This document shows positions 1 to 64,000 of a stretch of DNA of 64,000 nt, piece after piece. The position numbers and the translations under genes are program-made. Positions within the stretch are counted from its first letter, which is position 1; each line of letters begins with the position of its first letter. The DNA is from a virus, in the IMG/VR virus record IMGVR_UViG_3300031730_000001, positions 25,874 to 89,873 of that record; one strand, 5' to 3'. The notes beneath the pieces were generated by a model. The model saw only the letters and a list, made by a program, of their open reading frames with translations. It did no database searches and was not told the DNA's origin.

Positions 1-356
1 AGGCGTCGAGGGTGCGGTTCGCACTGGAGGCCATCACGCACCGCGCCTACCAGGCGCTGCGGGCCGAGCATCCGCCGACGAAGGAGCAGATCGAGGCGGC
101 GGCAAGGCGGGGCGGTGATGAGGAGCCGGCCTTCGACCCGGACGCGTTCGCCCCGGCGCTGGTTGAGGCTCAGTTGATCGAGCCGAAGCCGGAGACGAAG
201 GAGGAGTTCGCCGCGTTCTGGGATGACCTCTCCGACGGCCAGCTCGGGCAGCTGTGGCAGGCCGCGATCAGCATCCAGTTCCAGACCGGCGAACTTGGTC
301 CGCCGTCACAGGCCGCCGCCGACATCCTGCGCTCCTTCGGGATGGCCACCGGCTGA
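1..356 (+). CDS. Tail assembly chaperone (5' partial)
   Basis: Acidic ORF immediately upstream of the tape measure gene; frame open at the window start. Confidence 0.65.
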   Translation, partial: ASRVRFALEAITHRAYQALRAEHPPTKEQIEAAARRGGDEEPAFDPDAFAPALVEAQLIEPKPETKEEFAAFWDDLSDGQLGQLWQAAISIQFQTGELGPPSQAAADILRSFGMATG

Positions 357-427
357 CCGGCTGAAGTTCACCTCCCGCACCGCGCTCAGCGCGTGCACGT
401 CTCCATAACTGAAGATCGGGGGCTGCC

Positions 428-3400
428 GTGGCCGACCGTACTGTGCGCGTCCGCGTCATCGCCGAGATGCCCGGCTTCGGCACCGTCATTCGCACCGGCA
501 CCGGCGAACTGATCGCCCTCGGGGAAGCCTCCCTGGTTGCCGGACGCGGAATCCGGGCGCTCGGCGCCGACGGCGCGGCGGCCCGCGCCGGGCTGACGGC
601 CATGGGTGCGGGTGCGCGCGGCGGCGCGGCGGGCGTGCGGGAGGGCGAGGCCGCAGCACTGGCTGCCAGCCGTGGCACGCGAGCGATGCGAGACGAGACC
701 GTGCTCGCGCCCGCAGCCTTCGGACGCATGGGTACGGCGGCCCGCACCGGCATGGGATCGGTCCGCTCCGGCGTCGAATCCGTCCTCGGCCCCGTCAAAC
801 ACCTCGGCGCCCTCCTCGCTGGCGGCGCGATCCTGTTCGGCCTGCACGACATCGTCCACGCAGGCAACGAATACACCGACGCGATGAACAAGTTCCTTGA
901 GGTCACACGCGCCTCAGGGGCACAGATGTCGTCGGCAGGCCGCGAAGCCCAGGCCCTCGGCGCCGACATGAAACTGCCGTCGGCGAACGCAGCTGAGGCC
1001 GCTGACGCGATGGTCGAGTTGGCCAAGGCGGGCCTGTCGGCGCAGGACGCCATCCGGGCAGCCCGAGGCACCATCCAGCTCTCCGCCGCCGCTCGAACCG
1101 ACGTCGCAACCGCGGCGAAGATCGAGGGCGACATCATGGACCAGTTCGCCCTCAAGTCCACCGAGGCGACCCACGTAGCGGATGTCCTCGCCAACACGTC
1201 GAACTCGGCGTCCGGCGAACTCATGGACATCTACTATGCGATGAAGTACGTGGGCCCGATCGCCCACACCATGGGCATCTCCATCAAGGACACGGCAACC
1301 GCGGTCGGCCTGCTCGGCAAGTCCGGCATCATCGGCGAAACCGCCGGTACAGCCCTGCGGTCGGCACTGGTCAACATGGCGAAGCCCACGAAGCTGGCCT
1401 CGAAGGGCCTGCACGAACTCGGCATCGAAGCGTTCGACAGCCAGGGCAACTTCAAGGGCCTGCAGTACGTCATCACGAAGCTGGGCGATGCCTCCCACCA
1501 CCTGACCACCCAGCAGTTCACCGCCGCCGCCGCGATGGCGTTCGGCAAGCCCGCCCTTGCGGGCATGGTGGCGCTCGCCCACCAGGGCGGGACTGCGTTC
1601 CAGCAGTTCGGTGTCCAGGTGGGCCGTGTGGGTGGCGCCGCAGCCTTGGCGGCGGCGGAGTCGAAGGGCCTGGGCGGCGCGATGCGCGGCCTGGGCAAGC
1701 AGCTCCAATCCGCCTTCTTGCAGGTGTACTTGGGTGTCGCCCCCGGCCTGGAGAAGATCACCCGGTCGATGACGAAAGGCGTCTCGGACGCCATCCCCTA
1801 CATCAAGAGCGGGATCCGTATCGCCGGAGACCTCTGGGACATCTACGGGCCATCGGTTGAGGCGAAACTCCACTCGGCGTCGAGCGGCATCGGCAAGGCT
1901 GCCGCGAGCCTGGCGAACCCGGTGAAGGCGGCACTCAGTGGGGCGCTCGTCGCCGCCGTGCCGCTGGCCATCACCTCCGTGCAGTCGCTGGAGAAGGTAC
2001 TTTCCAACGCCGGTGCTGCAGCCGCACCGCTCGTCGGCGGCATGCACGACCTGCTCACATCCGTCTCCTCGGGGGCGGGCGCCCTCGGCGTGGCCACAGG
2101 ACGGCTACAGGTCGGCGTCGGCCTGATCGGCGACATGTCCGGCATCCTGCGGCCGATCGGTGCCATCGTCGGCGGCATCGCGCACGCCTTCGCCGGACTG
2201 CCGGGCCCGATCCAACTGTCGATCCTCGCCATGCTCGCCATGCGCCCGTTTCGCGGCCAGATCCAGGGCATGCAGAGCGCGGTCGCCGGCTACGGCCGGT
2301 CGGCGGTCGCCTCGTTCAACGGGGTGCGCGGCGCCATGCAGACGCAGACGATGCTCGCCGCCCGGGCCGGGGTGTCGCTCGGCCGCTGGGGTGCCGGGCT
2401 CGCCTCGCTGGAAGCACGCTCCCCGACGATCGCCGCAATGGGCAACAGCTTCCGCAGCGCCTCCACCGGCATTCAGGAAGCCGGTGGCCGCCTCGTAGGC
2501 TTCCGGTCCGCTGCGGGCGGCGCAATGGCCGCCATCGGTACCGGTGTCGGGCGCGGGCTCATGGGCGGCATGCGCGGACTGTACGGATTCCTCGGCGGCC
2601 CGTGGGGTATCGCCATCGCAGGCGCCATGATCGGCTTGGACATGCTGGCCCGCAAGCAGCAGGAGGCTGCCGCTGCCGCCGCCGCGCACCAGCAGCGGAT
2701 CTCCAGCCTCACCCAGGCGCTGGCAGCGTCCGCCGGCCTGGCGGACGGCTCGGTTCGTGCTGCCGCCGTACAGACGCTGGCTGACGCGAAGCTGAAGGAC
2801 GGCAAAACCCAGCTCCTCAACGTGATGCATGAGGCGGGCGTGGGCACCAGCCAGCTCACAGACGCCTACCTGGGGCAGGGCACGAGCATCGACACGCTTC
2901 AGAAGAAGCTCCTTACCGCAGCCAACGCGAACCGGGAGTGGGTGGCGTCTGGCAAGAACGGCCGCAAGGTGGCGTTCACCGACCAGGGGCAGGCCTACAA
3001 GGACGCCGCTGATGCCCTCGGTAGCCTGTCCGGCGAGTTCGGCACGGCCAAGAAGAAGCAGGCCGACCTGGCCGCCGCAGTGAAGGGCTCGGGCGCTGCC
3101 GCGCTCGACGCAACAGACCCGACGGGTCGGCTACAGACCGCCATCAAGACACTCGGGGACAGCGCCAGCGATGCGGACACGAAGGCGCGCGCGTTGCACA
3201 CCGCCCTCGACCTGCTCTCGGGCGGCGAGCTGGATGTTCAGGCGGCGGTCGCCACCATGAACCAGGCGCTCATCGACCTCAACGGCAGCTACAAGGACGG
3301 CCTCGACCACGCCAAGGGTTACGGCAAGGCTCTTCTCCAGGTCGACGGGTCGCTCAACACGACATCGGAGAACGGGCAGAGCCTGTGGACCAAGTTGCAG

Positions 3401-5719
3401 GCGCTGAACGAGCAGACGGCTGGCGCGGCGCAGTCGACCTACGATTTCGCGCGCGCCAACAATGAGGGCGTCGTCCCGGCCTTGAAGCAGGCCGAGGCCC
3501 GCATGGAGACGTCCTGGAAGGCCGCGGTCACTGCGGGGGAGAAGTTCGGGCTCACCGCGGACCAGGCGAAGGTGCTGGCGGCCCAGATGGGATTCATCCC
3601 GTCGTCGCTGGCCATCACCATGTCGACGCCAGGTCTCAGCGAGACCCAGAAGCAGCTGCTGTATGTGCAGGGCCTCGCCGGGCACATGCCGAAGGGGTCC
3701 ACGATCCGCGTGTCGGCACTCACCGCCGAGGCCAAGGCGGACATCGAGTCCGTCGGCTTCAAGGTGAAGACCCTGCCCGGCGGGCGCCAGATGGAAATCA
3801 CCGCCCCGACAGGGAAGGCCGCCGCCGCCCTGGACGCGCTGATCGCCAAGAAGCTGCCCTCCAAGGCGGTGGGCGTCGACGCCAAGACCGCCAGCGCCAT
3901 GGCGGCTCTGGAGGCCGTCAGGCGGAAGGTGGCAGGGACCAAGGGGAAGTCGATCACTGTTGGCGCGCTGACCGGTGCAGCACAGAGCGCCCTGACCAGC
4001 CTGGGCTTCAAGGTGCAGAGGCTCCCCAACCGTCAGGTCAGGGTGACGCTGCCGACCGGTGGTCCGGCAGCGGCAGCCGCCGCAATCCAGCGCTACATCA
4101 ACAACCTGCACGGCAAGACCGTCACCAACTACGTCAACTCGATCGTGACGACGACGAAGAAGTCCGTCCACGAGGTCGTCGGCAAAGCCGACGGCGGCAT
4201 CGTCAGCTTCTACGCCGACGGCGGCATGCACGAAAACCATGTCGCCCAGATCGCCCGCAAGGGCACGTACCGGGTGTGGGCGGAGGATGAGGCAGGGGAC
4301 GAGGCCTACATCCCTCTCAACCCGGCGAAGCGTGGCCGCTCGCGGCAGATCGCCGCGCAGACGGTCAGCCGGCTCGGCGGGGCTGTCGCCTGGTACGCCA
4401 ACGGCGGCCTGAGCGGATTCACGTACTCGCCGACCGGCCAGCCGGTGCTTGGCGGCCCGTCGGACGCCAAGTCGCGCTACGACCAGGACGTCCAGCGCCT
4501 GAAGGACGCCTGGTCGAAGCTCACCGCTGCGCTGGCGGACGCCAAGAAGAAGACCGACGCCCTCGGCGCCGCGGAGAAAAACCTCTCCCGGGTGCGCCAC
4601 GAGCACCACACGGCAGCCCAGCTGCGGGCCGCCGAGGAGCGTGTCGACAAGGCCCGGTCAGCGAAGAAGGCGGCGGACAAGACGGTCTCCAAAGACCGGG
4701 CCGCCGTCAACGCGGCCGACAAGGATCTCGGACTGAAGAAGGGCGCCAAGGCTCCGACCGGGTTCAACCTGGCCGCCTACCAGGCCGAGCTGAACAAGTC
4801 GGTGGCGGCGACCGAGAAGTGGCGCGGCAACCTGTCGAAGATCTCCAAGCGGGGTGGCGCCGAAGTCGAATCCCTCCTGGAGAACATGGGCCAGGACGGC
4901 TACGCCCTCGTCAACTCGCTGGCCGGAGCATCCACGAAGCAGTTCAACGACATCGTCAAGAAGCTGCAGAAGACCGGCGACGTCGCGAAAGCCACCCTCG
5001 CCGACTTCGACAAGCAGCTCAACGCGAGCACGCAGCAGAACGCGCAGTTCGCCGCCGACCTGCAGAAACTGGCCGCCGAGGGCTATGGGGATCTCGCACA
5101 GGCCCTCGCCGCCCAGGGCGACTCCAACGCGCAGGCCCTCGCCCATGAGGCGGCAGGCAACAGCAAGAGCGCCTCAGCGGCCAACAAGAACGTCGGGAAG
5201 GCGCAGGCCGCACTCACCGGCGACGACCTGACGAACTCGCTGATCCTCCTGTCCACACTGCGCGGCGGCGCGGGCCGCGGCTATGCGGACCTGATCGCGG
5301 CGGGTCTAGGAACGGACGTCATCAAGGCCCTCGTGCCGAAAATGACGAAGCAGATCGCCGCGCTGCCCGACGCGAACAAAGCGGTGTTCGTCCGCCAGTG
5401 GGTGTCGCAGGGCGGCACGGCGATGGCGGCCGGCGGAATCCTCACCAAAGCCACCCCGGTTCTCGCCGGCGAGGCCGGCGTACCCGAGGCGTTCATCCCG
5501 CTCACCCAGACCTCCCGCAGCCGGGCACTGCTTGCAGCCTCCGCCGCCGCGCTCGGCTACCACCTGGTGCCGGCGAGCCGGTATGCGAGCCACGGCTACA
5601 GCGACGGGCGGGCCGGATATGGGGGCGACCGGATCAACAACATCACCCTCAACGGCGCCAAGCAGACCACCGCCGAACAGGCAATGGACATCGCCCGCCA
5701 CATGGCGTTCGTCGGCTGA
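428..5719 (+). CDS. Tape measure protein
   Basis: 1763 aa, Ala/Gly-rich; TP901-type core (AADAMVELAKAG, MKYVGPIA, AGTALRS); C-terminal GG..AGEAG.EA.IPL motifs. Confidence 0.95.
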   Translation: MADRTVRVRVIAEMPGFGTVIRTGTGELIALGEASLVAGRGIRALGADGAAARAGLTAMGAGARGGAAGVREGEAAALAASRGTRAMRDETVLAPAAFGRMGTAARTGMGSVRSGVESVLGPVKHLGALLAGGAILFGLHDIVHAGNEYTDAMNKFLEVTRASGAQMSSAGREAQALGADMKLPSANAAEAADAMVELAKAGLSAQDAIRAARGTIQLSAAARTDVATAAKIEGDIMDQFALKSTEATHVADVLANTSNSASGELMDIYYAMKYVGPIAHTMGISIKDTATAVGLLGKSGIIGETAGTALRSALVNMAKPTKLASKGLHELGIEAFDSQGNFKGLQYVITKLGDASHHLTTQQFTAAAAMAFGKPALAGMVALAHQGGTAFQQFGVQVGRVGGAAALAAAESKGLGGAMRGLGKQLQSAFLQVYLGVAPGLEKITRSMTKGVSDAIPYIKSGIRIAGDLWDIYGPSVEAKLHSASSGIGKAAASLANPVKAALSGALVAAVPLAITSVQSLEKVLSNAGAAAAPLVGGMHDLLTSVSSGAGALGVATGRLQVGVGLIGDMSGILRPIGAIVGGIAHAFAGLPGPIQLSILAMLAMRPFRGQIQGMQSAVAGYGRSAVASFNGVRGAMQTQTMLAARAGVSLGRWGAGLASLEARSPTIAAMGNSFRSASTGIQEAGGRLVGFRSAAGGAMAAIGTGVGRGLMGGMRGLYGFLGGPWGIAIAGAMIGLDMLARKQQEAAAAAAAHQQRISSLTQALAASAGLADGSVRAAAVQTLADAKLKDGKTQLLNVMHEAGVGTSQLTDAYLGQGTSIDTLQKKLLTAANANREWVASGKNGRKVAFTDQGQAYKDAADALGSLSGEFGTAKKKQADLAAAVKGSGAAALDATDPTGRLQTAIKTLGDSASDADTKARALHTALDLLSGGELDVQAAVATMNQALIDLNGSYKDGLDHAKGYGKALLQVDGSLNTTSENGQSLWTKLQALNEQTAGAAQSTYDFARANNEGVVPALKQAEARMETSWKAAVTAGEKFGLTADQAKVLAAQMGFIPSSLAITMSTPGLSETQKQLLYVQGLAGHMPKGSTIRVSALTAEAKADIESVGFKVKTLPGGRQMEITAPTGKAAAALDALIAKKLPSKAVGVDAKTASAMAALEAVRRKVAGTKGKSITVGALTGAAQSALTSLGFKVQRLPNRQVRVTLPTGGPAAAAAAIQRYINNLHGKTVTNYVNSIVTTTKKSVHEVVGKADGGIVSFYADGGMHENHVAQIARKGTYRVWAEDEAGDEAYIPLNPAKRGRSRQIAAQTVSRLGGAVAWYANGGLSGFTYSPTGQPVLGGPSDAKSRYDQDVQRLKDAWSKLTAALADAKKKTDALGAAEKNLSRVRHEHHTAAQLRAAEERVDKARSAKKAADKTVSKDRAAVNAADKDLGLKKGAKAPTGFNLAAYQAELNKSVAATEKWRGNLSKISKRGGAEVESLLENMGQDGYALVNSLAGASTKQFNDIVKKLQKTGDVAKATLADFDKQLNASTQQNAQFAADLQKLAAEGYGDLAQALAAQGDSNAQALAHEAAGNSKSASAANKNVGKAQAALTGDDLTNSLILLSTLRGGAGRGYADLIAAGLGTDVIKALVPKMTKQIAALPDANKAVFVRQWVSQGGTAMAAGGILTKATPVLAGEAGVPEAFIPLTQTSRSRALLAASAAALGYHLVPASRYASHGYSDGRAGYGGDRINNITLNGAKQTTAEQAMDIARHMAFVG

Positions 5720-5734
5720 CGGGAAGGAGGCGCG

Positions 5735-6607
5735 GTGTCGTTGATGGCAGGGCAAGACCTCGGCGGAGTGTGGGTTGACCTCGGCGCCATCCCGCTCGGG
5801 CGGGTGGACTCCGTCGGGGTCGCCTGGGGGTTGCAGTCGTTCGACGGCTGGGACAGCGCCGAGGTCCGCAGCGAATACACCGACCGGGAGGCCGACCACG
5901 GATCGTGGGCATCCCCGGCCTATCTCGGCTCGCGGCCCATGACGCTGGCCGGGACGGTCACCGCCCCGGACCGGACAAGCCTTGAGGACGCCCTGGAGCG
6001 GCTGCGCACCGCGACAGCACTCACCGACACCACGCTGGTGGTGTACGAGCTGGCGTCGCCGAAACAGGCGGTAGTACGCCGCTCCGGGAAGCCGCTGATG
6101 GCTTACGTCACCGACCGGATCGCCACCTACAGCGTGCTCGTCACCGCGGCCGATCCGCGCCGCTACAGCACCACCCTGCAGACCGGGACGACCGGCCTGC
6201 CTGCCACCACCGGCGGACTGACCTTCCCGATCACCTTCCCGGTCACGTTCTCGGCGACGACCGTGTCCGGGCAGATCGGCGCCGTCAACTCGGGCTCCAT
6301 AGAGACCCGCCCGATCCTGACGATCGCCGGCCCCGTGGTCGCGCCCACCGTGTCCGCGCTCTATCCGGATGGCACGGTGCGACAGCTCATCTACTCGCTC
6401 GACCTGGCGTCCGGCGATGTCCTGACCGTCGACACCGACGCCCACACCGTGCTGCTCAACGGCTCCGTATCCCGGCGCCGCTTCATGTCGGTGCCGTCCG
6501 GATGGCCCACGATCCCGGCCGGGGCGTCCGTCAGCTACCAGTTCCAGAGCTCGACCTACAACGCGAGCGCAATGCTGACCGCCCAATGGCGCTCGGCGTG
6601 GATGTGA
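5735..6607 (+). CDS. Distal tail protein (Dit)-like
   Basis: Directly follows the TMP; AADPRRY, FPITFP and terminal WRSAW motifs typical of actinophage Dit. Confidence 0.8.
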   Translation: MSLMAGQDLGGVWVDLGAIPLGRVDSVGVAWGLQSFDGWDSAEVRSEYTDREADHGSWASPAYLGSRPMTLAGTVTAPDRTSLEDALERLRTATALTDTTLVVYELASPKQAVVRRSGKPLMAYVTDRIATYSVLVTAADPRRYSTTLQTGTTGLPATTGGLTFPITFPVTFSATTVSGQIGAVNSGSIETRPILTIAGPVVAPTVSALYPDGTVRQLIYSLDLASGDVLTVDTDAHTVLLNGSVSRRRFMSVPSGWPTIPAGASVSYQFQSSTYNASAMLTAQWRSAWM

Positions 6608-6617
6608 GGAGGCGTTC

Positions 6618-7646
6618 ATGCCAGTAGACCCGTGGGCAATCGATGGCCTGGCGTTCTCGGGCCTCGAAGCCCGGCTCGTGGAATCCCTGGCCGTCATGGG
6701 CAACGGAAGCGCCCTGGGAGCCGTCTCGGGCGTCCGGCCCGGCGACCCCGGCCTGACCGTCACCCTGGCCGGTACCACCATCAACTGCTCGGCCGGGGTG
6801 GCAGCCGTCGCCTACAGCGGGCAAGGCGTCTACCGGTGCGCGTTCCCCTCGTCGGTGTCACCCGGCACCTACACGGCAGCCCACGCGACCCTGAACAGGA
6901 TCGACCTCGTCTACCTGCGGGTGTGGGACAACAGCGTGGACGCGTCCGGCCTCAACAAAGCGGACATCGTCTACCTGGCGGGCACCCCGTCGTCAACGCC
7001 GGTCGCCCCGACCCCGGCAGGTACGCAGATCTACCTGCCGCTCGCCACGATCACCGTGCTGTCCGTGTCCAACGGCGGCACCGCCTCCGTGAGCACGGCG
7101 ATACGCCCGTACACGGTGGCGCCCGGCGGCATTCTGCCCGCCACCACCGCGCCGACCGGCCTGTACGTCGGCCAGTACTACGACAACGCCACCGGCCTGC
7201 TGCGCTGGAACGGCACCAACTGGCGGCAGGTCAGCCCCTACACACCACTCTCCCAGGCGCAGGTCAGCCAGCCCGGATCATTCACGGCCGGTACCTACAC
7301 CGACTTCCCCTCCGGGAACTGGCCGACACTCGCCTTCACCGTGCCCCCCAGCGGCCTGGTGTGGATCAGCATCGGCGCAGCCATCCAGAACACCAACTCG
7401 GGTACATCCACGGGATGGGTTACATGGCGCGCCTCCGGAGGGGTGACCGAGGCGGGGTCCGAGGCCAACGGGGTGTCGACCTACGGCTCCCGCACCTACG
7501 CCACCCGCCGCGTCCTGCGCTCCTGGACGCCCGGCGCAGCTGTCACACTCACCCCGCAGTACCTGTTCAGCTCCGTCGGCACTCTGACCTCCGTCACCCG
7601 GGCCGACAACGGGCTGCTCACCGTCGAACCCGTCGCCGTCGCATGA
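6618..7646 (+). CDS. Minor tail protein
   Basis: RIDLVYLRVWD motif, Thr/Ser-rich, tail context. Confidence 0.7.
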   Translation: MPVDPWAIDGLAFSGLEARLVESLAVMGNGSALGAVSGVRPGDPGLTVTLAGTTINCSAGVAAVAYSGQGVYRCAFPSSVSPGTYTAAHATLNRIDLVYLRVWDNSVDASGLNKADIVYLAGTPSSTPVAPTPAGTQIYLPLATITVLSVSNGGTASVSTAIRPYTVAPGGILPATTAPTGLYVGQYYDNATGLLRWNGTNWRQVSPYTPLSQAQVSQPGSFTAGTYTDFPSGNWPTLAFTVPPSGLVWISIGAAIQNTNSGTSTGWVTWRASGGVTEAGSEANGVSTYGSRTYATRRVLRSWTPGAAVTLTPQYLFSSVGTLTSVTRADNGLLTVEPVAVA

Positions 7647-8734
7647 CCGAGACCGCCTACCAGCTCGACTGGTACGGCTGCGACCTGCGCACGGGCGGCA
7701 TCGTCGAAGACCTCCGCTCCATCAAACCGACCGGGCCGCTCACCCGGAAACTCGGCGACTCGACCACCCTGCAGTTCGACCTCAGCCTGCCCGGCGCCCC
7801 CGGCGGATGGGACAGCGCCACCGCGCCCGGCCGGTCCATGCTCGTTGCTGTCGACGCCGCCACCAACACCCCGATCTGGGCAGGCGCCGTACTCCCCCGC
7901 AGCGGCGGCAGCTCACAGACCGTTTCGCTCGGCGCCGCCACCCTGGAGGCCTACTTCGACGCCCGCTTCCCCGGCGACCAGACCTTGGTCGGCGTCGACC
8001 AGGCCGCCGTGATTTCGGCGCTTGTCACGCCGGCGCTCACCAGCGGGCCGCCGATCGTCATCGACGCGCCCAACACGGGCGTCGTCATGACCTACCTGAC
8101 GCAGGACGGCGACGACAAGTCGATCCTGTCCTGCCTCAAAGAGGTCATGGCCCTCGATGGCGGCCCCGAGTGGACCATCGACGTCGCGTGGAACGCAGGG
8201 CACACAGGGTTTCAGTTTCCGCTGCGGGTCCGCCCCGCCATCGGCACTCAGGCCAGCCCGCCCGAAGGCACCTTCGATTTCCCGGGCTGCGTGGACAGCT
8301 ACACGCTCGCCGAATCCTACGAGTCAGGCAAGGGCGCCACTCGTGTCATCGCCCGCGGTGAAGGCGAAGGCACCTCCCGGCTCACCTCCATCGTCCACGA
8401 GGCGACCGCACTGATCGCCAACGGCTGGCCCGCGTGGGAATACCGCTACACCCCCGCGACGGGCATCGACGACCCCGACCAGCTGGACGCGCACGCCACG
8501 CAGTCCCTGGCCCTCATGCAACTGGGCGCGCAGGTCTGGTCCGTTGAAGCGGTCGCCTCCCGCGCGCCACGACTCGGCCGGGACTGGGGCCTGGGCGACA
8601 CCGTGCGTCTCGCCGTCGAAACCGGCAGATCACCCCGCCACCCGCAAGGCGCCGACATCACAGCACGCTGCTGGTCCTGGGAACTCGACCCCGGCGCCGA
8701 CAAAATCCGGCCCATCCTCGTAGAGGAGAGCTGA
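7643..8734 (+). CDS. Minor tail / baseplate hub-like protein
   Basis: ATG overlaps the previous stop (ATGA); MTETAYQLDWYGCDL...LGDTV; tail context. Confidence 0.72.
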   Translation: MTETAYQLDWYGCDLRTGGIVEDLRSIKPTGPLTRKLGDSTTLQFDLSLPGAPGGWDSATAPGRSMLVAVDAATNTPIWAGAVLPRSGGSSQTVSLGAATLEAYFDARFPGDQTLVGVDQAAVISALVTPALTSGPPIVIDAPNTGVVMTYLTQDGDDKSILSCLKEVMALDGGPEWTIDVAWNAGHTGFQFPLRVRPAIGTQASPPEGTFDFPGCVDSYTLAESYESGKGATRVIARGEGEGTSRLTSIVHEATALIANGWPAWEYRYTPATGIDDPDQLDAHATQSLALMQLGAQVWSVEAVASRAPRLGRDWGLGDTVRLAVETGRSPRHPQGADITARCWSWELDPGADKIRPILVEES

Positions 8735-9543
8735 TGCCACGCCAGCTCGACCAACTGCCCACCGACGCCACCACGATGGCCCGGAAAATCGCCGCCCTGG
8801 AACGGCAGGTCAACGAGCTGCGGGCCGCCCGCCGCCTCGGCTCCGCAACCGCAGGGGTGATCCAAACTGCAGCCTCCGGCGCCCGCGTTGTGATGGACGG
8901 AGACAACCAGGCCGTCGACGTGTACGGGGCCGACGGCACGACTCTCCTGGCGGAGCTTGGCCCCGACGCCAGCGGCGGCGGCGGCCTGTGGACGCGCGGC
9001 CTGCAAGACCCCAACAACATCAGCTCCTACCTGGGCAGCGGAGAGCTGTCCTTCCGGCCTGTCGAAAACGGGCTCGTCCAGGTCCCGGCCAACATCTACT
9101 ACGACACCGACGCCTTTCAGTACTCCGACTTCACCCTCACCAGCGGCTCCGTCGGCGCGGCCGACCACCGGGCGCTGCTCATCCTGGAGTCCATCTACGC
9201 CGGCGCGACCCCGTATGTATACATCCAGGGCGAGAACGGCACCCAGTGCAACATGGACGTTCTCGGAGTCCTCACCGCGAGCAACCTGGCGTGGGGCAGC
9301 GTGGCCATCACGCCGAGCGCCGCGAACACCCCAACGAGCGCCACCGTCACGGGACTCAGCCTCAAGGGCAGCACGTTCATCGGCTTCTCCGGCGCCCAGA
9401 CTGCCGCCCCCGGCTCGACAACCCTCACGAACGGCGTCACTGGCACGAGCGCCATCTCCGCCACCTCAACTGGCCTGACGGTGTGGCTGACCCGGCAAAA
9501 CACGAGCGCGACAACAGTGAACTGGCTGGTGATAGGCATATGA
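8734..9543 (+). CDS. Minor tail / tail fibre-like protein
   Basis: N-terminal coiled coil (IAALERQVNEL); C-terminal H-type-lectin-like end (VNWLVIG). Confidence 0.65.
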   Translation: MPRQLDQLPTDATTMARKIAALERQVNELRAARRLGSATAGVIQTAASGARVVMDGDNQAVDVYGADGTTLLAELGPDASGGGGLWTRGLQDPNNISSYLGSGELSFRPVENGLVQVPANIYYDTDAFQYSDFTLTSGSVGAADHRALLILESIYAGATPYVYIQGENGTQCNMDVLGVLTASNLAWGSVAITPSAANTPTSATVTGLSLKGSTFIGFSGAQTAAPGSTTLTNGVTGTSAISATSTGLTVWLTRQNTSATTVNWLVIGI

Positions 9544-9749
9544 GCGATGTGACGTTCCAACCTGGCCTGTACTACGAGGTCACCGCGCGCGACAACAACG
9601 AGGCATGCGCGAATTACGGGCAGATCTTCGACGTTCCGCAGTTCTACAGCAACGCCGGAACGAACTGTTTCGTGCAGTGCGGGCTCTGCAGTCAGCACAT
9701 GGAGATCCTCACAGCCACGCTCCTCGACCCGCAGCCCGAAGTCACCTGA
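9540..9749 (+). CDS. Small Cys-containing tail-associated protein
   Basis: ATGA-coupled 69 aa ORF with CxxC. Confidence 0.6.
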   Translation: MSDVTFQPGLYYEVTARDNNEACANYGQIFDVPQFYSNAGTNCFVQCGLCSQHMEILTATLLDPQPEVT

Positions 9750-9769
9750 ACCATCCACCGCACCACCCT

Positions 9770-9797
9770 GCCCGAGCCCTCCGGCCGGGCCTTTTTC
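9770..9797 (+). terminator. Possible intrinsic terminator
   Basis: GCCCG...CGGGC stem followed by CTTTTT. Confidence 0.4.
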
Positions 9798-9813
9798 ATG
9801 CCCTGGAGGGCAC

Positions 9814-10662
9814 TTGAGCACGAACGTTTACACCTCGGGTGATCCGAGACTCGGCCGCCGCGTCGAACATGATCCCCGCAGCCTTGCCTACGCCCACGGG
9901 GTACTACCCAAGGCCGCCATCAAGTCCGTGGACTGGACACGCCGCGCACCGATCTTCGATCAGGGGCAGGTCGGAAGCTGCACCGGCAACGCAGCTGCCG
10001 GACTCGTCGCCACCGACAGCGCCGCCCGCGCCGGGCTGACCACTGTCCCCATCCCCGGCGACCCCAACTTGTGGCCCGTCGACGAAGAGTTGGCCGTCGA
10101 GGTCTACAAGCTCGCCACCACCCTCGACAACATCACCGGCGCCTACCCGCCAGACGACACCGGCTCCTCCGGCATCGGCGCCGCCAAGGCCCTGAAGAAG
10201 CTCGGCCTCGCCACCAGCTACACCCACGCCTTTAGCATCGACGCACTCAAGAGCGCACTCCAGACCGGGCCCGTCATGGTCGGCACCGTCTGGCTGGAGT
10301 CCATGTTCGACCCCACACCGGCGGGCAACATCACCGTCGACCGGAAGTCCGCCGTGGCAGGCGGCCACGAGTACGTGCTCTCCGCCTACGACGCCAGCGC
10401 CCGCCAGTTCCGCATCGACAATTCGTGGTCAGAGTCGTGGGCCATACGCGGTTCGGCCTGGATCACCGAGGCGGACATGCAGTGGCTGCTGTCCCAGCAG
10501 GGTGACGTCACCGTCCCCGCCTGGACCACGGCCCCGGTGCCGACCCCTCCTCCCGCGCCCACTCCTGCTCCGGATCCTCGACTGGCTGAGGCGGCTGTTG
10601 CTGCCCAGCAGGTGGCGGATCTGATGCGGCCGTGGGCGCCCAGCAAGACGACGGGAGCCTGA
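9814..10662 (+). CDS. Papain-like (C1) cysteine peptidase
   Basis: DQGQVGSC (oxyanion Gln and catalytic Cys), GGH, NSW motifs. Confidence 0.85.
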   Translation: MSTNVYTSGDPRLGRRVEHDPRSLAYAHGVLPKAAIKSVDWTRRAPIFDQGQVGSCTGNAAAGLVATDSAARAGLTTVPIPGDPNLWPVDEELAVEVYKLATTLDNITGAYPPDDTGSSGIGAAKALKKLGLATSYTHAFSIDALKSALQTGPVMVGTVWLESMFDPTPAGNITVDRKSAVAGGHEYVLSAYDASARQFRIDNSWSESWAIRGSAWITEADMQWLLSQQGDVTVPAWTTAPVPTPPPAPTPAPDPRLAEAAVAAQQVADLMRPWAPSKTTGA

Positions 10663-10664
10663 CG

Positions 10665-11507
10665 ATGGTTGATCTCTGGATGCCTGGCGCGGCCCGGCAC
10701 TCTCTCGGCAACACCGGCGCGATGTCCGGCGGGCCCGCGCGCGCGGTCTGGCACATCACCTCCAACGAGCACGACTGGACGTTCAAGAACGAGCTGGGTT
10801 GGTTCACCGGTGGCGGCGCCGACGTGGCACCGCACCTTCTGTGGGACCCGTTCACCGGCGAGATGGCGCAGTTCTTCCCCGCGGACTCGCGGTCGCTGTC
10901 TCTCCAGAACGACGGCGCGGTGAAGACGAACCGGACCGGTAAGTACTGCATCCAGATCGAGACCGTCTTCACGCAGGGCGAGACCGTCGGCGGCAAGAAG
11001 TACAACGCGGTCAAGGACACCCCCTGCAAGGGCCTCGACCAGATCATGGACTGGCTGAGGAGCCTCGGCATACCCGACGTCTGGCCTGGGGGAGCCCCGA
11101 CGGGCTTCGTCCGCGATACCGTCTCCGCCGGCATGTGGGCGAACGACGGCGGCCAGTACGGGCACCACCAGATCCGCGGCAACGCGCACGTCGATCCGGG
11201 CCCGATGCCGAACCTGGCCGCGTTCGGTACGACGCCGGTCAAGCCGAAACCCAAGCCCGCCGTGAAGTACGAGCCGTTCCCGGGCGCCGCCTGGTTCTCG
11301 ATGGGCCGCACGTCGCCGATCGTCGCCGCCATGCACGACCGGCTCGTCGCCGTCGGCTGCAGCCGCTACAAGTCGTCGACGGGCAAGAGCACCATCGGCT
11401 CCGGCGACAAGGCCAGCTACGAGGCCTGGCAGGAGAAGTGCGGCTTCCCCGGCGACTGGCCGCCCGGCAAGACCACCTGGGACCTGCTCAAAGTCCCCAA
11501 CGTCTGA
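10665..11507 (+). CDS. Endolysin: amidase-like domain plus C-terminal peptidoglycan-binding domain
   Basis: VWHIT, PH, IQIE, GH, HVDPG zinc-amidase motifs; KP linker; YEPFPG...PGKTTW cell-wall-binding domain. Confidence 0.85.
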   Translation: MVDLWMPGAARHSLGNTGAMSGGPARAVWHITSNEHDWTFKNELGWFTGGGADVAPHLLWDPFTGEMAQFFPADSRSLSLQNDGAVKTNRTGKYCIQIETVFTQGETVGGKKYNAVKDTPCKGLDQIMDWLRSLGIPDVWPGGAPTGFVRDTVSAGMWANDGGQYGHHQIRGNAHVDPGPMPNLAAFGTTPVKPKPKPAVKYEPFPGAAWFSMGRTSPIVAAMHDRLVAVGCSRYKSSTGKSTIGSGDKASYEAWQEKCGFPGDWPPGKTTWDLLKVPNV

Positions 11508-11815
11508 TGGGCTACGACCGCGGCGTGCCGCCGTCTGACTGGCCGGGCATGGAGATGGTCGGCATGACCCGGCTGACTGACGAGATCTACTTCGGGTGGC
11601 TGGCCAAGGAGCCCAACCCGACGTTCTGGCATTGGTGCAGCGCGCTGGAGGGCGTACCCGCCGAGCGCAAGGTGCACGACGGCTGCTGGGTGGCCGCCGG
11701 AACGAGCAGCCACCAGCTGGTTTCGCGCGACCCGCTGCACCTCGAACCGTCCCTGCTGTGGCAGTGCTGCGGCACGCATGGTTTCGTCCGCGAGGGGAGG
11801 TGGGTGTCCGCGTGA
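11507..11815 (+). CDS. DUF6527-like small protein
   Basis: C-terminal L.PSL...C..HGFVREGRW signature. Confidence 0.55.
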   Translation: MGYDRGVPPSDWPGMEMVGMTRLTDEIYFGWLAKEPNPTFWHWCSALEGVPAERKVHDGCWVAAGTSSHQLVSRDPLHLEPSLLWQCCGTHGFVREGRWVSA

Positions 11816-12390
11816 CCGACCTCTTCTACGATCTCGAATTCCTGGAGGACGGCCGCACCATCGAGCTGATCTCGATCGGCATGGTGTGCGACGACGGCCG
11901 CGAGTACTACGCCGTCAACTCCGAGGCCCCCTGGGATCGCGTCCGGAAGCACGACTGGCTGATGCAAAACGTGTGGCCCCATCTTCCATTGCGCGGTCAC
12001 AAGAGCGGCCTGGTCACTGTCGGCGGCAAGACGGAGGTCAGGCTCACGGAGCCCGGTGTCATCGACGCCAGCAACACCCAGGTCAAACCGCGCTGGGTCA
12101 TCGCCAATGAGGTCCGCGACTTCATCCAGGCGGCGGACGACCCGCAGTTGTGGGCAAACTGCGGAGCCTACGACTTCGTTGCGTTCGCCCAACTGTGGGG
12201 CCCGCTCGTCCGCCGCCCCAAGGGCGTGCCAGTCCGAACCAACGACATCCAGCAGGAACGCGCCCGCCTCGGCATCGCCTGGGACCAACTCCCGAAGCAG
12301 GAGTCCGGCGAGCACAACGCGCTCGCCGACGCGAGACACAACCAGACCATCCGGCGCTGGCTCGCCGAACAGGAAACGAGAACCCCATGA
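11812..12390 (+). CDS. DEDD 3'-5' exoribonuclease (RNase AS / Rv2179c-like)
   Basis: FYDLEFLEDGRTIELISIG, AYDFV, HNALADA motifs. Confidence 0.85.
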   Translation: MTDLFYDLEFLEDGRTIELISIGMVCDDGREYYAVNSEAPWDRVRKHDWLMQNVWPHLPLRGHKSGLVTVGGKTEVRLTEPGVIDASNTQVKPRWVIANEVRDFIQAADDPQLWANCGAYDFVAFAQLWGPLVRRPKGVPVRTNDIQQERARLGIAWDQLPKQESGEHNALADARHNQTIRRWLAEQETRTP

Positions 12391-12755
12391 AGATCTTCGG
12401 ACGCGAACCGGCTGCGGTCCTGGCCTTCGTCAGCATCCTGGTGAAGCTCGGCTCGGCCTACGTATTCCACGCCACCCAGACTCAGCAGGCCACCGTCAAC
12501 ACGGCTGCCGCCTGCATCGTCGCCCTGGCGATCGCGTTCATGGCCCATGACGCCATCGGCGCGGCCGTGTTCAACCTGGCGCAGGCCCTCGTCGCCGCCG
12601 CAGTCGGCTTCGGGCTGAAGCTCGACGCCGATCACCAGGCGCTGTGGCTGTCGCTCGTGACCGTCGTCATCGGCCTGTGGAGCCGCACCCAGATCACCGC
12701 GAAGACGAAGGCGTCCGTGCCGCGATCCGCCCGGGCCGTACAGGACGTCGTCTGA
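12387..12755 (+). CDS. Holin
   Basis: MKIFGREP start, several hydrophobic helices, lysis context. Confidence 0.75.
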   Translation: MKIFGREPAAVLAFVSILVKLGSAYVFHATQTQQATVNTAAACIVALAIAFMAHDAIGAAVFNLAQALVAAAVGFGLKLDADHQALWLSLVTVVIGLWSRTQITAKTKASVPRSARAVQDVV

Positions 12756-12772
12756 GCCAGCCGGAGTAGCAC

Positions 12773-13120
12773 GTGCCTCCCGAGCCGTCGAACGCAGAGC
12801 TCGCCCACCGCATCGAGGCCATGCGGTTGGACCTCAAGGAGGACTTCAGGGAGCTCGGCAAGCGGCTCGACGCCAAGGTGTCCGTCGAACGCTACGAGCT
12901 GGAACGGCGGGCCGCCGACGGGGTGCACCGTGCGCTCATCGAACGCGTGGCGGCCATCGAGGCCGAGCGGGCATCGGAGAAGCGGGACACCGAGTTGGAG
13001 CGCCGGAAGCGGGAGGATGAGCGGCGCGCAGACAAGCGGCTCATCTTCTCCGCGCTGATCGTGCCGGTGCTGATCGTGCTGCTGCAGGTGTACCTCTCGT
13101 CACGGGGGGCCGGTTCGTGA
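12773..13120 (+). CDS. Coiled-coil protein with C-terminal TM helix (lysis-associated)
   Basis: Charged helix followed by LIFSALIVPVLIVLL. Confidence 0.6.
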   Translation: MPPEPSNAELAHRIEAMRLDLKEDFRELGKRLDAKVSVERYELERRAADGVHRALIERVAAIEAERASEKRDTELERRKREDERRADKRLIFSALIVPVLIVLLQVYLSSRGAGS

Positions 13121-13833
13121 GCGAACACGCATCCCCGACGAAGGAACGGCGGCGCGCCGATGTGCGGTACATAGTCGTCGCAACTGGCGCCGTCGGCTCC
13201 TTCGCCGCCATGGCGATCTGGGTACAGGGCCTCTCGCACGACCTGCGCGTCTCCAACGACGCCCGCGACGCCCTGGCCCGGCAGGTGCAGTCCCTCGGCC
13301 ACAAGCCGGTCGCCGGACCGCCCGGGTCGCGCGGCGAGGCAGGCGCATCAGTCGTCGGGCCCCGCGGACCTCAGGGCGTCGCCGGCTCGCCGGGCCCGAC
13401 CGGATCACCCGGCAGTACGGGCAAGACCGGGGCGACCGGCGCGCCAGGCGCCACCGGATCACCCGGAGTCGGCGTCACCGGGGCCGCCGGCAGCCCAGGC
13501 CCCGCTGGACCCCAAGGTGAGGCCGGGCCGGCAGGCCCCCAAGGCGACCAGGGTCCGAAGGGCGACACCGGGGACACGGGCGCGACCGGCCCAGCACCGT
13601 CCGGCTGGACGTTCACCGACGGCACCGGGGTCACCCAGGAGTGCGCACCTGACAGTGAAGGCTCCACCCACTACACGTGCACGCCCGCCCCGGCGAGCCC
13701 TTCGCCCACTCCGTCGAATCCGGAGTCCGCGGTGCTGGTGCTCAGTTCCGCGCTCGTCCGCAGGAGGATCGATGCCCCAAGCAGTACCCGCGGCCGACAC
13801 CGGGCGGTCCGCCACCGCGGTGCCCATCGCTGA
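13117..13833 (+). CDS. Membrane-anchored collagen-like protein
   Basis: N-terminal TM helix and long G-X-Y repeat. Confidence 0.8.
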   Translation: MSEHASPTKERRRADVRYIVVATGAVGSFAAMAIWVQGLSHDLRVSNDARDALARQVQSLGHKPVAGPPGSRGEAGASVVGPRGPQGVAGSPGPTGSPGSTGKTGATGAPGATGSPGVGVTGAAGSPGPAGPQGEAGPAGPQGDQGPKGDTGDTGATGPAPSGWTFTDGTGVTQECAPDSEGSTHYTCTPAPASPSPTPSNPESAVLVLSSALVRRRIDAPSSTRGRHRAVRHRGAHR

Positions 13834-13990
13834 ACCGGCCCCGCGGACTCCCCGCCGCGACGACACTGCGGCCGACGCCGGGTCGCTGGAGCGCGCGGGC
13901 CGCCTCGACCCGCAGCCGGTCCCCGCGCCGTCGATCAGCCCGTTCCTGGCGCCCGACCTGCCGCCCTACGAGGAGGACAACGGGACCTAA
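13772..13990 (+). CDS. Hypothetical protein
   Basis: AGGAGG SD before ATG; 72 aa. Confidence 0.4.
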   Translation: MPQAVPAADTGRSATAVPIAEPAPRTPRRDDTAADAGSLERAGRLDPQPVPAPSISPFLAPDLPPYEEDNGT

Positions 13991-14003
13991 CCTTGTCGTT
14001 GAC

Positions 14004-15357
14004 TCGCCAGAAGGGGGGCGACTAGCCGCCCAGTAAGTGCCTTGACCTGCACTTTTGATGCTAGAATGGGTCAACTTAGCTTCTGCTGGAGGGTGTTGCC
14101 TTGCTGACGGGTCGTCGCTACCGGCTCGCGCTCACGCCCGAGACAGGAGGCGCAGTGCGAGGAGTACGCCAACACCTGCCGCGCCGTATGGAACACCGGC
14201 CTCGAACAACGCCGGGAGTATCGGCGGCGCGGGGCGTGGATGAACTTCGTGCCACAGTGCGCCGAGCTCGCGGAGGCCAGGCAGGCGCTTGAGTGGCTGC
14301 GCGCCGCGCCTTCCTGCATTCATCAACAGACGTTGCGGGACCTTGAACAAGCCTGCCGCGAGCGCGGCACGTGGAAAGTGCGATGGCGGTCGAAGGCGCG
14401 CTGGAGCCCGTCGTTTCGCTTTCCTGACAGGAGATGGCTTCGCGTAGAGCGGCTTGGCCGCAAGTGGGGCCGGGTCAAGCTGCCAAAACTCGGATGGGTC
14501 CGCTTCCGTTGGTCGCGCCCCCCGGGCGGTGAGATCCACTCCGCCACGGTGTCCCGAAAAGGTGCGCACTGGTTCGTTTCCCTCCTGATAGACGACGGTC
14601 GGGAGGTGCCCGAGAAGCACGCCATGCCGAACACGGCGGTAGGCATAGATCGGGGCGTGAAGGTCGCCGCAGTCACCTCCGATGGCGCGTTCCATGACCG
14701 GGAGTTCATCACTGCTGGCGAGGCCGGCCGGTATCGACGGTTGCAGCAGAAGCTAGCCCGCTCCAGGCGTGGATCCGCGAACCGGCGCAAGACCATCACG
14801 GCCATGGGCCGAATCACGAGCCGAGCGTCAGACCGCCGTGGTGACTTCTGCGCCTTCACCGCGAACCGCATCACCGGGCGGAACGCCGTGGTGGTGCTGG
14901 AAGACCTCAAGATAAAAAACATGACCGCATCGGCGTCCAGAACTCTGGACGAGCCGGGTGAGCGAGTCGCTCAGAAGCGCGGCCTGAACCGCAGCATCCT
15001 CGACAAGGGGTGGAGCCGCCTTGGGCTCGCCCTTGCCAACGCCGCCCGATACACGGGCACCTCCGTGGTTCTGGTTAATCCCGCGTACACCTCGCAGCGT
15101 TGCCACGCCTGCGGGTTCGTCACTGAAGGCAACCGCGAGAGCCAAGCGGTCTTCGTGTGCAAGAACCCTGGGTGTGGCCACGCAGACCATGCCGACGTGA
15201 ACGCCGCAAAGAACATCCTCAGCGCCGCAGGGCATGTGGTGCCAGCCTGTGGAGACCTCGCCGTTGGGCGGTCCGCGAAGCAGGAACCCGGAGGCCGGGC
15301 GACCGGCCGAACCCTTCGTTTGGGAATCTCCGGCCTCCATGCCGGAGAGGAAGCCAA
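14004..15357 (+). mobile_element. IS200/IS605-family (IS1341-like, tnpB only) insertion
   Basis: TTGAC at 13999-14003, hairpin 14016-14031, tnpB, right-end hairpin TCTCCGGC...GCCGGAGA followed by GGAAGCCAA; ends are inferred. Confidence 0.7.
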
Positions 15358-15394
15358 CTGCTCGTCAGCCTGTCCACCCTCCCTCTGCCTCTGA
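14101..15394 (+). pseudogene. tnpB: RNA-guided endonuclease TnpB with a 1-nt frameshift at about 14143
   Basis: MLTGRRYRLALTPE continues as QEAQCEEYANTCRAVWN only after skipping A14143; RuvC GID / LEDL / HADVNAA and zinc finger intact. Confidence 0.85.
15230..15377 (+). ncRNA. Putative TnpB omegaRNA/reRNA scaffold plus guide
   Basis: Typical GGAGACCT...GAAGCAGGAAC...GGAATC-hairpin architecture overlapping the tnpB 3' end; boundaries approximate. Confidence 0.55.
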
Positions 15395-15405
15395 CCGGCA
15401 CGACT

Positions 15406-15437
15406 GCGCCCCCGCTGCCTTCGGGCGGTGGGGGCGC
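15406..15437. terminator. Hairpin between convergent genes
   Basis: GCGCCCCCGCTGCC-TTCG-GGCGGTGGGGGCGC. Confidence 0.6.
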
Positions 15438-15441
15438 TTCC

Positions 15442-16050
15442 TCACGTCCCGTCGGTGAACGGCGGATTCTCCAGGTGCCGGGCGAGGATCCATTCCTCGT
15501 CGCCGCGGCGGCAGGTCAGGATGAGCCGGATCGGCTTGCCGACGTACTCGCCTTGCCACATGGCCTGGGACTTGCCCTCCATCCAGCGCCCGGGCCTGGT
15601 GCGCTGCATCGCGCGTTGCGTCCCAGTACCCACGTCGAGCGGGAAGGCTTCGGGCCCGCGCCCGTGCTCGTCGGTTCCGTTGCTGCCGTGTGAGAAGCGG
15701 AAGGGCCCCCAGACGAAGGCGTCGACGTCGGCCTGCGTCACGTTCCTCTCCGGGTGGAGGACATTGCGTTCCTTGTCGTCGTCGCCGACGACTATGCGTA
15801 CCTCGTCGAGGCGGCGCAGCGCGTCGGGCCCGCTGAGATGCACGTTGAGGAGGGCCTGGCCGTTGCCGGTATCTATCAGCTCAAGGTCGAACTGCGGCGT
15901 CAGCTCGGCGTGCCACCGGTCCTGCTCGATGTGGGTCATGGCGTCCGCGGTCTCCGCGGATCGGTGGGCGGCGAGCCATGCGCCGGCCGTCGCGACCGCA
16001 CTGAGGGCGGCCGTAGAGAAGGTGGCGACGTCGCCCCAATGGATGCTCAT
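15442..16050 (-). CDS. Hypothetical protein with N-terminal TM helix (moron)
   Basis: MSIHWGDVATFSTAALSAVATAGAWLAA; flanked by hairpins. Confidence 0.7.
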   Translation of the reverse strand: MSIHWGDVATFSTAALSAVATAGAWLAAHRSAETADAMTHIEQDRWHAELTPQFDLELIDTGNGQALLNVHLSGPDALRRLDEVRIVVGDDDKERNVLHPERNVTQADVDAFVWGPFRFSHGSNGTDEHGRGPEAFPLDVGTGTQRAMQRTRPGRWMEGKSQAMWQGEYVGKPIRLILTCRRGDEEWILARHLENPPFTDGT

Positions 16051-16100
16051 GCGGCGGGAGCGTAGCGGGAGTTGACCGCTGGCGAACCCGGCACGACAAC

Positions 16101-16146
16101 GCCCCGCCCTCTCACTGCCTTCCGGCGGCGGGGGAGCGGGGCTTTT
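16101..16146. terminator. Hairpin terminator
   Basis: GCCCCGC...GCGGGGC followed by TTTT. Confidence 0.55.
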
Positions 16147-16163
16147 CTGTCGTTGCGGGAGGT

Positions 16164-16346
16164 CTACTCCCGTTCGCGGATCGCCTGCGCCAGGTCTCTG
16201 ATCGCCGCCCCGACGGCTAGGAGGGCGTGCACCTGGGCCCTGGCAAGCAGCGCTGCCTGATCGCCGGAGCCGTCTTCTCTGGCGTGGCTGTCGTCCAGGT
16301 TGTTGAGTGCTCGCGCCTGTAGCTGGTCGTACCTTCGCTCTGTCAT
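16164..16346 (-). CDS. Hypothetical protein
   Basis: 60 aa helical ORF with GAGG SD. Confidence 0.55.
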   Translation of the reverse strand: MTERRYDQLQARALNNLDDSHAREDGSGDQAALLARAQVHALLAVGAAIRDLAQAIRERE

Positions 16347-16478
16347 GGCCGCCCTCTCGTCTACTACAGGGCGAGAGTCTGCCGAAGGTGGGCCCATCTG
16401 TCAGGAGGGCCTCGGCGACTTCATAGCGCATAACGCCTTGTGAAGCGCGCCGAGTTGACCGGGTTCGGCATTCTCCAC

Positions 16479-16510
16479 CGCTACAGAATAATGACCGTTA
16501 TCCTGTAGCG
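16479..16510. other. dif/lox-like tyrosine recombinase core site (13-6-13 inverted repeat)
   Basis: CGCTACAGAATAA-TGACCG-TTATCCTGTAGCG, one mismatch between arms, abutting the recombinase ATG. Confidence 0.75.
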
Positions 16511-17551
16511 ATGAACACGCTTCCCGTCATCCGATCCACCGGGACCAGCCCCGACCGTCCAACCCAACGGGCCATCACGCTCCGCGGCAGGCCGCCCGCT
16601 TCGACCCCCGACGCACTGCTCGCGCTACTCGCTGAGGCCGGCGCCGGGCCCACCGTCCTGAAGGCCACCCGATCGTGGCTCGCCAAGCGCCCGAGTGGGC
16701 ACAGCAAGACCGCCTACGCCAAAGACGCCGCCTGGTGGCTCGCCTTCTGTGCCGCCAGTGACACCGACCCCACGCGCGCACGGGCCACCGACGCCGACGA
16801 CTACGAAACGGCGCTCCGCGAGACAGGCCTGGCCAAGTCAACTCGTGGGCGCCGCCTGGCTGCCGCGTCGAGCTGGTACACCTACCTGATCCGCGCGGAC
16901 GTCGCCGACCGGAACCCATTCGAGGGGATGGAGCGACCCTCAGTCTCCGCCGACGACTCACCCACCCGCGGACTCACCGCCGACCAGCTCGGCAGGCTGC
17001 TCAACCACGCCCGCGCTCGCGAGTCGACGCGCACCTATGCCCTGCTCGTCACGCTCGCCACCACCGCGGGTCGCATCGGCTCCGTCCTCGCTCTCACCGT
17101 AGGCAAGCTTGGCCACGACCAGGGTCACCGCGTCGCCGACCTGATCGTGAAGGGCGACAAGACCAAGCGCGTCGTCCTGGTCCCGCTCGCCGTCGAGGCC
17201 ATCGACCGCCACATGGACGGTCGACCCCTCCAGGACGACGACTATGTGTTCGCCACCAGTACCGGGCGGCCGATGGACGAACCGGCCGCCTTCCGTCTCG
17301 TTCGACGCGTAGCCGGGGCGGCAAGGCTTCCGCACGCCGACCAGTTGTCGCCCCACTCGCTGCGCCACTCCTACGCAACGGCGCTCCTGAGCAAGGGCGT
17401 CCCCCTCGCGGATGTGCAGGACGCCATGGGGCACGCAGACCCGCGCACCACTCGCCGCTACGACCGGGCCGCCGGGGCACTCGACCGCTCGCCGTCATAC
17501 AAGATGCAGGACGAGATCACGGCCGCGATGCGGGCTGCGGAGGGTGAGTAA
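16511..17551 (+). CDS. XerC/D-like tyrosine recombinase
   Basis: R (AGRI), K (VKGDK), HSLRH, GHAD and TTRRY catalytic motifs; no arm-binding domain evident. Confidence 0.92.
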   Translation: MNTLPVIRSTGTSPDRPTQRAITLRGRPPASTPDALLALLAEAGAGPTVLKATRSWLAKRPSGHSKTAYAKDAAWWLAFCAASDTDPTRARATDADDYETALRETGLAKSTRGRRLAAASSWYTYLIRADVADRNPFEGMERPSVSADDSPTRGLTADQLGRLLNHARARESTRTYALLVTLATTAGRIGSVLALTVGKLGHDQGHRVADLIVKGDKTKRVVLVPLAVEAIDRHMDGRPLQDDDYVFATSTGRPMDEPAAFRLVRRVAGAARLPHADQLSPHSLRHSYATALLSKGVPLADVQDAMGHADPRTTRRYDRAAGALDRSPSYKMQDEITAAMRAAEGE

Positions 17552-17816
17552 CTGCCGCCCCGTTCTGTCATGCTGGGAGCAGCCCGCCTCGTCCCCCCGT
17601 CGAGGCGGGCGCTCGCGCGTTCACTCTTGGTTGAAGTTGACGCCCCGAATTTCAAGGTTGCGGCCCTACAGTTGAACTTGCGGCATCCGGGTGGAAGACC
17701 CGGCGCTCACGCCTCGCGCCGCTTGGGAGGTGGCCCGACTGCCCTCGTGGAGTCGGAGAACCCCTGTGCCGCATCGAGTGGCTGTCCGCGCCGACGCGCG
17801 GGCGGCCACTTGCACG

Positions 17817-18002
17817 TCACCCCTTCGGTTCCGGCAACACCCCCGGCTTGACCGGCACGATCTCCACGTCGGTGGCGCCGCCCGTCTCCAGCTCCGCCTT
17901 CCGCTGCCCAGCGCTGGCTTGGTCGTAGGCGACAGCGGACGCGCGGTGCGCCCCGTCTGGGTCGGTCCAGGTGAGGGCGAAGCTCTTCATGGTGGTCGTC
18001 AT
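17817..18002 (-). CDS. Hypothetical protein
   Basis: 61 aa ORF with GC3-biased codons. Confidence 0.55.
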   Translation of the reverse strand: MTTTMKSFALTWTDPDGAHRASAVAYDQASAGQRKAELETGGATDVEIVPVKPGVLPEPKG

Positions 18003-18037
18003 GCGCTCATCATCGCTGCCGGGCCTGACAGTCACCG

Positions 18038-18160
18038 TCAGACGAACCGGCGCATTCGCGGGTCGAGCTTTCCGAGGGTGCACATCCACACCATCATGTC
18101 CATCATCCCGAAGCTGAGCCGCAGCGACAGCCGCACCAGCGAGATCGCCAATCCGATCAT
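18038..18160 (-). CDS. Small hydrophobic peptide
   Basis: 40 aa MIGLAISLVRLSL..., AAGGGG SD. Confidence 0.4.
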   Translation of the reverse strand: MIGLAISLVRLSLRLSFGMMDMMVWMCTLGKLDPRMRRFV

Positions 18161-18287
18161 TTCGTCCCCCTTCAATGCCGAAGCCAGGACTACACGTCGG
18201 GGCCCTGACCCCGCGTTGGCGGATCCCGGGATCTCGCCAGAACGGGCTGCCCAGTCCAGGTGGCTGGGATCGGCGTTCTGGCGCCGG

Positions 18288-18614
18288 CTAGTACTCGCTG
18301 AGCCCGAGTTCCCGGTCGGGCCGGCAGTGCTCGCACGGGTGCATGAACCCCTTGTCTTTGGCAAGGGCGAAGCGGGCTTCGGCTTCGGTGAGGGTGGCGG
18401 CGGGCGGTCCGATGTGGGTGCAGGTGGCGAGGTGGATGGTGGCGCCGACGGCCTGCCCGGCTTTGCGTTCCTGCTCGGTGATGTAGCCGCCTGCCGTTTT
18501 GGCCTGCTGCTCAGCCTGCTCGATCTTCCGCCTCGTATCCCGCAGCTGCCAGTCGAGCCACTCTTCGAGGGCGCGCAGTTTGGCGAGCCGCTCGGCTGGC
18601 GTTAGATCGGACAT
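18288..18614 (-). CDS. DUF6233-like protein
   Basis: IH...C...EARFAL...CEHCRPDRELG signature. Confidence 0.7.
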   Translation of the reverse strand: MSDLTPAERLAKLRALEEWLDWQLRDTRRKIEQAEQQAKTAGGYITEQERKAGQAVGATIHLATCTHIGPPAATLTEAEARFALAKDKGFMHPCEHCRPDRELGLSEY

Positions 18615-18622
18615 GTGTTCGA
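18607..18622. promoter_or_regulatory. LexA/SOS box-like site
   Basis: TCGGAC-ATGT-GTTCGA vs actinobacterial consensus TCGAAC-N4-GTTCGA. Confidence 0.55.
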
Positions 18623-18659
18623 GTCTAGGGGTGGGGTCGCCGGCTGGCATCCTGGGGGT

Positions 18660-18857
18660 GTGACCACCCCGGACCGCTACCGCCTCACCCTGACCGTCGA
18701 CGGCCGGCCCGTCGCGCACGGCTGGTGGCCGTCGGAGCAGGTGGCGCGCGACCGGCATACGGAGTGGGTGGGGGACTGGGGCAGGCCCGGCGCCAGCGTC
18801 GCGCTCGTCGACGAGGAGAGCGGCGAGACGCTGACGAGCTGGCCGGACGAGGCGTGA
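18660..18857 (+). CDS. Hypothetical protein
   Basis: RYRLTLTVDGRPVAHGWW...LTSWP, typical of Streptomyces prophages. Confidence 0.6.
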   Translation: MTTPDRYRLTLTVDGRPVAHGWWPSEQVARDRHTEWVGDWGRPGASVALVDEESGETLTSWPDEA

Positions 18858-18876
18858 GGTCTGCCATCCTGTGCTC

Positions 18877-19104
18877 ATGAATGCGATCCGTCGGGCGGCC
18901 GTCGCCTACTACCGGGCCAACGTGGACGCCTGGGTGGCCCTGAAGCGTCTCCTGCCCCGCGACCCGGATCCGTGGGTTCTCTCCGGGCTGGCACAGTTCG
19001 GCGCGGTAATCACCCTGCTGGCGTCGGGCCACTCGGATGCGGCCCTCATCGTCGGCGCGTCCAGTCTGTGGCTGCTCGTCCTGCAGCGGGCCTTCGAACG
19101 CTGA
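18877..19104 (+). CDS. Small membrane protein
   Basis: Two hydrophobic segments. Confidence 0.4.
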   Translation: MNAIRRAAVAYYRANVDAWVALKRLLPRDPDPWVLSGLAQFGAVITLLASGHSDAALIVGASSLWLLVLQRAFER

Positions 19105-19218
19105 CCCCGCCCGCGTTGTCAGTGGCGCCCGCTACGCTGGTCCCACTATCCGGCATTGAGATCCAGTCGGGTTTGCTGCACCCCGTCGAGCGTGGAACCC
19201 CGACGGGGTGCGCTGCTG

Positions 19219-19422
19219 TCAGCCTTCGGCCGCCGGATGCCGCACGACCCGCTTCAGTTCCATCTCCACCTCGTACCGGTCGCGCCCGGCCTCCGCTGCG
19301 TACTCGCTGACCGCCTCATGCACGGCCTGCGCCGTCTCCACGGTGAGCTGCCCGGCCCGGATTTCAGCCCAGGCGCGGGACTCCAGGTCGAGCAGGTGCG
19401 GGGGGAAGTCGATGTCGGTCAC
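19219..19422 (-). CDS. Hypothetical protein
   Basis: 67 aa ending RYEVEMELKRVVRHP. Confidence 0.55.
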   Translation of the reverse strand: MTDIDFPPHLLDLESRAWAEIRAGQLTVETAQAVHEAVSEYAAEAGRDRYEVEMELKRVVRHPAAEG

Positions 19423-19489
19423 TGGGGGATCTTAGATTGTTCACCGCTTCCCCTTGGGGGCGGTACTCCCCGTAGCGGACGCTGATCGC

Positions 19490-19711
19490 ATGGACATCAT
19501 CGATCTGAACGAGAAGCGCCGTGAACGCGAGGAGCCCCAGCCGGAGCACGCGGCCTGCGAGTGCGGGGAGGCGTGGTTCGAACTGCGCGGCGGACCTACC
19601 GGGAACGGAGCGGTCTGCATGACGCCGGACGGCTGCATCACTGGATACGCAGGGACGCCGTGCTGCGTGAGCTGCGGGAAGCCCGTCACTTTGCGGGCCG
19701 CCGCAGAGTGA
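19490..19711 (+). CDS. Small zinc-ribbon-like protein
   Basis: CECG...CVSCG. Confidence 0.5.
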   Translation: MDIIDLNEKRREREEPQPEHAACECGEAWFELRGGPTGNGAVCMTPDGCITGYAGTPCCVSCGKPVTLRAAAE

Positions 19712-19749
19712 TCTACCAATCTGGGACGGGCTGGTAGATCACTAGTAGT

Positions 19750-19938
19750 TCACGCCGCCTCGACGAGCCCGTCCCGCTCGGCCGCCACAGCCACGGTCCA
19801 CTCATCCCGCAGCATCTCGTACCGCTGCCGCGTCTCCCCGTACAGCCAGCCGCCCGCCCGCGCGACGAGGGCACGGATCTCCTCATTCACCACAGCGGCA
19901 GGGCGCGGACGGCCCGAAGTGGGGGGAGTGGGGGGCAT
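19750..19938 (-). CDS. Hypothetical protein
   Basis: VNEEIRAL...RYE.L..EW...EAA. Confidence 0.55.
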   Translation of the reverse strand: MPPTPPTSGRPRPAAVVNEEIRALVARAGGWLYGETRQRYEMLRDEWTVAVAAERDGLVEAA

Positions 19939-19972
19939 GGTCAAAGTCTATCGGCGACCACTGTCAGAGCGT

Positions 19973-20188
19973 TTACTCCGCGGGCTCTTCGACCTCGACG
20001 ACGACGGTCGTCGTCTTGCGGACGAGCCGGTAGGACACGGACGGTGCGGCGTTGTCGCGAAACCAGGCCAGGCGTTCCACGGCATGGGCGCGGTCCGGGT
20101 GCCATTTGGTGGCTAGGTGCTGCTGGCCGCCGCTGTCGGCCTGGACGGCCCATTCTGCCGTCACGTCCTCAGTCGGACGGCGCGTCAT
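19973..20188 (-). CDS. Hypothetical protein
   Basis: 71 aa ORF. Confidence 0.5.
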   Translation of the reverse strand: MTRRPTEDVTAEWAVQADSGGQQHLATKWHPDRAHAVERLAWFRDNAAPSVSYRLVRKTTTVVVEVEEPAE

Positions 20189-20239
20189 GAGTCAAGCCCG
20201 ATAGGCGGTAGAGCGCGGCGCGCCGGGCGATCATCGCGG

Positions 20240-20425
20240 TCACTGGATTGCACGTCCTTCTGCAGTGAGGCGGCGGCGTCGATTCACGTAGCGGTGCAGG
20301 TCGCCGACAATGACGTCGGTCAGCGTGCGGCCTTCCGCCTTCGCCTCGGCCATGGCTGCGCTCCAAAGCTCGTCGGGCACGCGGATGTTGCGGAGTTTCG
20401 TCTCTCCTGTTGCTGGCCTTGCCAT
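20240..20425 (-). CDS. Ribbon-helix-helix DNA-binding protein
   Basis: MARPATGETKLRNIRVPDELW..A..EGRTLTDVI. Confidence 0.8.
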   Translation of the reverse strand: MARPATGETKLRNIRVPDELWSAAMAEAKAEGRTLTDVIVGDLHRYVNRRRRLTAEGRAIQ

Positions 20426-20439
20426 CTCTCCCCCTCGGA

Positions 20440-20522
20440 TCTGTAGGTACAGAAACTAGCATCCATATCGGTAGACGACTTGACAAGGGGACGCCGTGAG
20501 CGCATTCTGTAGGTACAGAAAC
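20440..20522. promoter_or_regulatory. Divergent promoter with two identical palindromic operators
   Basis: TCTGTAGGTACAGAAAC at 20440 and 20506; TTGACA(20480)-N17-CATTCT. Confidence 0.75.
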
Positions 20523-20544
20523 AGGAGCCCAGCAGGGAGAACGA

Positions 20545-20727
20545 ATGACCACCCACACTACCGCCCTCCAGCTGAAGCAGGGCGACGTCATCACCCTCTG
20601 CGGCCGTCGCGAGACCGTCACCCGGGTCGAAAACGCGGGTACCCACATCCACGTCTACGTGCCCGACGACCCGAGCGACCCGTACCTGCTCAAGCCCAAC
20701 GAGATCGTCCCCATCCACGCCAGCTGA
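20545..20727 (+). CDS. Small SH3/KOW-like protein
   Basis: ALQLKQGDVI..GRRETVT. Confidence 0.6.
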   Translation: MTTHTTALQLKQGDVITLCGRRETVTRVENAGTHIHVYVPDDPSDPYLLKPNEIVPIHAS

Positions 20728-20740
20728 TCAGGAGACGTCC

Positions 20741-20926
20741 ATGAGCGAGAAGCTCGCAGTCCAGCTTCGCCCCGGCGACCGGATCGTCATCGACGGCCGC
20801 ACGGAGACCGTCACCGGCACCGAACTTTCCCCGTCCGGCAACTGCTGGGTCGCCACCAACGTCAGGGGCGAGGCGGACGCCCACAGCCTCGGCTCCTTCG
20901 AGCGAGTCACCGTCAGCAACCGCTGA
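20741..20926 (+). CDS. Small SH3/KOW-like protein, paralog of 20545..20727
   Basis: AVQLRPGDRI..GRTETVT. Confidence 0.6.
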   Translation: MSEKLAVQLRPGDRIVIDGRTETVTGTELSPSGNCWVATNVRGEADAHSLGSFERVTVSNR

Positions 20927-20965
20927 CCCGCCCACCGCCCCGCCACTGTGCGGGGCTTCGGCATG

Positions 20966-21220
20966 TCAGCTCTCGGCGGGCGGCTCGCTCCGGTCAACGA
21001 CGTACAGGCCCATGCCCTGGATGGATTCGATGAGCCCTTCCTCCTTCAGGACTCTGGTCGCTTTGCGGAGGGTGTCGCGGGCGACCTCGTACTCCTGCTC
21101 CATCTCGACGGTGGAGGGGATGCGGCGGCCTGGGGGAATCGTGCCGTCCTTGATCTTCCGCCGGAGGTCGTCGGCGATCTGGAGGTACGGAGGTACAGGT
21201 CCCTCCCGGTCGATGATCAT
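20966..21220 (-). CDS. GntR-family winged-HTH regulator
   Basis: PPYLQIADDLRRKI..G..IPS...GLI...G.G.YV. Confidence 0.88.
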   Translation of the reverse strand: MIIDREGPVPPYLQIADDLRRKIKDGTIPPGRRIPSTVEMEQEYEVARDTLRKATRVLKEEGLIESIQGMGLYVVDRSEPPAES

Positions 21221-21365
21221 GCTTTGGACGCTAGCCCGCCACCCCCGGCACGCCATAGCTACCCCCAGGGGTGGTATGGGGTAGTAAGGTCCAATGGCGT
21301 AATGGAAGAGCCCCCAGGCCGCAGCTCACGCGACCCAGGGGCAAGCCGACGAACGGACCGTCGAC

Positions 21366-21557
21366 ATGCAGCAGCCTACGGACAGAGCAGCCCCCGAAAC
21401 AGAACCCGAACCACCGGACGAACCACCGTGCCCCTGCGGCAGCCGCGACCACCCTCCGCTGCGCATCGGCGACCAGCTCTCACCCAGCGGCGGCACCATA
21501 GGCCCCGTCTACGTGTGCCCCGCCGAATCCGCCAACGGGCTCCGAGGTGTGCTGTGA
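21366..21557 (+). CDS. Hypothetical protein
   Basis: Short Cys-containing ORF coupled (GTGA) to the next ORF. Confidence 0.4.
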   Translation: MQQPTDRAAPETEPEPPDEPPCPCGSRDHPPLRIGDQLSPSGGTIGPVYVCPAESANGLRGVL

Positions 21558-21733
21558 CCGCGCCCAAGCCGGGAGCCGACCGCGACGACATGTCCGGCGC
21601 CTGCCAGCTCGACGAGCACGGCTACTGCCACGGCAACATCGACCTCGCATCCGGGCCGGGGTCGGCCGTGCCGCTCCTGCGCTGCGGATGCCCCTGCCAC
21701 CGTGACCGGATACGGATCGAACGGCAGCAGTGA
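21554..21733 (+). CDS. Small Cys/His-rich protein
   Basis: C...H..C...CGCPCH. Confidence 0.45.
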   Translation: MTAPKPGADRDDMSGACQLDEHGYCHGNIDLASGPGSAVPLLRCGCPCHRDRIRIERQQ

Positions 21734-21914
21734 ACTCCCGGCCGCCGTGGACGGTGCGGCGGCCGGGGCTATGGCCAGAGGATCACAGCGGGCTAGATGT
21801 TCACACAGCTCACGAAGCCTCCGCAGATATATGCAGTGGGCACACTTCCGCTACCGGTGGTTCGGTTGTTGACTCGGATTCAGCACCACGGCGCAGCCCT
21901 CGCCGAGCAGCGCC

Positions 21915-22160
21915 TTAGCTGGCCTTGAGGAGGTCGGAGATGGTCACGCCGATGACTCGCGCGATACGAAGCAGCATCTCCAGTGAAGGGTTCGCCCGGC
22001 CGGCTTCGATCTCCTGATAGAAGCTCCGGGCTGCGGGGACCGCCAAGTACACCTGCTCTTGGGTGAGGTCGTGGTCCATGCGGGCATCCCGGATGCACTT
22101 GCCGATGCGCCGGCGTTCGCGTTGGAGCCAGGCGTCGTCGCTGGGGGGATCGGGAAGCAC
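21915..22160 (-). CDS. XRE-family HTH regulator
   Basis: IRDARMDHDLTQEQV...IEAGRANPSL..L.RIA. Confidence 0.85.
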   Translation of the reverse strand: MLPDPPSDDAWLQRERRRIGKCIRDARMDHDLTQEQVYLAVPAARSFYQEIEAGRANPSLEMLLRIARVIGVTISDLLKAS

Positions 22161-22325
22161 TCGACAAACGCTCTGACCTGCTTGATTATTAGTCAGCCCG
22201 GTGACACCGGGCATTTTATGATCTTGAGATGGAGTCCGATCCCCGCGCCGCTCCGTCGCGCCACCCCCCACCGGCAGCCCTGTGGTCCTGGCATATGCCG
22301 CAGGGCTTCAGGTAGTGTCCGAGAA

Positions 22326-22355
22326 TCGAACGCATGTTCACTCGAATGAGTGAAC
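22326..22355. promoter_or_regulatory. SOS-box-like site overlapping a second palindrome
   Basis: TCGAAC-GCAT-GTTCAC and GTTCACTC-GAAT-GAGTGAAC. Confidence 0.5.
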
Positions 22356-22456
22356 AACCGCATTGACCTGCAACCGTTAGGCAATACGGAAGGTCAGGCA
22401 CCCAAGAACGTGCCGACGGGCCATAGAGGGGCGCCCTCCGTTGTGGTCGCCGGCGC

Positions 22457-22495
22457 GAGCGCACCCCCAGCCCAGTGGGCTGGGGGTGCGTGCTC
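22457..22495. terminator. Strong hairpin
   Basis: GCACCCCCAGCCC-AGT-GGGCTGGGGGTGC. Confidence 0.65.
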
Positions 22496-22499
22496 ATTT

Positions 22500-22802
22500 C
22501 TGGGAGTCTGGGAGACGGATTGGGAGACGATCACACTGGCGGAACCCAACGAAACACCCAACGAATCCGACGGTAGCCAGAGAGAAATGGGCTCTATGCT
22601 GGAGAGACGCCAGATCGTCGCAGGTAAGGAAGGCTCAACGAAGAGTCTGGGGCGACGCGGGGGATCGTCTCAGGCGGGCGGCGTGAGGGCCAGCGGACGG
22701 TCACGCGGCCCCACTTCCCGCCCAGCAGGACACGCGTAGAGGACTGATCCCGGAGTCGTCAGAGTGATCTTCATTCTTGGGCTTGGGAGATTTCTGGGAG
22801 AT
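22500..22802. other. Putative attP with integrase arm-type repeats; core not identified
   Basis: TGGGAG(A) at 22501, 22509, 22521 and at 22784, 22795, adjacent to the integrase 3' end. Confidence 0.65.
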
Positions 22803-24075
22803 CCACTTGCGGTCCGCGCTCCGACCGGCGCGGGCGGGGCTCCTCCCACTCCCGGTGGTGGTCCCTCACGCCCGCCGAGGCCTCCCACAGCTTCTGCAGA
22901 TCCGCCGCGATGTCCAGCTCCATCGGCAGCGTCGTGTGGCTGTAGGTCCCCTCAACTCCAGGGATAACGTGCCGCATCCGCTCCTCGACCGCAACCCGCG
23001 GGTGCTTCAGCTCATCGAGCCACACCTTCATGCTGTGGCGCAGCCCGTGCGGCACGATGTCCTCGATCCCCGCCACGGCCCTCATGTCCGGCAGTCGCGC
23101 AGGGCGGCCGAGCTTGTCCGGCGTCGCCGTGTGGCCGTCCACCCAGCGGCGCCAGATGTCCGTGTAGAAGTAGGCGCTCGTCGACATCTTCTTGCCGTTG
23201 GCCGAGGGGAACACCCAAGGCGACTTGTGCGAGGCCAGCACCTCTCCCAGTAGTTCGGCGAGGAACGGAGGGATGATCAGGCTTCCCGAGCTGCCGTACT
23301 TCGGATCCACCTGCGCCGGCTTGCCGCCCACGTACTGGTGCTGTTCCTCCACCAGCAGCCGGAAACCCTGCCCGTGGTCTTCGAGGATGAGGTGTTCGCG
23401 GCGCAGGCCGGCCGCCTCGGATATCCGGAGCCCGCAGTAGGCGATCGTGAGAACCAGGGCGTAGCCGACGATGCCGCGCATGGCGCGGGCGTTGCGGGCC
23501 AGCAGCAGGGCCTGGCGCGGGGTAGCAAGGACTGTGTCGTCCTTCTTCGGCTTGCCCTTGTACTTGCCGCGCCGACGGGCCTTCAGTGTGGGCACCGGGT
23601 TGTCGCCGATCACCTTCGAGGTGACGGCGTCGTCGAACATGACCCGCATCACCGACATGACGCTCTTTACGTACCGGGGCTTGTAGCGCTTGCGCAGCTG
23701 CTGCTCCCACGTCTTCACAGCGACCGTGGACACATCGGCCATGGCGGTCGGCTCCCACCTGGGGAGGATCACGGACCGGAGGCGTTGCCGGTACGTCTTG
23801 TCGCTGCGGTTGGCGAGCTCCACCGACTCGATCCACAGTTCGGACCAGTCGCCGACCGTGATGCGGCCGTCCTTCGGGTTGATGAACTTCTTGCGGCGCA
23901 CGTCGGTTTCGAGGCCGGCCGCATACTTCGTGGCGGCGTTGGCGCTGTAGAAGGGCTGCCCGAGATCGTCACGACTGACGGAGCCGTAGTTGATGCCGTC
24001 GGGCAGCAGGTAGCGCCCGCGGTATCGGTACTTGCGAGCCTTCTTGTCGTAGCCGCGCTTCTCTGGGTACGCCAT
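22771..24075 (-). CDS. int: Tyrosine integrase
   Basis: N-terminal arm-binding region; CGLRISE, PHGLRH, MRH and GTYSH motifs. Confidence 0.93.
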   Translation of the reverse strand: MAYPEKRGYDKKARKYRYRGRYLLPDGINYGSVSRDDLGQPFYSANAATKYAAGLETDVRRKKFINPKDGRITVGDWSELWIESVELANRSDKTYRQRLRSVILPRWEPTAMADVSTVAVKTWEQQLRKRYKPRYVKSVMSVMRVMFDDAVTSKVIGDNPVPTLKARRRGKYKGKPKKDDTVLATPRQALLLARNARAMRGIVGYALVLTIAYCGLRISEAAGLRREHLILEDHGQGFRLLVEEQHQYVGGKPAQVDPKYGSSGSLIIPPFLAELLGEVLASHKSPWVFPSANGKKMSTSAYFYTDIWRRWVDGHTATPDKLGRPARLPDMRAVAGIEDIVPHGLRHSMKVWLDELKHPRVAVEERMRHVIPGVEGTYSHTTLPMELDIAADLQKLWEASAGVRDHHREWEEPRPRRSERGPQVDLPEISQAQE

Positions 24076-24140
24076 CGGTCACCTCGCGCGTCGATCACTC
24101 GGATGGCAGAACTGTGGCATGGCGTGGGGGATGTTGACCA

Positions 24141-24356
24141 TCAGCCGGTGACTGCTCTGAGGGTGCGCAGGACTATGTCCTCGTCGACACGCCGCCAGCC
24201 TGCGGCGGTGGTGCGCAGTATCCGCTCCAGCGCACTCGCGCCGCGCTCGGTGATCAGCTTTTTGTCGATGTAGATCGTGAAGCAGTCGAGGCCGTCATCG
24301 ATCCAGATCTCGACGTTGCACGGCATTCCGGAAACGCGCAGCACCCGCACAGGCAT
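24141..24356 (-). CDS. Hypothetical protein (immunity operon)
   Basis: 71 aa ORF between repressor and integrase. Confidence 0.55.
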   Translation of the reverse strand: MPVRVLRVSGMPCNVEIWIDDGLDCFTIYIDKKLITERGASALERILRTTAAGWRRVDEDIVLRTLRAVTG

Positions 24357-24460
24357 AGGTCCCCCAAGACCACTGCGGGCGCCCTCCGTTGCGGATCCGC
24401 ATATGACACCACACGTTTGAGTGGTGCGGGAGGGGATGTGCGCAATCCGTGTGCAGGCCG

Positions 24461-25018
24461 TTACGAACCGTTGGCAGCCTGAGGCTCGCCGTTGTCATCG
24501 TCGTCATCGGGAAGGCGACGCAGATTCTCTTCTGTCCGGCGCCAGGCGAGCAGCGCGTCCTGGATCTGCTGCGGCGTGGCGTCGGGGCTGCCGTGCACGA
24601 CCACGGTCATGCGGGCGCCGTTGGCGCCGGGCAGCTGGATGACGGTGGAATCGACCAGGGGGTCGTCGGACTCCAGTTCGTCCACGATCCGCAGCGAGTA
24701 CTTCCGCCGCAGCTTGTCCGCTTCCGCTCCGCCGCGGTCACCGGCCGGGACGTCCGAGGCGGGGATGGGCTCGCCGCCGTCGAGGACCAGGCGGCCCGAC
24801 CCGGCTTCCCATCCAAGATGTGGCTCGATCTTGGCCAGGGTTTGGGGCATACGGCCGCGCGGCTTGCCGGCTTCGAGGTTTTGGACGCTGCCCTCGCTGA
24901 CGCCGGCGCGTTCGGCGAGCTGAGGCTGTGTGAGACCACGGCCTTCGCGTGCCGCCCGGATGGCGGTTCCGAGTGCGGCCCAGTGCAGCTTGGTCCGGTC
25001 CTCTGTCATGGCCCTCAT
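24461..25018 (-). CDS. Immunity repressor (XRE HTH)
   Basis: IRAAREGRGLTQPQLAERAGVSEGSVQNLE; divergent from the Cro-like gene. Confidence 0.85.
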   Translation of the reverse strand: MRAMTEDRTKLHWAALGTAIRAAREGRGLTQPQLAERAGVSEGSVQNLEAGKPRGRMPQTLAKIEPHLGWEAGSGRLVLDGGEPIPASDVPAGDRGGAEADKLRRKYSLRIVDELESDDPLVDSTVIQLPGANGARMTVVVHGSPDATPQQIQDALLAWRRTEENLRRLPDDDDDNGEPQAANGS

Positions 25019-25196
25019 GATGCACCACGGCTAGGCAACACGCACCCACTGAATCCCCTAATTGACCAGGATTGATCGGTCTTTGGGTGGCTTTTTTGTT
25101 GCCTCGTTAGCGCCTCCTTGCGCTTGCGCCCCGCCTTCACTCCGACGCACTGCGTACATCTCTGGCCACAGCTCTTGACTGATGGCGACACCCGCC

Positions 25197-25237
25197 ACCC
25201 AACGAGGCCAAAGAAAGACCCAACGAAACCAACGGAA
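25197..25237. promoter_or_regulatory. Operator-like direct repeats in the genetic switch
   Basis: ACCCAACGAG, GCCAAAGAA, ACCCAACGAA, ACCAACGGAA. Confidence 0.55.
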
Positions 25238-25278
25238 CGCCTTGCGGATATCGCTTCGATGGGTCTACGTTGTGGCTC

Positions 25279-25533
25279 GTGAGACCCAATGGAGCCGCAA
25301 TGAAGGCCATCCGCGAGGCACGGGGGATCAGCCTTCAGCGGCTCGCGAAAGACATCGGCAGAGACGTCGGCTTCCTCTCCAAGGTCGAGAACGACCAGCA
25401 GGGAGCGGGAGACGAAACCCTCCACCGCTACGCCGAACGCCTGAACGTGCCAGTCAGAGCCATCACCCACAAGGAGACACCCCGTGACCAGGAACGACCT
25501 GGCTCCCCCCACCCCGGAGACGAACCCGACTGA
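25279..25533 (+). CDS. Cro-like HTH protein
   Basis: IREARGISLQRLA..IG...FLSKVE. Confidence 0.8.
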   Translation: MRPNGAAMKAIREARGISLQRLAKDIGRDVGFLSKVENDQQGAGDETLHRYAERLNVPVRAITHKETPRDQERPGSPHPGDEPD

Positions 25534-25822
25534 CCGCCCCGAGGTCGACGAAGCAACGCTCACACTCCGCCTCGCCGAGGCCGTAGAGCAGCTCACCGTC
25601 AGGCAGACGGCCGCCGACCTGGAACTCCGCTGCTTCACCCCCGCACAGGCCGCCGACATCCTCGGCAAGGGCGAGTGGTGGGTCCGCGAGGCCATCCGAG
25701 ACGGCCGAATCCCGTACACCACCGTCGGCAAGTCGCCGCGACTCACCGCCGCCCACATCCGCTGGATCCAGGCGAACGGCGAGCGAGTGCCCAACCAGTA
25801 CGCCAAGCCCATCACCGCCTGA
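25484..25822 (+). CDS. Excisionase-like HTH protein
   Basis: FTPAQAADILG...WVR...GRIP...VG...R. Confidence 0.72.
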   Translation: MTRNDLAPPTPETNPTDRPEVDEATLTLRLAEAVEQLTVRQTAADLELRCFTPAQAADILGKGEWWVREAIRDGRIPYTTVGKSPRLTAAHIRWIQANGERVPNQYAKPITA

Positions 25823-25926
25823 GACGGCAAGCGGCCCCTTCGCCGGTGGATCAGACCGGCAGCCGGGGCCAGCGGCCAAAGGCCGCGCGATCCACCCACA
25901 CCAACCATGAACAGAAGGGCGAACCG

Positions 25927-26367
25927 TTGCCTGACATCGTCTCATCCGCCCCCGAGGTCAAGCGAACCTCACCCGTAGTTGAGCTGCGGGATGCGGCGGC
26001 GAAGCTCCGCAAGCACGTGAAGCACGCGACCGAGGGCCCGTGGGTCACCAGTTCCGTCTGGTCGCCGCGAGCCACCTCGACGAGCGCCGTCTACTCCCAC
26101 GCCCACCTGGCTGGGTCGATCGAGTCCGAGGTTGTGGCTTCGGGTCGGATCCGGTCGGGCTACGGCGGGATCCGTGAGCCGTGGAACGCCGAGTACATCG
26201 CCCTCATGCAGCCAACTGTCGGTGCTGCGCTGGCCGACCTGTTGGAGCTGGAGGCCGACGTCATCGAGGCGCGGATCGTCGAGGAAGGCTCGGACGAGTT
26301 CGCGGTCGACCTCGGCGGCGACCACGCGCTGACCATCGCCCGCCTCATCAACGGCGGTGCCAAGTGA
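25927..26367 (+). CDS. Ead/Ea22-like protein
   Basis: ATEGPW...NAEYIALMQP.V..L. Confidence 0.55.
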   Translation: MPDIVSSAPEVKRTSPVVELRDAAAKLRKHVKHATEGPWVTSSVWSPRATSTSAVYSHAHLAGSIESEVVASGRIRSGYGGIREPWNAEYIALMQPTVGAALADLLELEADVIEARIVEEGSDEFAVDLGGDHALTIARLINGGAK

Positions 26368-27182
26368 CAACGCCGATCGTGTTCACCTTCCCTGAGACCG
26401 CACAGCACGTGCGGTCCGTGATGGTCGACGGCGAGCCGTGGTTCGTCGGCAAGGACGCCTGCGATGGCGTCGGCATCGTCAAGTATCGCGACGCTCTCGT
26501 TCAGCTCGATGAGGACGAGAGGGTGTCCATGGCCGTGGACACCCCTGGCGGCGCCCAGCAGATGGTGCTCGTATCCGAGGCCGGCGTGTACGCCCTGCTG
26601 CTCATCTCTCGCTCGCCGAAGGTGAAGCCGTTCCGCCGCTGGCTCACGCACGAGGTGCTGCCCGCGCTCCGCCGGACCGGCTCGTACTCGGTTGAGGTGG
26701 CCCCCGCCTTCCCGGTGCCGCGCACTCTGCCGGAGGCGCTGCGGGCCTTCGCCAACGAGGTCGAGGCCCACGACGAGACGAAGCAGCGCGTCGCCGAGCT
26801 GGAGCCGGCTGCTGCCGCGTGGGACAAGCTCGCCGCCGCCGATCAGGACTTCTCGGTCCGGGAGGCCGCGCACATCCTCAACCGCGACCCGCACATCGAG
26901 ACCGGGGAGCGTCGCCTGTTCGCGGTGCTGCGCGGCATGGGCCTGGTCGACAAGACGGACCGCCCGTACCAGAAGCACACCGCGCACGTCCGCCTTCGCC
27001 CGCGCTCGTACACGAACCCGGTCACGGATGAAGAGACCCCGGCGAAGCCGCAGGTCCGCGTGACATTGCAGGGCATCGCCTACCTCCACAAGCGGCTCGG
27101 CGGCGCGGTCAACGTGCACCGCCTGGTCGCCGAGGAGCAGCTGGCCCTGCCCGCCTCGACCGGAGCGGAGATCACCCGATGA
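26364..27182 (+). CDS. Antirepressor (BRO-N plus ANT/KilAC)
   Basis: DGEPWFVGKD, SEAGVY, WLTHEVLPALRRTGSY, VRVT..G..YL. Confidence 0.88.
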   Translation: MTTPIVFTFPETAQHVRSVMVDGEPWFVGKDACDGVGIVKYRDALVQLDEDERVSMAVDTPGGAQQMVLVSEAGVYALLLISRSPKVKPFRRWLTHEVLPALRRTGSYSVEVAPAFPVPRTLPEALRAFANEVEAHDETKQRVAELEPAAAAWDKLAAADQDFSVREAAHILNRDPHIETGERRLFAVLRGMGLVDKTDRPYQKHTAHVRLRPRSYTNPVTDEETPAKPQVRVTLQGIAYLHKRLGGAVNVHRLVAEEQLALPASTGAEITR

Positions 27183-28920
27183 GCGACTACCCGAATTCCG
27201 ACATGGACCCGTTCTGGGTCGAGCAGCGCACCAGGTTCCTTGCCGAGCGGAGCACTTGCGCCGAGCCGAACGCGTGCCACGCAGCCGTGTGGGCCATCGG
27301 CCAGTACGACGCCGCCCGTCAGGCGGTGTCGGTATGACGGGGCGCCGCGAGGTCCGTGTGGTCCTCCACCAGCCCGCCGGGTCCGTCCCGCACGAGTCGG
27401 CCTTCAAGCACACCGACATTGACGGCGACCGGCTCCTGATCAGCACCGCGCTGTTCGACGACGGCACGCCCGGCATCTACTTCCGCACCGACCCCAACGG
27501 GTCGTCCATCACGTTGGCCGAACTCCCGGGTCTCATCGCCCAGTTGCAGGTCATCGCCGACGCCTCCCAGGCGGAAGCGGACGAGGCGGAGGCCACGTCA
27601 TGACCCGCCCGGTCGGCCGCCTCGACGTCCCGCTGCCGACGCTGACCGAGCGCCTGAACCTACTGCTGGCCGACCCGCTGGCCGGTGTCCACGGCCAGCA
27701 CGCCACATCCGGCGAGGGCGCCGAGATGCGGCATCTGCTCTACGACGCCGACGACGACGCATCGACCCCCGCCTTCCCGTATCCGACCGCCCAGGAGGCG
27801 TCGAAGTGACTGCGATCTCGCTCCTCTCCATCAAGGTCGACTCACCGCCCGAGCAGCTCAGCCTCGACCCCGAGTACGGGCTGCTGCTGCGCCTCGAAGT
27901 CGGCGTCCACCTCGACCTGTCGGACGCATCGGAAGCGACCTGCCGCGCCATGGCCCGGCTCCTCATGCAGGCGGCCCGCATCAAGGCCAGCCAGACGCTG
28001 AAGCAGGTGGCGTGATGGCGACCGCCGTAGACCCCCGCCCGCTGGCCGATCTGGCGATGGACGCCCTCGTCCGCGTCGAGAAGGAGATGGAACGCCGTGC
28101 GCACGGTGTCCGACCGTGGCCGATCGCCGACATGCTCGACCAGAACGCTGCTGAGCACGCCCGGTTCGAGATCGCGCGCCGAGTCCGGCTCGGGCGGGTG
28201 GCGGCGTGACCATTCTCCTCGACGGCACCGCCATCGACCTCGACCGCGTACAGGTCGCGTTGGATGGCTCCCGCTGGCTGTGGACGTGCGAGCACAGCGA
28301 GTCCGGTCAGCCGCTCATGCAGCGCATCGACCGGCCGCACACCGTGCCCGCCCCGCTCGCCGACGTGTACCAGGCGCACGGGCCACTCGCCGCACAGGCC
28401 GCACCCACCACCGCCGCCATGTACCGGCAAGTCATGGAGGCCGCCTCGTGAGCGGCGGAGAACTGGGCCAGTCCGTAGGGGCGGTTAGTGCGCCCACCGC
28501 CCGGCAGGCCCGCGCTGCGGCCGTGCACTGCGCGGACCGGATCGCCGCCGAACACCGGCACCCGCTCGACGACGTCATGCCGAAGCGCGCCGGCCGGACG
28601 CTCGCCCAGGACCCGGCCATCGCCGCTGGGGTCCTCGAACTCCTCAACGTGCTCGGGCTCGTCACCACCAAGCGGCAGCCGGAAGGAGCCGAGTCGTGAT
28701 CGGCAACATCATCCTCGGGCTCGCCCTCGGAGTCCTCGTCACCTCCGCAGTCAGCTTCGGGCGCTGGACGGCCCGCCGCGACATCCGCCGCCAGGACGCC
28801 CGCGAAGCGGCAGCCGACGCCACCGAGGTCAGCATCGCCGAAGCCACCGCCCGGGACTTCGCCGACAGCGACGCCGCCGGATACATCGACCGCACCGGAC
28901 TGGAGAACGACCGTGCCTGA
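27179..28920 (+). other. Run of small coupled hypothetical genes (27179-27337, 27334-27603, 27600-27809, 27806-28015, 28015-28209, 28206-28451, 28448-28699, 28696-28920)
   Basis: Consecutive ORFs with ATGA/GTGA/TGATG overlaps. Confidence 0.65.
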
Positions 28921-29278
28921 CACCGCCACCGGACCGACCGATACCGAGATCGCCGAACTGTGCGACCAGGCCGCCAACGTCATCGACGCCAACGGCCACT
29001 GCAAGCGGGACCTATACGACCACAAGCAGGCTGCGGGCGGCACCAGGCTCGCCGACTGCCGGGTCGACATCATCGGCGCCCTCAACATCGCCGCCCACGA
29101 CACACCCGTCTACACCGGCCGCGACCTGCGCGTGTGGGCGGCAGAGCAGGCCATCCTCGCCCGGATCCCGGAGGCGGCGATCGTCACCTGGAACGACGCC
29201 CGCGGCCACGGCAAACGGGAAGCGATGAAGCTGCTCCGCGACACCGCGGCCGGCCTGCGTGCGGGGGTGGCCGCGTGA
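28913..29278 (+). CDS. DUF6197-like protein
   Basis: A...I...G...IIGAL...WND..G...L..AA. Confidence 0.55.
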   Translation: MPDTATGPTDTEIAELCDQAANVIDANGHCKRDLYDHKQAAGGTRLADCRVDIIGALNIAAHDTPVYTGRDLRVWAAEQAILARIPEAAIVTWNDARGHGKREAMKLLRDTAAGLRAGVAA

Positions 29279-29787
29279 TGGCGCTCCTGCAAGACGTGCG
29301 CACAAAGGCGAAGCACCGCGGCCTCACCCCGTGGCAGCTGGTGCAGAAGATCCGGCGGATCGAAGGCGAACTCGACGAGACCACCTGCAAGAACATCGAG
29401 CTGGCCACCGAGAACGACGAGCTGAAGGCCGAACGCAACCAGCTGGAAGGCGACTTCGATCAGGCCGCCATCGACCTGTCCGGCTGCCGCGAAGACCTTC
29501 AGGCCGCCGAGGCGGAGATCGACTACCTGCGGAAGCGACTCGCCCCGTTCCTGGCGGCCGACGCCAACGAGAACGCGGTCACCGTGCCGCCGATGGTGCG
29601 CGACACCGCGGCGATCGAGGACCAGGCGACCGGGCCGATCTACGTGCAGACGCTGTGGGACGCCCTCGGGGTCGGGCCGACCGCCGCAGTCACCGACCCC
29701 GGGCGCCTGGCGCCGGCTTGGGCGCGCAGCGAGGACGACACCGCGCCCGTGCCCGTCGTCGAGCCGGACCCGGCCACCACCCCCTGA
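29278..29787 (+). CDS. Coiled-coil hypothetical protein
   Basis: Heptad-rich ORF coupled to the previous stop. Confidence 0.6.
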   Translation: MALLQDVRTKAKHRGLTPWQLVQKIRRIEGELDETTCKNIELATENDELKAERNQLEGDFDQAAIDLSGCREDLQAAEAEIDYLRKRLAPFLAADANENAVTVPPMVRDTAAIEDQATGPIYVQTLWDALGVGPTAAVTDPGRLAPAWARSEDDTAPVPVVEPDPATTP

Positions 29788-29891
29788 TCGTCCGGCTGGC
29801 CGGTGCACCCTCCCGGCCAGCCGGCGCCCAACGCAAGAACCCCGCCGAGGTGAAGTCGGCGGGAGTCCACCACCAAGTCTGAGAGCAAGCG

Positions 29892-30536
29892 ATGACGACG
29901 ACAAAGCCACCGTGCGTCGAGTGCGGCGCGCGCATCACCGGAAAGCGAGCCCGCGGGCGATGCCGCCCTTGCTATAAGCGCCTCTACAAAAGGCTCAAGC
30001 GTGAAGGGACCTTCACCTCTTTGGCGGGCGCACCTCGCCCCGGCGCTCCGCTACGTGAGCGCCTGCTGTCCAACATCGACAAGACGGACACCTGCTGGTG
30101 GTGGACCGGTCACGTGGCACCCAAGGGGTACGGCGTGATCTACCTGAAGGGCAAGTCCCTCTATGCGCACCGGGTTTCCTACGAGACCCATATCGGCCCC
30201 ATACCTGAGGGGCTCGTGATCGACCACGCCTGCCACAACCGCGACGAGCAGTGCGCTGGGGGATTCGGCTGCGTCCACCGCCGTTGCGTAAACCCTGGGC
30301 ATCTCGACCCCGTTACCGACGAGGTCAACCGGCAACGGGGTCGCGGAGGGGGAGCGGCTAACCGAACCAAAACGCACTGCATTCGCGGCCATGCATTCAC
30401 TCCGGAGAACACCGAGCGCCAGGCGCCGAGCAAGCCGGGCGGCCGTGAGCGCCGGCGCTGCCGCACCTGCACCCGAGCAAACAAAGACCGTCGTCGTCGT
30501 GCGAAAGCAGCCCAGAAGGCCTCGGCCACCGCCTGA
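29892..30536 (+). CDS. HNH (His-Me finger) homing-type endonuclease
   Basis: CWWWTG, YAHRVSYE, DH.C..RRCVNP.HL, KTHC.RGH. Confidence 0.88.
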   Translation: MTTTKPPCVECGARITGKRARGRCRPCYKRLYKRLKREGTFTSLAGAPRPGAPLRERLLSNIDKTDTCWWWTGHVAPKGYGVIYLKGKSLYAHRVSYETHIGPIPEGLVIDHACHNRDEQCAGGFGCVHRRCVNPGHLDPVTDEVNRQRGRGGGAANRTKTHCIRGHAFTPENTERQAPSKPGGRERRRCRTCTRANKDRRRRAKAAQKASATA

Positions 30537-30693
30537 CCAACAACCCCATAGCTGGCCGCCGGAGTCCCCCCAACTCCGCGGCCTCCCAGGGTCGCCAGCC
30601 CTGCACCACCCCCCGGTCGGGGCTGGCGACCCGCCCTCAGTGCACCCATTTCACGCAGAACACGCAGCTCAGAAGCGAACAGGAGCACCAGAA

Positions 30694-31806
30694 GTGAGCA
30701 CCGATCTCATCAAGGCCGGCGGGGCGCTCGCCATCCGACCGGACCAGACCGACTGGACGCCCGCACAGCAGGCCGTGCTCCAGCAGTCCGGCATCGACAA
30801 CCAGGTGACCGCAGCGGAACTGTCTGCATTCCTCCACCTCTGCCAGCGCACCCGCCTCGACCCGTTCTCCCGGCAGATCTACCTGATCGGCCGTTGGGAC
30901 AGCAGGCAGCAGCGCAAGGTGTACACGCCGCAGACCAGCATCGACGGATACCGCGTCGTCGCACATCGGGTCGTCGCCGAGCAGAACGTAAACCTCGGTT
31001 ACGAGGACACCCTCTGGTGCGACCAGAACGGCCAGTGGCGGGACGTGTGGCTGTCCGATGCGCCGCCGTCCGGTGTGAAGGTCACGGTGGTCCGGAACGG
31101 CCAGCGGTTCCCCGCGGTGGCGCTGTTCCGCGAGTACGTCCAGACCGGCAAGGAGAACAAGCCGATCGGCCTGTGGGGCAAGATGCCCGCCGGCCAGCTC
31201 GCGAAATGCGCCGAGGCGCTGGCGCTCCGGAAGGCGTTTCCCCAGGACCTGGCGGGCGTGTACACGGCCGAGGAGATGGCACAGGCCGACAACCCAGCCG
31301 ACGAGCGGCACCTGCGTTCCGTGCAGCCGGGCGAGAGCGACCCGTGGGCCACGCCTGCACCGGAGCAAGGCGCCGAGTTCGAGCCGCACACCGAGGCGCA
31401 GGCCCTCGCGAAGCGCGCCGCAGCAGCTCAGGACCGCTTCATCATGAGCGCCCTCATCGACGAGGCGAAGCGGCACCTGCCTGCGGACGCCCAGATCCTC
31501 GCGCCCGACACGGAGAAGCCGGACACCCTGCGCGACTACCTGGGGCGCCGCTGGGCGGTTCTGCCGAAGCCGAGCGGGCAGGGCGGCGGCGAGCAGCGCG
31601 AGGACGACATCCCGGATGCCGTGACTGTCCCTGAGGGTGAGACCGAGGCCGACATCGCCGAGCGTCACCTGCGCTCCGCAGCGGCGGCGGCCGGACTCAC
31701 CGAACTGGACACCGAGTTCGAGCGCTCCTACGGCCTGCCCATCCGTGAGGCCGGCGCACAGCAGATGCGCGAAATGACCCGCATCCTCACCGGCTCCGCC
31801 GCCTGA
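30694..31806 (+). CDS. bet: Phage recombination protein Bet (RecT-like annealase)
   Basis: LDPFSRQIY, SIDGYR, WGKMPAGQLAKCAEALALRKAFP..L.G.YT.EEM. Confidence 0.9.
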   Translation: MSTDLIKAGGALAIRPDQTDWTPAQQAVLQQSGIDNQVTAAELSAFLHLCQRTRLDPFSRQIYLIGRWDSRQQRKVYTPQTSIDGYRVVAHRVVAEQNVNLGYEDTLWCDQNGQWRDVWLSDAPPSGVKVTVVRNGQRFPAVALFREYVQTGKENKPIGLWGKMPAGQLAKCAEALALRKAFPQDLAGVYTAEEMAQADNPADERHLRSVQPGESDPWATPAPEQGAEFEPHTEAQALAKRAAAAQDRFIMSALIDEAKRHLPADAQILAPDTEKPDTLRDYLGRRWAVLPKPSGQGGGEQREDDIPDAVTVPEGETEADIAERHLRSAAAAAGLTELDTEFERSYGLPIREAGAQQMREMTRILTGSAA

Positions 31807-31882
31807 CCCACCACCAGCACGGGGCCGCCCTGCCCGTCGACAGCAGGCAGGTCGGCCCCACATCCCAAGGAGACCACGAACC

Positions 31883-32413
31883 ATGAGCCTGAAAGAGGCA
31901 GCAGCCCGCGAGGCCTACCTCAAGACCCTCCTCGACGTCGTCGACGGCGCCTACAAGGCCGCCCGCGTCGAGACTCAGCAGCACCTGGACGAGGCCGCCC
32001 GAGAGAGTGGCACCCGGCAAGTCGCCGTCACGCTGCCCGACGGCCCGGACATCGCCACCGTCAGCCTCTCCGCAGGTGAAGGAGCGGCGAAGGTCACCGA
32101 CTCGGAGAAGTTCAAGGCCTGGGTGCTGGAGAACTACGGCAGCGAGATCAAGCGCGAGTTCGTCACCACCGTGCAGCCCGCGTTCGAGAAGAAGCTCCTC
32201 GCCGAGATGACGGCCTCCAACTCCACCGAGTGGGCCGACATGGAGACCGGCGTCGTGCACGAGGTGCCGGGGGTCGAGATCGCCCCCGCCCGGGCGCGCA
32301 CCCACAACGTCCGCTTCAAGACGGGTGGCCGCGACCAGGTGATGGCCGCCTGGCGTGACGGGCGACTCGTGAACGTCGCGCTGCCGGAGCTCACCGCCGG
32401 GGGTGCCGAATGA
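31883..32413 (+). CDS. Hypothetical protein (recombination module)
   Basis: AAGGAG SD; ETGVVHEVPGVE motif. Confidence 0.65.
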   Translation: MSLKEAAAREAYLKTLLDVVDGAYKAARVETQQHLDEAARESGTRQVAVTLPDGPDIATVSLSAGEGAAKVTDSEKFKAWVLENYGSEIKREFVTTVQPAFEKKLLAEMTASNSTEWADMETGVVHEVPGVEIAPARARTHNVRFKTGGRDQVMAAWRDGRLVNVALPELTAGGAE

Positions 32414-33390
32414 GCTGGCACACCGAACCCCTGCTCGGCTTTGATCTTGAGACAACCGGGATCAACGTCGAGACCGCGCGCATCGTCACCGCGGCGGCCG
32501 TCGACTGGAAGCCCGGCGACAACCTCGACACCCTCCCGGACCGCGCCCGCCTGTGGCTGGCCAACCCGGGCGTCCCGATCCCCGACGAGGCTGTGGCGGT
32601 CCACGGAGTCACGAACGAGATTGCCCGCGCCAACGGCCGGCCCGCCGCCGACGTAGCCGATGAGATCGCGGACGTGCTCGCCGCAACCCTGGCCACCGGC
32701 ATCCCCGTCGTCGCCATGAACGGCCGCTACGACTTCACCGTCCTCGACCGCGAACTCCGCCGCTACGGCCTGCGCACCTTGTGGGAACGCCTCGGCAGCG
32801 AGGTCACGCCCGGCCCGGTCATCGACCCCTACATCCTCGACAAGCAGGCCGACAAGTGGCGGCGCGGCTCCCGCAAGCTGGAAGCGCTCGCCGTTCACTA
32901 CGGGGTCACCCTTGCCGCCGCGCACTGTGCGGACGCCGACGCGCTCGCCGCCGTCGAAGTAGCCGTCGCCATCGGCGAGAAGTACCCGCAACTCCAGGTG
33001 GCCGCCGAGCAGTTGCACGTGTGGCAGATCTGGTGGGCGCGCCAGCAGGCCGCCGACTTCCAGCAGCACCTGCGGAAGACCGACCCCTACGCCGTCATCG
33101 AGGGCGAGTGGCCGCTCATCCAGCTCACCGAGGAGCGGAAGCTGCGGGCGGCCTTCGATCTCCTCGCCGAGCGGTACGAGCACCTGGCCGAGGCCGCCCC
33201 CGACCTGGGCAGCGAACTGCTCATCGACGAGCCCACCCCCCTCCAGCAGTGCCAGGTCGAGCGCGCCCACGCCTACCTCACGGCCGCGACCGACGTCCGC
33301 GAAGTGCTGCGCACCAGTCGGCCGCCCCACGCCCTGATGACCGACGCCGAGCTGGAGCAGTACGGCGCACCCGAGGAGGCCGGGCGATGA
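32410..33390 (+). CDS. DnaQ-like 3'-5' exonuclease
   Basis: FDLETTG, MNGRYD, AH.ADADA. Confidence 0.88.
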   Translation: MSWHTEPLLGFDLETTGINVETARIVTAAAVDWKPGDNLDTLPDRARLWLANPGVPIPDEAVAVHGVTNEIARANGRPAADVADEIADVLAATLATGIPVVAMNGRYDFTVLDRELRRYGLRTLWERLGSEVTPGPVIDPYILDKQADKWRRGSRKLEALAVHYGVTLAAAHCADADALAAVEVAVAIGEKYPQLQVAAEQLHVWQIWWARQQAADFQQHLRKTDPYAVIEGEWPLIQLTEERKLRAAFDLLAERYEHLAEAAPDLGSELLIDEPTPLQQCQVERAHAYLTAATDVREVLRTSRPPHALMTDAELEQYGAPEEAGR

Positions 33391-33791
33391 CCGAGACCCA
33401 TTCCGCCACGATCCTCCGCGCCGCCGACCTGATGCGGCGCCGGGCCCTCGCCGCAACCGCCAGCCCATGGCAAGCCAGTTGGCGCGGCCAGGAGTACCAA
33501 CTCGACGGCAACACCGATAACGACCTCAGCCCGATCGCCGAGTGGACCTACGCCATCGTCACCACCGAGCCGAAGGCCGCAGAGCAGCGCGCCGAATGCG
33601 ACACGGCGAACGCCGACTACATCGCCGGAATGCAGCCCTCCGTCGCCCTGACCGTCGCCAAGTTCCTGGAGTCCAGCGGCAAGCAACTGGCGAACACGGG
33701 TGAGCGCTACGGCACCTGCGACGAGCCGGCCGCCATCGAGTCGGCATACGAGATCGCCGTCACCTACCTCGCCGAGGAGGCCACCTCATGA
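33387..33791 (+). CDS. Ead/Ea22-like protein, paralog of 25927..26367
   Basis: ATASPW...ADYIAGMQP.V. Confidence 0.55.
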   Translation: MTETHSATILRAADLMRRRALAATASPWQASWRGQEYQLDGNTDNDLSPIAEWTYAIVTTEPKAAEQRAECDTANADYIAGMQPSVALTVAKFLESSGKQLANTGERYGTCDEPAAIESAYEIAVTYLAEEATS

Positions 33792-34756
33792 GCAACATCC
33801 AGCCCGCCTTCGACGGCAGCCAGCTCACCGCCGCGGCCCCCGCCACCCGCCGCATCGTCGACGACTACGAGGCGTGGGTCGACGAGGTCACACCGTTCTA
33901 CGAGGCCGCCGCCGACACCCGGCTGCCGTTCACGATCGACGAGGTCGCGAGCCGCCACCACCTGCCGGATCCGCCCAAGCCGAAGAGCATGTGGGGATCG
34001 TTGCCCCGCCGCCTCCTCGACGCCGGAATCATCCAGCACGCCGGCGCCTCCACCTCCGCCCGCGCCGGCTACTCCATGGTCCACCGCTGGATCGGGGTGC
34101 CCGCCGCCCACCGCGAAGCCGTCGCCCGCATGCGGAAAGAGCAGCGGAAGGCCGCCCGGAGCGCGCGCATGGACGGGCGGAGGGCCGCCGCATGATCTCC
34201 GCTGCCGCCGCCGCCTTCCTCGCCTGCCTGGGCCTCACCGTCGGTGTCGCCGCCGTCGTGTACTCGCTCATCGTCCGCCGCGCACAACCCGACGCGGGGA
34301 GGCGGACGTGAGCCACAACGGCACCCTCCCCGTCGTCGCCAACTGGTACATCAACCAGCTCGCCACCTACGGCTGGCCCGTCCTCGCCGTCACCGCCATC
34401 GCCTGCACCGCCGCATGGTGCGGCATCAGTGTCCTCCTCAACCGGGGGCGGTCATGAACCCCGACCTGTACGGCGCGTGGCTCACCGCCGGCAACAACCT
34501 GCAACCCGTCGGGGACTGGCTCGCCGGCAACTGGATCTGGCTCACCGCCGTAGTCGTGGCTGCCGGATTCGCCTGGTGGGCGCTGCGGCGGGAACTCCGG
34601 GCCGCCGGCGAACACGTCACCGCCATCCTCACCGACCAGCGGCAGCCCGGCACCGACAGCGGGCTGTACCTCGACTGCATCGCCATCTACGGCGACTGCG
34701 ACGAACTCGACCGACTCCGCGACGCCATCGAACAACACCGGAAGGAGAAGCCGTGA
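33788..34756 (+). other. Small coupled hypothetical/membrane genes (33788-34195, 34192-34311, 34308-34457, 34454-34756)
   Basis: Coupled start/stop overlaps. Confidence 0.55.
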
Positions 34757-35136
34757 GCCGCTACGACTGGATGGACAGCGCGGCCTGCGCGCAAGTCGAC
34801 CCCGAAATCTTCCACCCCACCGGCAACCCCACCCGCCAGGCCAAAGACGTGTGCGCCCGCTGCCCCGTCCAACGCCAGTGCGCAAGCTTCGCCCACGCCG
34901 TCGAAGGCGAAGTCAGCCACCCCCACCGGCACGGACTGTGGGCCGGAATGTCCGCCCGCGACCGGGCCGGCCGAGCCGTCGAAGACGCCCGGCTCAAGCG
35001 CGACGACACCATCTGGCGCCTCCACACCCGCGGCGGCATGACCGCCGACGAAATCGGGGTGGCTGTCGGCTGCGACGCACGCACCGTCTACCGCGTCCTC
35101 AAGCAGAACCGCGGCTCCTACAAGGAGGCCGCGTGA
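34753..35136 (+). CDS. whiB: WhiB-family regulator with C-terminal HTH
   Basis: W..SAAC...DPEIF...C..CPV...C...GLWAG. Confidence 0.88.
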   Translation: MSRYDWMDSAACAQVDPEIFHPTGNPTRQAKDVCARCPVQRQCASFAHAVEGEVSHPHRHGLWAGMSARDRAGRAVEDARLKRDDTIWRLHTRGGMTADEIGVAVGCDARTVYRVLKQNRGSYKEAA

Positions 35137-35516
35137 TCGTCACCGACTGGCGCCACCTCGCGGGCTGCCTCGACGAGGACCCCGAACTCTTCTTCCCCGT
35201 CGGCGACTCCGACCGCGCCCGCCGGCAAGCCGAGGACGCCAAACGGATCTGCCACACCTGCCCGGTCATCGAGCAGTGCGCCCAGTGGGCCATCGACAAC
35301 CGCATGGAAGCCGGCGTGTGGGGCGGCCTCGACGAAAACCAGCTTCGCAACACCCGCCGCCACCGCACCCCGTCACGGCGCACACCCGCCCGCTGCGGCA
35401 CCCGCCCCGGCTACAAACGCCACCACCGCGAAGGCACCCCCGTCTGCCAGCCCTGCAACGACGCCAACCGCGACTACGCCACCCAACGACTCAACAACCT
35501 CAAGGAAGCCGCCTGA
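35133..35516 (+). CDS. whiB: WhiB-family regulator with C-terminal Zn motif
   Basis: C...DPELFFP...C..CPV...C...GVWGG; CGT..GY..H...C..C. Confidence 0.9.
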   Translation: MIVTDWRHLAGCLDEDPELFFPVGDSDRARRQAEDAKRICHTCPVIEQCAQWAIDNRMEAGVWGGLDENQLRNTRRHRTPSRRTPARCGTRPGYKRHHREGTPVCQPCNDANRDYATQRLNNLKEAA

Positions 35517-37321
35517 TGGCCCGCAACGACAACGACGCGCTCACGGTCATGGACTGGTTCTGCGGTGCCGGCGGCTCCAGCCAGGGCATGCACTCCATCC
35601 CGAGCGTCCGCATGGAACGGGCAGCGAACCACTGGGAGCGGGCGATCGAGTCGCACGCCGCGAACTTCCCCACCGTCGACCACTACCGCGGCGACATCCG
35701 CGAAGCGCCGGTTGAGACGTGGCCCGTCACCGACATCTTCTGGGCCTCCCCGGAGTGCCCACAGTGGTCCAACGCCCGCGGCAAGAAGCGGGACTTCGAC
35801 GCCTCCCTCCAAGGCGACCTCTTCGACGGCTTCGGCCCGTCCGATGAAGTCGAGCGGTCCCGGGCGCTGATGGAGGAAGTCCCCATGTACCTACGCGGTG
35901 TTCAGGCGCGCGGTGGCCTCGTCAAGGCTGGCGTGGTCGAGAACGTGGTGGACGTCCGCGCCTGGGACCAGTGGGACCGGTGGATCGGCGAGATCAAGAA
36001 ACTCGGCTACGAGACCCGGGTCATCGCCCTCAACTCCATGCACGCCGACCCGCGCACCGTCCACAAGGCGCCGCAGAGCAGGGATCGCCTGTACGTGGCG
36101 TACTGGCACAAGAGCCTGGGCCGGACGCCCGACTGGGACAAGTGGCTCCGGCCGCGCGCCTGGTGCACCGGCTGCGACACCTGGGTGCAGGCCGTCCAGC
36201 GATTCAAGCAGCCCGGCCGGGACATGGGCCGCTACCGCCAGCAGTACGTGTACCGGTGCCCGAACGTGGCCTGCCGCAACCAGATCGTCGAGCCGGAGAC
36301 CCTGCCCGCCGCAGTCGCGATCGACTGGAACCTGCCCGGCCAGCGCATCGGCGACCGGACCAAGCCCCTCGCCGACAAGACGCTCGCCCGCATCCAGGCC
36401 GGCCTCGACAAGTTCGCCCGCCCGATCACGCTGGAGGCTGCGGGCAACACCTTCGAGCGGCGCCCCGGTGTCCGTACATGGCCGGTGGATGCTCCGCTGA
36501 CCACACAGACGACGACACCCACCAAGGCCGTGGCCTACGAGCCGTTCATGGTCCCCGCCGGTGGAACCTGGCGGAACGACCCGGTGAGCGTCATGGACCC
36601 GATGGCGTGCCGGACGACGCGCGAGAACGACGGCCTGGCGATACCGCCGCTGCTCATCCCCGTCGAAGGCAGGGATGGTAAGGAGCCCGCCTCGGCGAAC
36701 AACCCGCTGCGGACGCAGACCGCACGGAACGAGACCGGGCTGGCGTGGCTGCCGTTCATGGTGACGATGCGCGGCGGCGGCGACCAGCTCCGCGGCCGCT
36801 CCATCGGCGAGCCGGTCGGCACTGTGTCCGCCAACGGCAACCACCACGGTCTGGTCACCCCGAACCTGCCCGCCTTCCTCATGCGGAACAACACCCCGCG
36901 CGGCAACCCGGCCCAACTGTGCACGGGGGTCGACGAACCAGCGCGCACGCTGACCGCGGCCGGCCATCAGTCGCTGGTGACGTGGGAGCACCTGCTGGTC
37001 CCGTACTACGGCAAGGGCAACGCGCGCACGGTGTCCGAGCCGGTCGGCACCATGATGCCGACCGACAAGTACGCCCTCGTGCAGGGCGACGTCGACATCA
37101 ACGACGTGCTGTTCCGCATGTTGGAGCCCCACGAGATCGGCCGGGCGATGAGCTTCGCCGACGCGTACATCGTCCTCGGCTCGAAGCGCGAGCGCGTCCG
37201 CCAGTACGGCAACGCCGTCACCCCCAACTGCGCCGAGGTCATCGTCTCCGCCCTCGTCGAAGCGATCACCGGCGACGACATCGACCGGCATGCCGAGCCC
37301 GAAACGGCCCTCGCCGCGTGA
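35516..37321 (+). CDS. DNA (cytosine-5) methyltransferase
   Basis: FCGAGG, SPEC, ENV, QSRDR and GNAV motifs. Confidence 0.92.
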   Translation: MARNDNDALTVMDWFCGAGGSSQGMHSIPSVRMERAANHWERAIESHAANFPTVDHYRGDIREAPVETWPVTDIFWASPECPQWSNARGKKRDFDASLQGDLFDGFGPSDEVERSRALMEEVPMYLRGVQARGGLVKAGVVENVVDVRAWDQWDRWIGEIKKLGYETRVIALNSMHADPRTVHKAPQSRDRLYVAYWHKSLGRTPDWDKWLRPRAWCTGCDTWVQAVQRFKQPGRDMGRYRQQYVYRCPNVACRNQIVEPETLPAAVAIDWNLPGQRIGDRTKPLADKTLARIQAGLDKFARPITLEAAGNTFERRPGVRTWPVDAPLTTQTTTPTKAVAYEPFMVPAGGTWRNDPVSVMDPMACRTTRENDGLAIPPLLIPVEGRDGKEPASANNPLRTQTARNETGLAWLPFMVTMRGGGDQLRGRSIGEPVGTVSANGNHHGLVTPNLPAFLMRNNTPRGNPAQLCTGVDEPARTLTAAGHQSLVTWEHLLVPYYGKGNARTVSEPVGTMMPTDKYALVQGDVDINDVLFRMLEPHEIGRAMSFADAYIVLGSKRERVRQYGNAVTPNCAEVIVSALVEAITGDDIDRHAEPETALAA

Positions 37322-37449
37322 CCGCCCGCCACCGCCCGCGCGCCGGGCCCTGACACCCATCCCGCATACCAGCCGGACATGCACCCCAAGGCAGACATAG
37401 CGAAGCCCCGCACATGGCGGGGCTGGGAGGAGACGAGGACGTGCAGCAG

Positions 37450-37650
37450 CTAGGACTTCGGCGCCGGCGCGATGCGGGCGACCCACTCGCGGGTGAAGCC
37501 GGTCAGCTTCGCCATGTGCGACGGGCCCTTGCCTTCTGCGCGTCCCTTCACGAGGAGGTCGCGCAGCTCGGCGTCGGCGTCGTTGAAGGCCTTCTCGGCC
37601 CGAGCGCGCTTCTTCGCTGCGGCCTGAATCTCCGTGTCGAGGGTGTCCAT
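37450..37650 (-). CDS. Small HTH protein
   Basis: PSHMAKLTGFTREWVARI. Confidence 0.7.
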   Translation of the reverse strand: MDTLDTEIQAAAKKRARAEKAFNDADAELRDLLVKGRAEGKGPSHMAKLTGFTREWVARIAPAPKS

Positions 37651-37735
37651 GAAGCACATGGTGACACAGCGTGTCGTGGTCGCGCTATGCCTCCGCGCAT
37701 TGTGAACGCGATGCGCGAACGCTATTCTCATATGC

Positions 37736-38302
37736 ATGACGAGGGAGCCCTTGATTACGCCCAACAGGCGTACCGAAACGCGCCATGCCACACCAGGCAA
37801 CGCCTGCAATCACTTCCAGAAGTACGGGATGACCTGCGACGACTTCGACCGGTTGCTTGCCCGTGCAGCTGGCCGGTGCGAACTCTGCGAGACGCCCGAG
37901 GGGGAGACGCGACGCGGCGGCCTCGTCATCGATCACTTCGAAGGTGGCGGACTGTTCTTCGTCCGCGGACTGATCTGCGACCGCTGCAACTCGGTCATGT
38001 CGCGACACGACAGGTCGGCAGCGTGGGGGCCCTCTTCGCTGCCGTGGGCGGACAGGGCGCGCAGCTACCACCTCGCCGCGTTCGAGCAGCCCACGGCGGA
38101 GGAGTTCGAGCAGGCCGACCGGTACATCGCGGCGCGTCGGACCTACGGGGTCAAGGACCGCCTGTACGTCCCCGTCGCACAGCCGAGGACGCTCGTCGTC
38201 CGACTGGACCGGTCGATGACGGAGGCCGCCGACAAGTTGCACCGGCACCTCACCGACAGGCAGAGGGCCCGACTGGTCGAACTCCTCTCGAAGCCCAAGT
38301 AG
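37736..38302 (+). CDS. Endonuclease VII-like (His-Me finger) protein
   Basis: KYGMT...CELC...LVIDH...VRGLIC..CN. Confidence 0.8.
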   Translation: MTREPLITPNRRTETRHATPGNACNHFQKYGMTCDDFDRLLARAAGRCELCETPEGETRRGGLVIDHFEGGGLFFVRGLICDRCNSVMSRHDRSAAWGPSSLPWADRARSYHLAAFEQPTAEEFEQADRYIAARRTYGVKDRLYVPVAQPRTLVVRLDRSMTEAADKLHRHLTDRQRARLVELLSKPK

Positions 38303-38379
38303 CGCGCCGGAAGCCGCCTTGAGGGCTCGACGCCCCTTACCGAGCCCCCATCCAGCACTCTCCGAAGGACTTCAAACTC

Positions 38380-39486
38380 ATGGCTCGTGGCCACGGCCGG
38401 ATCCTCACCAGCATCTGGGAGGACGCCGACTTCCTCGCGCTCGAAGAGAGGGAGCAGCGCCTCTACCTGTTCCTCATCTCGCAGCCGAACCTGAACCACG
38501 CCGGCCTGCTCGACCTCACCCTGCGCCGCTGGTCCCGCAAGGCCCGCGGGCTCACCTCGGCCGAGCTGGAGAAGCTTCTCCAGTCACTGGAGGCCGCCCG
38601 GTTCATCGTCATGGATGACGACACCGAGGAACTGCTGATCCGGTCGTTCATCCGCAATGACGGCGTGTGGCGCATGCCGAAGGTGATGGGCGCGATGGTG
38701 TCCGGCGCACTGGAAATCTCGTCCAGGCGGCTTCAGTTGGCCCTGCTTGCCGAGGTCGACCGCATCCCCCTGGAGGAGTTGAGCGACGAACCGGCGAAGC
38801 TCCGCAACGGCGGCGAGGGCCCGTCGATCCGGCAGCAGGTTTCCGTCCATATCGACACCCTCCGCAAGGCGTTCGACAACCCGGAGCCGGACCCCACGGA
38901 AGGGGGTTCGGCAACCCCCTCTGAACCCCCTTCGGGAACCCCCTCCGATACCCAACCGGAACCCCCTGCCGAAGGGGGTCCGAAAGGCTCTACGCGCGGG
39001 CGCGCAGCCCTGCACGTGCACGCGGCCCCTGCCCCTGCCCCTGCCCCTGCCCCTGCCCCTGCCCCTGCCCCAACCACTCTTGTGGTTGGGGTGGGTAGTC
39101 AAGCCTCAGGTGGTAGCGCGCCGCGCACCTCGCCGCCTGACGGCGACGCCCCCATCGATCTCGATGGCGGATTCACCGTCAATGACGGCCTGCGTCGCTG
39201 GGCTCACCGCGACGGCTACGCCGACCGTGTCGACATCGACTACGAGACCGCCCAGTTCGTCAGCCACTTCCGCGGCAACTGCCAGCACCGCAGCAACTGG
39301 AACGAGGAGTGGCAGAAGTGGATCCGCCGCGCTCACAAGTGGGCGGTCGAGAACAAGCAGCGCCGCCCCTCCAACGTCATCGATCTTTCCTCCGGCCAGC
39401 CCCTTCCCGGCCCGGATACGAACCTCGCCGGCTGGGCCGCTGTCGCTGCTTCTTTCCCTTCCGAGACCTCTGAGGACTCCGCATGA
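38380..39486 (+). CDS. Phage replication initiator
   Basis: SIW.D.DF..L....QRLYLFL wHTH N-terminus; low-complexity linker with iterons; F..HF...W...W..W C-terminal domain. Confidence 0.75.
   Translation: MARGHGRILTSIWEDADFLALEEREQRLYLFLISQPNLNHAGLLDLTLRRWSRKARGLTSAELEKLLQSLEAARFIVMDDDTEELLIRSFIRNDGVWRMPKVMGAMVSGALEISSRRLQLALLAEVDRIPLEELSDEPAKLRNGGEGPSIRQQVSVHIDTLRKAFDNPEPDPTEGGSATPSEPPSGTPSDTQPEPPAEGGPKGSTRGRAALHVHAAPAPAPAPAPAPAPAPTTLVVGVGSQASGGSAPRTSPPDGDAPIDLDGGFTVNDGLRRWAHRDGYADRVDIDYETAQFVSHFRGNCQHRSNWNEEWQKWIRRAHKWAVENKQRRPSNVIDLSSGQPLPGPDTNLAGWAAVAASFPSETSEDSA
38900..38985. repeat. Iteron-like repeats (candidate replication origin)
   Basis: Four forward AACCCCCT copies flanked by inverted AGGGGGT copies. 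Confidence 0.6.
39025..39071 (+). repeat. (GCCCCT)7 in-frame hexamer repeat encoding Ala-Pro
   Basis: Read directly from the sequence. Confidence 0.9.
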
Positions 39487-40232
39487 ATCCGCGAGAAGCA
39501 GCTGAGCTGCTTGGCCATTGCGCCATGTTCGACAACCGAAAGCCCAGTCAGGGGGCCGCCGTTGCCTGGTCGGCCGCCCTGCATGACGTCCCTATGGACG
39601 ACGACGCCCGCGCGGCGGTGGCGATCTACTACTCGACGCCGCCGAAGGATCCGGACGGAAAGCTCTGGATTTTGCCGCATCACGTCCGCACCCTCCGGAC
39701 GAAGATCCGCTCTAAGCGGTTGGAGAACTTCCAGTACGAGCCCATCGCCGGCGAGACGGTCCCGGAGTACCTGGTTCGCCTTCGTGGCCAGACGCAGGCC
39801 ATCGCCTCCGGTGCGGTCGACCCGTCGACTGGCCGGCTGGCGATCGAGGGCGGCCCGTCCCGCGAGTTCATGGCCGAGCTGGAGGCCCGCGGCTGGCAGG
39901 GCGTCCGGACCGTGGACGGCGAGGACGCCGAGGAGCTGGGCGACTCGGTGCGCCGTTCGGGCCCGCTGGGTGTCGAGTGCCCTGCCTGCCATGCCGCGAT
40001 CGGAAAGCCGTGCAAGTCACCTGGCGGCACCGACAAGCAGCCGCTGGGGAAGCCGCGCTTGAAGCCGCACAGCGCCCGCTCCCGGGCTGCGGACGGCGTA
40101 CCGGAGGCCACGGCCGATGAGCGGGCGGCTGAGGAGCGGCGGATCCGGCAGATGTCCGCCGCGCATCTCGCCCGTGAGGCCGAGGAGATCCCGGACGCGC
40201 TGATCGTCGACGAGGAGGAGGCCGCCTCGTGA
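39483..40232 (+). CDS. Replication accessory protein (helicase loader/inhibitor-like N-terminus, zinc finger)
   Basis: FDNR...AW...L...P..V; CPACHA..G.PC. Confidence 0.55.
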   Translation: MNPREAAELLGHCAMFDNRKPSQGAAVAWSAALHDVPMDDDARAAVAIYYSTPPKDPDGKLWILPHHVRTLRTKIRSKRLENFQYEPIAGETVPEYLVRLRGQTQAIASGAVDPSTGRLAIEGGPSREFMAELEARGWQGVRTVDGEDAEELGDSVRRSGPLGVECPACHAAIGKPCKSPGGTDKQPLGKPRLKPHSARSRAADGVPEATADERAAEERRIRQMSAAHLAREAEEIPDALIVDEEEAAS

Positions 40233-42375
40233 ACGACCACCAGATCCCGGAAGACGACGGCATTCAGGTCGATGACATCAAGGCGGTTCGTCGTGAGGGC
40301 CGCGAGGAGTTGCGGGCGTTGATGCGCTCGCAGATCGCGATCGGCAGGTCTCGCCGCGACGAGGCCCCGAAGCCGGTCCCACCCCCGGCGCCGCCCGGTC
40401 ACCGGCCTGGCGCCTGGCCGACGGGTTCCAGTCCGCCGGGTCCGCCGCCGGAGTGGTCGATCCCGAAGCCCGTCTGGGATGCGGCGGTCCGGCACTACCG
40501 CAACACCGAGTACCGACCCGACCAGCCGTGCGACTGCGGCAACTGCCCGTAGCCCGCCCGAAAGGAGAACCCCGTGGGAATCGACTTCTCGCACACCCAA
40601 GCCCAGTGGTCGTACACCGGCTTCGGCGCCTTCCGTCGTGCGATCGCCCTGTTTGAGGGCTTCGAGCTCGACGACATGGAGGGCTTCGGCGGCGACCGCG
40701 ACTGGTCCACCGTCGCCACCGACCTCGCGCCGCTGCTCAATCACTCCGACTGCGACGGCGAGATGACGCCCGACGAGTGCCGCCAGGTCGCCCCGCGCCT
40801 GCGGCAGGTGATCGACGAGCTGTGGCCTGCCGAGCGGGCCGTCTGGGAGACCGATCCGAGCGCGCACTACAACCGCCGCGCCGGTCTCGAACTCGCCGAC
40901 GGCATGGACGCCGCAGCCGCCGTCGACGAGCACCTGCAATTCCAGTGATCCACGCGAAGGAGACCCCGATGACGATCCGTTACAGCGCCCCGATGCCCGT
41001 CGAACTGCGGCATTTCATGCGCGCCAAGCAGGACCCGGCCCGCGCCGTCGCTTGCCCGCACTGCGGGGTGGCCGCGCACAAGCCGTGCCGACTGCGCACC
41101 AACGGCCGCCTGCTGACGGAGCCGCACCCGCAGCGCCGGTCCGTGTGGGCGCAGGCCATCGCCTGCTGCCCCGCCTGCCAGGTCACGCCCGGCACGCCCT
41201 GCCACGAGGACGGCCGCGCCCGCGACACCGTCCATGCCCGCCGCTACACCGAAGCCGGGGAGACCGCAGCGTGAGCGCCATCTGCCGCATCGACGAGTGC
41301 ACGACCCCGCCCCGGCCCGGCCGCCGCCTGTGCAACAAGCATCAGGTTCGGGTCACCCGCCACGGCAACCCGGACTTCACCGAGTGGACGGTCGCCGACG
41401 GCTTCGACGTCGAACTCCTCGTCGCCGATCCCCGACCCGCCGAGGGGCTGACCCGGCTGGAGCGCGTGATGGTCGCCCGCGGGCTGACCGAACGCGACGT
41501 GCCGGCCGAGGAGATAGCCCGCATCGTCGGCGTCCACCCGCGCAGCGTCTACCGCTGGCGATCTGAGGGATTCCGGCAGGCCGCCTAAGCCCCGCCACCC
41601 CCGCCCCGCACCGCGACAGCACCGCCGCCTGACCACCCACCGAAGGAGATCCGCATGACCGAGACCGAGACCACACCCCGCCTCGCTACAGCCCTCACCG
41701 TCTGGCAGGCGTGGTGGGAGGACCACGACATGTGGGACGGCAACGAGATGTACCTCGACTTCGACACCGCCAAGACCCATGCCGCGTTCAGCTACGAGAC
41801 CGACGAGTACCCCGAGCCCGAGGACCGCGACGAGACCGTCCGGCCCGACTTCTCGTGGGAGTTCGGCTACGGCCAGTGGATGCTCCTCGACGGCGGCAAG
41901 GACACCCTCGTCCGCGTCTCCCGCCGATCCGTGTACCGCCCGGCGACCGAGCGGGAGGTTCAGCAGCAGGACGCGCTGATGGCTGCCGAGCGTGCCGCCC
42001 GGGTCGCCTACCCGCACTTGTCGACGCGCGAGGCGATGGCGGCCATGCAGCCGACAGGGCGGCCCACTGATGCCTGACCGCACAACCCCCACCCCGCCTC
42101 CCCGCCGCCGCCAGTCGACCCGCAAGTACTTGACCCCGACCGCCGAGCGGATCATCGCCGACTGCTATCCGGGCCAGGTGCTGGCGACGGTTTTGGAGCG
42201 GGCGGTGCGTGCGATGGCGGTCCGGGACGGGCTGCTGACGGCGGCGACGGGTCGGCGTCGGGCGGGGCGCATCCCAGCCGTGAAGGCGCCGTCCGGCGGC
42301 CCCAGTTCGTCTCTGGCGGCCTCAGGGCCCGTCGAGGCCCCCCGCGCCCTCCCGGACGCTCCTGGCGACTCCTAG
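40229..42375 (+). other. Hypothetical genes (40229-40552, 40574-40948, zinc finger 40969-41274, HTH 41271-41588, 41655-42077, 42070-42375)
   Basis: SD sites and coupling; CPHC/CPAC motifs; IARIVGVHPRSVYRW. Confidence 0.6.
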
Positions 42376-42434
42376 GGCCGTTTACGGGCCTCGGCCCGGA
42401 TCTGAAACCGCAACCCACCGACAGGGGAACCGAC

Positions 42435-42962
42435 ATGACCATCCGCCGTACCGCCGTTGCCGCAACAACCCTCGCCGCCTACATCGCCACGATCCCCGCC
42501 GCGAACATGGCGGTCGCCCATTTCGGCGCCGTCCCGGTCGGCTTCGGGCTACTGGCCCCGGCCGGCGTGTACGCGGTCGGCATCGCCCTGGTGCTGCGGG
42601 ATCTCGCCCGTGAAGTGGCGGGCCGCGCCGCGGTGGCGGCTGCCATCATCGCTGGTGCGGCCCTCTCCTTCCTGCTGGCCACCCCAGCCCTGGCGCTCGC
42701 GTCCACCGTGGCGTTCGCGGTGTCGGAGATCCTTGACTTCGCCGTGTACGAGCCTCTCCGAAAGCGCGGTCTGCTGGCTGCGATGACCGCCTCGAACGCG
42801 GCGGGTCTCGCCGCGGACAGCCTGCTCTTCCTGTGGCTCGCCTTCGGGTCCCTCACGTTTCTGCCGGGCCAGATCCTCGGCAAGGCATGGATGACCGTTG
42901 CCGCAGTCGCCGTCATCGCGGCGTTCCGTCGGCGGGTGCGTGGCGGGGCGGTGACGGCGTGA
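42435..42962 (+). CDS. yhhQ: VUT/YhhQ-family (queuosine precursor) transporter
   Basis: AN, PAG, LRD, AS..AF..SE..D, SN...DS..F..LAF, GQ..GK motifs; multiple TM helices. Confidence 0.82.
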   Translation: MTIRRTAVAATTLAAYIATIPAANMAVAHFGAVPVGFGLLAPAGVYAVGIALVLRDLAREVAGRAAVAAAIIAGAALSFLLATPALALASTVAFAVSEILDFAVYEPLRKRGLLAAMTASNAAGLAADSLLFLWLAFGSLTFLPGQILGKAWMTVAAVAVIAAFRRRVRGGAVTA

Positions 42963-44005
42963 CCGCGGCCCCCGACCTCGACGCCGTCTGGACGCTGGAG
43001 GACTGCGACTGCGCCATGCGGTTCCTGTGCGGTCACTGCGTCCACGACCGGTGCGAGGACTGCGGGGGCTGCTCCGGCGGCGGCCCATGCGTCTGCCCGT
43101 GCGGGATTGCCGAACGCGGCGCGTGGACGGCGATGTGGGACAGCCTGGTCGCCGACCTGTACCTGGGCACGCACATGACGTCGTGGCTGTGGGACAAGAC
43201 GCTGGAGAAACAGTTCAAGGGCGTCACGTTCTTCATCTCCCGCGTCCGGCTCGCCCCGCGACGCAGCCCTTTCCCGCGCGCCCTGCACCGTTACTGCATC
43301 GACTCCGGCGGCTTCTCCGAACTGCAGAAGTTCGGGCGCTGGAGGATCACCGCCGCCGAATACGTCGCCGAGATCCGCCGCTTCCTTGCCGAACTCGGCT
43401 ACGAGCTGTGCGTGTGGGTTGCCCCGCAGGACCTGATGTGCGAGGAGATCGTCATCCGTGGCGGCGTCGGCGCCCGTGGCCAGGTCTTCCACGGCACCCG
43501 CGAGCTGCGTGGCCTGAAGCCGGGAGATCCGGAACAGGATCTGACGACCGCGGTACGGATCCATCAGCGGCTCACCGTCGAGAACCTGGTCGAGCTTCGG
43601 AGACTCGCCCCAGAGATCAAGTTCATACCGGTGCTGCAAGGCAACCGCTTCGAGGACTACGTGCACTGCGACCAGTTGTACGCAGCGGCGGGTATCGACC
43701 TTGCTGCAGAGCCCGTCGTCGGTCTCGGCTCCGTCTGCCGTCGCCAAGCCACCAGCGAAATCCGGGAGATCGTCGAGCACTTCGCCGCCAAGGGCTACCG
43801 CCTGCACGGCTTCGGCGTGAAAACCCTCGGCCTCGCCCAGTACGCCGACGGGCTCGTCTCCGCGGACTCGATGGCCTGGTCCGAAGACGCCCGCCGCTCC
43901 GGCCCCCTGCCCGGTCACGCGCACAAAAACTGCGCCAACTGTCCCGACTGGGCGCACCGCTGGCACCGGCGCATCGTCCAGACCCACCTCACCCCCGCCC
44001 CGTGA
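42959..44005 (+). CDS. dpdA: DpdA/TGT-like guanine transglycosylase (7-deazaguanine DNA modification)
   Basis: DSGGFS, QDLMCE, PVLQG, GLGSVC, LHGFG and SADSMAW motifs. Confidence 0.8.
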   Translation: MTAAPDLDAVWTLEDCDCAMRFLCGHCVHDRCEDCGGCSGGGPCVCPCGIAERGAWTAMWDSLVADLYLGTHMTSWLWDKTLEKQFKGVTFFISRVRLAPRRSPFPRALHRYCIDSGGFSELQKFGRWRITAAEYVAEIRRFLAELGYELCVWVAPQDLMCEEIVIRGGVGARGQVFHGTRELRGLKPGDPEQDLTTAVRIHQRLTVENLVELRRLAPEIKFIPVLQGNRFEDYVHCDQLYAAAGIDLAAEPVVGLGSVCRRQATSEIREIVEHFAAKGYRLHGFGVKTLGLAQYADGLVSADSMAWSEDARRSGPLPGHAHKNCANCPDWAHRWHRRIVQTHLTPAP

Positions 44006-44061
44006 CCCCCGCCCTGGCCGTCGTCTTCCTGGCGGCGGCCGGCCCCACCCGAAGGAGCCCC

Positions 44062-45039
44062 ATGACCACCGACCCGCAGGCCACTCTCGACCCGTTCGGG
44101 CCGCCTCTGCCAACTGCCGAGGAAGCCGCGACCACAGGGCGTATCGGCTGGAACCTCCGCTGCAACAACTGCGGCGGCTACGGCGCCACCTGGATCCCCG
44201 GCATGCGGCCGGGATGGGGTGCCCTCGCCCTCTGCAACCCGGACGCGAAGGCCCTTCAGGCCATGCAGCTCCGCCACTCCGCCGAGCTGAAGGCCCTGAC
44301 CGTCGTCAACTTCGAACAGGACCGGTGACCGCCGTGACCGACCCGCAGCCTGTCGTCTGGATCGACGGCGACCCGCTCATGGAAGCCATCGCCGCCGCCG
44401 TCTACCGGGAGGCTCGCGGCCTGCCCGAGGACGCCGTTCTCGCGGGGGACGCCCTGTGGTTCCACGTCCGCGACGACGAGGTCGTCATCGAGTTCGCGGT
44501 GGAGGTCCCGCAGTGACCACCGCGCAGCTCCTCGCTGAGTCCCTCGCCACGATCCCCGTCCTGCTGCGTGCGGGTGCGGTGTGGCTGCTCCTGCTGTGCG
44601 GGGTAGCGGGGCTGGCCGTGTACGCGGCGGGTGTCGTGGCGTGGTGCGGCTGCCGGTGGGTGTGGCAGGCCGTTCGCGGTATCTGGGCGCCCACTGGGGG
44701 GCCTGAGGGGGGCTCGGGGCTCCCGGGCGACCTCCGGGCGGCTCCTGAGCCCGCAGAGACGCTCTCAGGGCGTCCAGGGCCGAGCTGGGCGCGCGGCGAC
44801 ACCGACAACCAACCCGAGATTGGAGAAGCCGCATGAAATTCGCCTGCCAGAACTGCCGCCGCCCACTCCACTGGCTCGACGAAACGGGCTGGCTCCACGG
44901 CGAACTCCCGCAGTACGCCCACGAACCCATCACCTGCGAGCGCCCCGAACCAGTCTGCGAGTACAGCACCTGCAACCACGCCGACGGGCCCGACGCCTCC
45001 TGCACCTGCCGCTGCCACAACCCGAGGACCACACGATGA
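44062..45039 (+). other. Small hypothetical genes (44062-44328, 44325-44516, 44513-44836, 44833-45039)
   Basis: Coupled ORFs. Confidence 0.55.
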
Positions 45040-45476
45040 CCGACAAGCCGTACCGACTACTCGTCACCGGGTCCCGCGACTGGACCGACGAGGAACTCAT
45101 CCGCCACCAACTCACCCGCGCATGGCTCACCGTCAAAGGCCCCTTCGTCGTCATCCACGGCGGATGCCCCACCGGCGCCGACTGGATGGCATCCGACTGG
45201 GTCGCCAACATGCTCGAAGCCGAGATGGGCGACGTCCGCGAAGAAGGACACCCGGCCCAGCGGCACCCGACTGAGGACTTCGGCCCGTGGCCAGGCGCCG
45301 GGCCCCGCCGCAACGCCCACATGGTCGGCCTCGGCGCGGACGCCTGCCTCGCCTTCATCGGCCCGTGCACCAAACCCAACTGCCGCCGCCCGCAACCCCA
45401 CGGCAGCCACGGCGCGAGCGGATGCGCAGACCTCGCCGAAGCCGCAGGCATCCCGACGAGGAGGTTCACCGCATGA
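45036..45476 (+). CDS. SLOG-family (YspA/DUF2493-like) protein
   Basis: LLVTGSRDW, IHGG..TGAD, AGPRRN.HMV, AF. Confidence 0.82.
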   Translation: MTDKPYRLLVTGSRDWTDEELIRHQLTRAWLTVKGPFVVIHGGCPTGADWMASDWVANMLEAEMGDVREEGHPAQRHPTEDFGPWPGAGPRRNAHMVGLGADACLAFIGPCTKPNCRRPQPHGSHGASGCADLAEAAGIPTRRFTA

Positions 45477-48400
45477 CCGACCTCGTGCGCGCCACATGCC
45501 CCGGCTGCGGCAACGACCGCCGAGTCACCGTCGCCGGAACCTTCGGCCGCCACCGCAAAGGCGGCATCACCTGCCCCGGCGCCGGACAACCCGCACCCGG
45601 CATCACCCCGCCCGAATCACACCGAGGCGCCACCGGTCTCACCGGACCGCCACCACCGGACGAACCTGCAGCAGGCCGATCCTGCGACGCAGGCAACTGC
45701 AACCGGCCCTCCATCGGATGGCGGCTCTTCCGAGGCCAACGCGAATGGCTTCCCGTCTGCGGCTTCTGCATGGACGGACCACCCGGACGCACCCGCATCC
45801 ACGACCCAGAGGACACCGACCATGCATGACCCGTTGACCGTCGCCTTCGAGATCCGCCGCCCGTGGCCCAAGGCCGTTGACTGGCGCGCCAAGCAGGCCG
45901 TCCGAGACGGCGTCCGCTGGAGGCTCGGCGCTCCCTACGCGGTGCTCGCCGGGCGCGGCCTCTACTTCCCCTGCATGATCACCGTCTGGCATCGGGACCC
46001 GTCCGGCCACGACGACACCACCTGCCGCAGCATGCGCTGGCAGTGGCACGTCCACCACTGGAAGATCCAGATCTCGCCGCTCCAACACCTCCGCCGACGA
46101 CTCCTCACCCGCTGCACGTGGTGCGGTGGCCGCTCGACCAAGGGTGACGCGGTCAACGTCTCCCACCAGTGGGACGGGCCGCGCGGGCGCTGGTGGCAGG
46201 GAGAACCCGGCCTGTTCCACCGGGACTGCTCAGCCATCAAGTCCGCGCACGCCACCTGCGTATGCGAGTGGCCCGTGCTGGAGCACGACACCTACGGCAA
46301 GTGCGCCCGCTGCGAACGGTCCCGATCCTTCAGCACCACGGACGAACACCTGCCGCGACTGCGGGAGCTGGCCGCGATTCCGCACGGCAGTCGTCAGCCG
46401 TGACCGCGCCCCCGGACTGCGAGCCCCTCTGGCAGGACGACGACTGGGACATCGCACCACCCGACCCCCGCATCAACGACCTACGCGGACAAGGCCTCAC
46501 CGCCATGCAGCTGCACACCATCACCGACATAGCGATCAGTCAGGAGTACCTGTGACCAGCCCCAGCGACGAACTCACCCGCCAGCGGGAACAACTCATCG
46601 AAGCCATGTCCGGCGTCAGCGAAGAACGCTGGTGCGCAGGCTGGCTGGGCGGCCTCGAACAACGCCTCCACGCAGAAGGCGGCATCTGGGAAACCATCGG
46701 CCGCGCCACCGGCTGGCCAGTCGGCGACTACCAGGAATGGACCTGGTTCCCCTGGGACGAGGCCGCGCAGATCTTCGCGAACGGAGGCCAGCCGTGACCG
46801 GGCCGTCCAACCCCCGTCGCGAACACGCCGGCACACGTGGCCGCAACTGGGAGACCCGCCTCATCACCCCCGGCGAAACCGTGGTCGAAGACGACGACGA
46901 GGAACTCGCCCCACCACCGTCCGCCAACCGGGAGACACGACGCGCAGCACGGAGGGCGAAGTGACCGACCAGCCCGAGCACGTCTGCAAGCCGGGCGCCA
47001 CCGTCTACTACTGTCCGGCCAGCGACGAAACCGAATCCGACTGCCACGGCGGCTTCGGCCAGTGCTGCGAGAGGCCCGACCTGCACCGGCCCGTATCCAC
47101 CGTCCTCCGCGATCACCTCGCCGCCGCGCTCATCGCCCGCATCAGGCAGGCCACCGTCTCCCGCACTCAGCCTTTCGACGCCGCGACCTCGCTGCTTGCG
47201 GCGACAGAGTTCGACCTCGCCGACACTGCCCTGGCCGCACTCACGAAGTACCTCGACATCGGCGACGCCGAAGCCTGGTGCAAGATCTGCCGCCGCGTCT
47301 GGGACGGCAAACACCACCGCTGCGAGTCGGACGCCGAACAGCGCGTCGCCCGCGTCCATGCCGCGCTCGCCACCTTCGAGGGGCGCGGCGTCCTCGCCAT
47401 CGGCGCCACGAACTTCGACATCCCCACCGCAGGCGAAGTCATCGCCGCCGTCCGTACCGCCCTCGACGAACCCAAGGAGGGCTGACGATGCCCACACCCG
47501 AGGAGGACTTCGACGGCTGCAACTCCGAGTGTCGCCGCGCCGGAACCCACACCCTGCGCTGGGGCGGCTGCGAGCATGCGCCCGAACCCGAGCCGACCGT
47601 CAGCATGTCCGTGGTCTACCAGGACCACGATGGGCAGAACTCGATCGGCTTCGACACGTACACCGTCCCGCAGCTGGCCGACCTCATCGCGGACGCCTTC
47701 GTCACCCCACAGCCCGGATCGCTGCTGATCCCCATGGACAGGGCGTGGGCAAACGGCATAGCCCTCCATGCGGCGAAAGCGATCGTCCACCGCAACGACG
47801 CGAACAACGCCGAACAATCGCCGCGAACAACTCCGGACAACTCGCCGACCAGCAGCGATACGCCGGACAACTCGTTGCGGGATCAGCTTCAGGCCGCGAT
47901 CGAGTCCGAGGTCTACGAGTTCCGCGAGCGCACCATGTGGTGGCCGGAAGGCGAGATCGCCAAGGAGATCGCCCGACTCGCCACACGCGGCGCCATGGAG
48001 ATCCGCGACCGCGAGCTGGAACAACTCCGGGCCAAGGTCGCCGAGTTCGACCACATCATCAACTGGCACACCACCTGCGCCTCCTGCGCCCGCATCCTCG
48101 ACTCCAGCTACCAGGAGACTGTGCGCGCCGAACAGGCCGAGCGGCAGCGTGACCAGCTCGCCGCTCTCGTTCGCGACTTCCGCGACCCCGACCCGTGCCG
48201 CCTCGACCATCACGGCTACTGCCAGGCACACAGCTGGCTGTGTGGCGGCTCCCGCTGCCCGCATGCCCGTGCCCGCGAAGTCCTCGCCGAACTCGACAGC
48301 GGGCCGACCATCGACGAATGCCGCCGCGACGACCTGCGCTGCCCGCTGGAGAGGGACGGCGAGTGACCGCCACCGACTGGACCGGGCTCGCCGTCGGCGC

Positions 48401-48847
48401 CGCCCTCGGCCTCCTCGGGTACGCCGCCGTCCACACCGTCCGCCACTGGCTGCGCAAGACGATCGCCGCCCGGACGTGCCCGCTCTGCGGCTGCGACTGC
48501 CGGGCCAGCACCCCGCCGCCGCGCAGCTTCAGCGACGGGGCGGCGCAGCTCATCGACCAGCTCGAACGACAGAAGGAGCAGCAGTGACCGACTGGACCCC
48601 GCCACCGCCCGGCGACCGGCGCGAGCAACTCCCGGCACATCTGCTCGCCCTCGTCAACATCCCGCCGTACACGTCGACCGCCTGCGAGATGGCGGGACTC
48701 CTCGACGCAGCCGCCGACGAGTACCAGGACCGGGCCGACGGGATCGCAGCCTGGATTGACCGGCTGCACTCCCGCTGCCGGCTCAACAACAAGTACACGG
48801 GCGCCAGTTGTGACTGCGCCTGCCACCGGGAAGGGCCCCGCCCGTGA
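45473..48847 (+). other. Run of small, often Cys-rich hypothetical genes (45473-45829, 45822-46403, 46400-46555, 46552-46797, 46794-46964, 46961-47485, 47488-48366, 48363-48587, 48584-48847)
   Basis: Continuous coupled ORFs. Confidence 0.6.
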
Positions 48848-49668
48848 CCGACAAGACCGCGCTCGGCGACCGGATGAAGCGCTACGAGGCCGCCTATCGA
48901 TCCACTCTGCCGCGCCGCACGTACACGCTGCTCCGCGTCGACGGCCGGTCCTTCCACAGCTACCTGCGCGGCGCGGCCAAGCCGTTCGACGAGGCGTTCA
49001 TGGCCGACATGAACGCGGTCGCCGAAGCCCTCTGTGCGGAGATCACTGGCAGCGTGTTCGCCTACACGCAGTCCGACGAGATCAGCATCCTCGTCACCGA
49101 CTTCGCCAGCGAGCAGACCGAGCCGTGGTTCGGAGGGGTGGTTGCCAAGCAGCTCAGCATCTCCGCCGCACTCGCGACCGCCGTCCTCAACGAGCGGCGC
49201 CCGGGGGCGCGAGCTCTCTTCGACGCCCGCGTGTTCACCCTGTCCGACCCGGTGGAGGTGGCGAACTACTTCCTGTGGCGGCAACGCGACGCGGTCCGCA
49301 ACTCGATCTCGATGGCCGCCCAAGCCCGCTTCTCCCACAAGCGGCTGCACGGCGTGAGCAGCGGCGGCATGCAGGAACTGCTGTTCACCGAAGCCAGGAT
49401 CAACTGGAACGACTACCCCGGCGGCTGTAAACGCGGCCGGATCGCCGTCCGGCAGGTCGGGGAGCGGGCCGTCGAGTACGTCGACAAGCGCAGCAACGAG
49501 ACGGTGAACACCATCGCGGTCCGGTCGTGGTGGGAAACCAGCGCAGCCCCGCACTTCACCACCGAGCCGGGCTCGTGGCTGGCCCGCACAATCCCGGCGC
49601 TGCCGACTCTTCAGACGGCGCCCGCAGTCACCTGGACCTACACCAGCGACCCGCAGCCCGCGCGATGA
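48844..49668 (+). CDS. thg1: tRNA(His) guanylyltransferase Thg1-like protein
   Basis: RMK.YE, RVDGRSFH, YTQSDEIS, FDARV, WRQ.DA.RNS. Confidence 0.92.
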   Translation: MTDKTALGDRMKRYEAAYRSTLPRRTYTLLRVDGRSFHSYLRGAAKPFDEAFMADMNAVAEALCAEITGSVFAYTQSDEISILVTDFASEQTEPWFGGVVAKQLSISAALATAVLNERRPGARALFDARVFTLSDPVEVANYFLWRQRDAVRNSISMAAQARFSHKRLHGVSSGGMQELLFTEARINWNDYPGGCKRGRIAVRQVGERAVEYVDKRSNETVNTIAVRSWWETSAAPHFTTEPGSWLARTIPALPTLQTAPAVTWTYTSDPQPAR

Positions 49669-49676
49669 CGGTCAGA

Positions 49677-49707
49677 AGCCCCGCACCTGATGGTGCGGGG
49701 CTCCTTT
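49677..49707 (+). terminator. Terminator ending the early operon
   Basis: AGCCCCGCACC-TGAT-GGTGCGGGGCT followed by CCTTT. Confidence 0.7.
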
Positions 49708-49787
49708 GCGTGGCCAGTTCGCATCCTTGCCGCCCTGGTATTGCACCCTCACGCTGACCAGGACAGTCAGCGACCAGAGGGGGAACG

Positions 49788-50504
49788 TTGGCGATCTTCG
49801 GCAAGGACAACTCTGATCTCCTGCACCAGATCCTGCGAGAACTCGGCGAACTCCGTGAACGCGTGACGGGCCAGCAGCAGGCCATCGAGCAACTCCGCGG
49901 CGACACCGGCGCGACGCTCAACACCGGCCTCGCCGAGACCCGGGCCGTCGTCCGTGACGGTCTCCAGCGGCATCAGGAGATGATCGGCGAACCGCTCAAC
50001 CGGATCGGCGGCGAACTGGTAGCCATCCGCAATGGCGTCAACGATCTCGGCCGCGAACAGCCGGCACCTACGCAAGCCGCGGCCGAGCCAGATCGTGAGG
50101 TAGCCGACCAGGCGCCCGCGGCCATCAGCGACGGACTCCTGCGCGCTGCTGCCGGCATCTCGCGCGCCAAGCTCCAAGCGCACCGCGACACGTGGGCGTT
50201 CCTCGTCGAACACGCCATCCACGACCGGCACTTCCGCATTCCCGGCGAAGTCCAGGACGCCGACGGTGCTGTCACCGCCTACGTCTCCGGGCCCAGCCTC
50301 GTTGCCGCCGTCACCAGTCTTCACGACGTCAGCCGCACCAGCGACAGCCCCGTCACCCGCGCCATCGCCGGCCACCTCCACGACCGGCTCACCGAAACAG
50401 TGCAGGCCATCATCAGCGATCCGCACCGCGGCGACGGAGCCGACGAAGTCGCCATCGTCATCGACGACCGGGCGAAGACGGCAGACGACGAGCCGAGCGA
50501 CTGA
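49788..50504 (+). CDS. Hypothetical protein (coiled-coil N-terminus), stand-alone
   Basis: 238 aa, GAGGGG SD, flanked by hairpins. Confidence 0.65.
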   Translation: MAIFGKDNSDLLHQILRELGELRERVTGQQQAIEQLRGDTGATLNTGLAETRAVVRDGLQRHQEMIGEPLNRIGGELVAIRNGVNDLGREQPAPTQAAAEPDREVADQAPAAISDGLLRAAAGISRAKLQAHRDTWAFLVEHAIHDRHFRIPGEVQDADGAVTAYVSGPSLVAAVTSLHDVSRTSDSPVTRAIAGHLHDRLTETVQAIISDPHRGDGADEVAIVIDDRAKTADDEPSD

Positions 50505-50692
50505 ACACGGCAGGCCCCGACCCATTGCGGGTTGGGGCCTGCCCGCCTGCCGCTTTCGCCTCGCGCGCGCACGCACTAAGGCCGGGCCTGCGGCCCCGCG
50601 TATTTTGCTGACGCGGAAGCGGGAGTTTTTTACCTGCCGTATTAGGTCACCCGTCTTATAAAAGACCCGCCAGTCGCGAGCCCCCTCAGTCG

Positions 50693-51085
50693 TCAGTCCA
50701 CCCACTGGCCAACCCCTCCGTGGGTGCCATCCTGGTTATGTCCGTTTTGGGGCAGGCCGTAGAAGGCGAGCGTCGTTATGAATCCGCCAGCCCCTGGCTG
50801 CCCCTTGGGAATCCGCGAACGAGTCCGAACCAGGTAGCCGAACTTCTCCAACTCAGTGAACGCGGCGTGGATGGAGCGCCGGCTCTCCGCACCCGGACCA
50901 CGTTCCCGCTTGCCCTGGGCGGCCAACTCGTCCGCCGTGGCCTGCCACCCCGGCGGACGAGCCATGATCTCCGTGAGCAACTGGCGGGCCAGCCGCGTCA
51001 GTCGCCCGTCGAACACGGTCTCGTTGGCCATCTGTACGAAGTTCTTCGACAGCTTCGGCCGGTGCACCACCATCACCACTCGCAT
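50693..51085 (-). CDS. Winged-helix protein (initiator N-terminus-like)
   Basis: FVQMAN...LT..AR.LL.EI...P.GW...LA...ELEKFGYL. Confidence 0.7.
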   Translation of the reverse strand: MRVVMVVHRPKLSKNFVQMANETVFDGRLTRLARQLLTEIMARPPGWQATADELAAQGKRERGPGAESRRSIHAAFTELEKFGYLVRTRSRIPKGQPGAGGFITTLAFYGLPQNGHNQDGTHGGVGQWVD

Positions 51086-51215
51086 GCCCCTGTCTGGCAG
51101 GCGCGAGCGCGGGTCGGTACAGTCAACGTGAACTCCTCAGGTTGCGCGGGCAGTCACCCGCCGATCGAGACGGCCGGGCGGGACGCCACATCCCACCGGC
51201 CGTTGCTGCGTCCGG

Positions 51216-51524
51216 TCACTCCCCGGACAGGTATCCGTGCTCTTCGAGCTCGGCGATCCAGCCGCGAATTTCGTCAATGTCTTCGGTGGGGTGCAGCTCC
51301 GCCAGGCCCTCCGCGTCGATGTCCCACGAACCGCCATGCGCCAGGATCTCGACGAGCAGGCCGCGTGCGCCCAGGCTCAACCGATAGTCCTGGATCCATT
51401 CGACCGGCACGGCCGTGTGCCCTTCTGGCACTTGGTCCGGGCTGTCGACGATCGGCGGTCGATGGACGACGTGGATCGGGGCGTCCCAGGGGAAGTAGTC
51501 GTCTTCGTCCAGAGGCCCGGTCAC
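51216..51524 (-). CDS. Winged-helix protein, paralog of 50693..51085
   Basis: VVHRP...LSLGARGLL.EIL....W.....LA...ELEEHGYL. Confidence 0.65.
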   Translation of the reverse strand: MTGPLDEDDYFPWDAPIHVVHRPPIVDSPDQVPEGHTAVPVEWIQDYRLSLGARGLLVEILAHGGSWDIDAEGLAELHPTEDIDEIRGWIAELEEHGYLSGE

Positions 51525-52282
51525 TGGGGCGGCCGGTTGTACTGAGCGACGGTCGCCTGATTCGTTGATGCATCCTGAAGTCGCAGCTCCCAGGGTCCGG
51601 TGTTGACGTCCATGTCTTTCCCGAAGCCGGTCCACTTGCCGGCCATCCGCGTCCCGGTCGGCTCGACGAGCATCTGGATCGCACCGTGATACCGGGCGCC
51701 GCGGTAGTAGCCGTCTTTCGCGGTGGTCTCGACCCAGGTTCCGGTGACGACGCTGCCGTCCACGGTGAGGTCCATGGAGAGTGGCGAGTTGGCGTTCGAG
51801 CATCCCTGGGGCGTGGAGTGGACGCTGAGGCGGTTGCCATGCTGAAGGACGACGACGTAGTGCTGTCCGACGAAGCTGGAGTCCCTGCCGCTGGAGAAGT
51901 ACTCGTATCGCGACAGCCAGACTCCTGAATAATTGGCGCGCGCCGAAGTCTGAGGCGTAGGCCCTGGCCTCGGTGCGGCGATACCTTCGAGGGAGGGGTG
52001 TACGTCGTGGCCGCCCGACCCGTCGTCGGCGACGCGGGCCATTACGGGGTTGGTGAAGCCGAGGGAGTCGATGGGCATTCCCGTGACAACTTCGAGGGCT
52101 CGGGCGTATACCGGTCGAGGTGCAGCGGTAGTGCCGGACTCCCAGCGCTGGACGAGGCGCTTCGTGGCGTCGTTGGGCTGGCCAGCGCCCTCGCCGGCCT
52201 CTTTGATGGCCTTCGCGAACTCGTCCTGACTCAGGAGCATGCTCGTTCGGACCGCCCGCAATGTGGCGTTTGGTGTGGTCAT
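51521..52282 (-). CDS. XRE-family regulator with C-terminal beta-rich domain
   Basis: LRAVR..MLLSQDEFA...VQRWESG; C-terminal SGVW...TGTW...GKW. Confidence 0.78.
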   Translation of the reverse strand: MTTPNATLRAVRTSMLLSQDEFAKAIKEAGEGAGQPNDATKRLVQRWESGTTAAPRPVYARALEVVTGMPIDSLGFTNPVMARVADDGSGGHDVHPSLEGIAAPRPGPTPQTSARANYSGVWLSRYEYFSSGRDSSFVGQHYVVVLQHGNRLSVHSTPQGCSNANSPLSMDLTVDGSVVTGTWVETTAKDGYYRGARYHGAIQMLVEPTGTRMAGKWTGFGKDMDVNTGPWELRLQDASTNQATVAQYNRPPQ

Positions 52283-52429
52283 GTGACCACGGTAGCGGAA
52301 CGCAGCGCCCAATGACACCGGTTTGACGCCCCCTGTGGGAGTAGAGCGACGCCAAGAGTGACGCCGCGCAACCATGCTGTGCGGCGCCACTGTGTCTTCA
52401 TGACGGATCACGGAACATCGCGTGACGCC

Positions 52430-52642
52430 CTACGGCGTCGAGGGATCGTCGCCCTCGGCCGTCAGGACGATGCGGCGGACCTGCTGGCGCGTGTAGCCGG
52501 TCGCCTCGCAGATGTCCTTCTGGGGCAAGTCGTCGTCGTCGGCAAGCCTGATGGCTGCCGCGAGCTCCTTACGCAAGATCTCGGTTCGCGCCTTGGCTGT
52601 TCTGTAGCGCTGCGCGAGCTGCTCCAGTGATCGCTTATCCAT
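52430..52642 (-). CDS. Small HTH protein divergent from the transfer operon
   Basis: QKDICEATGYTRQQVRRI. Confidence 0.72.
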   Translation of the reverse strand: MDKRSLEQLAQRYRTAKARTEILRKELAAAIRLADDDDLPQKDICEATGYTRQQVRRIVLTAEGDDPSTP

Positions 52643-52684
52643 GACGCGCAGTGTTCCATCCTCCAGCAATGTGACAGTAGGCAT

Positions 52685-52761
52685 GGAACGTGACGTTACG
52701 CGAACAAACTAAAATTGCCTAGGTCTAGCGCTTGACGCAGGGAACATCGTGTTCCTAAGGT
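52685..52761 (+). promoter_or_regulatory. Promoter with two GGAAC-N5-GTT(C/A)C operators
   Basis: TTGACG(52732)-N18-TAAGGT; palindromes at 52685 and 52741. Confidence 0.68.
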
Positions 52762-52866
52762 GGAGCTCGTTGGTAGGGAAGCCGCCAACAAAACGGCCCC
52801 GCCCGGTGCTGAGAACACCGAAGCGAGGCCTAGGTCAGACGCCCTACCCAAAAGGGAGACCGAACC

Positions 52867-53277
52867 GTGACGACCACAGTACAACCGCCGGCTTCTGCCG
52901 GACCCGAGACCCGCATCGTCCCCGCCCTGATCGACAGCCAGCGCGTATTCCTGGAATGCCCGATTTGGTGCACCATCGATCATGTCCGGGAAAATCAGAA
53001 GTTCCTGGTCGATGTGTGGCACTCCGGAAACTTCGCCGACCTGGAGGCCCCCCGCAGTAGCGGGATCCCCGACCTCCTCGCCTACGCCCGCCTCGGCATC
53101 GACCCGTTCAGCAGCGACGAGACCATGCGCCGCCCCTTCCTCTTCGTCGAGGACGGCAGTAGCGCGAAGGGCTCCTACCTGGACGCCGACAACGCCGAGA
53201 AGTTCGCCGACAACCTCGTCGCCTTCGCGGAGAAGATCCGGGCGATGGGGCGCGTACTCAAGGCGGCGACGGCATGA
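52867..53277 (+). CDS. DUF6907-like protein
   Basis: CP.WC..DH......D..H...A...AD.L. Confidence 0.6.
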   Translation: MTTTVQPPASAGPETRIVPALIDSQRVFLECPIWCTIDHVRENQKFLVDVWHSGNFADLEAPRSSGIPDLLAYARLGIDPFSSDETMRRPFLFVEDGSSAKGSYLDADNAEKFADNLVAFAEKIRAMGRVLKAATA

Positions 53278-54528
53278 GTACCCCCACCCCGCAGTTCCAC
53301 TACGCGTCGATGCGCAACGCCGAGCAGTCGGCCCGCAGCATCTCCGTGCAGTTGTCGGTGCGCGGTTTCCTCGCCAGTCTCGCCGATGAGACATCGGCCG
53401 CCGAGTTCGCCGAGTTGAAGGCGACCCGCACCAGCTACTACCTGCTGGCCCTGGCGCACCGGAACGCGGCCCGCCGGCTGGAGCGCGGGCAGCGCATCCG
53501 GTCCCGCGCCGAGCGGATCGTTCGGACCGTCGCCCGTGGCGCGCTTCGAGTCCGCCGGCTGGTGACGGTATGAGTACCGTCCATTCCACCGCCCCGGTGG
53601 TTGCGGAGCACCGCCGTATCGAGCGGCTCGTGTCCGGTCTGCGCGCCGGCGAGTCGACGGTCATCAACGGCACGCCGGTGACCGCGATCAGCCTGGCGAC
53701 CGCGGACCTTCTGGAGCGGCACGCGTCGGTTGACTTCCACTTTCGCCAGATGTCTGCCATTGCCGCGACGGAGGGGGACTTCGACCGGCTCCTCGCCGTA
53801 CAGGACGAGCTGCTGATGTGCCGCTGCCAGTTGGACGCGGCCGGGATGCTGCACCTCGTCGAGGTGACGGCATGAGCCCCGCCGACCGTCTCGCCCATGA
53901 GCTGGGGTCCTACGTCCGCCGCCCGGCCACCCCGGTCGCCTCCGACGATCACGCCAAGACGAAGGACGCGTTGCCGCAGTGTCCCCGCGGCCCGCATCCG
54001 CAGACGGCAGGTGCGTGATGGCCGTCGACCGTAAGGCTGTGATCGCCGAGGCGATGCGCCTGCTGGAGTCTGGCAAGTCGTCCGGCCTGGAGGGTGCGAG
54101 CCCGCTGGCCGTCCACGACCGGCTGGAGCGTGGCGCCGACGGTACGGGCCCTGGCGGATTCGCGGCGTTCAAGACGGCGCAGCGGATCGTCGCCGAAGGC
54201 GGTGCATCGTGAGCGCACGCAAGGTCCTCGCCACCACACAGGCCTCCCATCCGCGCGGTTCTTGGCCCGCGGAGGAGCAGGCGCAGCAGTTCCGCGACCA
54301 GGGCATTCCGGCGACTGTCGTGCAGGACATCCGTACCGACCGGTTCCTGGTTGTGGTTCCGGACGGCGGCGACCAGTGATGGCGCTCCCCGTGGCCCTGG
54401 TGACCCAGGCCCAACACGGTCTCGCCGCCAGGCAGTTGGCGGAGCAGGCCCGGCAGCACATGGAGGCCGCGAAGGCGGCAGCCGTCGCCGCCGAGGCCGC
54501 GCGACAGGCCAAGGTGTGTGGCCGGTGA
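53274..54528 (+). other. Small coupled hypothetical genes (53274-53573, 53570-53875, 53872-54018, 54018-54212, 54209-54379, 54379-54528)
   Basis: Coupled overlaps. Confidence 0.6.
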
Positions 54529-55130
54529 TGAGCTGCTGCACCGACTGCCGTAAGGGCGTGACGGGCAAGCTGCGCAGGGCGCGCTGCGAGTCCTGCTACC
54601 GCAAGTTGCTCTCGCGCCTCAAGCAAGAGGGTTCCTTCGTCCCACTGAAGCGACGAGCCATGGAGCATCCAGGAGGGCGGGTACTGCGTGGCGTTGCGAA
54701 GGACGCGAACGGCTGCTGGCTATGGACGGGCCCTGTCGACATGAACGGATATGCCCGGTGCTGGCGCGAAGGAGGGCGCACCGGTGCGCATCGGGCGGTC
54801 TACGAGTTCCTGGTTGAGCCCATACCTGCCGGCGCAGAGCTTGACCATCTATGTCACACACGCGACGAGGAGTGCGCTGGCGGGCGGGACTGCCAGCACC
54901 GCAGGTGCGTGAACCCCGAGCACCTGGAGCCGGTGCCTGGATCTGTGAACAACGCTCGCGGCAACGGTCCGGCAGCGCTCAACACCCGCAAGACCCACTG
55001 CAGTCGCGGCCACGAGTTCACCTCCGAGAACACGTATTGGCAGCCAAATGGGGGCCGCAAGCCCTCCCGTCGTTGCCGGGAATGCGATCGCCTCAAAGCG
55101 GCGCGCTATCAGTCGGCCCGGAAGTCCTAG
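54528..55130 (+). CDS. HNH endonuclease, paralog of 29892..30536
   Basis: CWLWTG, AHRAVYE, DHLC..RRCVNPEHL, KTHCSRGH. Confidence 0.88.
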   Translation: MSCCTDCRKGVTGKLRRARCESCYRKLLSRLKQEGSFVPLKRRAMEHPGGRVLRGVAKDANGCWLWTGPVDMNGYARCWREGGRTGAHRAVYEFLVEPIPAGAELDHLCHTRDEECAGGRDCQHRRCVNPEHLEPVPGSVNNARGNGPAALNTRKTHCSRGHEFTSENTYWQPNGGRKPSRRCRECDRLKAARYQSARKS

Positions 55131-55235
55131 ACCAGCTGCGCTGACGGGGATGACACCGAATCCCCCGCGGCCCCCGTCAGCGCGGCTTTCCACCCCCGCA
55201 CCACTCACCGTTCCCGCCATCTTGAGAGGTTCGCC

Positions 55236-56252
55236 ATGCCTTCTACCGTCCAATCCGACGCCCAGTCCGCTCCGGAGTCGGCCTCCATGGACCTGTTCTG
55301 GGTGATGACCGTCCAGACGGCCGACGGGCGCGTCAACACCCGGACCGCCGTGATCACTGCCCCGGTCGGCTTCAAGCGCTCCCAGGCCTTCGAGTACGTC
55401 TTCGCCCAGTTCAAGAAGGACTACGGGAGCCCGCTCACGGTCCTGTTCTTCGACCTCCAGCTGAACGAGTTCTGACTCACCCCCACGTTCTCTGCGACCT
55501 GAAAGGTCCCGCCATGTCTCCGTTCCTGTTCTCCGCCGATCACGCCACGTTGACGGGCGGCGCCGACCGCGCGCTGGCCCTGGTGCCGACGGCGCTGTCG
55601 ATCTCGGACCTGTTCGCCGAGTACGCCGCCGCCAGTAAGGCCCGGCGGGCGGAGATTCGACTCGCCGCCGACCCGGAGCTGCTCGACGAGCTCGACGGCT
55701 TCAACTACCTGGCCGCGGCCTAACCCCCTGATCGCCGGTCGCGGGTCATCCCCCGTCTCGTGTCCGGCTCGCCGCGCTGGCGGGCGTCAACGGCTCCCCT
55801 CCGTTCCGCCAGCGCGGTCCAAGCCCCTACCCCTGGCCCTGCCGGGGACCGCATCGCCTACACGGTGCGGTGCCCAGCACGACCGGCACCACCACATCCA
55901 TTCACCGAACCGAAGGAACACCCATGTCGAAGGAAATCGATCGCAGCAAGGTCGTCGAGGTCCGGTCCGCCGGCGAAACCGTCTATCGGGCGGTCGGCGG
56001 CGACGGCGTCACCACGTACAAGACGCCCGAGCGGGCCGCCGCCTCATCCGACCGGCAGGACGCCTACAGCAAGGCCATCGGCCGCACCAAGTAGCCCCAG
56101 CCCTCATCCCGTACCCCCCCGAGAGGAGCCCTGTCGTGCCCACCAACCCGGAGACCGGCAGCGAACTCGCCGTGAAGGGCATCGACGGCCGGTTCGCCGA
56201 GGCCGTCAAGGGCTATCGCGGCTACAGCGCCGGCCAGTTGCGGAGGGTCTGA
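55236..56252 (+). other. Small hypothetical genes (55236-55475, 55514-55723, 55924-56094, 56136-56252)
   Basis: Each has an SD-like sequence. Confidence 0.55.
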
Positions 56253-56255
56253 CCG

Positions 56256-56630
56256 ATGTCGTACCACGGCCAGCTTCCGACGGCGATGTTCAACGACGGG
56301 CAGATCCGTGCGAAGGAGTTCGCGAAGTGGCGCCACTGTCACGACGCGTTCCGTCGCGGAGAGCGCCGGCGGATCGTCGACCACTACAAGGCGGACATCG
56401 TCGGCCGTGGCGGGCTGCCGAAGCCGATCTGGCTGGACGTCGACGACAAGTACGGCCGCGTGTACCTCGGTGACGGTCACCACCGTGCGGTCGCCCTGAT
56501 CGAACTGGGTGTCGCTCAGTTCGACTTCCACTGGCGGCTGGTTTCCAAGGGCGGCTGGTTCAGTCAGCCCCCGCTTGAGTCCGGCCCGTTCCCCTACCGC
56601 CTGCTCGGTTTGCCCCGGGCTTCCGCCTAG
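56256..56630 (+). CDS. ParB/Srx-like N-terminal domain protein
   Basis: GLPKPI.L......L.DGHHR..A...LG. Confidence 0.72.
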   Translation: MSYHGQLPTAMFNDGQIRAKEFAKWRHCHDAFRRGERRRIVDHYKADIVGRGGLPKPIWLDVDDKYGRVYLGDGHHRAVALIELGVAQFDFHWRLVSKGGWFSQPPLESGPFPYRLLGLPRASA

Positions 56631-56647
56631 ACCGAAAGGAGTTCGCT

Positions 56648-57172
56648 ATGCGTCTCGTCGAGTACCGCCTCCCGCGCCGCTACCGCCCGGTCCTGGACCG
56701 TGTCGACCTGGTGATGGACGAGGCGGCCCGCATGATCGGCCGGCGCGAGCGGGGCGGTCTCGGCGCCGTGGAGGTGGCCGTCACGGTCACCGACGGCATC
56801 CCGGATCTGATCTGCGCCGCCCACCGGCAGCTGTTCGGGCGTAGCGACTGGGATGCGTGGGCCGGCCCGGGACGTCACGGCGCGGCCACCCTCAATCGGG
56901 CCGGAACGCTGGTCGTGATCAACGCCCAGTCGCTGCTGGGCAGGCAGGCGGAGATCGACAAGACGGTGCTGCATGAGCTGAAGCATGCCGCCCAGTTCAA
57001 CCGGCCCGGCGCCTGGGCGTCCGCGCGTAAGGGCATCGCCTTCGACTTCTACGACATCGGCTGGATGACCGACAGCGAGCTGCGGTCGTTCGACCGCCGC
57101 ATCCAGCGCGACGAGCGGGAGGCCGAGGGCGTCGAACGACTCCACCGGCAGCTCGCCCAAGCCGTCGCCTGA
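56648..57172 (+). CDS. Zincin-like metallopeptidase domain protein
   Basis: VLHELKHAAQ followed by EREA. Confidence 0.65.
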   Translation: MRLVEYRLPRRYRPVLDRVDLVMDEAARMIGRRERGGLGAVEVAVTVTDGIPDLICAAHRQLFGRSDWDAWAGPGRHGAATLNRAGTLVVINAQSLLGRQAEIDKTVLHELKHAAQFNRPGAWASARKGIAFDFYDIGWMTDSELRSFDRRIQRDEREAEGVERLHRQLAQAVA

Positions 57173-57195
57173 CCACCCCAAACCAACCGAAAGGA

Positions 57196-57396
57196 ATGAT
57201 CCACATGAGCAACGAAAACCGGACGGATCCGCGCGAGCTGATCGCCCGACGCCTCCAGCAGGCAGGCCGGACTGTGGCCGGCGAGCGCGGATCGCGGGCG
57301 GCGAACGCCGTATCCAGCGCGATCGGCTGTGGGCGCATCGAGATCTGCGACGACCCGAACTGCCTCAACTGTGCGCCCGTCCGCGAGGAGAACTGA
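57196..57396 (+). CDS. Hypothetical protein
   Basis: AAAGGA SD; Cys-rich end. Confidence 0.5.
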   Translation: MIHMSNENRTDPRELIARRLQQAGRTVAGERGSRAANAVSSAIGCGRIEICDDPNCLNCAPVREEN

Positions 57397-57401
57397 CCGT
57401 C

Positions 57402-57605
57402 ATGCCGATCACGTTCCGCAAGAGCTTCCAGATCCTGCCCGGCCTCCGGGTCAACATCAACCGGCGCAGCGTGTCGTGGACGCTCGGCTCCGGCAACGGG
57501 CCCCGGTATACGCGCAGTTCGACCGGCCGGCGCACCACCTCGATGAATCTTCCCGGCGGCTTCGGCTGGAGGAAGACCACCACCCGACGTAACCGAGAGG
57601 ACTAG
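57402..57605 (+). CDS. DUF4236-like small basic protein
   Basis: FRKSFQILPGLRVNI...S.T.G...LPG.G. Confidence 0.7.
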   Translation: MPITFRKSFQILPGLRVNINRRSVSWTLGSGNGPRYTRSSTGRRTTSMNLPGGFGWRKTTTRRNRED

Positions 57606-57777
57606 CTCATGCCCACCGACGGCAAGCCCAACTGCTGGATCTGCGGCGAGCCGGGAGCCGTACCGGAACGGACGCTCCTCGGCTTCAAGAAGCCCATCTG
57701 CCCGCCGGGCGCGGGCTGCTCCCGCAGCAAGACCACGAAGTAGTCACCCGCCGAACCTCGAAAGGAAACCGATCACC

Positions 57778-58866
57778 GTGAGCAGCTGGTCCGAGGAGCG
57801 TCGCGCCGACAAGGCCGCCGACGCCGCCGAGCGCCGCCGCACCGACGAGCACCGGGCCCAGCTGCGTCGCGACGAGCGGCGCAAAGACCGCGACGAGGCC
57901 CGCGAGGTCAAGGCACAGGAGCGCCGCGACAAGACCGCCCGCCGGCAAGCCCGCGCAGCCCGACGGGAGAAGACCCTGACTGCGGCCAACGTGTACCGCA
58001 AGGGCACCCTCGCCTTGGTCGCAGCGTCCGCGCTCGCATCTCTGCCCGCGCAGGTCATGCACTTCGTGTCGATCAGCCTGATCCTGCTGCCGCTGCCGTT
58101 CGCGCTGGAGGGCGCGGCCTGGGTGATGGCTGCCGGCGTCGCCTACGCCGATGAGCGGAAGCTGCCCGCGTGGGTGCGCTGGCTGCTGCGGGCCCTGTCG
58201 ATGGGCGCGGCCGGCTATGCCGCCCACATCAACTACGAGTACGGCTCGCAGACCAACGCCTCGGTGGCGTGGGGTCTGGCCGGTGTCACGGTCATGGGCC
58301 CGGCGGTGTTCGAGATCCGGCAGTGGGTGCACACCCTGTCCGCTGCTGCGGTGGACCCGAAGAAGCGGGCCGAGGAGAAGGCCCGTGCCGCCCATGCCAG
58401 GAAGCGCAGCCGCCACCACGGCGACGTGGTGAAGCTGGCACGGAAGTTGGTCTCTGCCGCCCCCTTCGGTGTGCTGGCTTTCGAGGAGGCGTTCGTGTCT
58501 GCCTGGGAGATTCTGTACGGCACGCGCACCCCGGGCATGACCCCCTCCTTGCACGCTCAGGCGCACGCCTCGCGTAAGGCGCTGGCGGCTGCGTTCGACA
58601 CCGCCAACGGCTCGCCGGTGAGTAATCGCGCGCGCCTCCTGGAGCTGCTGCACCCGGCTCCGGTGAAGGTACTCGGAGTGCCCAAGAAGTCGCAGGTGGT
58701 TACCGATCTCCCCCCCTCCCCGGTGAAGCCCGGCAAGGCGGCCCGCAGGAAGCCCCCCGAGCACCGCCGCACCCCCGGCGACAGCGTGCCCTTCCACCCC
58801 CTCGCGAAGGTCGCCGCCGCAGACACCGCACACAAGCACATGGCCGTCAACGGCCACCACAACTGA
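57778..58866 (+). CDS. SpdB/DUF2637-like multi-TM plasmid spread protein
   Basis: Charged coiled coil, about four TM helices (LP..LEG, A..N..., P..FE), basic C-terminus; upstream of traB. Confidence 0.55.
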   Translation: MSSWSEERRADKAADAAERRRTDEHRAQLRRDERRKDRDEAREVKAQERRDKTARRQARAARREKTLTAANVYRKGTLALVAASALASLPAQVMHFVSISLILLPLPFALEGAAWVMAAGVAYADERKLPAWVRWLLRALSMGAAGYAAHINYEYGSQTNASVAWGLAGVTVMGPAVFEIRQWVHTLSAAAVDPKKRAEEKARAAHARKRSRHHGDVVKLARKLVSAAPFGVLAFEEAFVSAWEILYGTRTPGMTPSLHAQAHASRKALAAAFDTANGSPVSNRARLLELLHPAPVKVLGVPKKSQVVTDLPPSPVKPGKAARRKPPEHRRTPGDSVPFHPLAKVAAADTAHKHMAVNGHHN

Positions 58867-58908
58867 CCCCGCCCGAACGACAACCAGCCCACTCAGGAGA
58901 GAGAAGCC

Positions 58909-59487
58909 ATGAACCCCACCATCCGCCAGTTCGCCGTCTCGGGCAGTGCGGCCGTAGCCCTCCTCGGAGGCGCCGCAGCCATCACTACCGTGGCCGCGCC
59001 GTCCGCGTCCGCCGCCGAGCAGGCCACCGTCACTCGCGCCGCCACCGCACCCGTGCAGATGCCCGACGGCCGTACCGTCCGGATCACCGGCATGGGCGGC
59101 TACGGCCACCAGGCCACCGGCGCGCACATCGCCACCGTCGCCGCGTTCGAGACCGACACCAGCCCCGGTGTCGGCTCAGGCCTCACCCCCGACGGCGGCG
59201 CAGGCGCAGCCATCGGCAACCCGGTCACCGGCACCCAGACCGGCTACAACCAGCAGGTCACCACCCAGGCCACCGGTGCCGGCGTCGCGACCGGTGTCGT
59301 CGCGATCCTCGTCCTCGGCATCATCGTCTTCTTCAAGGTCAAGCACGGCCACGTCAAGGCCATGGACGCCGTCGTCGTCGCCCTGTTCGGGATCGCCATC
59401 TCCGGCACGGTCATCGGCGGCATGGGCGGCTCGCTCACCAACTCCCTCGTCGGCTCGATGGGCTCCATGCTCAGCGGCCTCGGCTAG
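58909..59487 (+). CDS. Exported/membrane protein of the transfer module
   Basis: Signal-peptide-like N-terminus (ASA); two C-terminal TM helices (ILVLGIIVFF..K..DAVVVALFG). Confidence 0.6.
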   Translation: MNPTIRQFAVSGSAAVALLGGAAAITTVAAPSASAAEQATVTRAATAPVQMPDGRTVRITGMGGYGHQATGAHIATVAAFETDTSPGVGSGLTPDGGAGAAIGNPVTGTQTGYNQQVTTQATGAGVATGVVAILVLGIIVFFKVKHGHVKAMDAVVVALFGIAISGTVIGGMGGSLTNSLVGSMGSMLSGLG

Positions 59488-59548
59488 CCACATCTCACGG
59501 CGGCGCCCACCCGGGGCGCCGCCCCCGACCCCAGGAAGGAACCCGGCC

Positions 59549-61729
59549 GTGGCCACCGAAGCCCAGCCCGACATGGAGAAGCAGCCGACCGAGGCGGCCA
59601 CCGAGCCCACTCGCGGCGACCGCATCAAGGCCGCGTTCGCCGTGCAGCGTGGCCACGTCAGCGCCCGCACCAAGGACTGGCTCGCCACCGGCGACCTCGA
59701 CGAACTCGACATCCTGCAGCTCGCCGCCGAACGCAAGCAACGCAAGCACAACGAGAAGATCGTCCACCAGAACCGGATCGTCGCCGAAGCGCACGGAAAC
59801 CTCTACAACGCCAAGCTGCAGGCCGAGAACGGCGACGGCGGCAACGGTGCCGTGTCGCGTCTGGGAGGTCGCGTGGCTGCGGAAGAGGCCAAGCTCGCCG
59901 CACTCCAGAACACAATCGTGATGCCTCCGACCGACCGTGAGATCAACATGGTCCGCCACACCAAGAAGGCGACCCGGGGCGCCATCCTCGCTGGCGGCGG
60001 CCTCGCATCGCTGCCCATGCTGGGCACTGCGATCGAGATGACCGCCAACGGTCAGCCGCTCATCCTCGCCGCCCTCGGCACGGCCGCCGGCTACGGCTGG
60101 TACCTGGTCTCGCGCCCTTTCGTCGACGGCCAGCCTGCACCTGCCCCGAGCATGGAGACGCAGCTGGCCGCCCCGGTCGACATGGTGAAGACCGAGCAGC
60201 CGGGGATGCGGGAGTTCAACGCCCCGCCGCCGCCCGCGTGCACCGTGCCGCAGCTTGAGGAAGCCCTCCGCAAGATCGGCATGGTGAAAGGTGACGAGCA
60301 GCTCGCGATTCTCGCCGTGCCGCAGCGGGAGAAGGACGGCAACACCACCGTCGTCTTCGACCTGCCCGCAGGCCAGACTGTCGCCAAACTCCAAGACAAG
60401 ATCGAGGTGTTCGCCGGCGCGATCGGCCGCGACTCCGCCATGGTCGACATCGAGAAGAAGGGCAGCGCAGTCCGCACCAGCCTGTGGATCGCCGACCAGG
60501 ACCCGTTCGAAGATGTCCGGCCTTCACCGCTCCTGAAGAAGCCCACCCAGTTGGACGCCTTCAAGGACGGCGTGCCGGTCGGCTGGGGCAAGCGGGGCAA
60601 CACCATCCTGCTGCCCATCAGCACCTCCAACACGGTGATCGGCGGCACGACCCGCTCCGGCAAGGGCGTCGGCGCATCCAACCTGGTCGTCGGCGCCGCC
60701 TTCGACCCGCGCATCAACCTGCGGATCATCGCAGGTAAGCAGAACGGTGAATGGGACGCCTACGCCAAGGCCGGAGTCGCATCCACCTACTTCAAGCCCG
60801 ACCCGGACAGGCTCGTCGCCCTCCTGGAAGCCGAGATCGCCGACAAGAACAGGCGCGAAGTCGAACTCGGTCGCCTCGGCAAGAGCAAGCTCGTTGCGCC
60901 CGCCATTGAGCAGATCGGCGGCATTGAGCTGATCGTGATCGACGAAGGGGCGACATACACCAGGTCGAAGAAGCATCGCCGTGACGAGATCATGGAGAGG
61001 CTGGTCCTGCTCGCGTCGGTTGCCGCTGGTGCAGGCATCCTCATCGTCTTCATCACGCAGTACCCGAACGCCGACGTCTTCCCGAGCGAACTCGCCGTCA
61101 ACTTCACGACCAGCTGGGCGATGCGCGTCGACAATGCGGAGCAGTCGAACGCCATCCTCGGCAAGGGCCAGTCGGGCATGGGGCGTGACGCCTCCAAGTT
61201 CGATCCGCCGCGGCCCGGCCTCGGCTGGCTGGTCAATCCGTTCGCGGGGATCACCGACAAGGCCCGCAGCTTTGACATCGACGAGGACGACCGCAGCGAG
61301 ATCACGATGCTGCTAGAGAAGGCGGCGAAGATCCGCGAGAAGGCGGGCCGGCTGGCCGGGCAGTGGGACGACCCGATCGAGCAGCACCTCCTCAACGCCA
61401 CCGGCCTGTCGTCGGCAGCCGGCGGCCCGAAGCGGGACGGCATCCCGGGCCGGAACGTCCTCAACCACACGCCGGAGCAGCGCATGCAGATGGACGCGCT
61501 GCGCGGCTGCCTCGTCGCGATGAACGACCTCGGCCGGGATGTGGCGCAGCTCGACGAGATGGCCCAGGTCATCGGCGGCGGCATGGCGGAGGAGCGTCTC
61601 GGCGAGTTGCTTCGAGCGGCCGGGGCCGGCGGAACGGTCAAGGTCACGATTCCGGGGTTGCGGAACCGCGTGAACGGCTACAAGCGGGCGGACATCGCCG
61701 ACGCGCTCGAACTCCTCGAAGGCAACTAG
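59549..61729 (+). CDS. traB: TraB-like FtsK/SpoIIIE DNA translocase
   Basis: Two N-terminal TM helices, Walker A GGTTRSGKG, Walker B LIVIDE, TQYP, C-terminal wHTH-like end (GYKRADI). Confidence 0.82.
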   Translation: MATEAQPDMEKQPTEAATEPTRGDRIKAAFAVQRGHVSARTKDWLATGDLDELDILQLAAERKQRKHNEKIVHQNRIVAEAHGNLYNAKLQAENGDGGNGAVSRLGGRVAAEEAKLAALQNTIVMPPTDREINMVRHTKKATRGAILAGGGLASLPMLGTAIEMTANGQPLILAALGTAAGYGWYLVSRPFVDGQPAPAPSMETQLAAPVDMVKTEQPGMREFNAPPPPACTVPQLEEALRKIGMVKGDEQLAILAVPQREKDGNTTVVFDLPAGQTVAKLQDKIEVFAGAIGRDSAMVDIEKKGSAVRTSLWIADQDPFEDVRPSPLLKKPTQLDAFKDGVPVGWGKRGNTILLPISTSNTVIGGTTRSGKGVGASNLVVGAAFDPRINLRIIAGKQNGEWDAYAKAGVASTYFKPDPDRLVALLEAEIADKNRREVELGRLGKSKLVAPAIEQIGGIELIVIDEGATYTRSKKHRRDEIMERLVLLASVAAGAGILIVFITQYPNADVFPSELAVNFTTSWAMRVDNAEQSNAILGKGQSGMGRDASKFDPPRPGLGWLVNPFAGITDKARSFDIDEDDRSEITMLLEKAAKIREKAGRLAGQWDDPIEQHLLNATGLSSAAGGPKRDGIPGRNVLNHTPEQRMQMDALRGCLVAMNDLGRDVAQLDEMAQVIGGGMAEERLGELLRAAGAGGTVKVTIPGLRNRVNGYKRADIADALELLEGN

Positions 61730-61753
61730 GCGAAGCGGTATGCACCGCTTTGC

Positions 61754-61868
61754 CCCGGACAGTCCAGGGTGAAATGTGACATTCACCCGGACTGTACCCC
61801 GGACGCTCGCCCCGTCGCCCCGGACAGCACCCGGACGCGACCCGGGTCACGACCACCCGCCGTCCGGG
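61754..61868 (+). repeat. clt-like locus: clustered CCCGGAC repeats
   Basis: CCCGGAC at 61754, 61786, 61798, 61819, 61830; inverted copy at 61862; directly downstream of traB. Confidence 0.7.
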
Positions 61869-61938
61869 GGTGCGACTGGGTGCAAATTATCGCAAGTCCA
61901 CCCGACAAAGCTACGTAAAAACGACAGGAGATCCACTC

Positions 61939-63042
61939 ATGCCCAAGACCTGGCAGCCCGGACGCAGGGGCGTCCGTGAGCTCACCCGCTTCATCTCGGA
62001 GAACGGCAAGGGCGTCACCGTCTACACCGTCTCCCAGCAGGCCCTCAACGCGGCGCCGTGGGAGGACGCCAAAATGTGGGTCGCCCGCACCTTCGACTGG
62101 CGCTCCCCGATCACCGGCCACTGGATGACCGGGCACCTCTCCGTCGAAGGACTCTTTGCGCAAGAGGGCACCGTCTACGAGCAGCCGCCCCGCGGCATGC
62201 GCGAACTCGGCAGCCCCGGACGTCAGGTCGCCGGCCCCGTCGGCCACGGCGACTACAGCGCCTATCTCGACGACTCGGAGATCCGCGGACTGCAGAAGCG
62301 GGTCCAGAACGGAAGCGACCCCGCGACCCGCCCCAGCCGCGGCGAACGCGGACGGCGTCGCTGACGAAGCCCACCCATCCTCAACCGATCAAGGAGAAGT
62401 CCATGCAGTACACCCACCGCTCCGTCCAGGACTACGTCGCCGCGCTTCTTCGCGGCGACCGCGCCACCACCGACCGCATCGTCCGCGAAGTGACCGCCCG
62501 CTTCGACACCCGGAAGACCGACGGCAGCGAAGCCGCCGAACTCCTCGACGCCACCATGCCCGTCCGCTTCGCCGAAGGCGGCTGACCGTGGCGAAGACGA
62601 CCGCCCGCTACGCCACCCCTGGAGGCGGCACCGTCACCCTGCACCAGGGCGGCATGCTCGCCGCACTTGCAGGCAGCGGCGCCTGGTACGAGTGCACCGG
62701 CTGTGGACCCGGACGCTTCAAAGTCACCAACTGGTCGAACGAAACGCAGTCCGACCTCGTCGACTACGACGGCACCGAGCAAGCAGCCGAACAGCACGGC
62801 ACCACCTGCCGCCGCATCCCCCAGTAGCCCAGCCAGCCAAGGAGACCCGAATGACCGACAAGCAGCGCCTCTTCGAGACCGCCGTCCGCGACGCCGTCGT
62901 CGTGCTCACGATCATGCAGCAGAAGACCTTCGAGATCGGACCCGCGTTCGCCACAGCCGACGCCAGCACCGACAAGGCGAAGGCCGTCGGCTGGACCCTC
63001 GAACAAATCGAGGCCGAAGCCAAACGACGCGTCGGCGCCTGA
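61939..63042 (+). other. Hypothetical genes (61939-62364, 62403-62585, 62588-62827, 62851-63042)
   Basis: AGGAG-type SD sites or close spacing. Confidence 0.6.
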
Positions 63043-63132
63043 CTCAGCCGGGGCGCCCCTTCCCGCCTGGCAGCAAAGCAGGGGCGCCCCATCCACCCAC
63101 CACGCGCGAACGCGCAGACAGGCAACGCCCAC

Positions 63133-63645
63133 ATGACCACGACCATCCTTGCCCCGGCAAGCCCGCCCCCCGCCCTCGACCTCGACGCACGAATAGCGCT
63201 CCGCCTCGCCCTCATGAACGAACGCCTCAACGAAGCCGCCGTCGCCTTCGAGGTCAACACGGCCCACATCGAATCCGCCGAGCCCGTACCGGCGATCAGT
63301 TCCGTCGTACCGCTCACCCCCACCCTGGCGCCCGCGCCCAGCCCCTACGAGACGCCTGTCGCCGCACTACTGCACCGGGCCCGCGTCCGCATCGAAACCT
63401 ACGGCTGGGCCCGCCAGCTCCGCGACGACCAAGCCATGGCCCGCTGCCCCGGCGGCGCCATCCAGATCGAAGCCTCCACCAGCAGCGACGACGCCAGCGC
63501 GCGGCGGCTCCTCTTCGAAGCCATCGAGCGCGACTTCCCGCAGGCGGAGTCGATCCCGTCCTGGAACGACGCACAGGCCGGGCCGCGACTTCCGCTGCTC
63601 TACCTCGAACGTGCCGCGCAACTCGCCGGCGCCCGCGGCCTCTAA
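63133..63645 (+). CDS. DUF6197-like protein
   Basis: L.RA...I...GW.....C..GAI...IPSWND...L.RAA. Confidence 0.6.
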   Translation: MTTTILAPASPPPALDLDARIALRLALMNERLNEAAVAFEVNTAHIESAEPVPAISSVVPLTPTLAPAPSPYETPVAALLHRARVRIETYGWARQLRDDQAMARCPGGAIQIEASTSSDDASARRLLFEAIERDFPQAESIPSWNDAQAGPRLPLLYLERAAQLAGARGL

Positions 63646-63735
63646 CCCAACCCGAAGGAGCACGCTCATGGCACGGATCCTCACCAGCGAGCCCGACGGC
63701 GTCATCCGCATGGCCCCCGGCAATGCGATCGGGCA

Positions 63736-63948
63736 ATGACCATGGCCAGCCTCAGGGAAACCGCAGTCGCCCTCAACGTTGAGTACGAGATGAGGCGACG
63801 CGCCGGAGCGCCCACCGACGACTTCCTCACCAAAACGGTCGTCCCCGCCACCAAGCGGGCAGTCGCCGCCGGCGCCGACTTCGACACCATCCAGGCCGAC
63901 GCCGACCGCGAGTTCGGGCAGTGGCTCATCGACAACGCCGGAAGGTAG
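63736..63948 (+). CDS. Hypothetical protein
   Basis: 70 aa ORF. Confidence 0.45.
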   Translation: MTMASLRETAVALNVEYEMRRRAGAPTDDFLTKTVVPATKRAVAAGADFDTIQADADREFGQWLIDNAGR

Positions 63949-64000
63949 GGAGATTCGTCATGGGATTCCTGGAACGCCGCGCCACCCGGGCCTGGCATGA

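What the first reader, a model, noticed from the sequence alone, without database searches (positions are those of the whole stretch)
16479..17551. Second tyrosine recombinase with its own dif/lox-like site abutting the start codon
Seen: CGCTACAGAATAA-TGACCG-TTATCCTGTAGCG (13-6-13, one mismatch) ends at the base before the ATG of an intact Xer-like recombinase, and a further GCGCATAA half-site lies at 16426-16433. No second copy was noticed in the window. Known: ATAA-N6-TTAT is the inner signature of Xer/dif sites, and Cre/loxP resolves P1 dimers. Inference: a single-enzyme resolution or circularisation system for an extrachromosomal phase, probably autoregulated, and a candidate new Cre-like tool.
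Basis: partly seen in the sequence, partly recalled or inferred. Interest (0 to 1): 0.72.

Follow-up and report, generated by a model that had tools for sequence, protein, structure and literature searches.

The report
Xer-like recombinase with its own site
A Streptomyces phage carries, besides its normal integrase, a small self-contained unit of one Xer-type DNA recombinase and a conserved 28-base palindrome on the gene's promoter, most likely a private system for separating joined circular copies, of a known general kind but an uncharacterised family.

Summary
CGCTACAGAATAA-TGACCG-TTATCCTGTAGCG lies at 16479-16510 and the ATG of an intact 346-aa tyrosine recombinase at 16511. It is the only copy in the 89.9-kb phage record.

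The palindrome is not chance. In 14 distinct close relatives the 28-nt core is 96% conserved, against 50% upstream and 65% in the first codons. Of 47 IMG/VR homologue loci, 25 have an 11-6-11 ATAA/TTAT site at the head of the recombinase gene or operon, with none elsewhere in 0.52 Mb. The arms differ between lineages.

The same unit sits on circular Streptomyces plasmids.

The phage has a separate classical integrase with an attP core of about 40 bp that matches Streptomyces chromosomes.

The motif is nearly absent from host genomes, and no XerD equivalog was found in 5 of 5.

Best reading (0.55): a Cre/loxP-like, probably self-repressing, dimer-resolution unit. No recombination was shown. Main rival: it is the integrase in relatives that show no other recombinase.

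This scan reported the same family before on another Streptomyces prophage (e1-5849404). It is a new member of a known kind.

The parts
16479..16510 (+). 13-6-13 palindrome (12 of 13 arm positions pair). The conserved core is 11-6-11, CTACAGAATAA-TGACCG-TTATCCTGTAG, at 16481-16508. It is the candidate recombination core site and operator.
   Evidence: The 28-nt core has a mean majority frequency of 0.96, with 22 of 28 positions invariant, in 14 distinct relatives. Equivalent sites lie upstream of homologues.
16511..17551 (+). Xer-like tyrosine recombinase, 346 aa, with the catalytic R-K-H-R-H-Y set intact and no arm-binding domain detected.
   Evidence: Pfam; invariant residues; XerC, XerD and XerA models at 86-122 bits, far below cut-offs of 220-335; best solved relatives XerD 1a0p, XerA 5hxy, XerH 5jjv.
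16487..16492 (+). -10-like hexamer AATAAT, made of the last bases of the left arm plus the first spacer base T, with -35-like TCGGCA at 16465-16470. Inferred promoter inside the site.
   Evidence: one promoter-like match against 0.1 expected from shuffles. The first spacer base T is kept in most sites when read in gene orientation. Inference only; no transcript data.
16499..16504 (+). Alternative -10-like hexamer TATCCT in the right arm, ending 6 nt before the A of the ATG. This would give a leaderless mRNA.
   Evidence: Read. The spacing TTATCCTGT + 4 nt + ATG is fixed in all 9 close loci and in 5 of 6 more distant Streptomyces loci. Inference only.
16426..16433 (+). Lone GCGCATAA half-site-like octamer. 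It overlaps the ATG (16431-16429) of a long minus-strand ORF that is probably not coding here.
   Evidence: It recurs in 3 of 9 close loci only. Role unknown.
17582..17611 (+). G+C-rich hairpin about 30 nt after the stop codon, a possible terminator that closes the unit.
   Evidence: 10-bp stem, whole 89-nt fold z = -1.78, which is weak. It is not conserved in relatives.
16164..16397 (-). Small divergent ORF (77 aa, or 60 aa from the ATG at 16347). It has no family match and is not conserved next to homologues.
   Evidence: GC-frame signal; no Pfam; no PHROG; upstream flanks differ between loci.
22771..24075 (-). The phage's other, classical integrase (434 aa). It is not part of the unit and is listed because it bears on its role.
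   Evidence: Phage_integrase and Phage_int_M; phrog_1 integrase.
22645..22685 (.). attP core of the classical integrase: about 40 bp, 92-100% identical to chromosomal DNA of Streptomyces genomes, lying 86-126 nt beyond the integrase stop.
   Evidence: matches to query 1389-1429 in 6 of 61 genomes searched; alignment with three host loci.

Best explanation
The palindrome is the recombinase's own simple core site. Two monomers bind the two 11-bp arms, and strands are exchanged across the 6-bp asymmetric spacer. There is one copy per replicon, so the productive reaction is between the two copies on a dimer or multimer of the circular phage or plasmid DNA. That reaction returns monomers, as Cre/loxP does in P1, MrpA/mrpS in SCP2 and XerS/difSL in streptococci. 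The -10 hexamers of the gene lie inside the site and the ATG follows within 2-4 nt, so bound recombinase should also shut off its own promoter. The unit is a portable cassette, shared by Streptomyces phages, a 13.5-kb conjugative plasmid and large circular plasmids. It is useful in hosts that appear to offer no XerCD/dif machinery to borrow. Shown: the anatomy, conservation, co-occurrence, single copy, a separate integrase with its attP, and a circular assembly. Inferred: binding, recombination, direction of the reaction and self-repression.
For: (1) Site and gene are one conserved unit. All 9 close loci have the site followed by 4 nt and ATG, while their upstream flanks are unrelated. In 14 distinct sequences the site scores 0.96, upstream 0.50 and the first codons 0.65. 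Downstream DNA is not conserved.

(2) Across 47 IMG/VR homologue loci (31-78% identity), 19 have an 11-6-11 ATAA/TTAT palindrome within 700 nt upstream. Six more have one 1.9-2.5 kb upstream, at the head of an operon. There were 0 hits elsewhere in about 0.52 Mb. Arms differ between lineages while staying palindromic, for example CTACAGAATAA, ATGCATGATAA, CTACACCATAA and GGTCGATAA.

(3) An exact-site scan of metagenomes gave 17 loci, 13 with a homologue directly downstream.

(4) The enzyme is Xer-like with no arm-binding domain. The site has the Xer 11-6-11 geometry.

(5) The site is single-copy in the phage, in 5 of 5 related virus records and in a 37,165-bp circular element.

(6) Of 44 plasmids with a homologue at E<=1e-12 I looked at 10. 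Eight are circular, one is linear, and one is a head-to-tail double record of a 13,482-bp TraB/prim-pol plasmid whose only annotated recombinase is this one. Eight of the 10 carry the site. In one it sits beside a ParA gene.

(7) The phage needs no second integrase: it has Int with an attP core.

(8) The record's two ends share 243 bp with one mismatch, so it closes into a circle of 89,630 bp. A TraB-like FtsK/SpoIIIE gene is present.

(9) ATAA-N6-TTAT occurs only 1-5 times per genome in 5 Streptomyces genomes. In 2 of them the only occurrence is this site. No XerD equivalog was found at E<=1e-40 in 5 of 5, while the Corynebacterium control did match.

(10) Precedent: MrpA/mrpS resolves SCP2 multimers (passages in PMC3218068, and PMC4685060).
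Against: No experiment or read-level evidence of recombination exists; everything rests on comparison.

No ParA or ParB was found in the phage or in 5 relatives, so a stable plasmid phase is not shown.

In two 'provirus' records rated 100% complete (G402, G404) this enzyme is the only PF00589, PF07508 or PF00239 match. This would fit an integrase role. However, their ends map to the place where this phage has its integrase and repressor, so an integrase may have been trimmed off.

The site is nearly identical upstream of Streptomyces recombinases only 31-40% identical to this one. It is therefore more conserved than the protein, which could mean an extra constraint such as promoter function or a host factor.

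Twenty-two of 47 more distant loci showed no site by my criterion, and 2 of 10 plasmids had none.

The 10 plasmids were picked from the hit list and are not a random sample. I have no baseline for circular versus linear topology.
Confidence: 0.55

Rival explanations
1. The enzyme is an integrase, the main one in relatives and a spare one here. It acts at an attP elsewhere, for example downstream of the gene. The palindrome is then only its operator and promoter.
For: In G402 and G404 (provirus records rated 100% complete) it is the only recombinase detected. In G402 the gene lies 1.8 kb from the record end. PHROG and NCBI name the homologues 'integrase'. The 13.5-kb plasmid has the gene set of an integrative conjugative element and no other annotated recombinase.
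Against: No arm-binding domain was detected. Downstream DNA is not conserved between relatives. In G404 the gene is about 9 kb from the record end. The ends of G402 and G404 coincide with the integrase/repressor position of this phage, so a trimmed integrase is likely. The tRNA-like gene next to the recombinase in L012 belongs to a TROVE/Rsr module and is not an attB. A recombinase bound as a dimer to an 11-6-11 site is by construction a core site. The unit sits on stably circular plasmids.
Confidence: 0.2
2. The palindrome is an attachment or fusion site. The enzyme joins the phage to another DNA carrying a like site: a host dif-like site, or another plasmid or phage of the same family. This would give integration or cointegrates.
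For: Near-identical sites sit on unrelated Streptomyces replicons: phages, a TraB plasmid, large plasmids and a chromosome arm. Simple sites recombine between molecules as well; MrpA multimerises an mrpS plasmid in E. coli (PMC4685060 passage). Upstream DNA changes at the left edge of the site.
Against: No hybrid or duplicated site was seen. The site is intact and single in two provirus records with phage DNA on both sides and in a chromosome arm. The only 'double' case is the overlap of a circular contig. In 2 of 5 Streptomyces genomes there is no other ATAA-N6-TTAT at all. Only 8 of 401 genomes hold the 24-mer within 3 mismatches.
Confidence: 0.1
3. The palindrome is an operator for some other protein, or a chance inverted repeat, with no role in recombination.
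For: It overlaps -10-like hexamers. It is better conserved than the recombinase.
Against: The recombinase gene is the only constant neighbour; upstream genes differ in every lineage. The Xer-type ATAA-N6-TTAT signature is kept while the outer arm bases change. Chance is excluded.
Confidence: 0.05

Closest known systems
Cre/loxP of phage P1 (own knowledge; no paper read here)
   Same: A phage-borne single tyrosine recombinase with a simple palindromic site next to its gene, one copy per genome, kept beside other means of maintenance. Proposed roles are dimer resolution and cyclisation.
   Different: No detectable sequence relation: Cre is not among the 11 PDB matches at E<=1e-3. The spacer is 6 bp and the arms 11-13 bp with an ATAA/TTAT inner signature, as in dif, not 13-8-13. 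The site touches the start codon. The host phage also has a classical integrase and no ParAB was found.
MrpA/mrpS of Streptomyces coelicolor plasmid SCP2 (Warth et al. 2011, seen only as cited in PMC3218068 and PMC4685060)
   Same: Same host genus. A plasmid-borne tyrosine recombinase with a short site that resolves or forms multimers without host factors in E. coli. The gene lies near parA.
   Different: Only a catalytic-motif match: BLASTP E = 0.002 over 80 residues (SCP2.07c). The DNA upstream of mrpA shows a different inverted repeat. It is an analogue, not a relative.
Single-recombinase Xer modules: XerS/difSL, XerH/difH and archaeal XerA/dif (abstracts listed)
   Same: One Xer-type enzyme genetically linked to an 11-6-11-type site. 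The closest solved relatives are XerD, XerA and XerH.
   Different: Those are chromosomal, at the terminus, and mostly FtsK-controlled. This one is on phages and plasmids. Scores are far below family cut-offs: XerS 33.8 against 267, XerA 86 against 220.
Tyrovirus gp50 of Bacillus phages (PMC9703825, passages read)
   Same: A temperate phage with several tyrosine recombinases. One Xer-like enzyme has an 11-6-11 perfect inverted repeat abutting the gene. Its function is also unknown.
   Different: There the site lies just after the stop codon, the gene sits inside the structural module, and the authors call it a putative attP. The hosts are Firmicutes.

Membership tests
XerC/XerD chromosomal dimer-resolution recombinases | Sequence reaches the curated equivalog score | tested here: not met
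   XerC 116.6 bits against a cut-off of 335; XerD 114.5 against 329.6; PRK00283 122.3 against 279.
XerC/XerD chromosomal dimer-resolution recombinases | Acts at a chromosomal dif at the replication terminus under FtsK control | tested here: not met
   The gene and site lie on a phage record and on plasmids. FtsK dependence is not testable here.
Xer-type core site | Two roughly 11-bp inverted arms around a 6-bp spacer with inner ATAA...TTAT | tested here: met
Single-recombinase Xer modules (XerS, XerH, XerA) | Gene adjacent to its own site | tested here: met
Single-recombinase Xer modules (XerS, XerH, XerA) | Sequence membership in XerS or XerA models | tested here: not met
   XerS 33.8 against 267; XerA 86.4 against 220.
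Cre-like phage/plasmid resolvases | Homology to Cre | tested here: not met
   no Cre chain among 11 PDB matches at E<=1e-3.
Cre-like phage/plasmid resolvases | Recombines two simple sites without accessory factors | not testable with these tools
   Needs a reporter assay.
MrpA/mrpS (SCP2) | Homology to MrpA and a like site | tested here: not met
Lambda-type phage integrases | N-terminal arm-binding domain | tested here: not met
   One search shows only SAM_1 (57-129) and the catalytic domain (155-320). XerD aligns from residue 55.
Lambda-type phage integrases | attP next to the gene sharing a core with a host attB | tested here: not met
   For this gene, the site has no host counterpart and the downstream DNA is not conserved. 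The other integrase of the phage does meet this feature.
Integron integrases | Sequence reaches the family score | tested here: not met
   TIGR02249 44.7 against 265.

The most novel reading that the evidence does not exclude
Streptomyces, with linear chromosomes and (in the 5 genomes tested) no XerD equivalog or dif-type motif, offers circular replicons no host resolution system. Its phages, conjugative plasmids and large plasmids therefore share one portable Xer/dif cassette. Many unrelated replicons carry almost the same 24-bp site, so the cassette would also act as a common docking point. It would fuse phage and plasmid DNA into cointegrates and so drive mosaics such as this tailed phage that carries a TraB/clt conjugation module.
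Probability: 0.15. Interest if true: 0.65.

Novelty: new member of a known kind. Interest (0 to 1): 0.42.

Why it matters
If the enzyme recombines its 28-bp site unaided, it is a compact recombinase/site pair from high-G+C actinomycetes. It shows no detectable sequence relation to Cre, and natural arm and spacer variants are already catalogued here. That would be useful for Streptomyces genome engineering.

Biologically it would show how circular mobile DNA copes in a host whose linear chromosome seems to have dispensed with XerCD/dif. It also marks a cassette that links phages, integrative conjugative elements and plasmids.

The general principle, a private simple-site resolvase on a mobile replicon, is well known. 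This scan has already reported the same family on another Streptomyces prophage, so the surprise is moderate.

Tried and rejected
A tRNA-Val 325 nt after the recombinase gene in L012 looked like an attB. It is the tRNA-like partner of a TROVE/Rsr gene, which also occurs upstream of the recombinase in L007. Rejected.

Two copies of the site 37 kb apart in G146 looked like attL and attR. The contig's first and last 15,002 bp are identical, so it is one copy on a 37,165-bp circle. Rejected.

pZL12/pSLE1-type plasmid-phage idea. The size of about 90 kb and the two 'integrases' fit (PMC4487206 passages). But no ParA or ParB was found here, and the pSLE1 recombinase is only 41.7% identical over residues 110-336. 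Left open.

SCP2 MrpA as a homologue. Rejected.

Shufflon or inversion of tail-fibre genes. No second site exists in the record. Rejected.

End repeats for attL and attR in G402, G404 and G406. Nothing longer than 14 nt was found.

Sequencing runs. No RNA holder was listed. Only Logan contigs could be laid. The source run covers the stretch in one contig. Contigs of three other soil and root runs match the flanks (15400-16140 and 17815-18100) and then run on unlike, leaving the unit uncovered. No contig joins across it, so this says nothing firm.

Literature. Seven searches found no description of this family or site. Passages in PMC11894783 and PMC7174722 say nothing on Xer/dif in Streptomyces. 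Zhong et al. 2010 (pZL12) is not held, and Warth et al. 2011 was seen only through citations. The mrpS oligonucleotide sequences are in supplements of PMC4685060, which are closed, so I could not compare mrpS with this site letter by letter.

Rfam on three host attB loci gave no family, and ARAGORN found no tRNA.

The count (3 of 401 genomes with a close homologue) is a lower bound, because only 5 candidates per genome were scored.

Full report
**What is there.** The window is the last 64 kb of an 89,873-bp IMG/VR virus record. Its two ends share 243 bp with one mismatch, so it closes into a circle of 89,630 bp. IMG/VR calls it linear.

It is a high-G+C (about 69%) temperate siphophage of Streptomyces type. 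Its parts are:
- tape measure at 428-5719 and tail genes;
- a TnpB gene at 14240-15394;
- the Xer-like recombinase at 16511-17551;
- small genes;
- a classical 434-aa integrase at 22771-24075 (minus strand);
- a CI-like repressor at 24461-25018 (minus strand);
- early genes: antirepressor, RecT, exonuclease, methylase, DpdA;
- a TraB-like FtsK/SpoIIIE gene at 59168-61729.

The source is a root metagenome.

**The observation.** The arms are 13 nt with one mismatch, the spacer is TGACCG, and the ATG is the next base. The ORF is an intact tyrosine recombinase with the SAM-like core-binding domain and all catalytic residues. The site is unique in the record and is not expected by chance.

**Is the palindrome tied to the enzyme?** Close homologues (60-87% identity) are numerous in Streptomyces assemblies and soil metagenomes. 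They are sporadic, however: a close homologue was found in 3 of 401 genomes (a lower bound), and the 24-nt site within 3 mismatches in 8 of 401.

In all 9 close loci I could read, the palindrome is followed by 4 nt and the ATG, while the DNA upstream is unrelated between lineages. These loci are the window, seven IMG/VR records and one plasmid. The DNA downstream is also unrelated. In 14 distinct sequences the 28-nt core scores 0.96, the 42 nt upstream 0.50 and the first 70 coding nt 0.65. Only spacer positions 5 and 6 and the outermost arm bases vary.

An alignment-based scan of IMG/VR gave 64 loci. I analysed the 47 with 31% identity or more:
- 19 have an 11-6-11 palindrome, with at least 7 of 8 inner ATAA/TTAT bases and at least 8 of 11 paired arm positions, within 700 nt upstream.
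- 6 more have one 1.9-2.5 kb upstream, on the same side.
- 22 have none by this rule.
- No such site occurs anywhere else in the roughly 0.52 Mb of these loci.

The arms change between lineages and stay palindromic. Where the site is distant, another gene sits between it and the recombinase, so the site still heads the operon. The intervening gene is a DUF6221 gene in pSLE1 and pSAM1. In a 37-kb circular element and in a chromosome arm it is a cysteine-rich protein.

An exact-pattern scan of metagenome contigs found 17 loci, 13 with a homologue right behind the site. Of the other four, one looks like rRNA by my eye, two carry another ORF, and one contig is too short to tell. The recombinase gene is the only constant neighbour of the site.

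**What kind of enzyme and site?** The protein matches the XerC, XerD and XerA models but far below their cut-offs. Its closest solved relatives are XerD, XerA and XerH. It has about 55 residues ahead of the XerD-like part. The site has the dif geometry.

A simple Xer-like enzyme with an 11-6-11 site next to its gene is the layout of the single-recombinase Xer modules and, in function, of Cre/loxP.

**Which reaction?** Integration at the palindrome is unlikely. The site is intact and single, with phage DNA on both sides, in two provirus records and in a chromosome arm. The one apparent pair of sites is a contig overlap. Host genomes hardly contain the motif at all: 1-5 ATAA-N6-TTAT per genome in five genomes, and in two of them the only one is this site.

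The phage has its own integration module. About 40 bp lying 86-126 nt beyond the 434-aa integrase gene are 92-100% identical to chromosomal DNA in 6 of 61 Streptomyces genomes searched.

The unit lives on bona fide circular plasmids. Of 44 plasmid records with a homologue I opened 10:
- 8 are circular, 36.7-358 kb, and include the plasmid-phage-like pSLE1 and pSAM1.
- 1 is linear (414 kb) and has no site.
- 1 is a doubled record of a 13,482-bp TraB/prim-pol/GntR plasmid whose only annotated recombinase is this one.

Eight of the 10 have the site. In one it lies next to a ParA gene.

Five of five Streptomyces genomes gave no XerD equivalog at E<=1e-40, while Corynebacterium in the control did match. 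This fits linear chromosomes that need no dif, and circular guests that must bring their own resolvase. Streptomyces has a precedent in MrpA/mrpS of SCP2 (passages). MrpA is not a relative of this enzyme.

**Regulation.** A -35/-10 scan finds TCGGCA-16-AATAAT, with the -10 formed by the end of the left arm and the first spacer base. The right arm holds TATCCT, ending 6 nt before the ATG. The spacing from site to ATG is fixed even in Streptomyces recombinases only 31-40% identical. Either promoter would be covered by bound recombinase. Self-repression is an inference.

**Evidence against, told in full.** Nothing shows recombination.

No ParA or ParB was found in the phage or in five relatives.

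In G402 and G404 the enzyme is the only recombinase found, and in G402 it lies 1.8 kb from the record end. I think the true integrase was trimmed, for three reasons. Both records end at gene boundaries, in the segment where this phage has GntR, Int and CI. In G404 the Xer-like gene is about 9 kb from the end. Neither record holds this phage's attP core. I could not fetch the untrimmed contigs.

The site is better conserved than the protein across Streptomyces lineages. This hints at an added constraint.

**Comparison and novelty.** It works like Cre/loxP, MrpA/mrpS and XerS/difSL. By sequence it is a member of none of them. I found no paper on this family. The pSLE1 paper only notes 'two putative integrases'.

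Earlier notes of this scan describe the same unit on another Streptomyces prophage, with the same verdict (e1-5849404), and on two further genomes (e1-6109655, e1-6022706). My verdict rests on my own calls.

**Verdict.** This is a new member of a known kind, of moderate interest.

Noticed in passing
G000 ends: 1-243 and 89631-89873 of the record (window 63758-64000 is the right copy): The record's two ends are a 243-bp direct repeat with one mismatch. The assembly therefore closes into a circle of 89,630 bp, although IMG/VR labels it linear.
   Followed up: partly
window 22645-22685: An attP core of about 40 bp just beyond the 434-aa integrase is 92-100% identical to chromosomal DNA in 6 of 61 Streptomyces genomes. 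The host feature is neither a tRNA nor an Rfam family.
   Followed up: partly
window 14240-15394: A TnpB gene (OrfB_IS605 plus Cas12f1-like TNB domain) lies between the tail genes and the recombinase unit. Its third-position G+C (0.77) is lower than that of the phage genes. Its guide RNA and element ends were not looked for.
   Followed up: no
window 59168-61729: An 853-aa FtsK/SpoIIIE-like protein (phrog_1358) is up to 59% identical to TraB-like genes on Streptomyces plasmids. This suggests a conjugation-type DNA translocase on a tailed phage. It was also flagged by another note of this scan.
   Followed up: partly
L012 7366-9171; L007 3302-5169: Relatives carry a TROVE (Ro60/Rsr-like) gene preceded by a tRNA-like gene. 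ARAGORN calls it tRNA-Val in L012 and tRNA-Ser in L007. It lies on either side of the recombinase unit. It is probably an Rsr/Y-RNA-type module (that name is recalled, not tested).
   Followed up: partly
L077, L078, L079, L081 (Streptomyces genomes G312, G172, G165, G048): Behind the same palindrome, the first 20 or so codons (MLTPxQN..SGESP..PG) are shared by different proteins. It is a recombinase in L078 and L081, and a 364-aa cysteine-rich protein followed by the recombinase in L077. The conserved block therefore extends about 70 nt into the first ORF.
   Followed up: no
L073 = NZ_CP108534.1: The 26,964-bp 'linear plasmid' record is an exact head-to-tail double of a 13,482-bp unit: every feature recurs at +13,482. 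This is either an assembly artefact or a real dimer.
   Followed up: no
Streptomyces genomes G312, G048, G172, G165, G144: No XerD equivalog was found at E<=1e-40 in 5 of 5 genomes, and there are only 1-5 ATAA-N6-TTAT motifs per genome. These linear-chromosome hosts may lack a canonical Xer/dif system.
   Followed up: partly
L136 (NZ_CP107908.1) 2614-4895; L103 (pSLE1) 2629-5034: On some plasmids a second 'site-specific integrase' gene lies directly beside the Xer-like one. These could be paired recombinases.
   Followed up: no

Follow-up and report, generated by a model that had tools for sequence, protein, structure and literature searches.

A plasmid-type TraB cassette with clt-like repeats within a temperate Streptomyces phage genome

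Introduction

Can the genome of a tailed phage contain the DNA transfer machinery of a conjugative plasmid, and is such machinery then part of the phage or a separate element lodged within it? The question is raised by a stretch of viral DNA of 64,000 nucleotides (hereafter the window; IMGVR_UViG_3300031730_000001:25874-89873), which forms the last 64 kb of a virus record about 89.6-89.9 kb in length, whose contig ends overlap by 243 bp with one mismatch. A preliminary description had placed an apparently complete Streptomyces-type conjugation module at 52685-61868. The plasmid-type cassette is real, yet the part that is shared with plasmids starts near 57.8 kb and not at 52685. The reading favoured here, with moderate confidence, is that 57778-61868 represents a working Streptomyces-type cassette for the transfer and spread of double-stranded DNA, and that it is part of the temperate phage genome. 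A phage with a transfer locus is not new, the published Streptomyces plasmid-phage pZL12 being a laboratory precedent.

Genome setting

The carrier of the cassette is a temperate tailed, siphovirus-like Streptomyces phage of about 89.6 kb. The record encodes a terminase, an SPP1-type portal (PF05133, 1.2e-48), a tape-measure protein (PF10145, 2.1e-45), two tyrosine recombinases and phage early genes. Head and terminase genes had been expected beyond position 64000; they are present, but in the 25.9 kb that precede the window on the same contig, as are the portal and tape-measure genes. The integrase adjoins the immunity region of the phage, and PF00589 recombinases were found only at 16511-17551 and 22771-24075, at least 35 kb from the cassette. 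The genome encodes a Xer-like recombinase (PF00589 at 2.2e-26, with a SAM-like N-domain).

The combination of Rep and iterons proposed at first was not verified: the Rep belongs to the phage type of replication initiator (phrog_3171, 1.7e-52), and no iteron array was found in 13000-16600, the one region scanned. ParA and ParB were not found either, with no Par family among 60 proteins scanned of the 149 called. The paralogs that were said to occur both in the module and among the phage early genes fared differently: DUF6197 is indeed present in two copies (28937-29251 and 63346-63621), whereas the HNH family PF01844 gives a single copy, which lies outside the window.

The TraB-type translocase

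The gene at 59549..61729 (+ strand) encodes a TraB-type, FtsK-like dsDNA translocase of 726 aa, recognized by homology, fold and Walker motifs. Its N-terminus is helical and is followed by two helices of weak hydrophobicity; the FtsK alpha/beta motor comes next, and a winged-helix-like domain ends the protein. The protein is 28% identical to pSG5 TraB over 431 aa (BLASTP, E 3e-37), and a tblastn search of 72,556 plasmid records revealed relatives in 63 of them, 55 from Streptomyces (E 3e-26). A Walker A motif (GTTRSGKG) occurs at residue 366 and a Walker B-like motif (LIVIDE) at residue 461. The AlphaFold model (pLDDT 84.2) has the FtsK motor domains 6t8o, 2iut and 2ius as its best Foldseek matches, with E about 1e-14 and TM-scores to the target of 0.60-0.66. 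In profile searches the match to phrog_1358 reached 2.5e-31. Pfam FtsK_SpoIIIE (PF01580) scored 16.7 bits, below its cut-off of 24, and no other Pfam family, FtsK_gamma and FtsK_alpha included, matched at E <= 0.01. A chromosomal-type FtsK was thus rejected.

The protein had initially been described as an ATPase with a TM anchor and a C-terminal wHTH-like end. The FtsK/TraB-like ATPase stands, but the putative anchor, at residues 144-188, is weakly hydrophobic (Kyte-Doolittle peaks of 1.48 and 1.23) and is modelled at pLDDT 51-59. Residues 633-726 are modelled at pLDDT 88.3 with the topology H-H-H-strand-strand-H, which favours a wHTH-like end, as does a best VIA-align Z of 6.7 (Rex winged helix, rmsd 2.8 A over 70 residues), a value below the confident range of the tool; the lack of a Foldseek match for this domain at E <= 0.001 counts against it. 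Most of the best 50 VIA-align matches listed for the domain are winged-helix domains, and FtsK gamma is absent among the structural matches listed. In the 72,556 plasmid records the domain has no relative, except for a 27-residue stretch in one record. The dN/dS of traB is 0.30-0.39 in all seven homologue pairs, and all frames are intact.

Membrane proteins of the cassette

Two membrane proteins are encoded upstream of traB, as the preliminary description had noted, and hydropathy analysis supports both. The first (57778..58866, + strand) is an SpdB2-like integral membrane protein of 362 aa, 33% identical over 125 aa to the 404-aa SpdB2 of pSG5 (BLASTP, E 1e-15); the latter was named from a passage of PMC11600335 together with the gene order spdB3-orf80-spdB2 in the plasmid record. 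By tblastn it matches 13 Streptomyces plasmids, in some of which the counterpart is annotated as DUF2637, and no Pfam family, DUF2637 included, matched it at E <= 0.01. Its first 70 residues are charged, its middle part is hydrophobic and its C-terminal domain is conserved. An SpdB2 is expected to have roughly four TM helices and a coiled coil at its N-terminus; here the hydropathy profile has one strong peak (1.82) and a weaker one (1.39), with more hydrophobic stretches visible by eye at residues 75-185.

The second (59053..59487, + strand) is a Gly-rich protein of 144 aa in which two transmembrane helices stand out strongly (Kyte-Doolittle peaks of 2.69 and 2.16). It has no family match in profile searches, yet it is conserved beside traB and is 57% identical to the product of a traB-adjacent gene on a non-phage S. 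triticiradicis scaffold. The plural in "Spd-like proteins" was therefore too generous, since a single SpdB2 homologue is demonstrable.

The clt-like repeats

Directly 3' of the traB stop lies a hairpin, GCGAAGCGGT-ATGC-ACCGCTTTGC (61730..61753, + strand; inverted repeat I4, minimum-free-energy fold), which is possibly a terminator, although a terminator scan made no call there. Next comes a clt-like array (61754..61868, + strand), in which CCCGGAC occurs five times in direct orientation, along with a GACCCGGGTC variant and a single inverted copy. The clustering of CCCGGAC repeats after traB that had been reported is thus confirmed: six copies occur in 115 bp, the first 25 bp past the stop, where 0.06 would be expected (Poisson P about 4e-11; after correction for 556 windows, about 2e-8). 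The total of 31 copies in the window is at the level of chance (30.3 in shuffles), and elsewhere in the 89.9-kb record there are at most two copies per 150-bp window. The region is also strongly structured (RNA fold z = -4.6).

In the reference systems a clt locus is marked by short repeats, of about 8 bp, next to traB, and the six CCCGGAC copies adjoin the gene here in the same manner. According to a passage of PMC5133688, the recognition sequence of pSVH1 TraB is GACCCGGA, with which the array has the CCCGGA core in common, and the clt loci of pIJ101 and pJV1 are described in part of PMC3583192 as direct and inverted repeats. Across 26 sequences (the window and 25 further loci), 17 have at least three CCCGGAC within 220 nt after traB. 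Other repeats occupy this place beside divergent TraB subtypes: L036 and L037, whose wing sequence differs, carry six and four copies of CCCGGAA, and L007, L040 and L009 carry three to six CGAGCAG-type repeats; L027 and L030 have no clear repeat after traB. The repeat motif thus switches with the TraB subtype.

Distribution of the cassette

Relatives of TraB occur in 24 IMG/VR records. A survey for the co-occurrence of TMP and TraB had been proposed in the preliminary description; 20 of these records carry a portal or tape-measure family over its Pfam cut-off (PF04860 was searched in 10 of the 24). In all 14 records with an SPP1-type portal, traB lies on the strand of the portal gene and 5-23 kb upstream of it, and the position of the cassette is kept across two portal families. 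Eleven of the 24 are classed as integrated proviruses. A provirus of S. nymphaeiformis shares 33 of the 149 called proteins (tblastn), among them the terminase (61%), portal (55%), capsid (70%) and TraB (54%), and in this integrated prophage traB is internal, between replication and packaging genes.

As originally observed, no boundary lies between the cassette and the phage genes: its flanks have no direct repeat longer than 15 bp, there is no tRNA in the window, and the only recombinases are those at 16511-17551 and 22771-24075. A separately inserted AICE was rejected on these grounds and because traB is internal in the related provirus, and a misassembly because the same arrangement recurs in all 14 portal-bearing records. 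Both explanations, which had been named beforehand as fatal to the proposal, thus fail on the sequence evidence.

Among genome relatives of the cassette, the closest (TraB 72%) was located on a scaffold that is not from a phage and that also encodes an RHS protein, ABC transporters and a TrwC relaxase. A tblastn search of 50,697 deposited phage records detected no relative of this TraB (near-identical records may be hidden), and hence no phage isolate that forms virions is known to carry it. The prophages that carry traB could be defective.

Regulator and promoter region

A gene for an 84-aa HTH regulator (52430..52684, - strand; PF13384 HTH_23 at 1.6e-5, 25.0 bits against a cut-off of 24.6) is divergent from a long run of + strand genes, which it may repress. 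The first gene of this run (52867..53277, + strand) encodes a DUF6907 protein of 136 aa (PF21848, 1.2e-21). Between the two, a promoter-like TTGACG-18 nt-TAAGGT (52732..52761, + strand) can be read from the sequence, with a perfect palindrome, GGAACAtcgTGTTCC, inside its spacer (52741-52755), unique in the window at 0 mismatches. A consensus scan returned no promoter-like sites in 50500-64000 and did not pick up this one, so that it serves as a candidate promoter and a lead only. The statement that one promoter heads an operon could not be upheld on this basis: the genes of the cassette region are all on the + strand, yet intergenic gaps reach 760 bp, which leaves a single operon unproven.

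Among 30 proteins scanned in 52.4-63.9 kb, no GntR-type TraR/KorA repressor was found, the sole regulator being the 84-aa HTH_23 protein. For a potentially toxic traB, this lack of a TraR/KorA, with only the small regulator 5 kb upstream, speaks against a working transfer cassette. If the prophage repressor controls traB, expression would be confined to lytic growth, which would fit spread better than stable conjugation.

Comparison with known transfer systems

The closest parallels are plasmids of the pSG5/pSVH1 type. The transfer region of pSG5 (record NC_008792.1; spdB3-orf80-spdB2-orf73-traB) has homologues of both TraB and SpdB2, and the same order of membrane protein, small ORF and traB, although the small ORFs beside traB show no similarity between the two. 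pSVH1 (traR-spdB3-spd79-spdB2-traB-clt), likened by description, has short direct and inverted repeats that adjoin traB and share the core noted above. Homologues of SpdB3, Spd79 and SpdA and a GntR TraR were not detected here, and the cassette is carried by a tailed phage of some 90 kb rather than by a 12-kb rolling-circle plasmid.

Chromosomal FtsK/SpoIIIE shares the motor fold and also, as predicted here, the use of a C-terminal domain for DNA recognition, which in chromosomal FtsK reads short oriented repeats (KOPS). The gene studied here differs in being phage-borne and flanked by an SpdB2 homologue, as well as in its PF01580 score.

The plasmid-phage pZL12 was reportedly described by Zhong et al. 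2010 (J Bacteriol 192:3747). It resembles the present element in being a Streptomyces tailed-phage genome of similar size (phage ZL12, GQ919031; 90,435 bp, against about 89,630 bp here). According to PMC3583192, its tra gene is FtsK-like and is accompanied by neighbours that conjugal transfer requires. The backbones are unrelated, however, since only 7 of the 149 called proteins have a tblastn match in pZL12, and neither the FtsK-like pZL12.71c nor the membrane protein pZL12.73c has BLASTP similarity to TraB or the SpdB2-like protein. In addition, pZL12 has ParA and ParB, none of which was found here among the 60 proteins scanned, whereas the present phage has an integrase beside its immunity region and 11 of its 24 relatives are integrated. 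With neither backbone nor tra genes in common, membership in a pZL12-type group was rejected.

An AICE, as defined in a passage of Ghinet et al. 2011 (PMC3218068), unites three modules, namely an integrase of the tyrosine type, an initiator of replication and one FtsK-like Tra protein. All three are combined on one integrating element here. AICEs, however, measure 9-24 kb and have no virion genes, while this element encodes terminase, portal, capsid and tape-measure proteins, and its integrase lies about 35 kb from traB.

Possible roles of the cassette

By analogy with plasmid systems, TraB would form an FtsK-like hexameric pump associated with the membrane. Through its putative C-terminal winged-helix domain it would dock on the CCCGGAC repeats that closely follow the traB gene, and its motor would push the circular double-stranded phage genome through hyphal contacts or septal cross-walls, a passage in which the SpdB2-like pore protein may help, as may the small membrane protein with two helices. 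The phage genome could in this way reach neighbouring compartments or mycelia without virions, besides its normal packaging, and phage DNA may thus also move between hyphae without virus particles.

A credible though clearly less probable alternative is that the cassette moves phage DNA across cross-walls within one mycelium after infection or induction, without mating between strains, and would thereby lysogenise or infect the whole mycelium. Plasmid TraB and Spd proteins drive intramycelial spreading, and SpdB2 homologues of actinophages have been proposed to help spread phage DNA, as stated in passages of PMC4447253; in all 14 portal-bearing relatives the cassette belongs to the early/middle gene run and lies shortly before the packaging genes, a location that suggests expression during the lytic programme, and the lack of a detectable plasmid-style TraR repressor points the same way. 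On the other hand, the same source states that plasmid TraB alone suffices for inter-mycelial transfer, so that a functional TraB/clt pair should also mate, and the two modes are inseparable from sequence alone.

It is improbable that the cassette serves vertical inheritance, as an FtsK-like pump with a docking site that would clear or segregate phage or prophage-plasmid DNA through sporulation or vegetative septa, perhaps in cooperation with the Xer-like recombinase of the phage. The motor fold is that of FtsK and the recombinase is encoded in the same genome, but integrated proviruses, as 11 of the 24 relatives are, need no separate segregation, neither ParAB nor an FtsK gamma family was detected, and the closest homologues sit in plasmid transfer regions.

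That the phage acquired the cassette from a plasmid or AICE as passenger DNA without transfer function, or that it is a separate element or an assembly artefact, is very unlikely and already disfavoured, for although the relative on a non-phage scaffold indicates that the cassette does move between element types, and no deposited phage was found to carry its TraB, the intact frames and dN/dS values, the position kept across two portal families, the repeat motif that tracks the TraB subtype, the absence of flanking att-like repeats, tRNA and integrase, and the internal traB of the related provirus all speak against it.

Neighbouring genes

Upstream of the transfer and spread cassette, small + strand genes (56256..57605) encode products of 124, 174, 66 and 67 aa. 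The 124-aa protein has a DGHHR motif and a weak ParB-like match (phrog_1033, 1.2e-3), an HELKH motif can be read in the 174-aa protein, and the 67-aa protein is a DUF4236 protein (PF14020, 2.8e-15). The first two are kept in the related S. nymphaeiformis prophage, at 48% and 32% identity, respectively (tblastn). Downstream of the repeats (61939..63948, + strand) are genes for proteins of 141, 60 and 63 aa, a DUF6197 protein (63133-63645; PF19698, 2.8e-12) and a 70-aa protein. Genes downstream of clt accompany traB in non-phage elements as well; on the S. triticiradicis scaffold, counterparts are 47%, 62% and 57% identical.

The phage genome and its gene content

The genome that carries the TraB cassette is, judging by its content of terminase, portal, head, tape-measure, recombinase, antirepressor and replication genes, a complete temperate tailed phage; the preliminary description had already called it a tailed temperate phage. 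The terminase and head genes were found in the 25.9 kb preceding the window, together with genes coding for an HNH protein and an SPP1-type portal (PF05133, 1.2e-48). A 549-aa protein at the position of the large terminase (15122-16771 of the whole record, before the window) exhibits 61% identity to its counterpart in a related provirus, an integrated Streptomyces nymphaeiformis prophage, and has no Pfam match at E ≤ 0.001. The window itself codes for a 1655-aa tape-measure protein at its start (PF10145, 2.1e-45), a Xer-like tyrosine recombinase (16511-17551), a 434-aa integrase on the minus strand (22771-24075), a Bro/ANT antirepressor, RecT, an exonuclease and a C5 methylase. The replication initiator, also encoded in the window, is of phage type (phrog_3171, 1.7e-52). 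As for the proposed iterons, a repeat search confined to 13000-16600 revealed only scattered low-identity repeats and no iteron array. The early genes include homologues of DpdA (42959-44005; PF23859, 2.1e-70), a protein of 7-deazaguanine DNA modification, and of a Thg1-like tRNA-His guanylyltransferase (48844-49668; PF04446, 1.7e-21). The close protein relatives are all from Streptomyces.

The window covers positions 25874-89873 of a single virus record of 89,873 bp. Over 243 bp, the start and the end of this record are identical except for one mismatch (1-243 versus 89631-89873, the latter corresponding to 63758-64000 of the window), such that the genome unit would be about 89.63 kb and either circular or terminally redundant. 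The repeat could be either the overlap of a circular assembly or a genuine terminal repeat. IMG/VR classes the record as linear, and its CheckV completeness is 95%. The G+C content is 65-71% throughout, and 149 genes were called by our own procedure, based on the G+C content of the third codon position.

The cassette within phage genomes

The evidence indicates that the cassette (57778-61868), which comprises an SpdB2-like protein, a 144-aa membrane protein, TraB and a clt-like repeat array, is part of the phage. A separate AICE, an integrating conjugative element without virion genes, would carry its own att site or integrase; this alternative finds little to recommend it, as no direct repeats longer than 15 bp bracket the cassette, no tRNA gene is present in the window, and the two recombinases are located at least 35 kb away.

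A profile of close TraB homologues revealed relatives with 49-81% identity in 24 IMG/VR records, 11 of which are classed as proviruses, while one has direct terminal repeats. The SPP1-type portal exceeds the Pfam cut-off in 14 of these records and the tape-measure family in eight; Phage_portal (PF04860), searched for only in the ten records without an SPP1 portal, exceeds it in five. The synteny survey of relatives, proposed earlier as a check, found traB together with a virion hallmark (portal or tape-measure) in 20 of the 24 records. The remaining four comprise two fragments (55% and 68% complete), a record that is 93% complete and another, 94% complete, with a sub-threshold portal match. 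In all 14 SPP1-portal records, two of which were read as circles for this measurement, traB is found on the same strand as the portal and 5-23 kb upstream of it, and the present genome exhibits the same layout at a distance of 18.8 kb. The S. nymphaeiformis provirus shares 33 of the 149 called proteins with the phage, with identities of 61% for the terminase, 55% for the portal, 70% for the capsid, 50% for the tape measure, 68% for the methylase, 70% for the replication initiator and 54% for TraB; its traB is positioned between the replication and packaging genes.

The TraB protein

The traB gene (59549-61729, plus strand) codes for a 726-aa protein, whose initial description as an FtsK/SpoIIIE ATPase holds: PHROG 1358 (“FtsK/SpoIIIE-like”) matches it at 2.5e-31 and both the Walker A and Walker B motifs are present, while the Pfam FtsK_SpoIIIE score of 16.7 bits is below the cut-off of 24. 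The best PDB matches of an AlphaFold model built from 45 sequences (pLDDT 84.2) are motor domains of FtsK from P. aeruginosa and E. coli (E ~1e-14, ~410 aligned columns), followed by the pCW3 coupling protein TcpA and EssC/EccC. Two weakly hydrophobic helices are located at residues 144-188. A separate model of the last 94 residues (pLDDT 88.3) has the topology helix-helix-helix-hairpin-helix, and VIA-align places winged-helix proteins on top for this C-terminal domain (Rex, with a Z of 6.7 that is below the confident range of the tool, then MarR, IscR and ORC/Cdc6, among others). FtsK gamma is not among the 50 VIA-align matches listed and may still be present, and Foldseek returned no match for the domain at E ≤ 0.001. 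The TraB frames are intact, and dN/dS is 0.30-0.39 relative to seven full-length homologues, three of which originate from portal-bearing records.

A tblastn search with TraB identified 63 plasmids, of which 55 are from Streptomyces, including the conjugative plasmid pSG5 (NC_008792.1), whose TraB has been studied experimentally; the two TraB proteins are 28% identical over 431 aa by BLASTP (E 3e-37). The C-terminal 117 aa gave only a 27-residue match among plasmids by tblastn, in CP042280.1, and the putative recognition domain could therefore not be linked to that of pSVH1, another Streptomyces conjugative plasmid, or of any other plasmid. Since neither tblastn with TraB nor a DNA search with 57700-61900 produced a match among deposited phages, the cassette appears to have no relatives in the known phage collection, of which near-identical records may be missing from the searched set.

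Membrane partners, flanking genes and regulation

The two membrane proteins described upstream of traB are both recognizable by hydropathy. The first (362 aa; 57778-58866, plus strand) is charged at its N-terminus and hydrophobic in its middle part, and the second (144 aa; 59053-59487, plus strand) contains two strong helices. By BLASTP, the 362-aa protein matches a 404-aa protein encoded two genes upstream of pSG5 traB (33% over 125 aa, E 1e-15), and the pSG5 run of 151-aa, 80-aa and 404-aa proteins bears the names spdB3-orf80-spdB2 in one report (PMC11600335); in view of this match and this name, the 362-aa protein is, by sequence similarity, an SpdB2 homologue. The ncbifam collection yielded nothing for 10 cassette proteins, and no similarity was detected between the 73-aa and 141-aa ORFs that flank pSG5 traB and the ORFs next to traB in the phage.

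The conjugation module had been drawn from position 52685 onward. The part with demonstrable counterparts in plasmids begins at 57778; for the genes at 52867-57605 (coding for a DUF6907 protein, a DGHHR protein, an HExxH protein, a DUF4236 protein and small ORFs) no link to conjugation was found. Two proteins from this stretch have counterparts in the S. nymphaeiformis provirus: a 124-aa protein with a ParB/Srx-like DGHHR motif (56256-56630; 48% identity) and a 174-aa protein with a metalloprotease-like HELKH motif (56648-57172; 32% identity).

Every gene called over 52867-63948 is on the plus strand. A single operon under one promoter, as suggested in the preliminary description, has one candidate site, a plausible promoter (TTGACG-18-TAAGGT) at 52732-52761, which is located opposite a divergent 84-aa HTH gene and whose spacer contains a perfect palindrome. 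However, a consensus promoter scan called no site in the cassette region, TTGACA-N16-18-TANNNT has no match anywhere in the window, and the run of genes is interrupted by several gaps of 140-760 bp. No GntR-type TraR was detected among the 30 proteins scanned at 52.4-63.9 kb. As for the HNH and DUF6197 paralogs thought to occur in both the conjugation and the phage parts, those of DUF6197 were found, but those of HNH were not detected with PF01844.

The clt-like repeats and their covariation with TraB

The clustered CCCGGAC repeats reported after traB proved to be a distinct feature, with six copies in 61754-61868 (corrected probability ~2e-8). In every other 150-bp stretch of the record the motif occurs at most twice, and its total in the window is at chance level (31 versus 30.3 in shuffles). 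Inverted repeats are also present in the segment 61754-61868, which folds markedly better than shuffled sequences do (z = -4.6). Published clt loci are described as containing short direct repeats, frequently accompanied by inverted ones, that the cognate TraB protein recognizes (PMC3583192, PMC4447253). The recognition sequence of pSVH1 TraB, given in a review as GACCCGGA (PMC5133688), has the CCCGGA core in common with the phage repeats, three copies of which match it in 7/8 bases.

A comparison of the 220 nt that follow the stop codon of traB covered 26 sequences, i.e., the window and 25 loci with TraB relatives. Three to six copies of CCCGGAC were present in 17 of them, where ~0.1 would be expected, and among the nine sequences without this array the grouping tracks the TraB sequence. 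Two loci (L036 and L037) have six and four copies, respectively, of CCCGGAA, which differs by one base, and the C-terminal wing of their TraB reads KVKI.D.W.. instead of KVTIPG..RVN. Three others (L007, L040 and L009), whose TraB proteins are only 49-57% identical, contain 3-6 copies of CGAGCAG-type repeats, L029 and L032 contain 3-4 copies of GGGTGGA, and L027 and L030 have no clear repeat in the 220 nt. This covariation of motif and TraB is the pattern expected of a specific protein-site pair and provides the strongest argument that the repeats represent a clt. The CCCGGAC, CCCGGAA, CGAGCAG-type and GGGTGGA arrays may also be seen as a natural specificity series for the predicted TraB-clt recognition.

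Possible role of the cassette

The cassette was thus really observed, and the assignments of homology, as comparisons of sequence, are solid. The cassette probably confers a working TraB/clt function in transfer or spread on the phage, be it mating between mycelia or spread purely within one mycelium, and it is a reasonable hypothesis that the phage might travel in the form of naked DNA as well. More tentatively, and with some doubt, the integrating tailed prophages of Streptomyces that carry such cassettes, a broad and so far undescribed set represented in no fewer than two portal lineages and in at least 20 IMG/VR records, might constitute dual-mode “conjugative prophages”, which add a transfer mode of their own to virion packaging. 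In this mode, the excised double-stranded prophage genome would be pushed by its own TraB/clt pair through hyphal contacts and cross-walls, and the wing of TraB would co-evolve with the clt motif, which would keep the pump of each phage specific to its own DNA.

A working cassette would provide temperate Streptomyces phages with a second route of spread that dispenses with virions, escapes receptor-based resistance and spares the donor, and the boundary between prophage and AICE would be blurred. Mobilization of chromosomal DNA would also be possible, because clusters of TraB recognition sequences are reported to account for chromosome mobilization in S. coelicolor (PMC5133688). The system is easily testable, consisting of a single pump gene, a single repeat array and a single membrane partner, with natural variants in which the motif and the TraB wing vary jointly.

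Other carriers and known systems

The closest whole-genome match, with a TraB identity of 72%, is the S. triticiradicis scaffold NZ_WBKG01000042.1 (88,635 bp; loci L013-L017). Although its size suggested a sister phage, this was ruled out by its non-phage gene content, since it shares only 13 of the 149 called proteins, i.e., the cassette plus a handful of small genes, and otherwise codes for an RHS/YD-repeat protein, a TrwC-type relaxase, three ABC transporters, a helicase and an LPG synthase. The scaffold thus combines a TraB-type system and a relaxase on one element. By these gene comparisons, the cassette is mobile between types of element.

The Streptomyces plasmid-phage pZL12 (GQ919031), reportedly described by Zhong et al. 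in 2010, is a precedent for the concept. As a close relative of the phage it was ruled out, with matches to 7 of the 149 called proteins and dissimilar tra genes: neither the FtsK-like gene 71c of pZL12 nor its membrane gene 73c has BLASTP similarity to the cassette genes of the phage, and pZL12 codes for ParAB, whereas neither ParA nor ParB was detected among 60 phage proteins scanned. SpdB2 homologues on some actinophages were already noted by Thoma et al. 2015 (PMC4447253). The idea is therefore not new in principle, given pZL12 (2010) and these homologues (2015), and what is added here is the breadth and the covariation. In the literature searched, mostly outside subscription journals, no description was found of TraB/clt cassettes as a conserved trait of integrating tailed prophages.

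CP042280.1, from Streptomyces sp. WAC08241 (92,592 bp; loci L001, L009 and L012), was deposited as a plasmid and is listed as a 100%-complete virus in IMG/VR. It has a match to the tape-measure family, and a frameshift or an in-frame TGA interrupts its TraB relative; the record may represent a phage-plasmid whose traB is broken or mis-sequenced.
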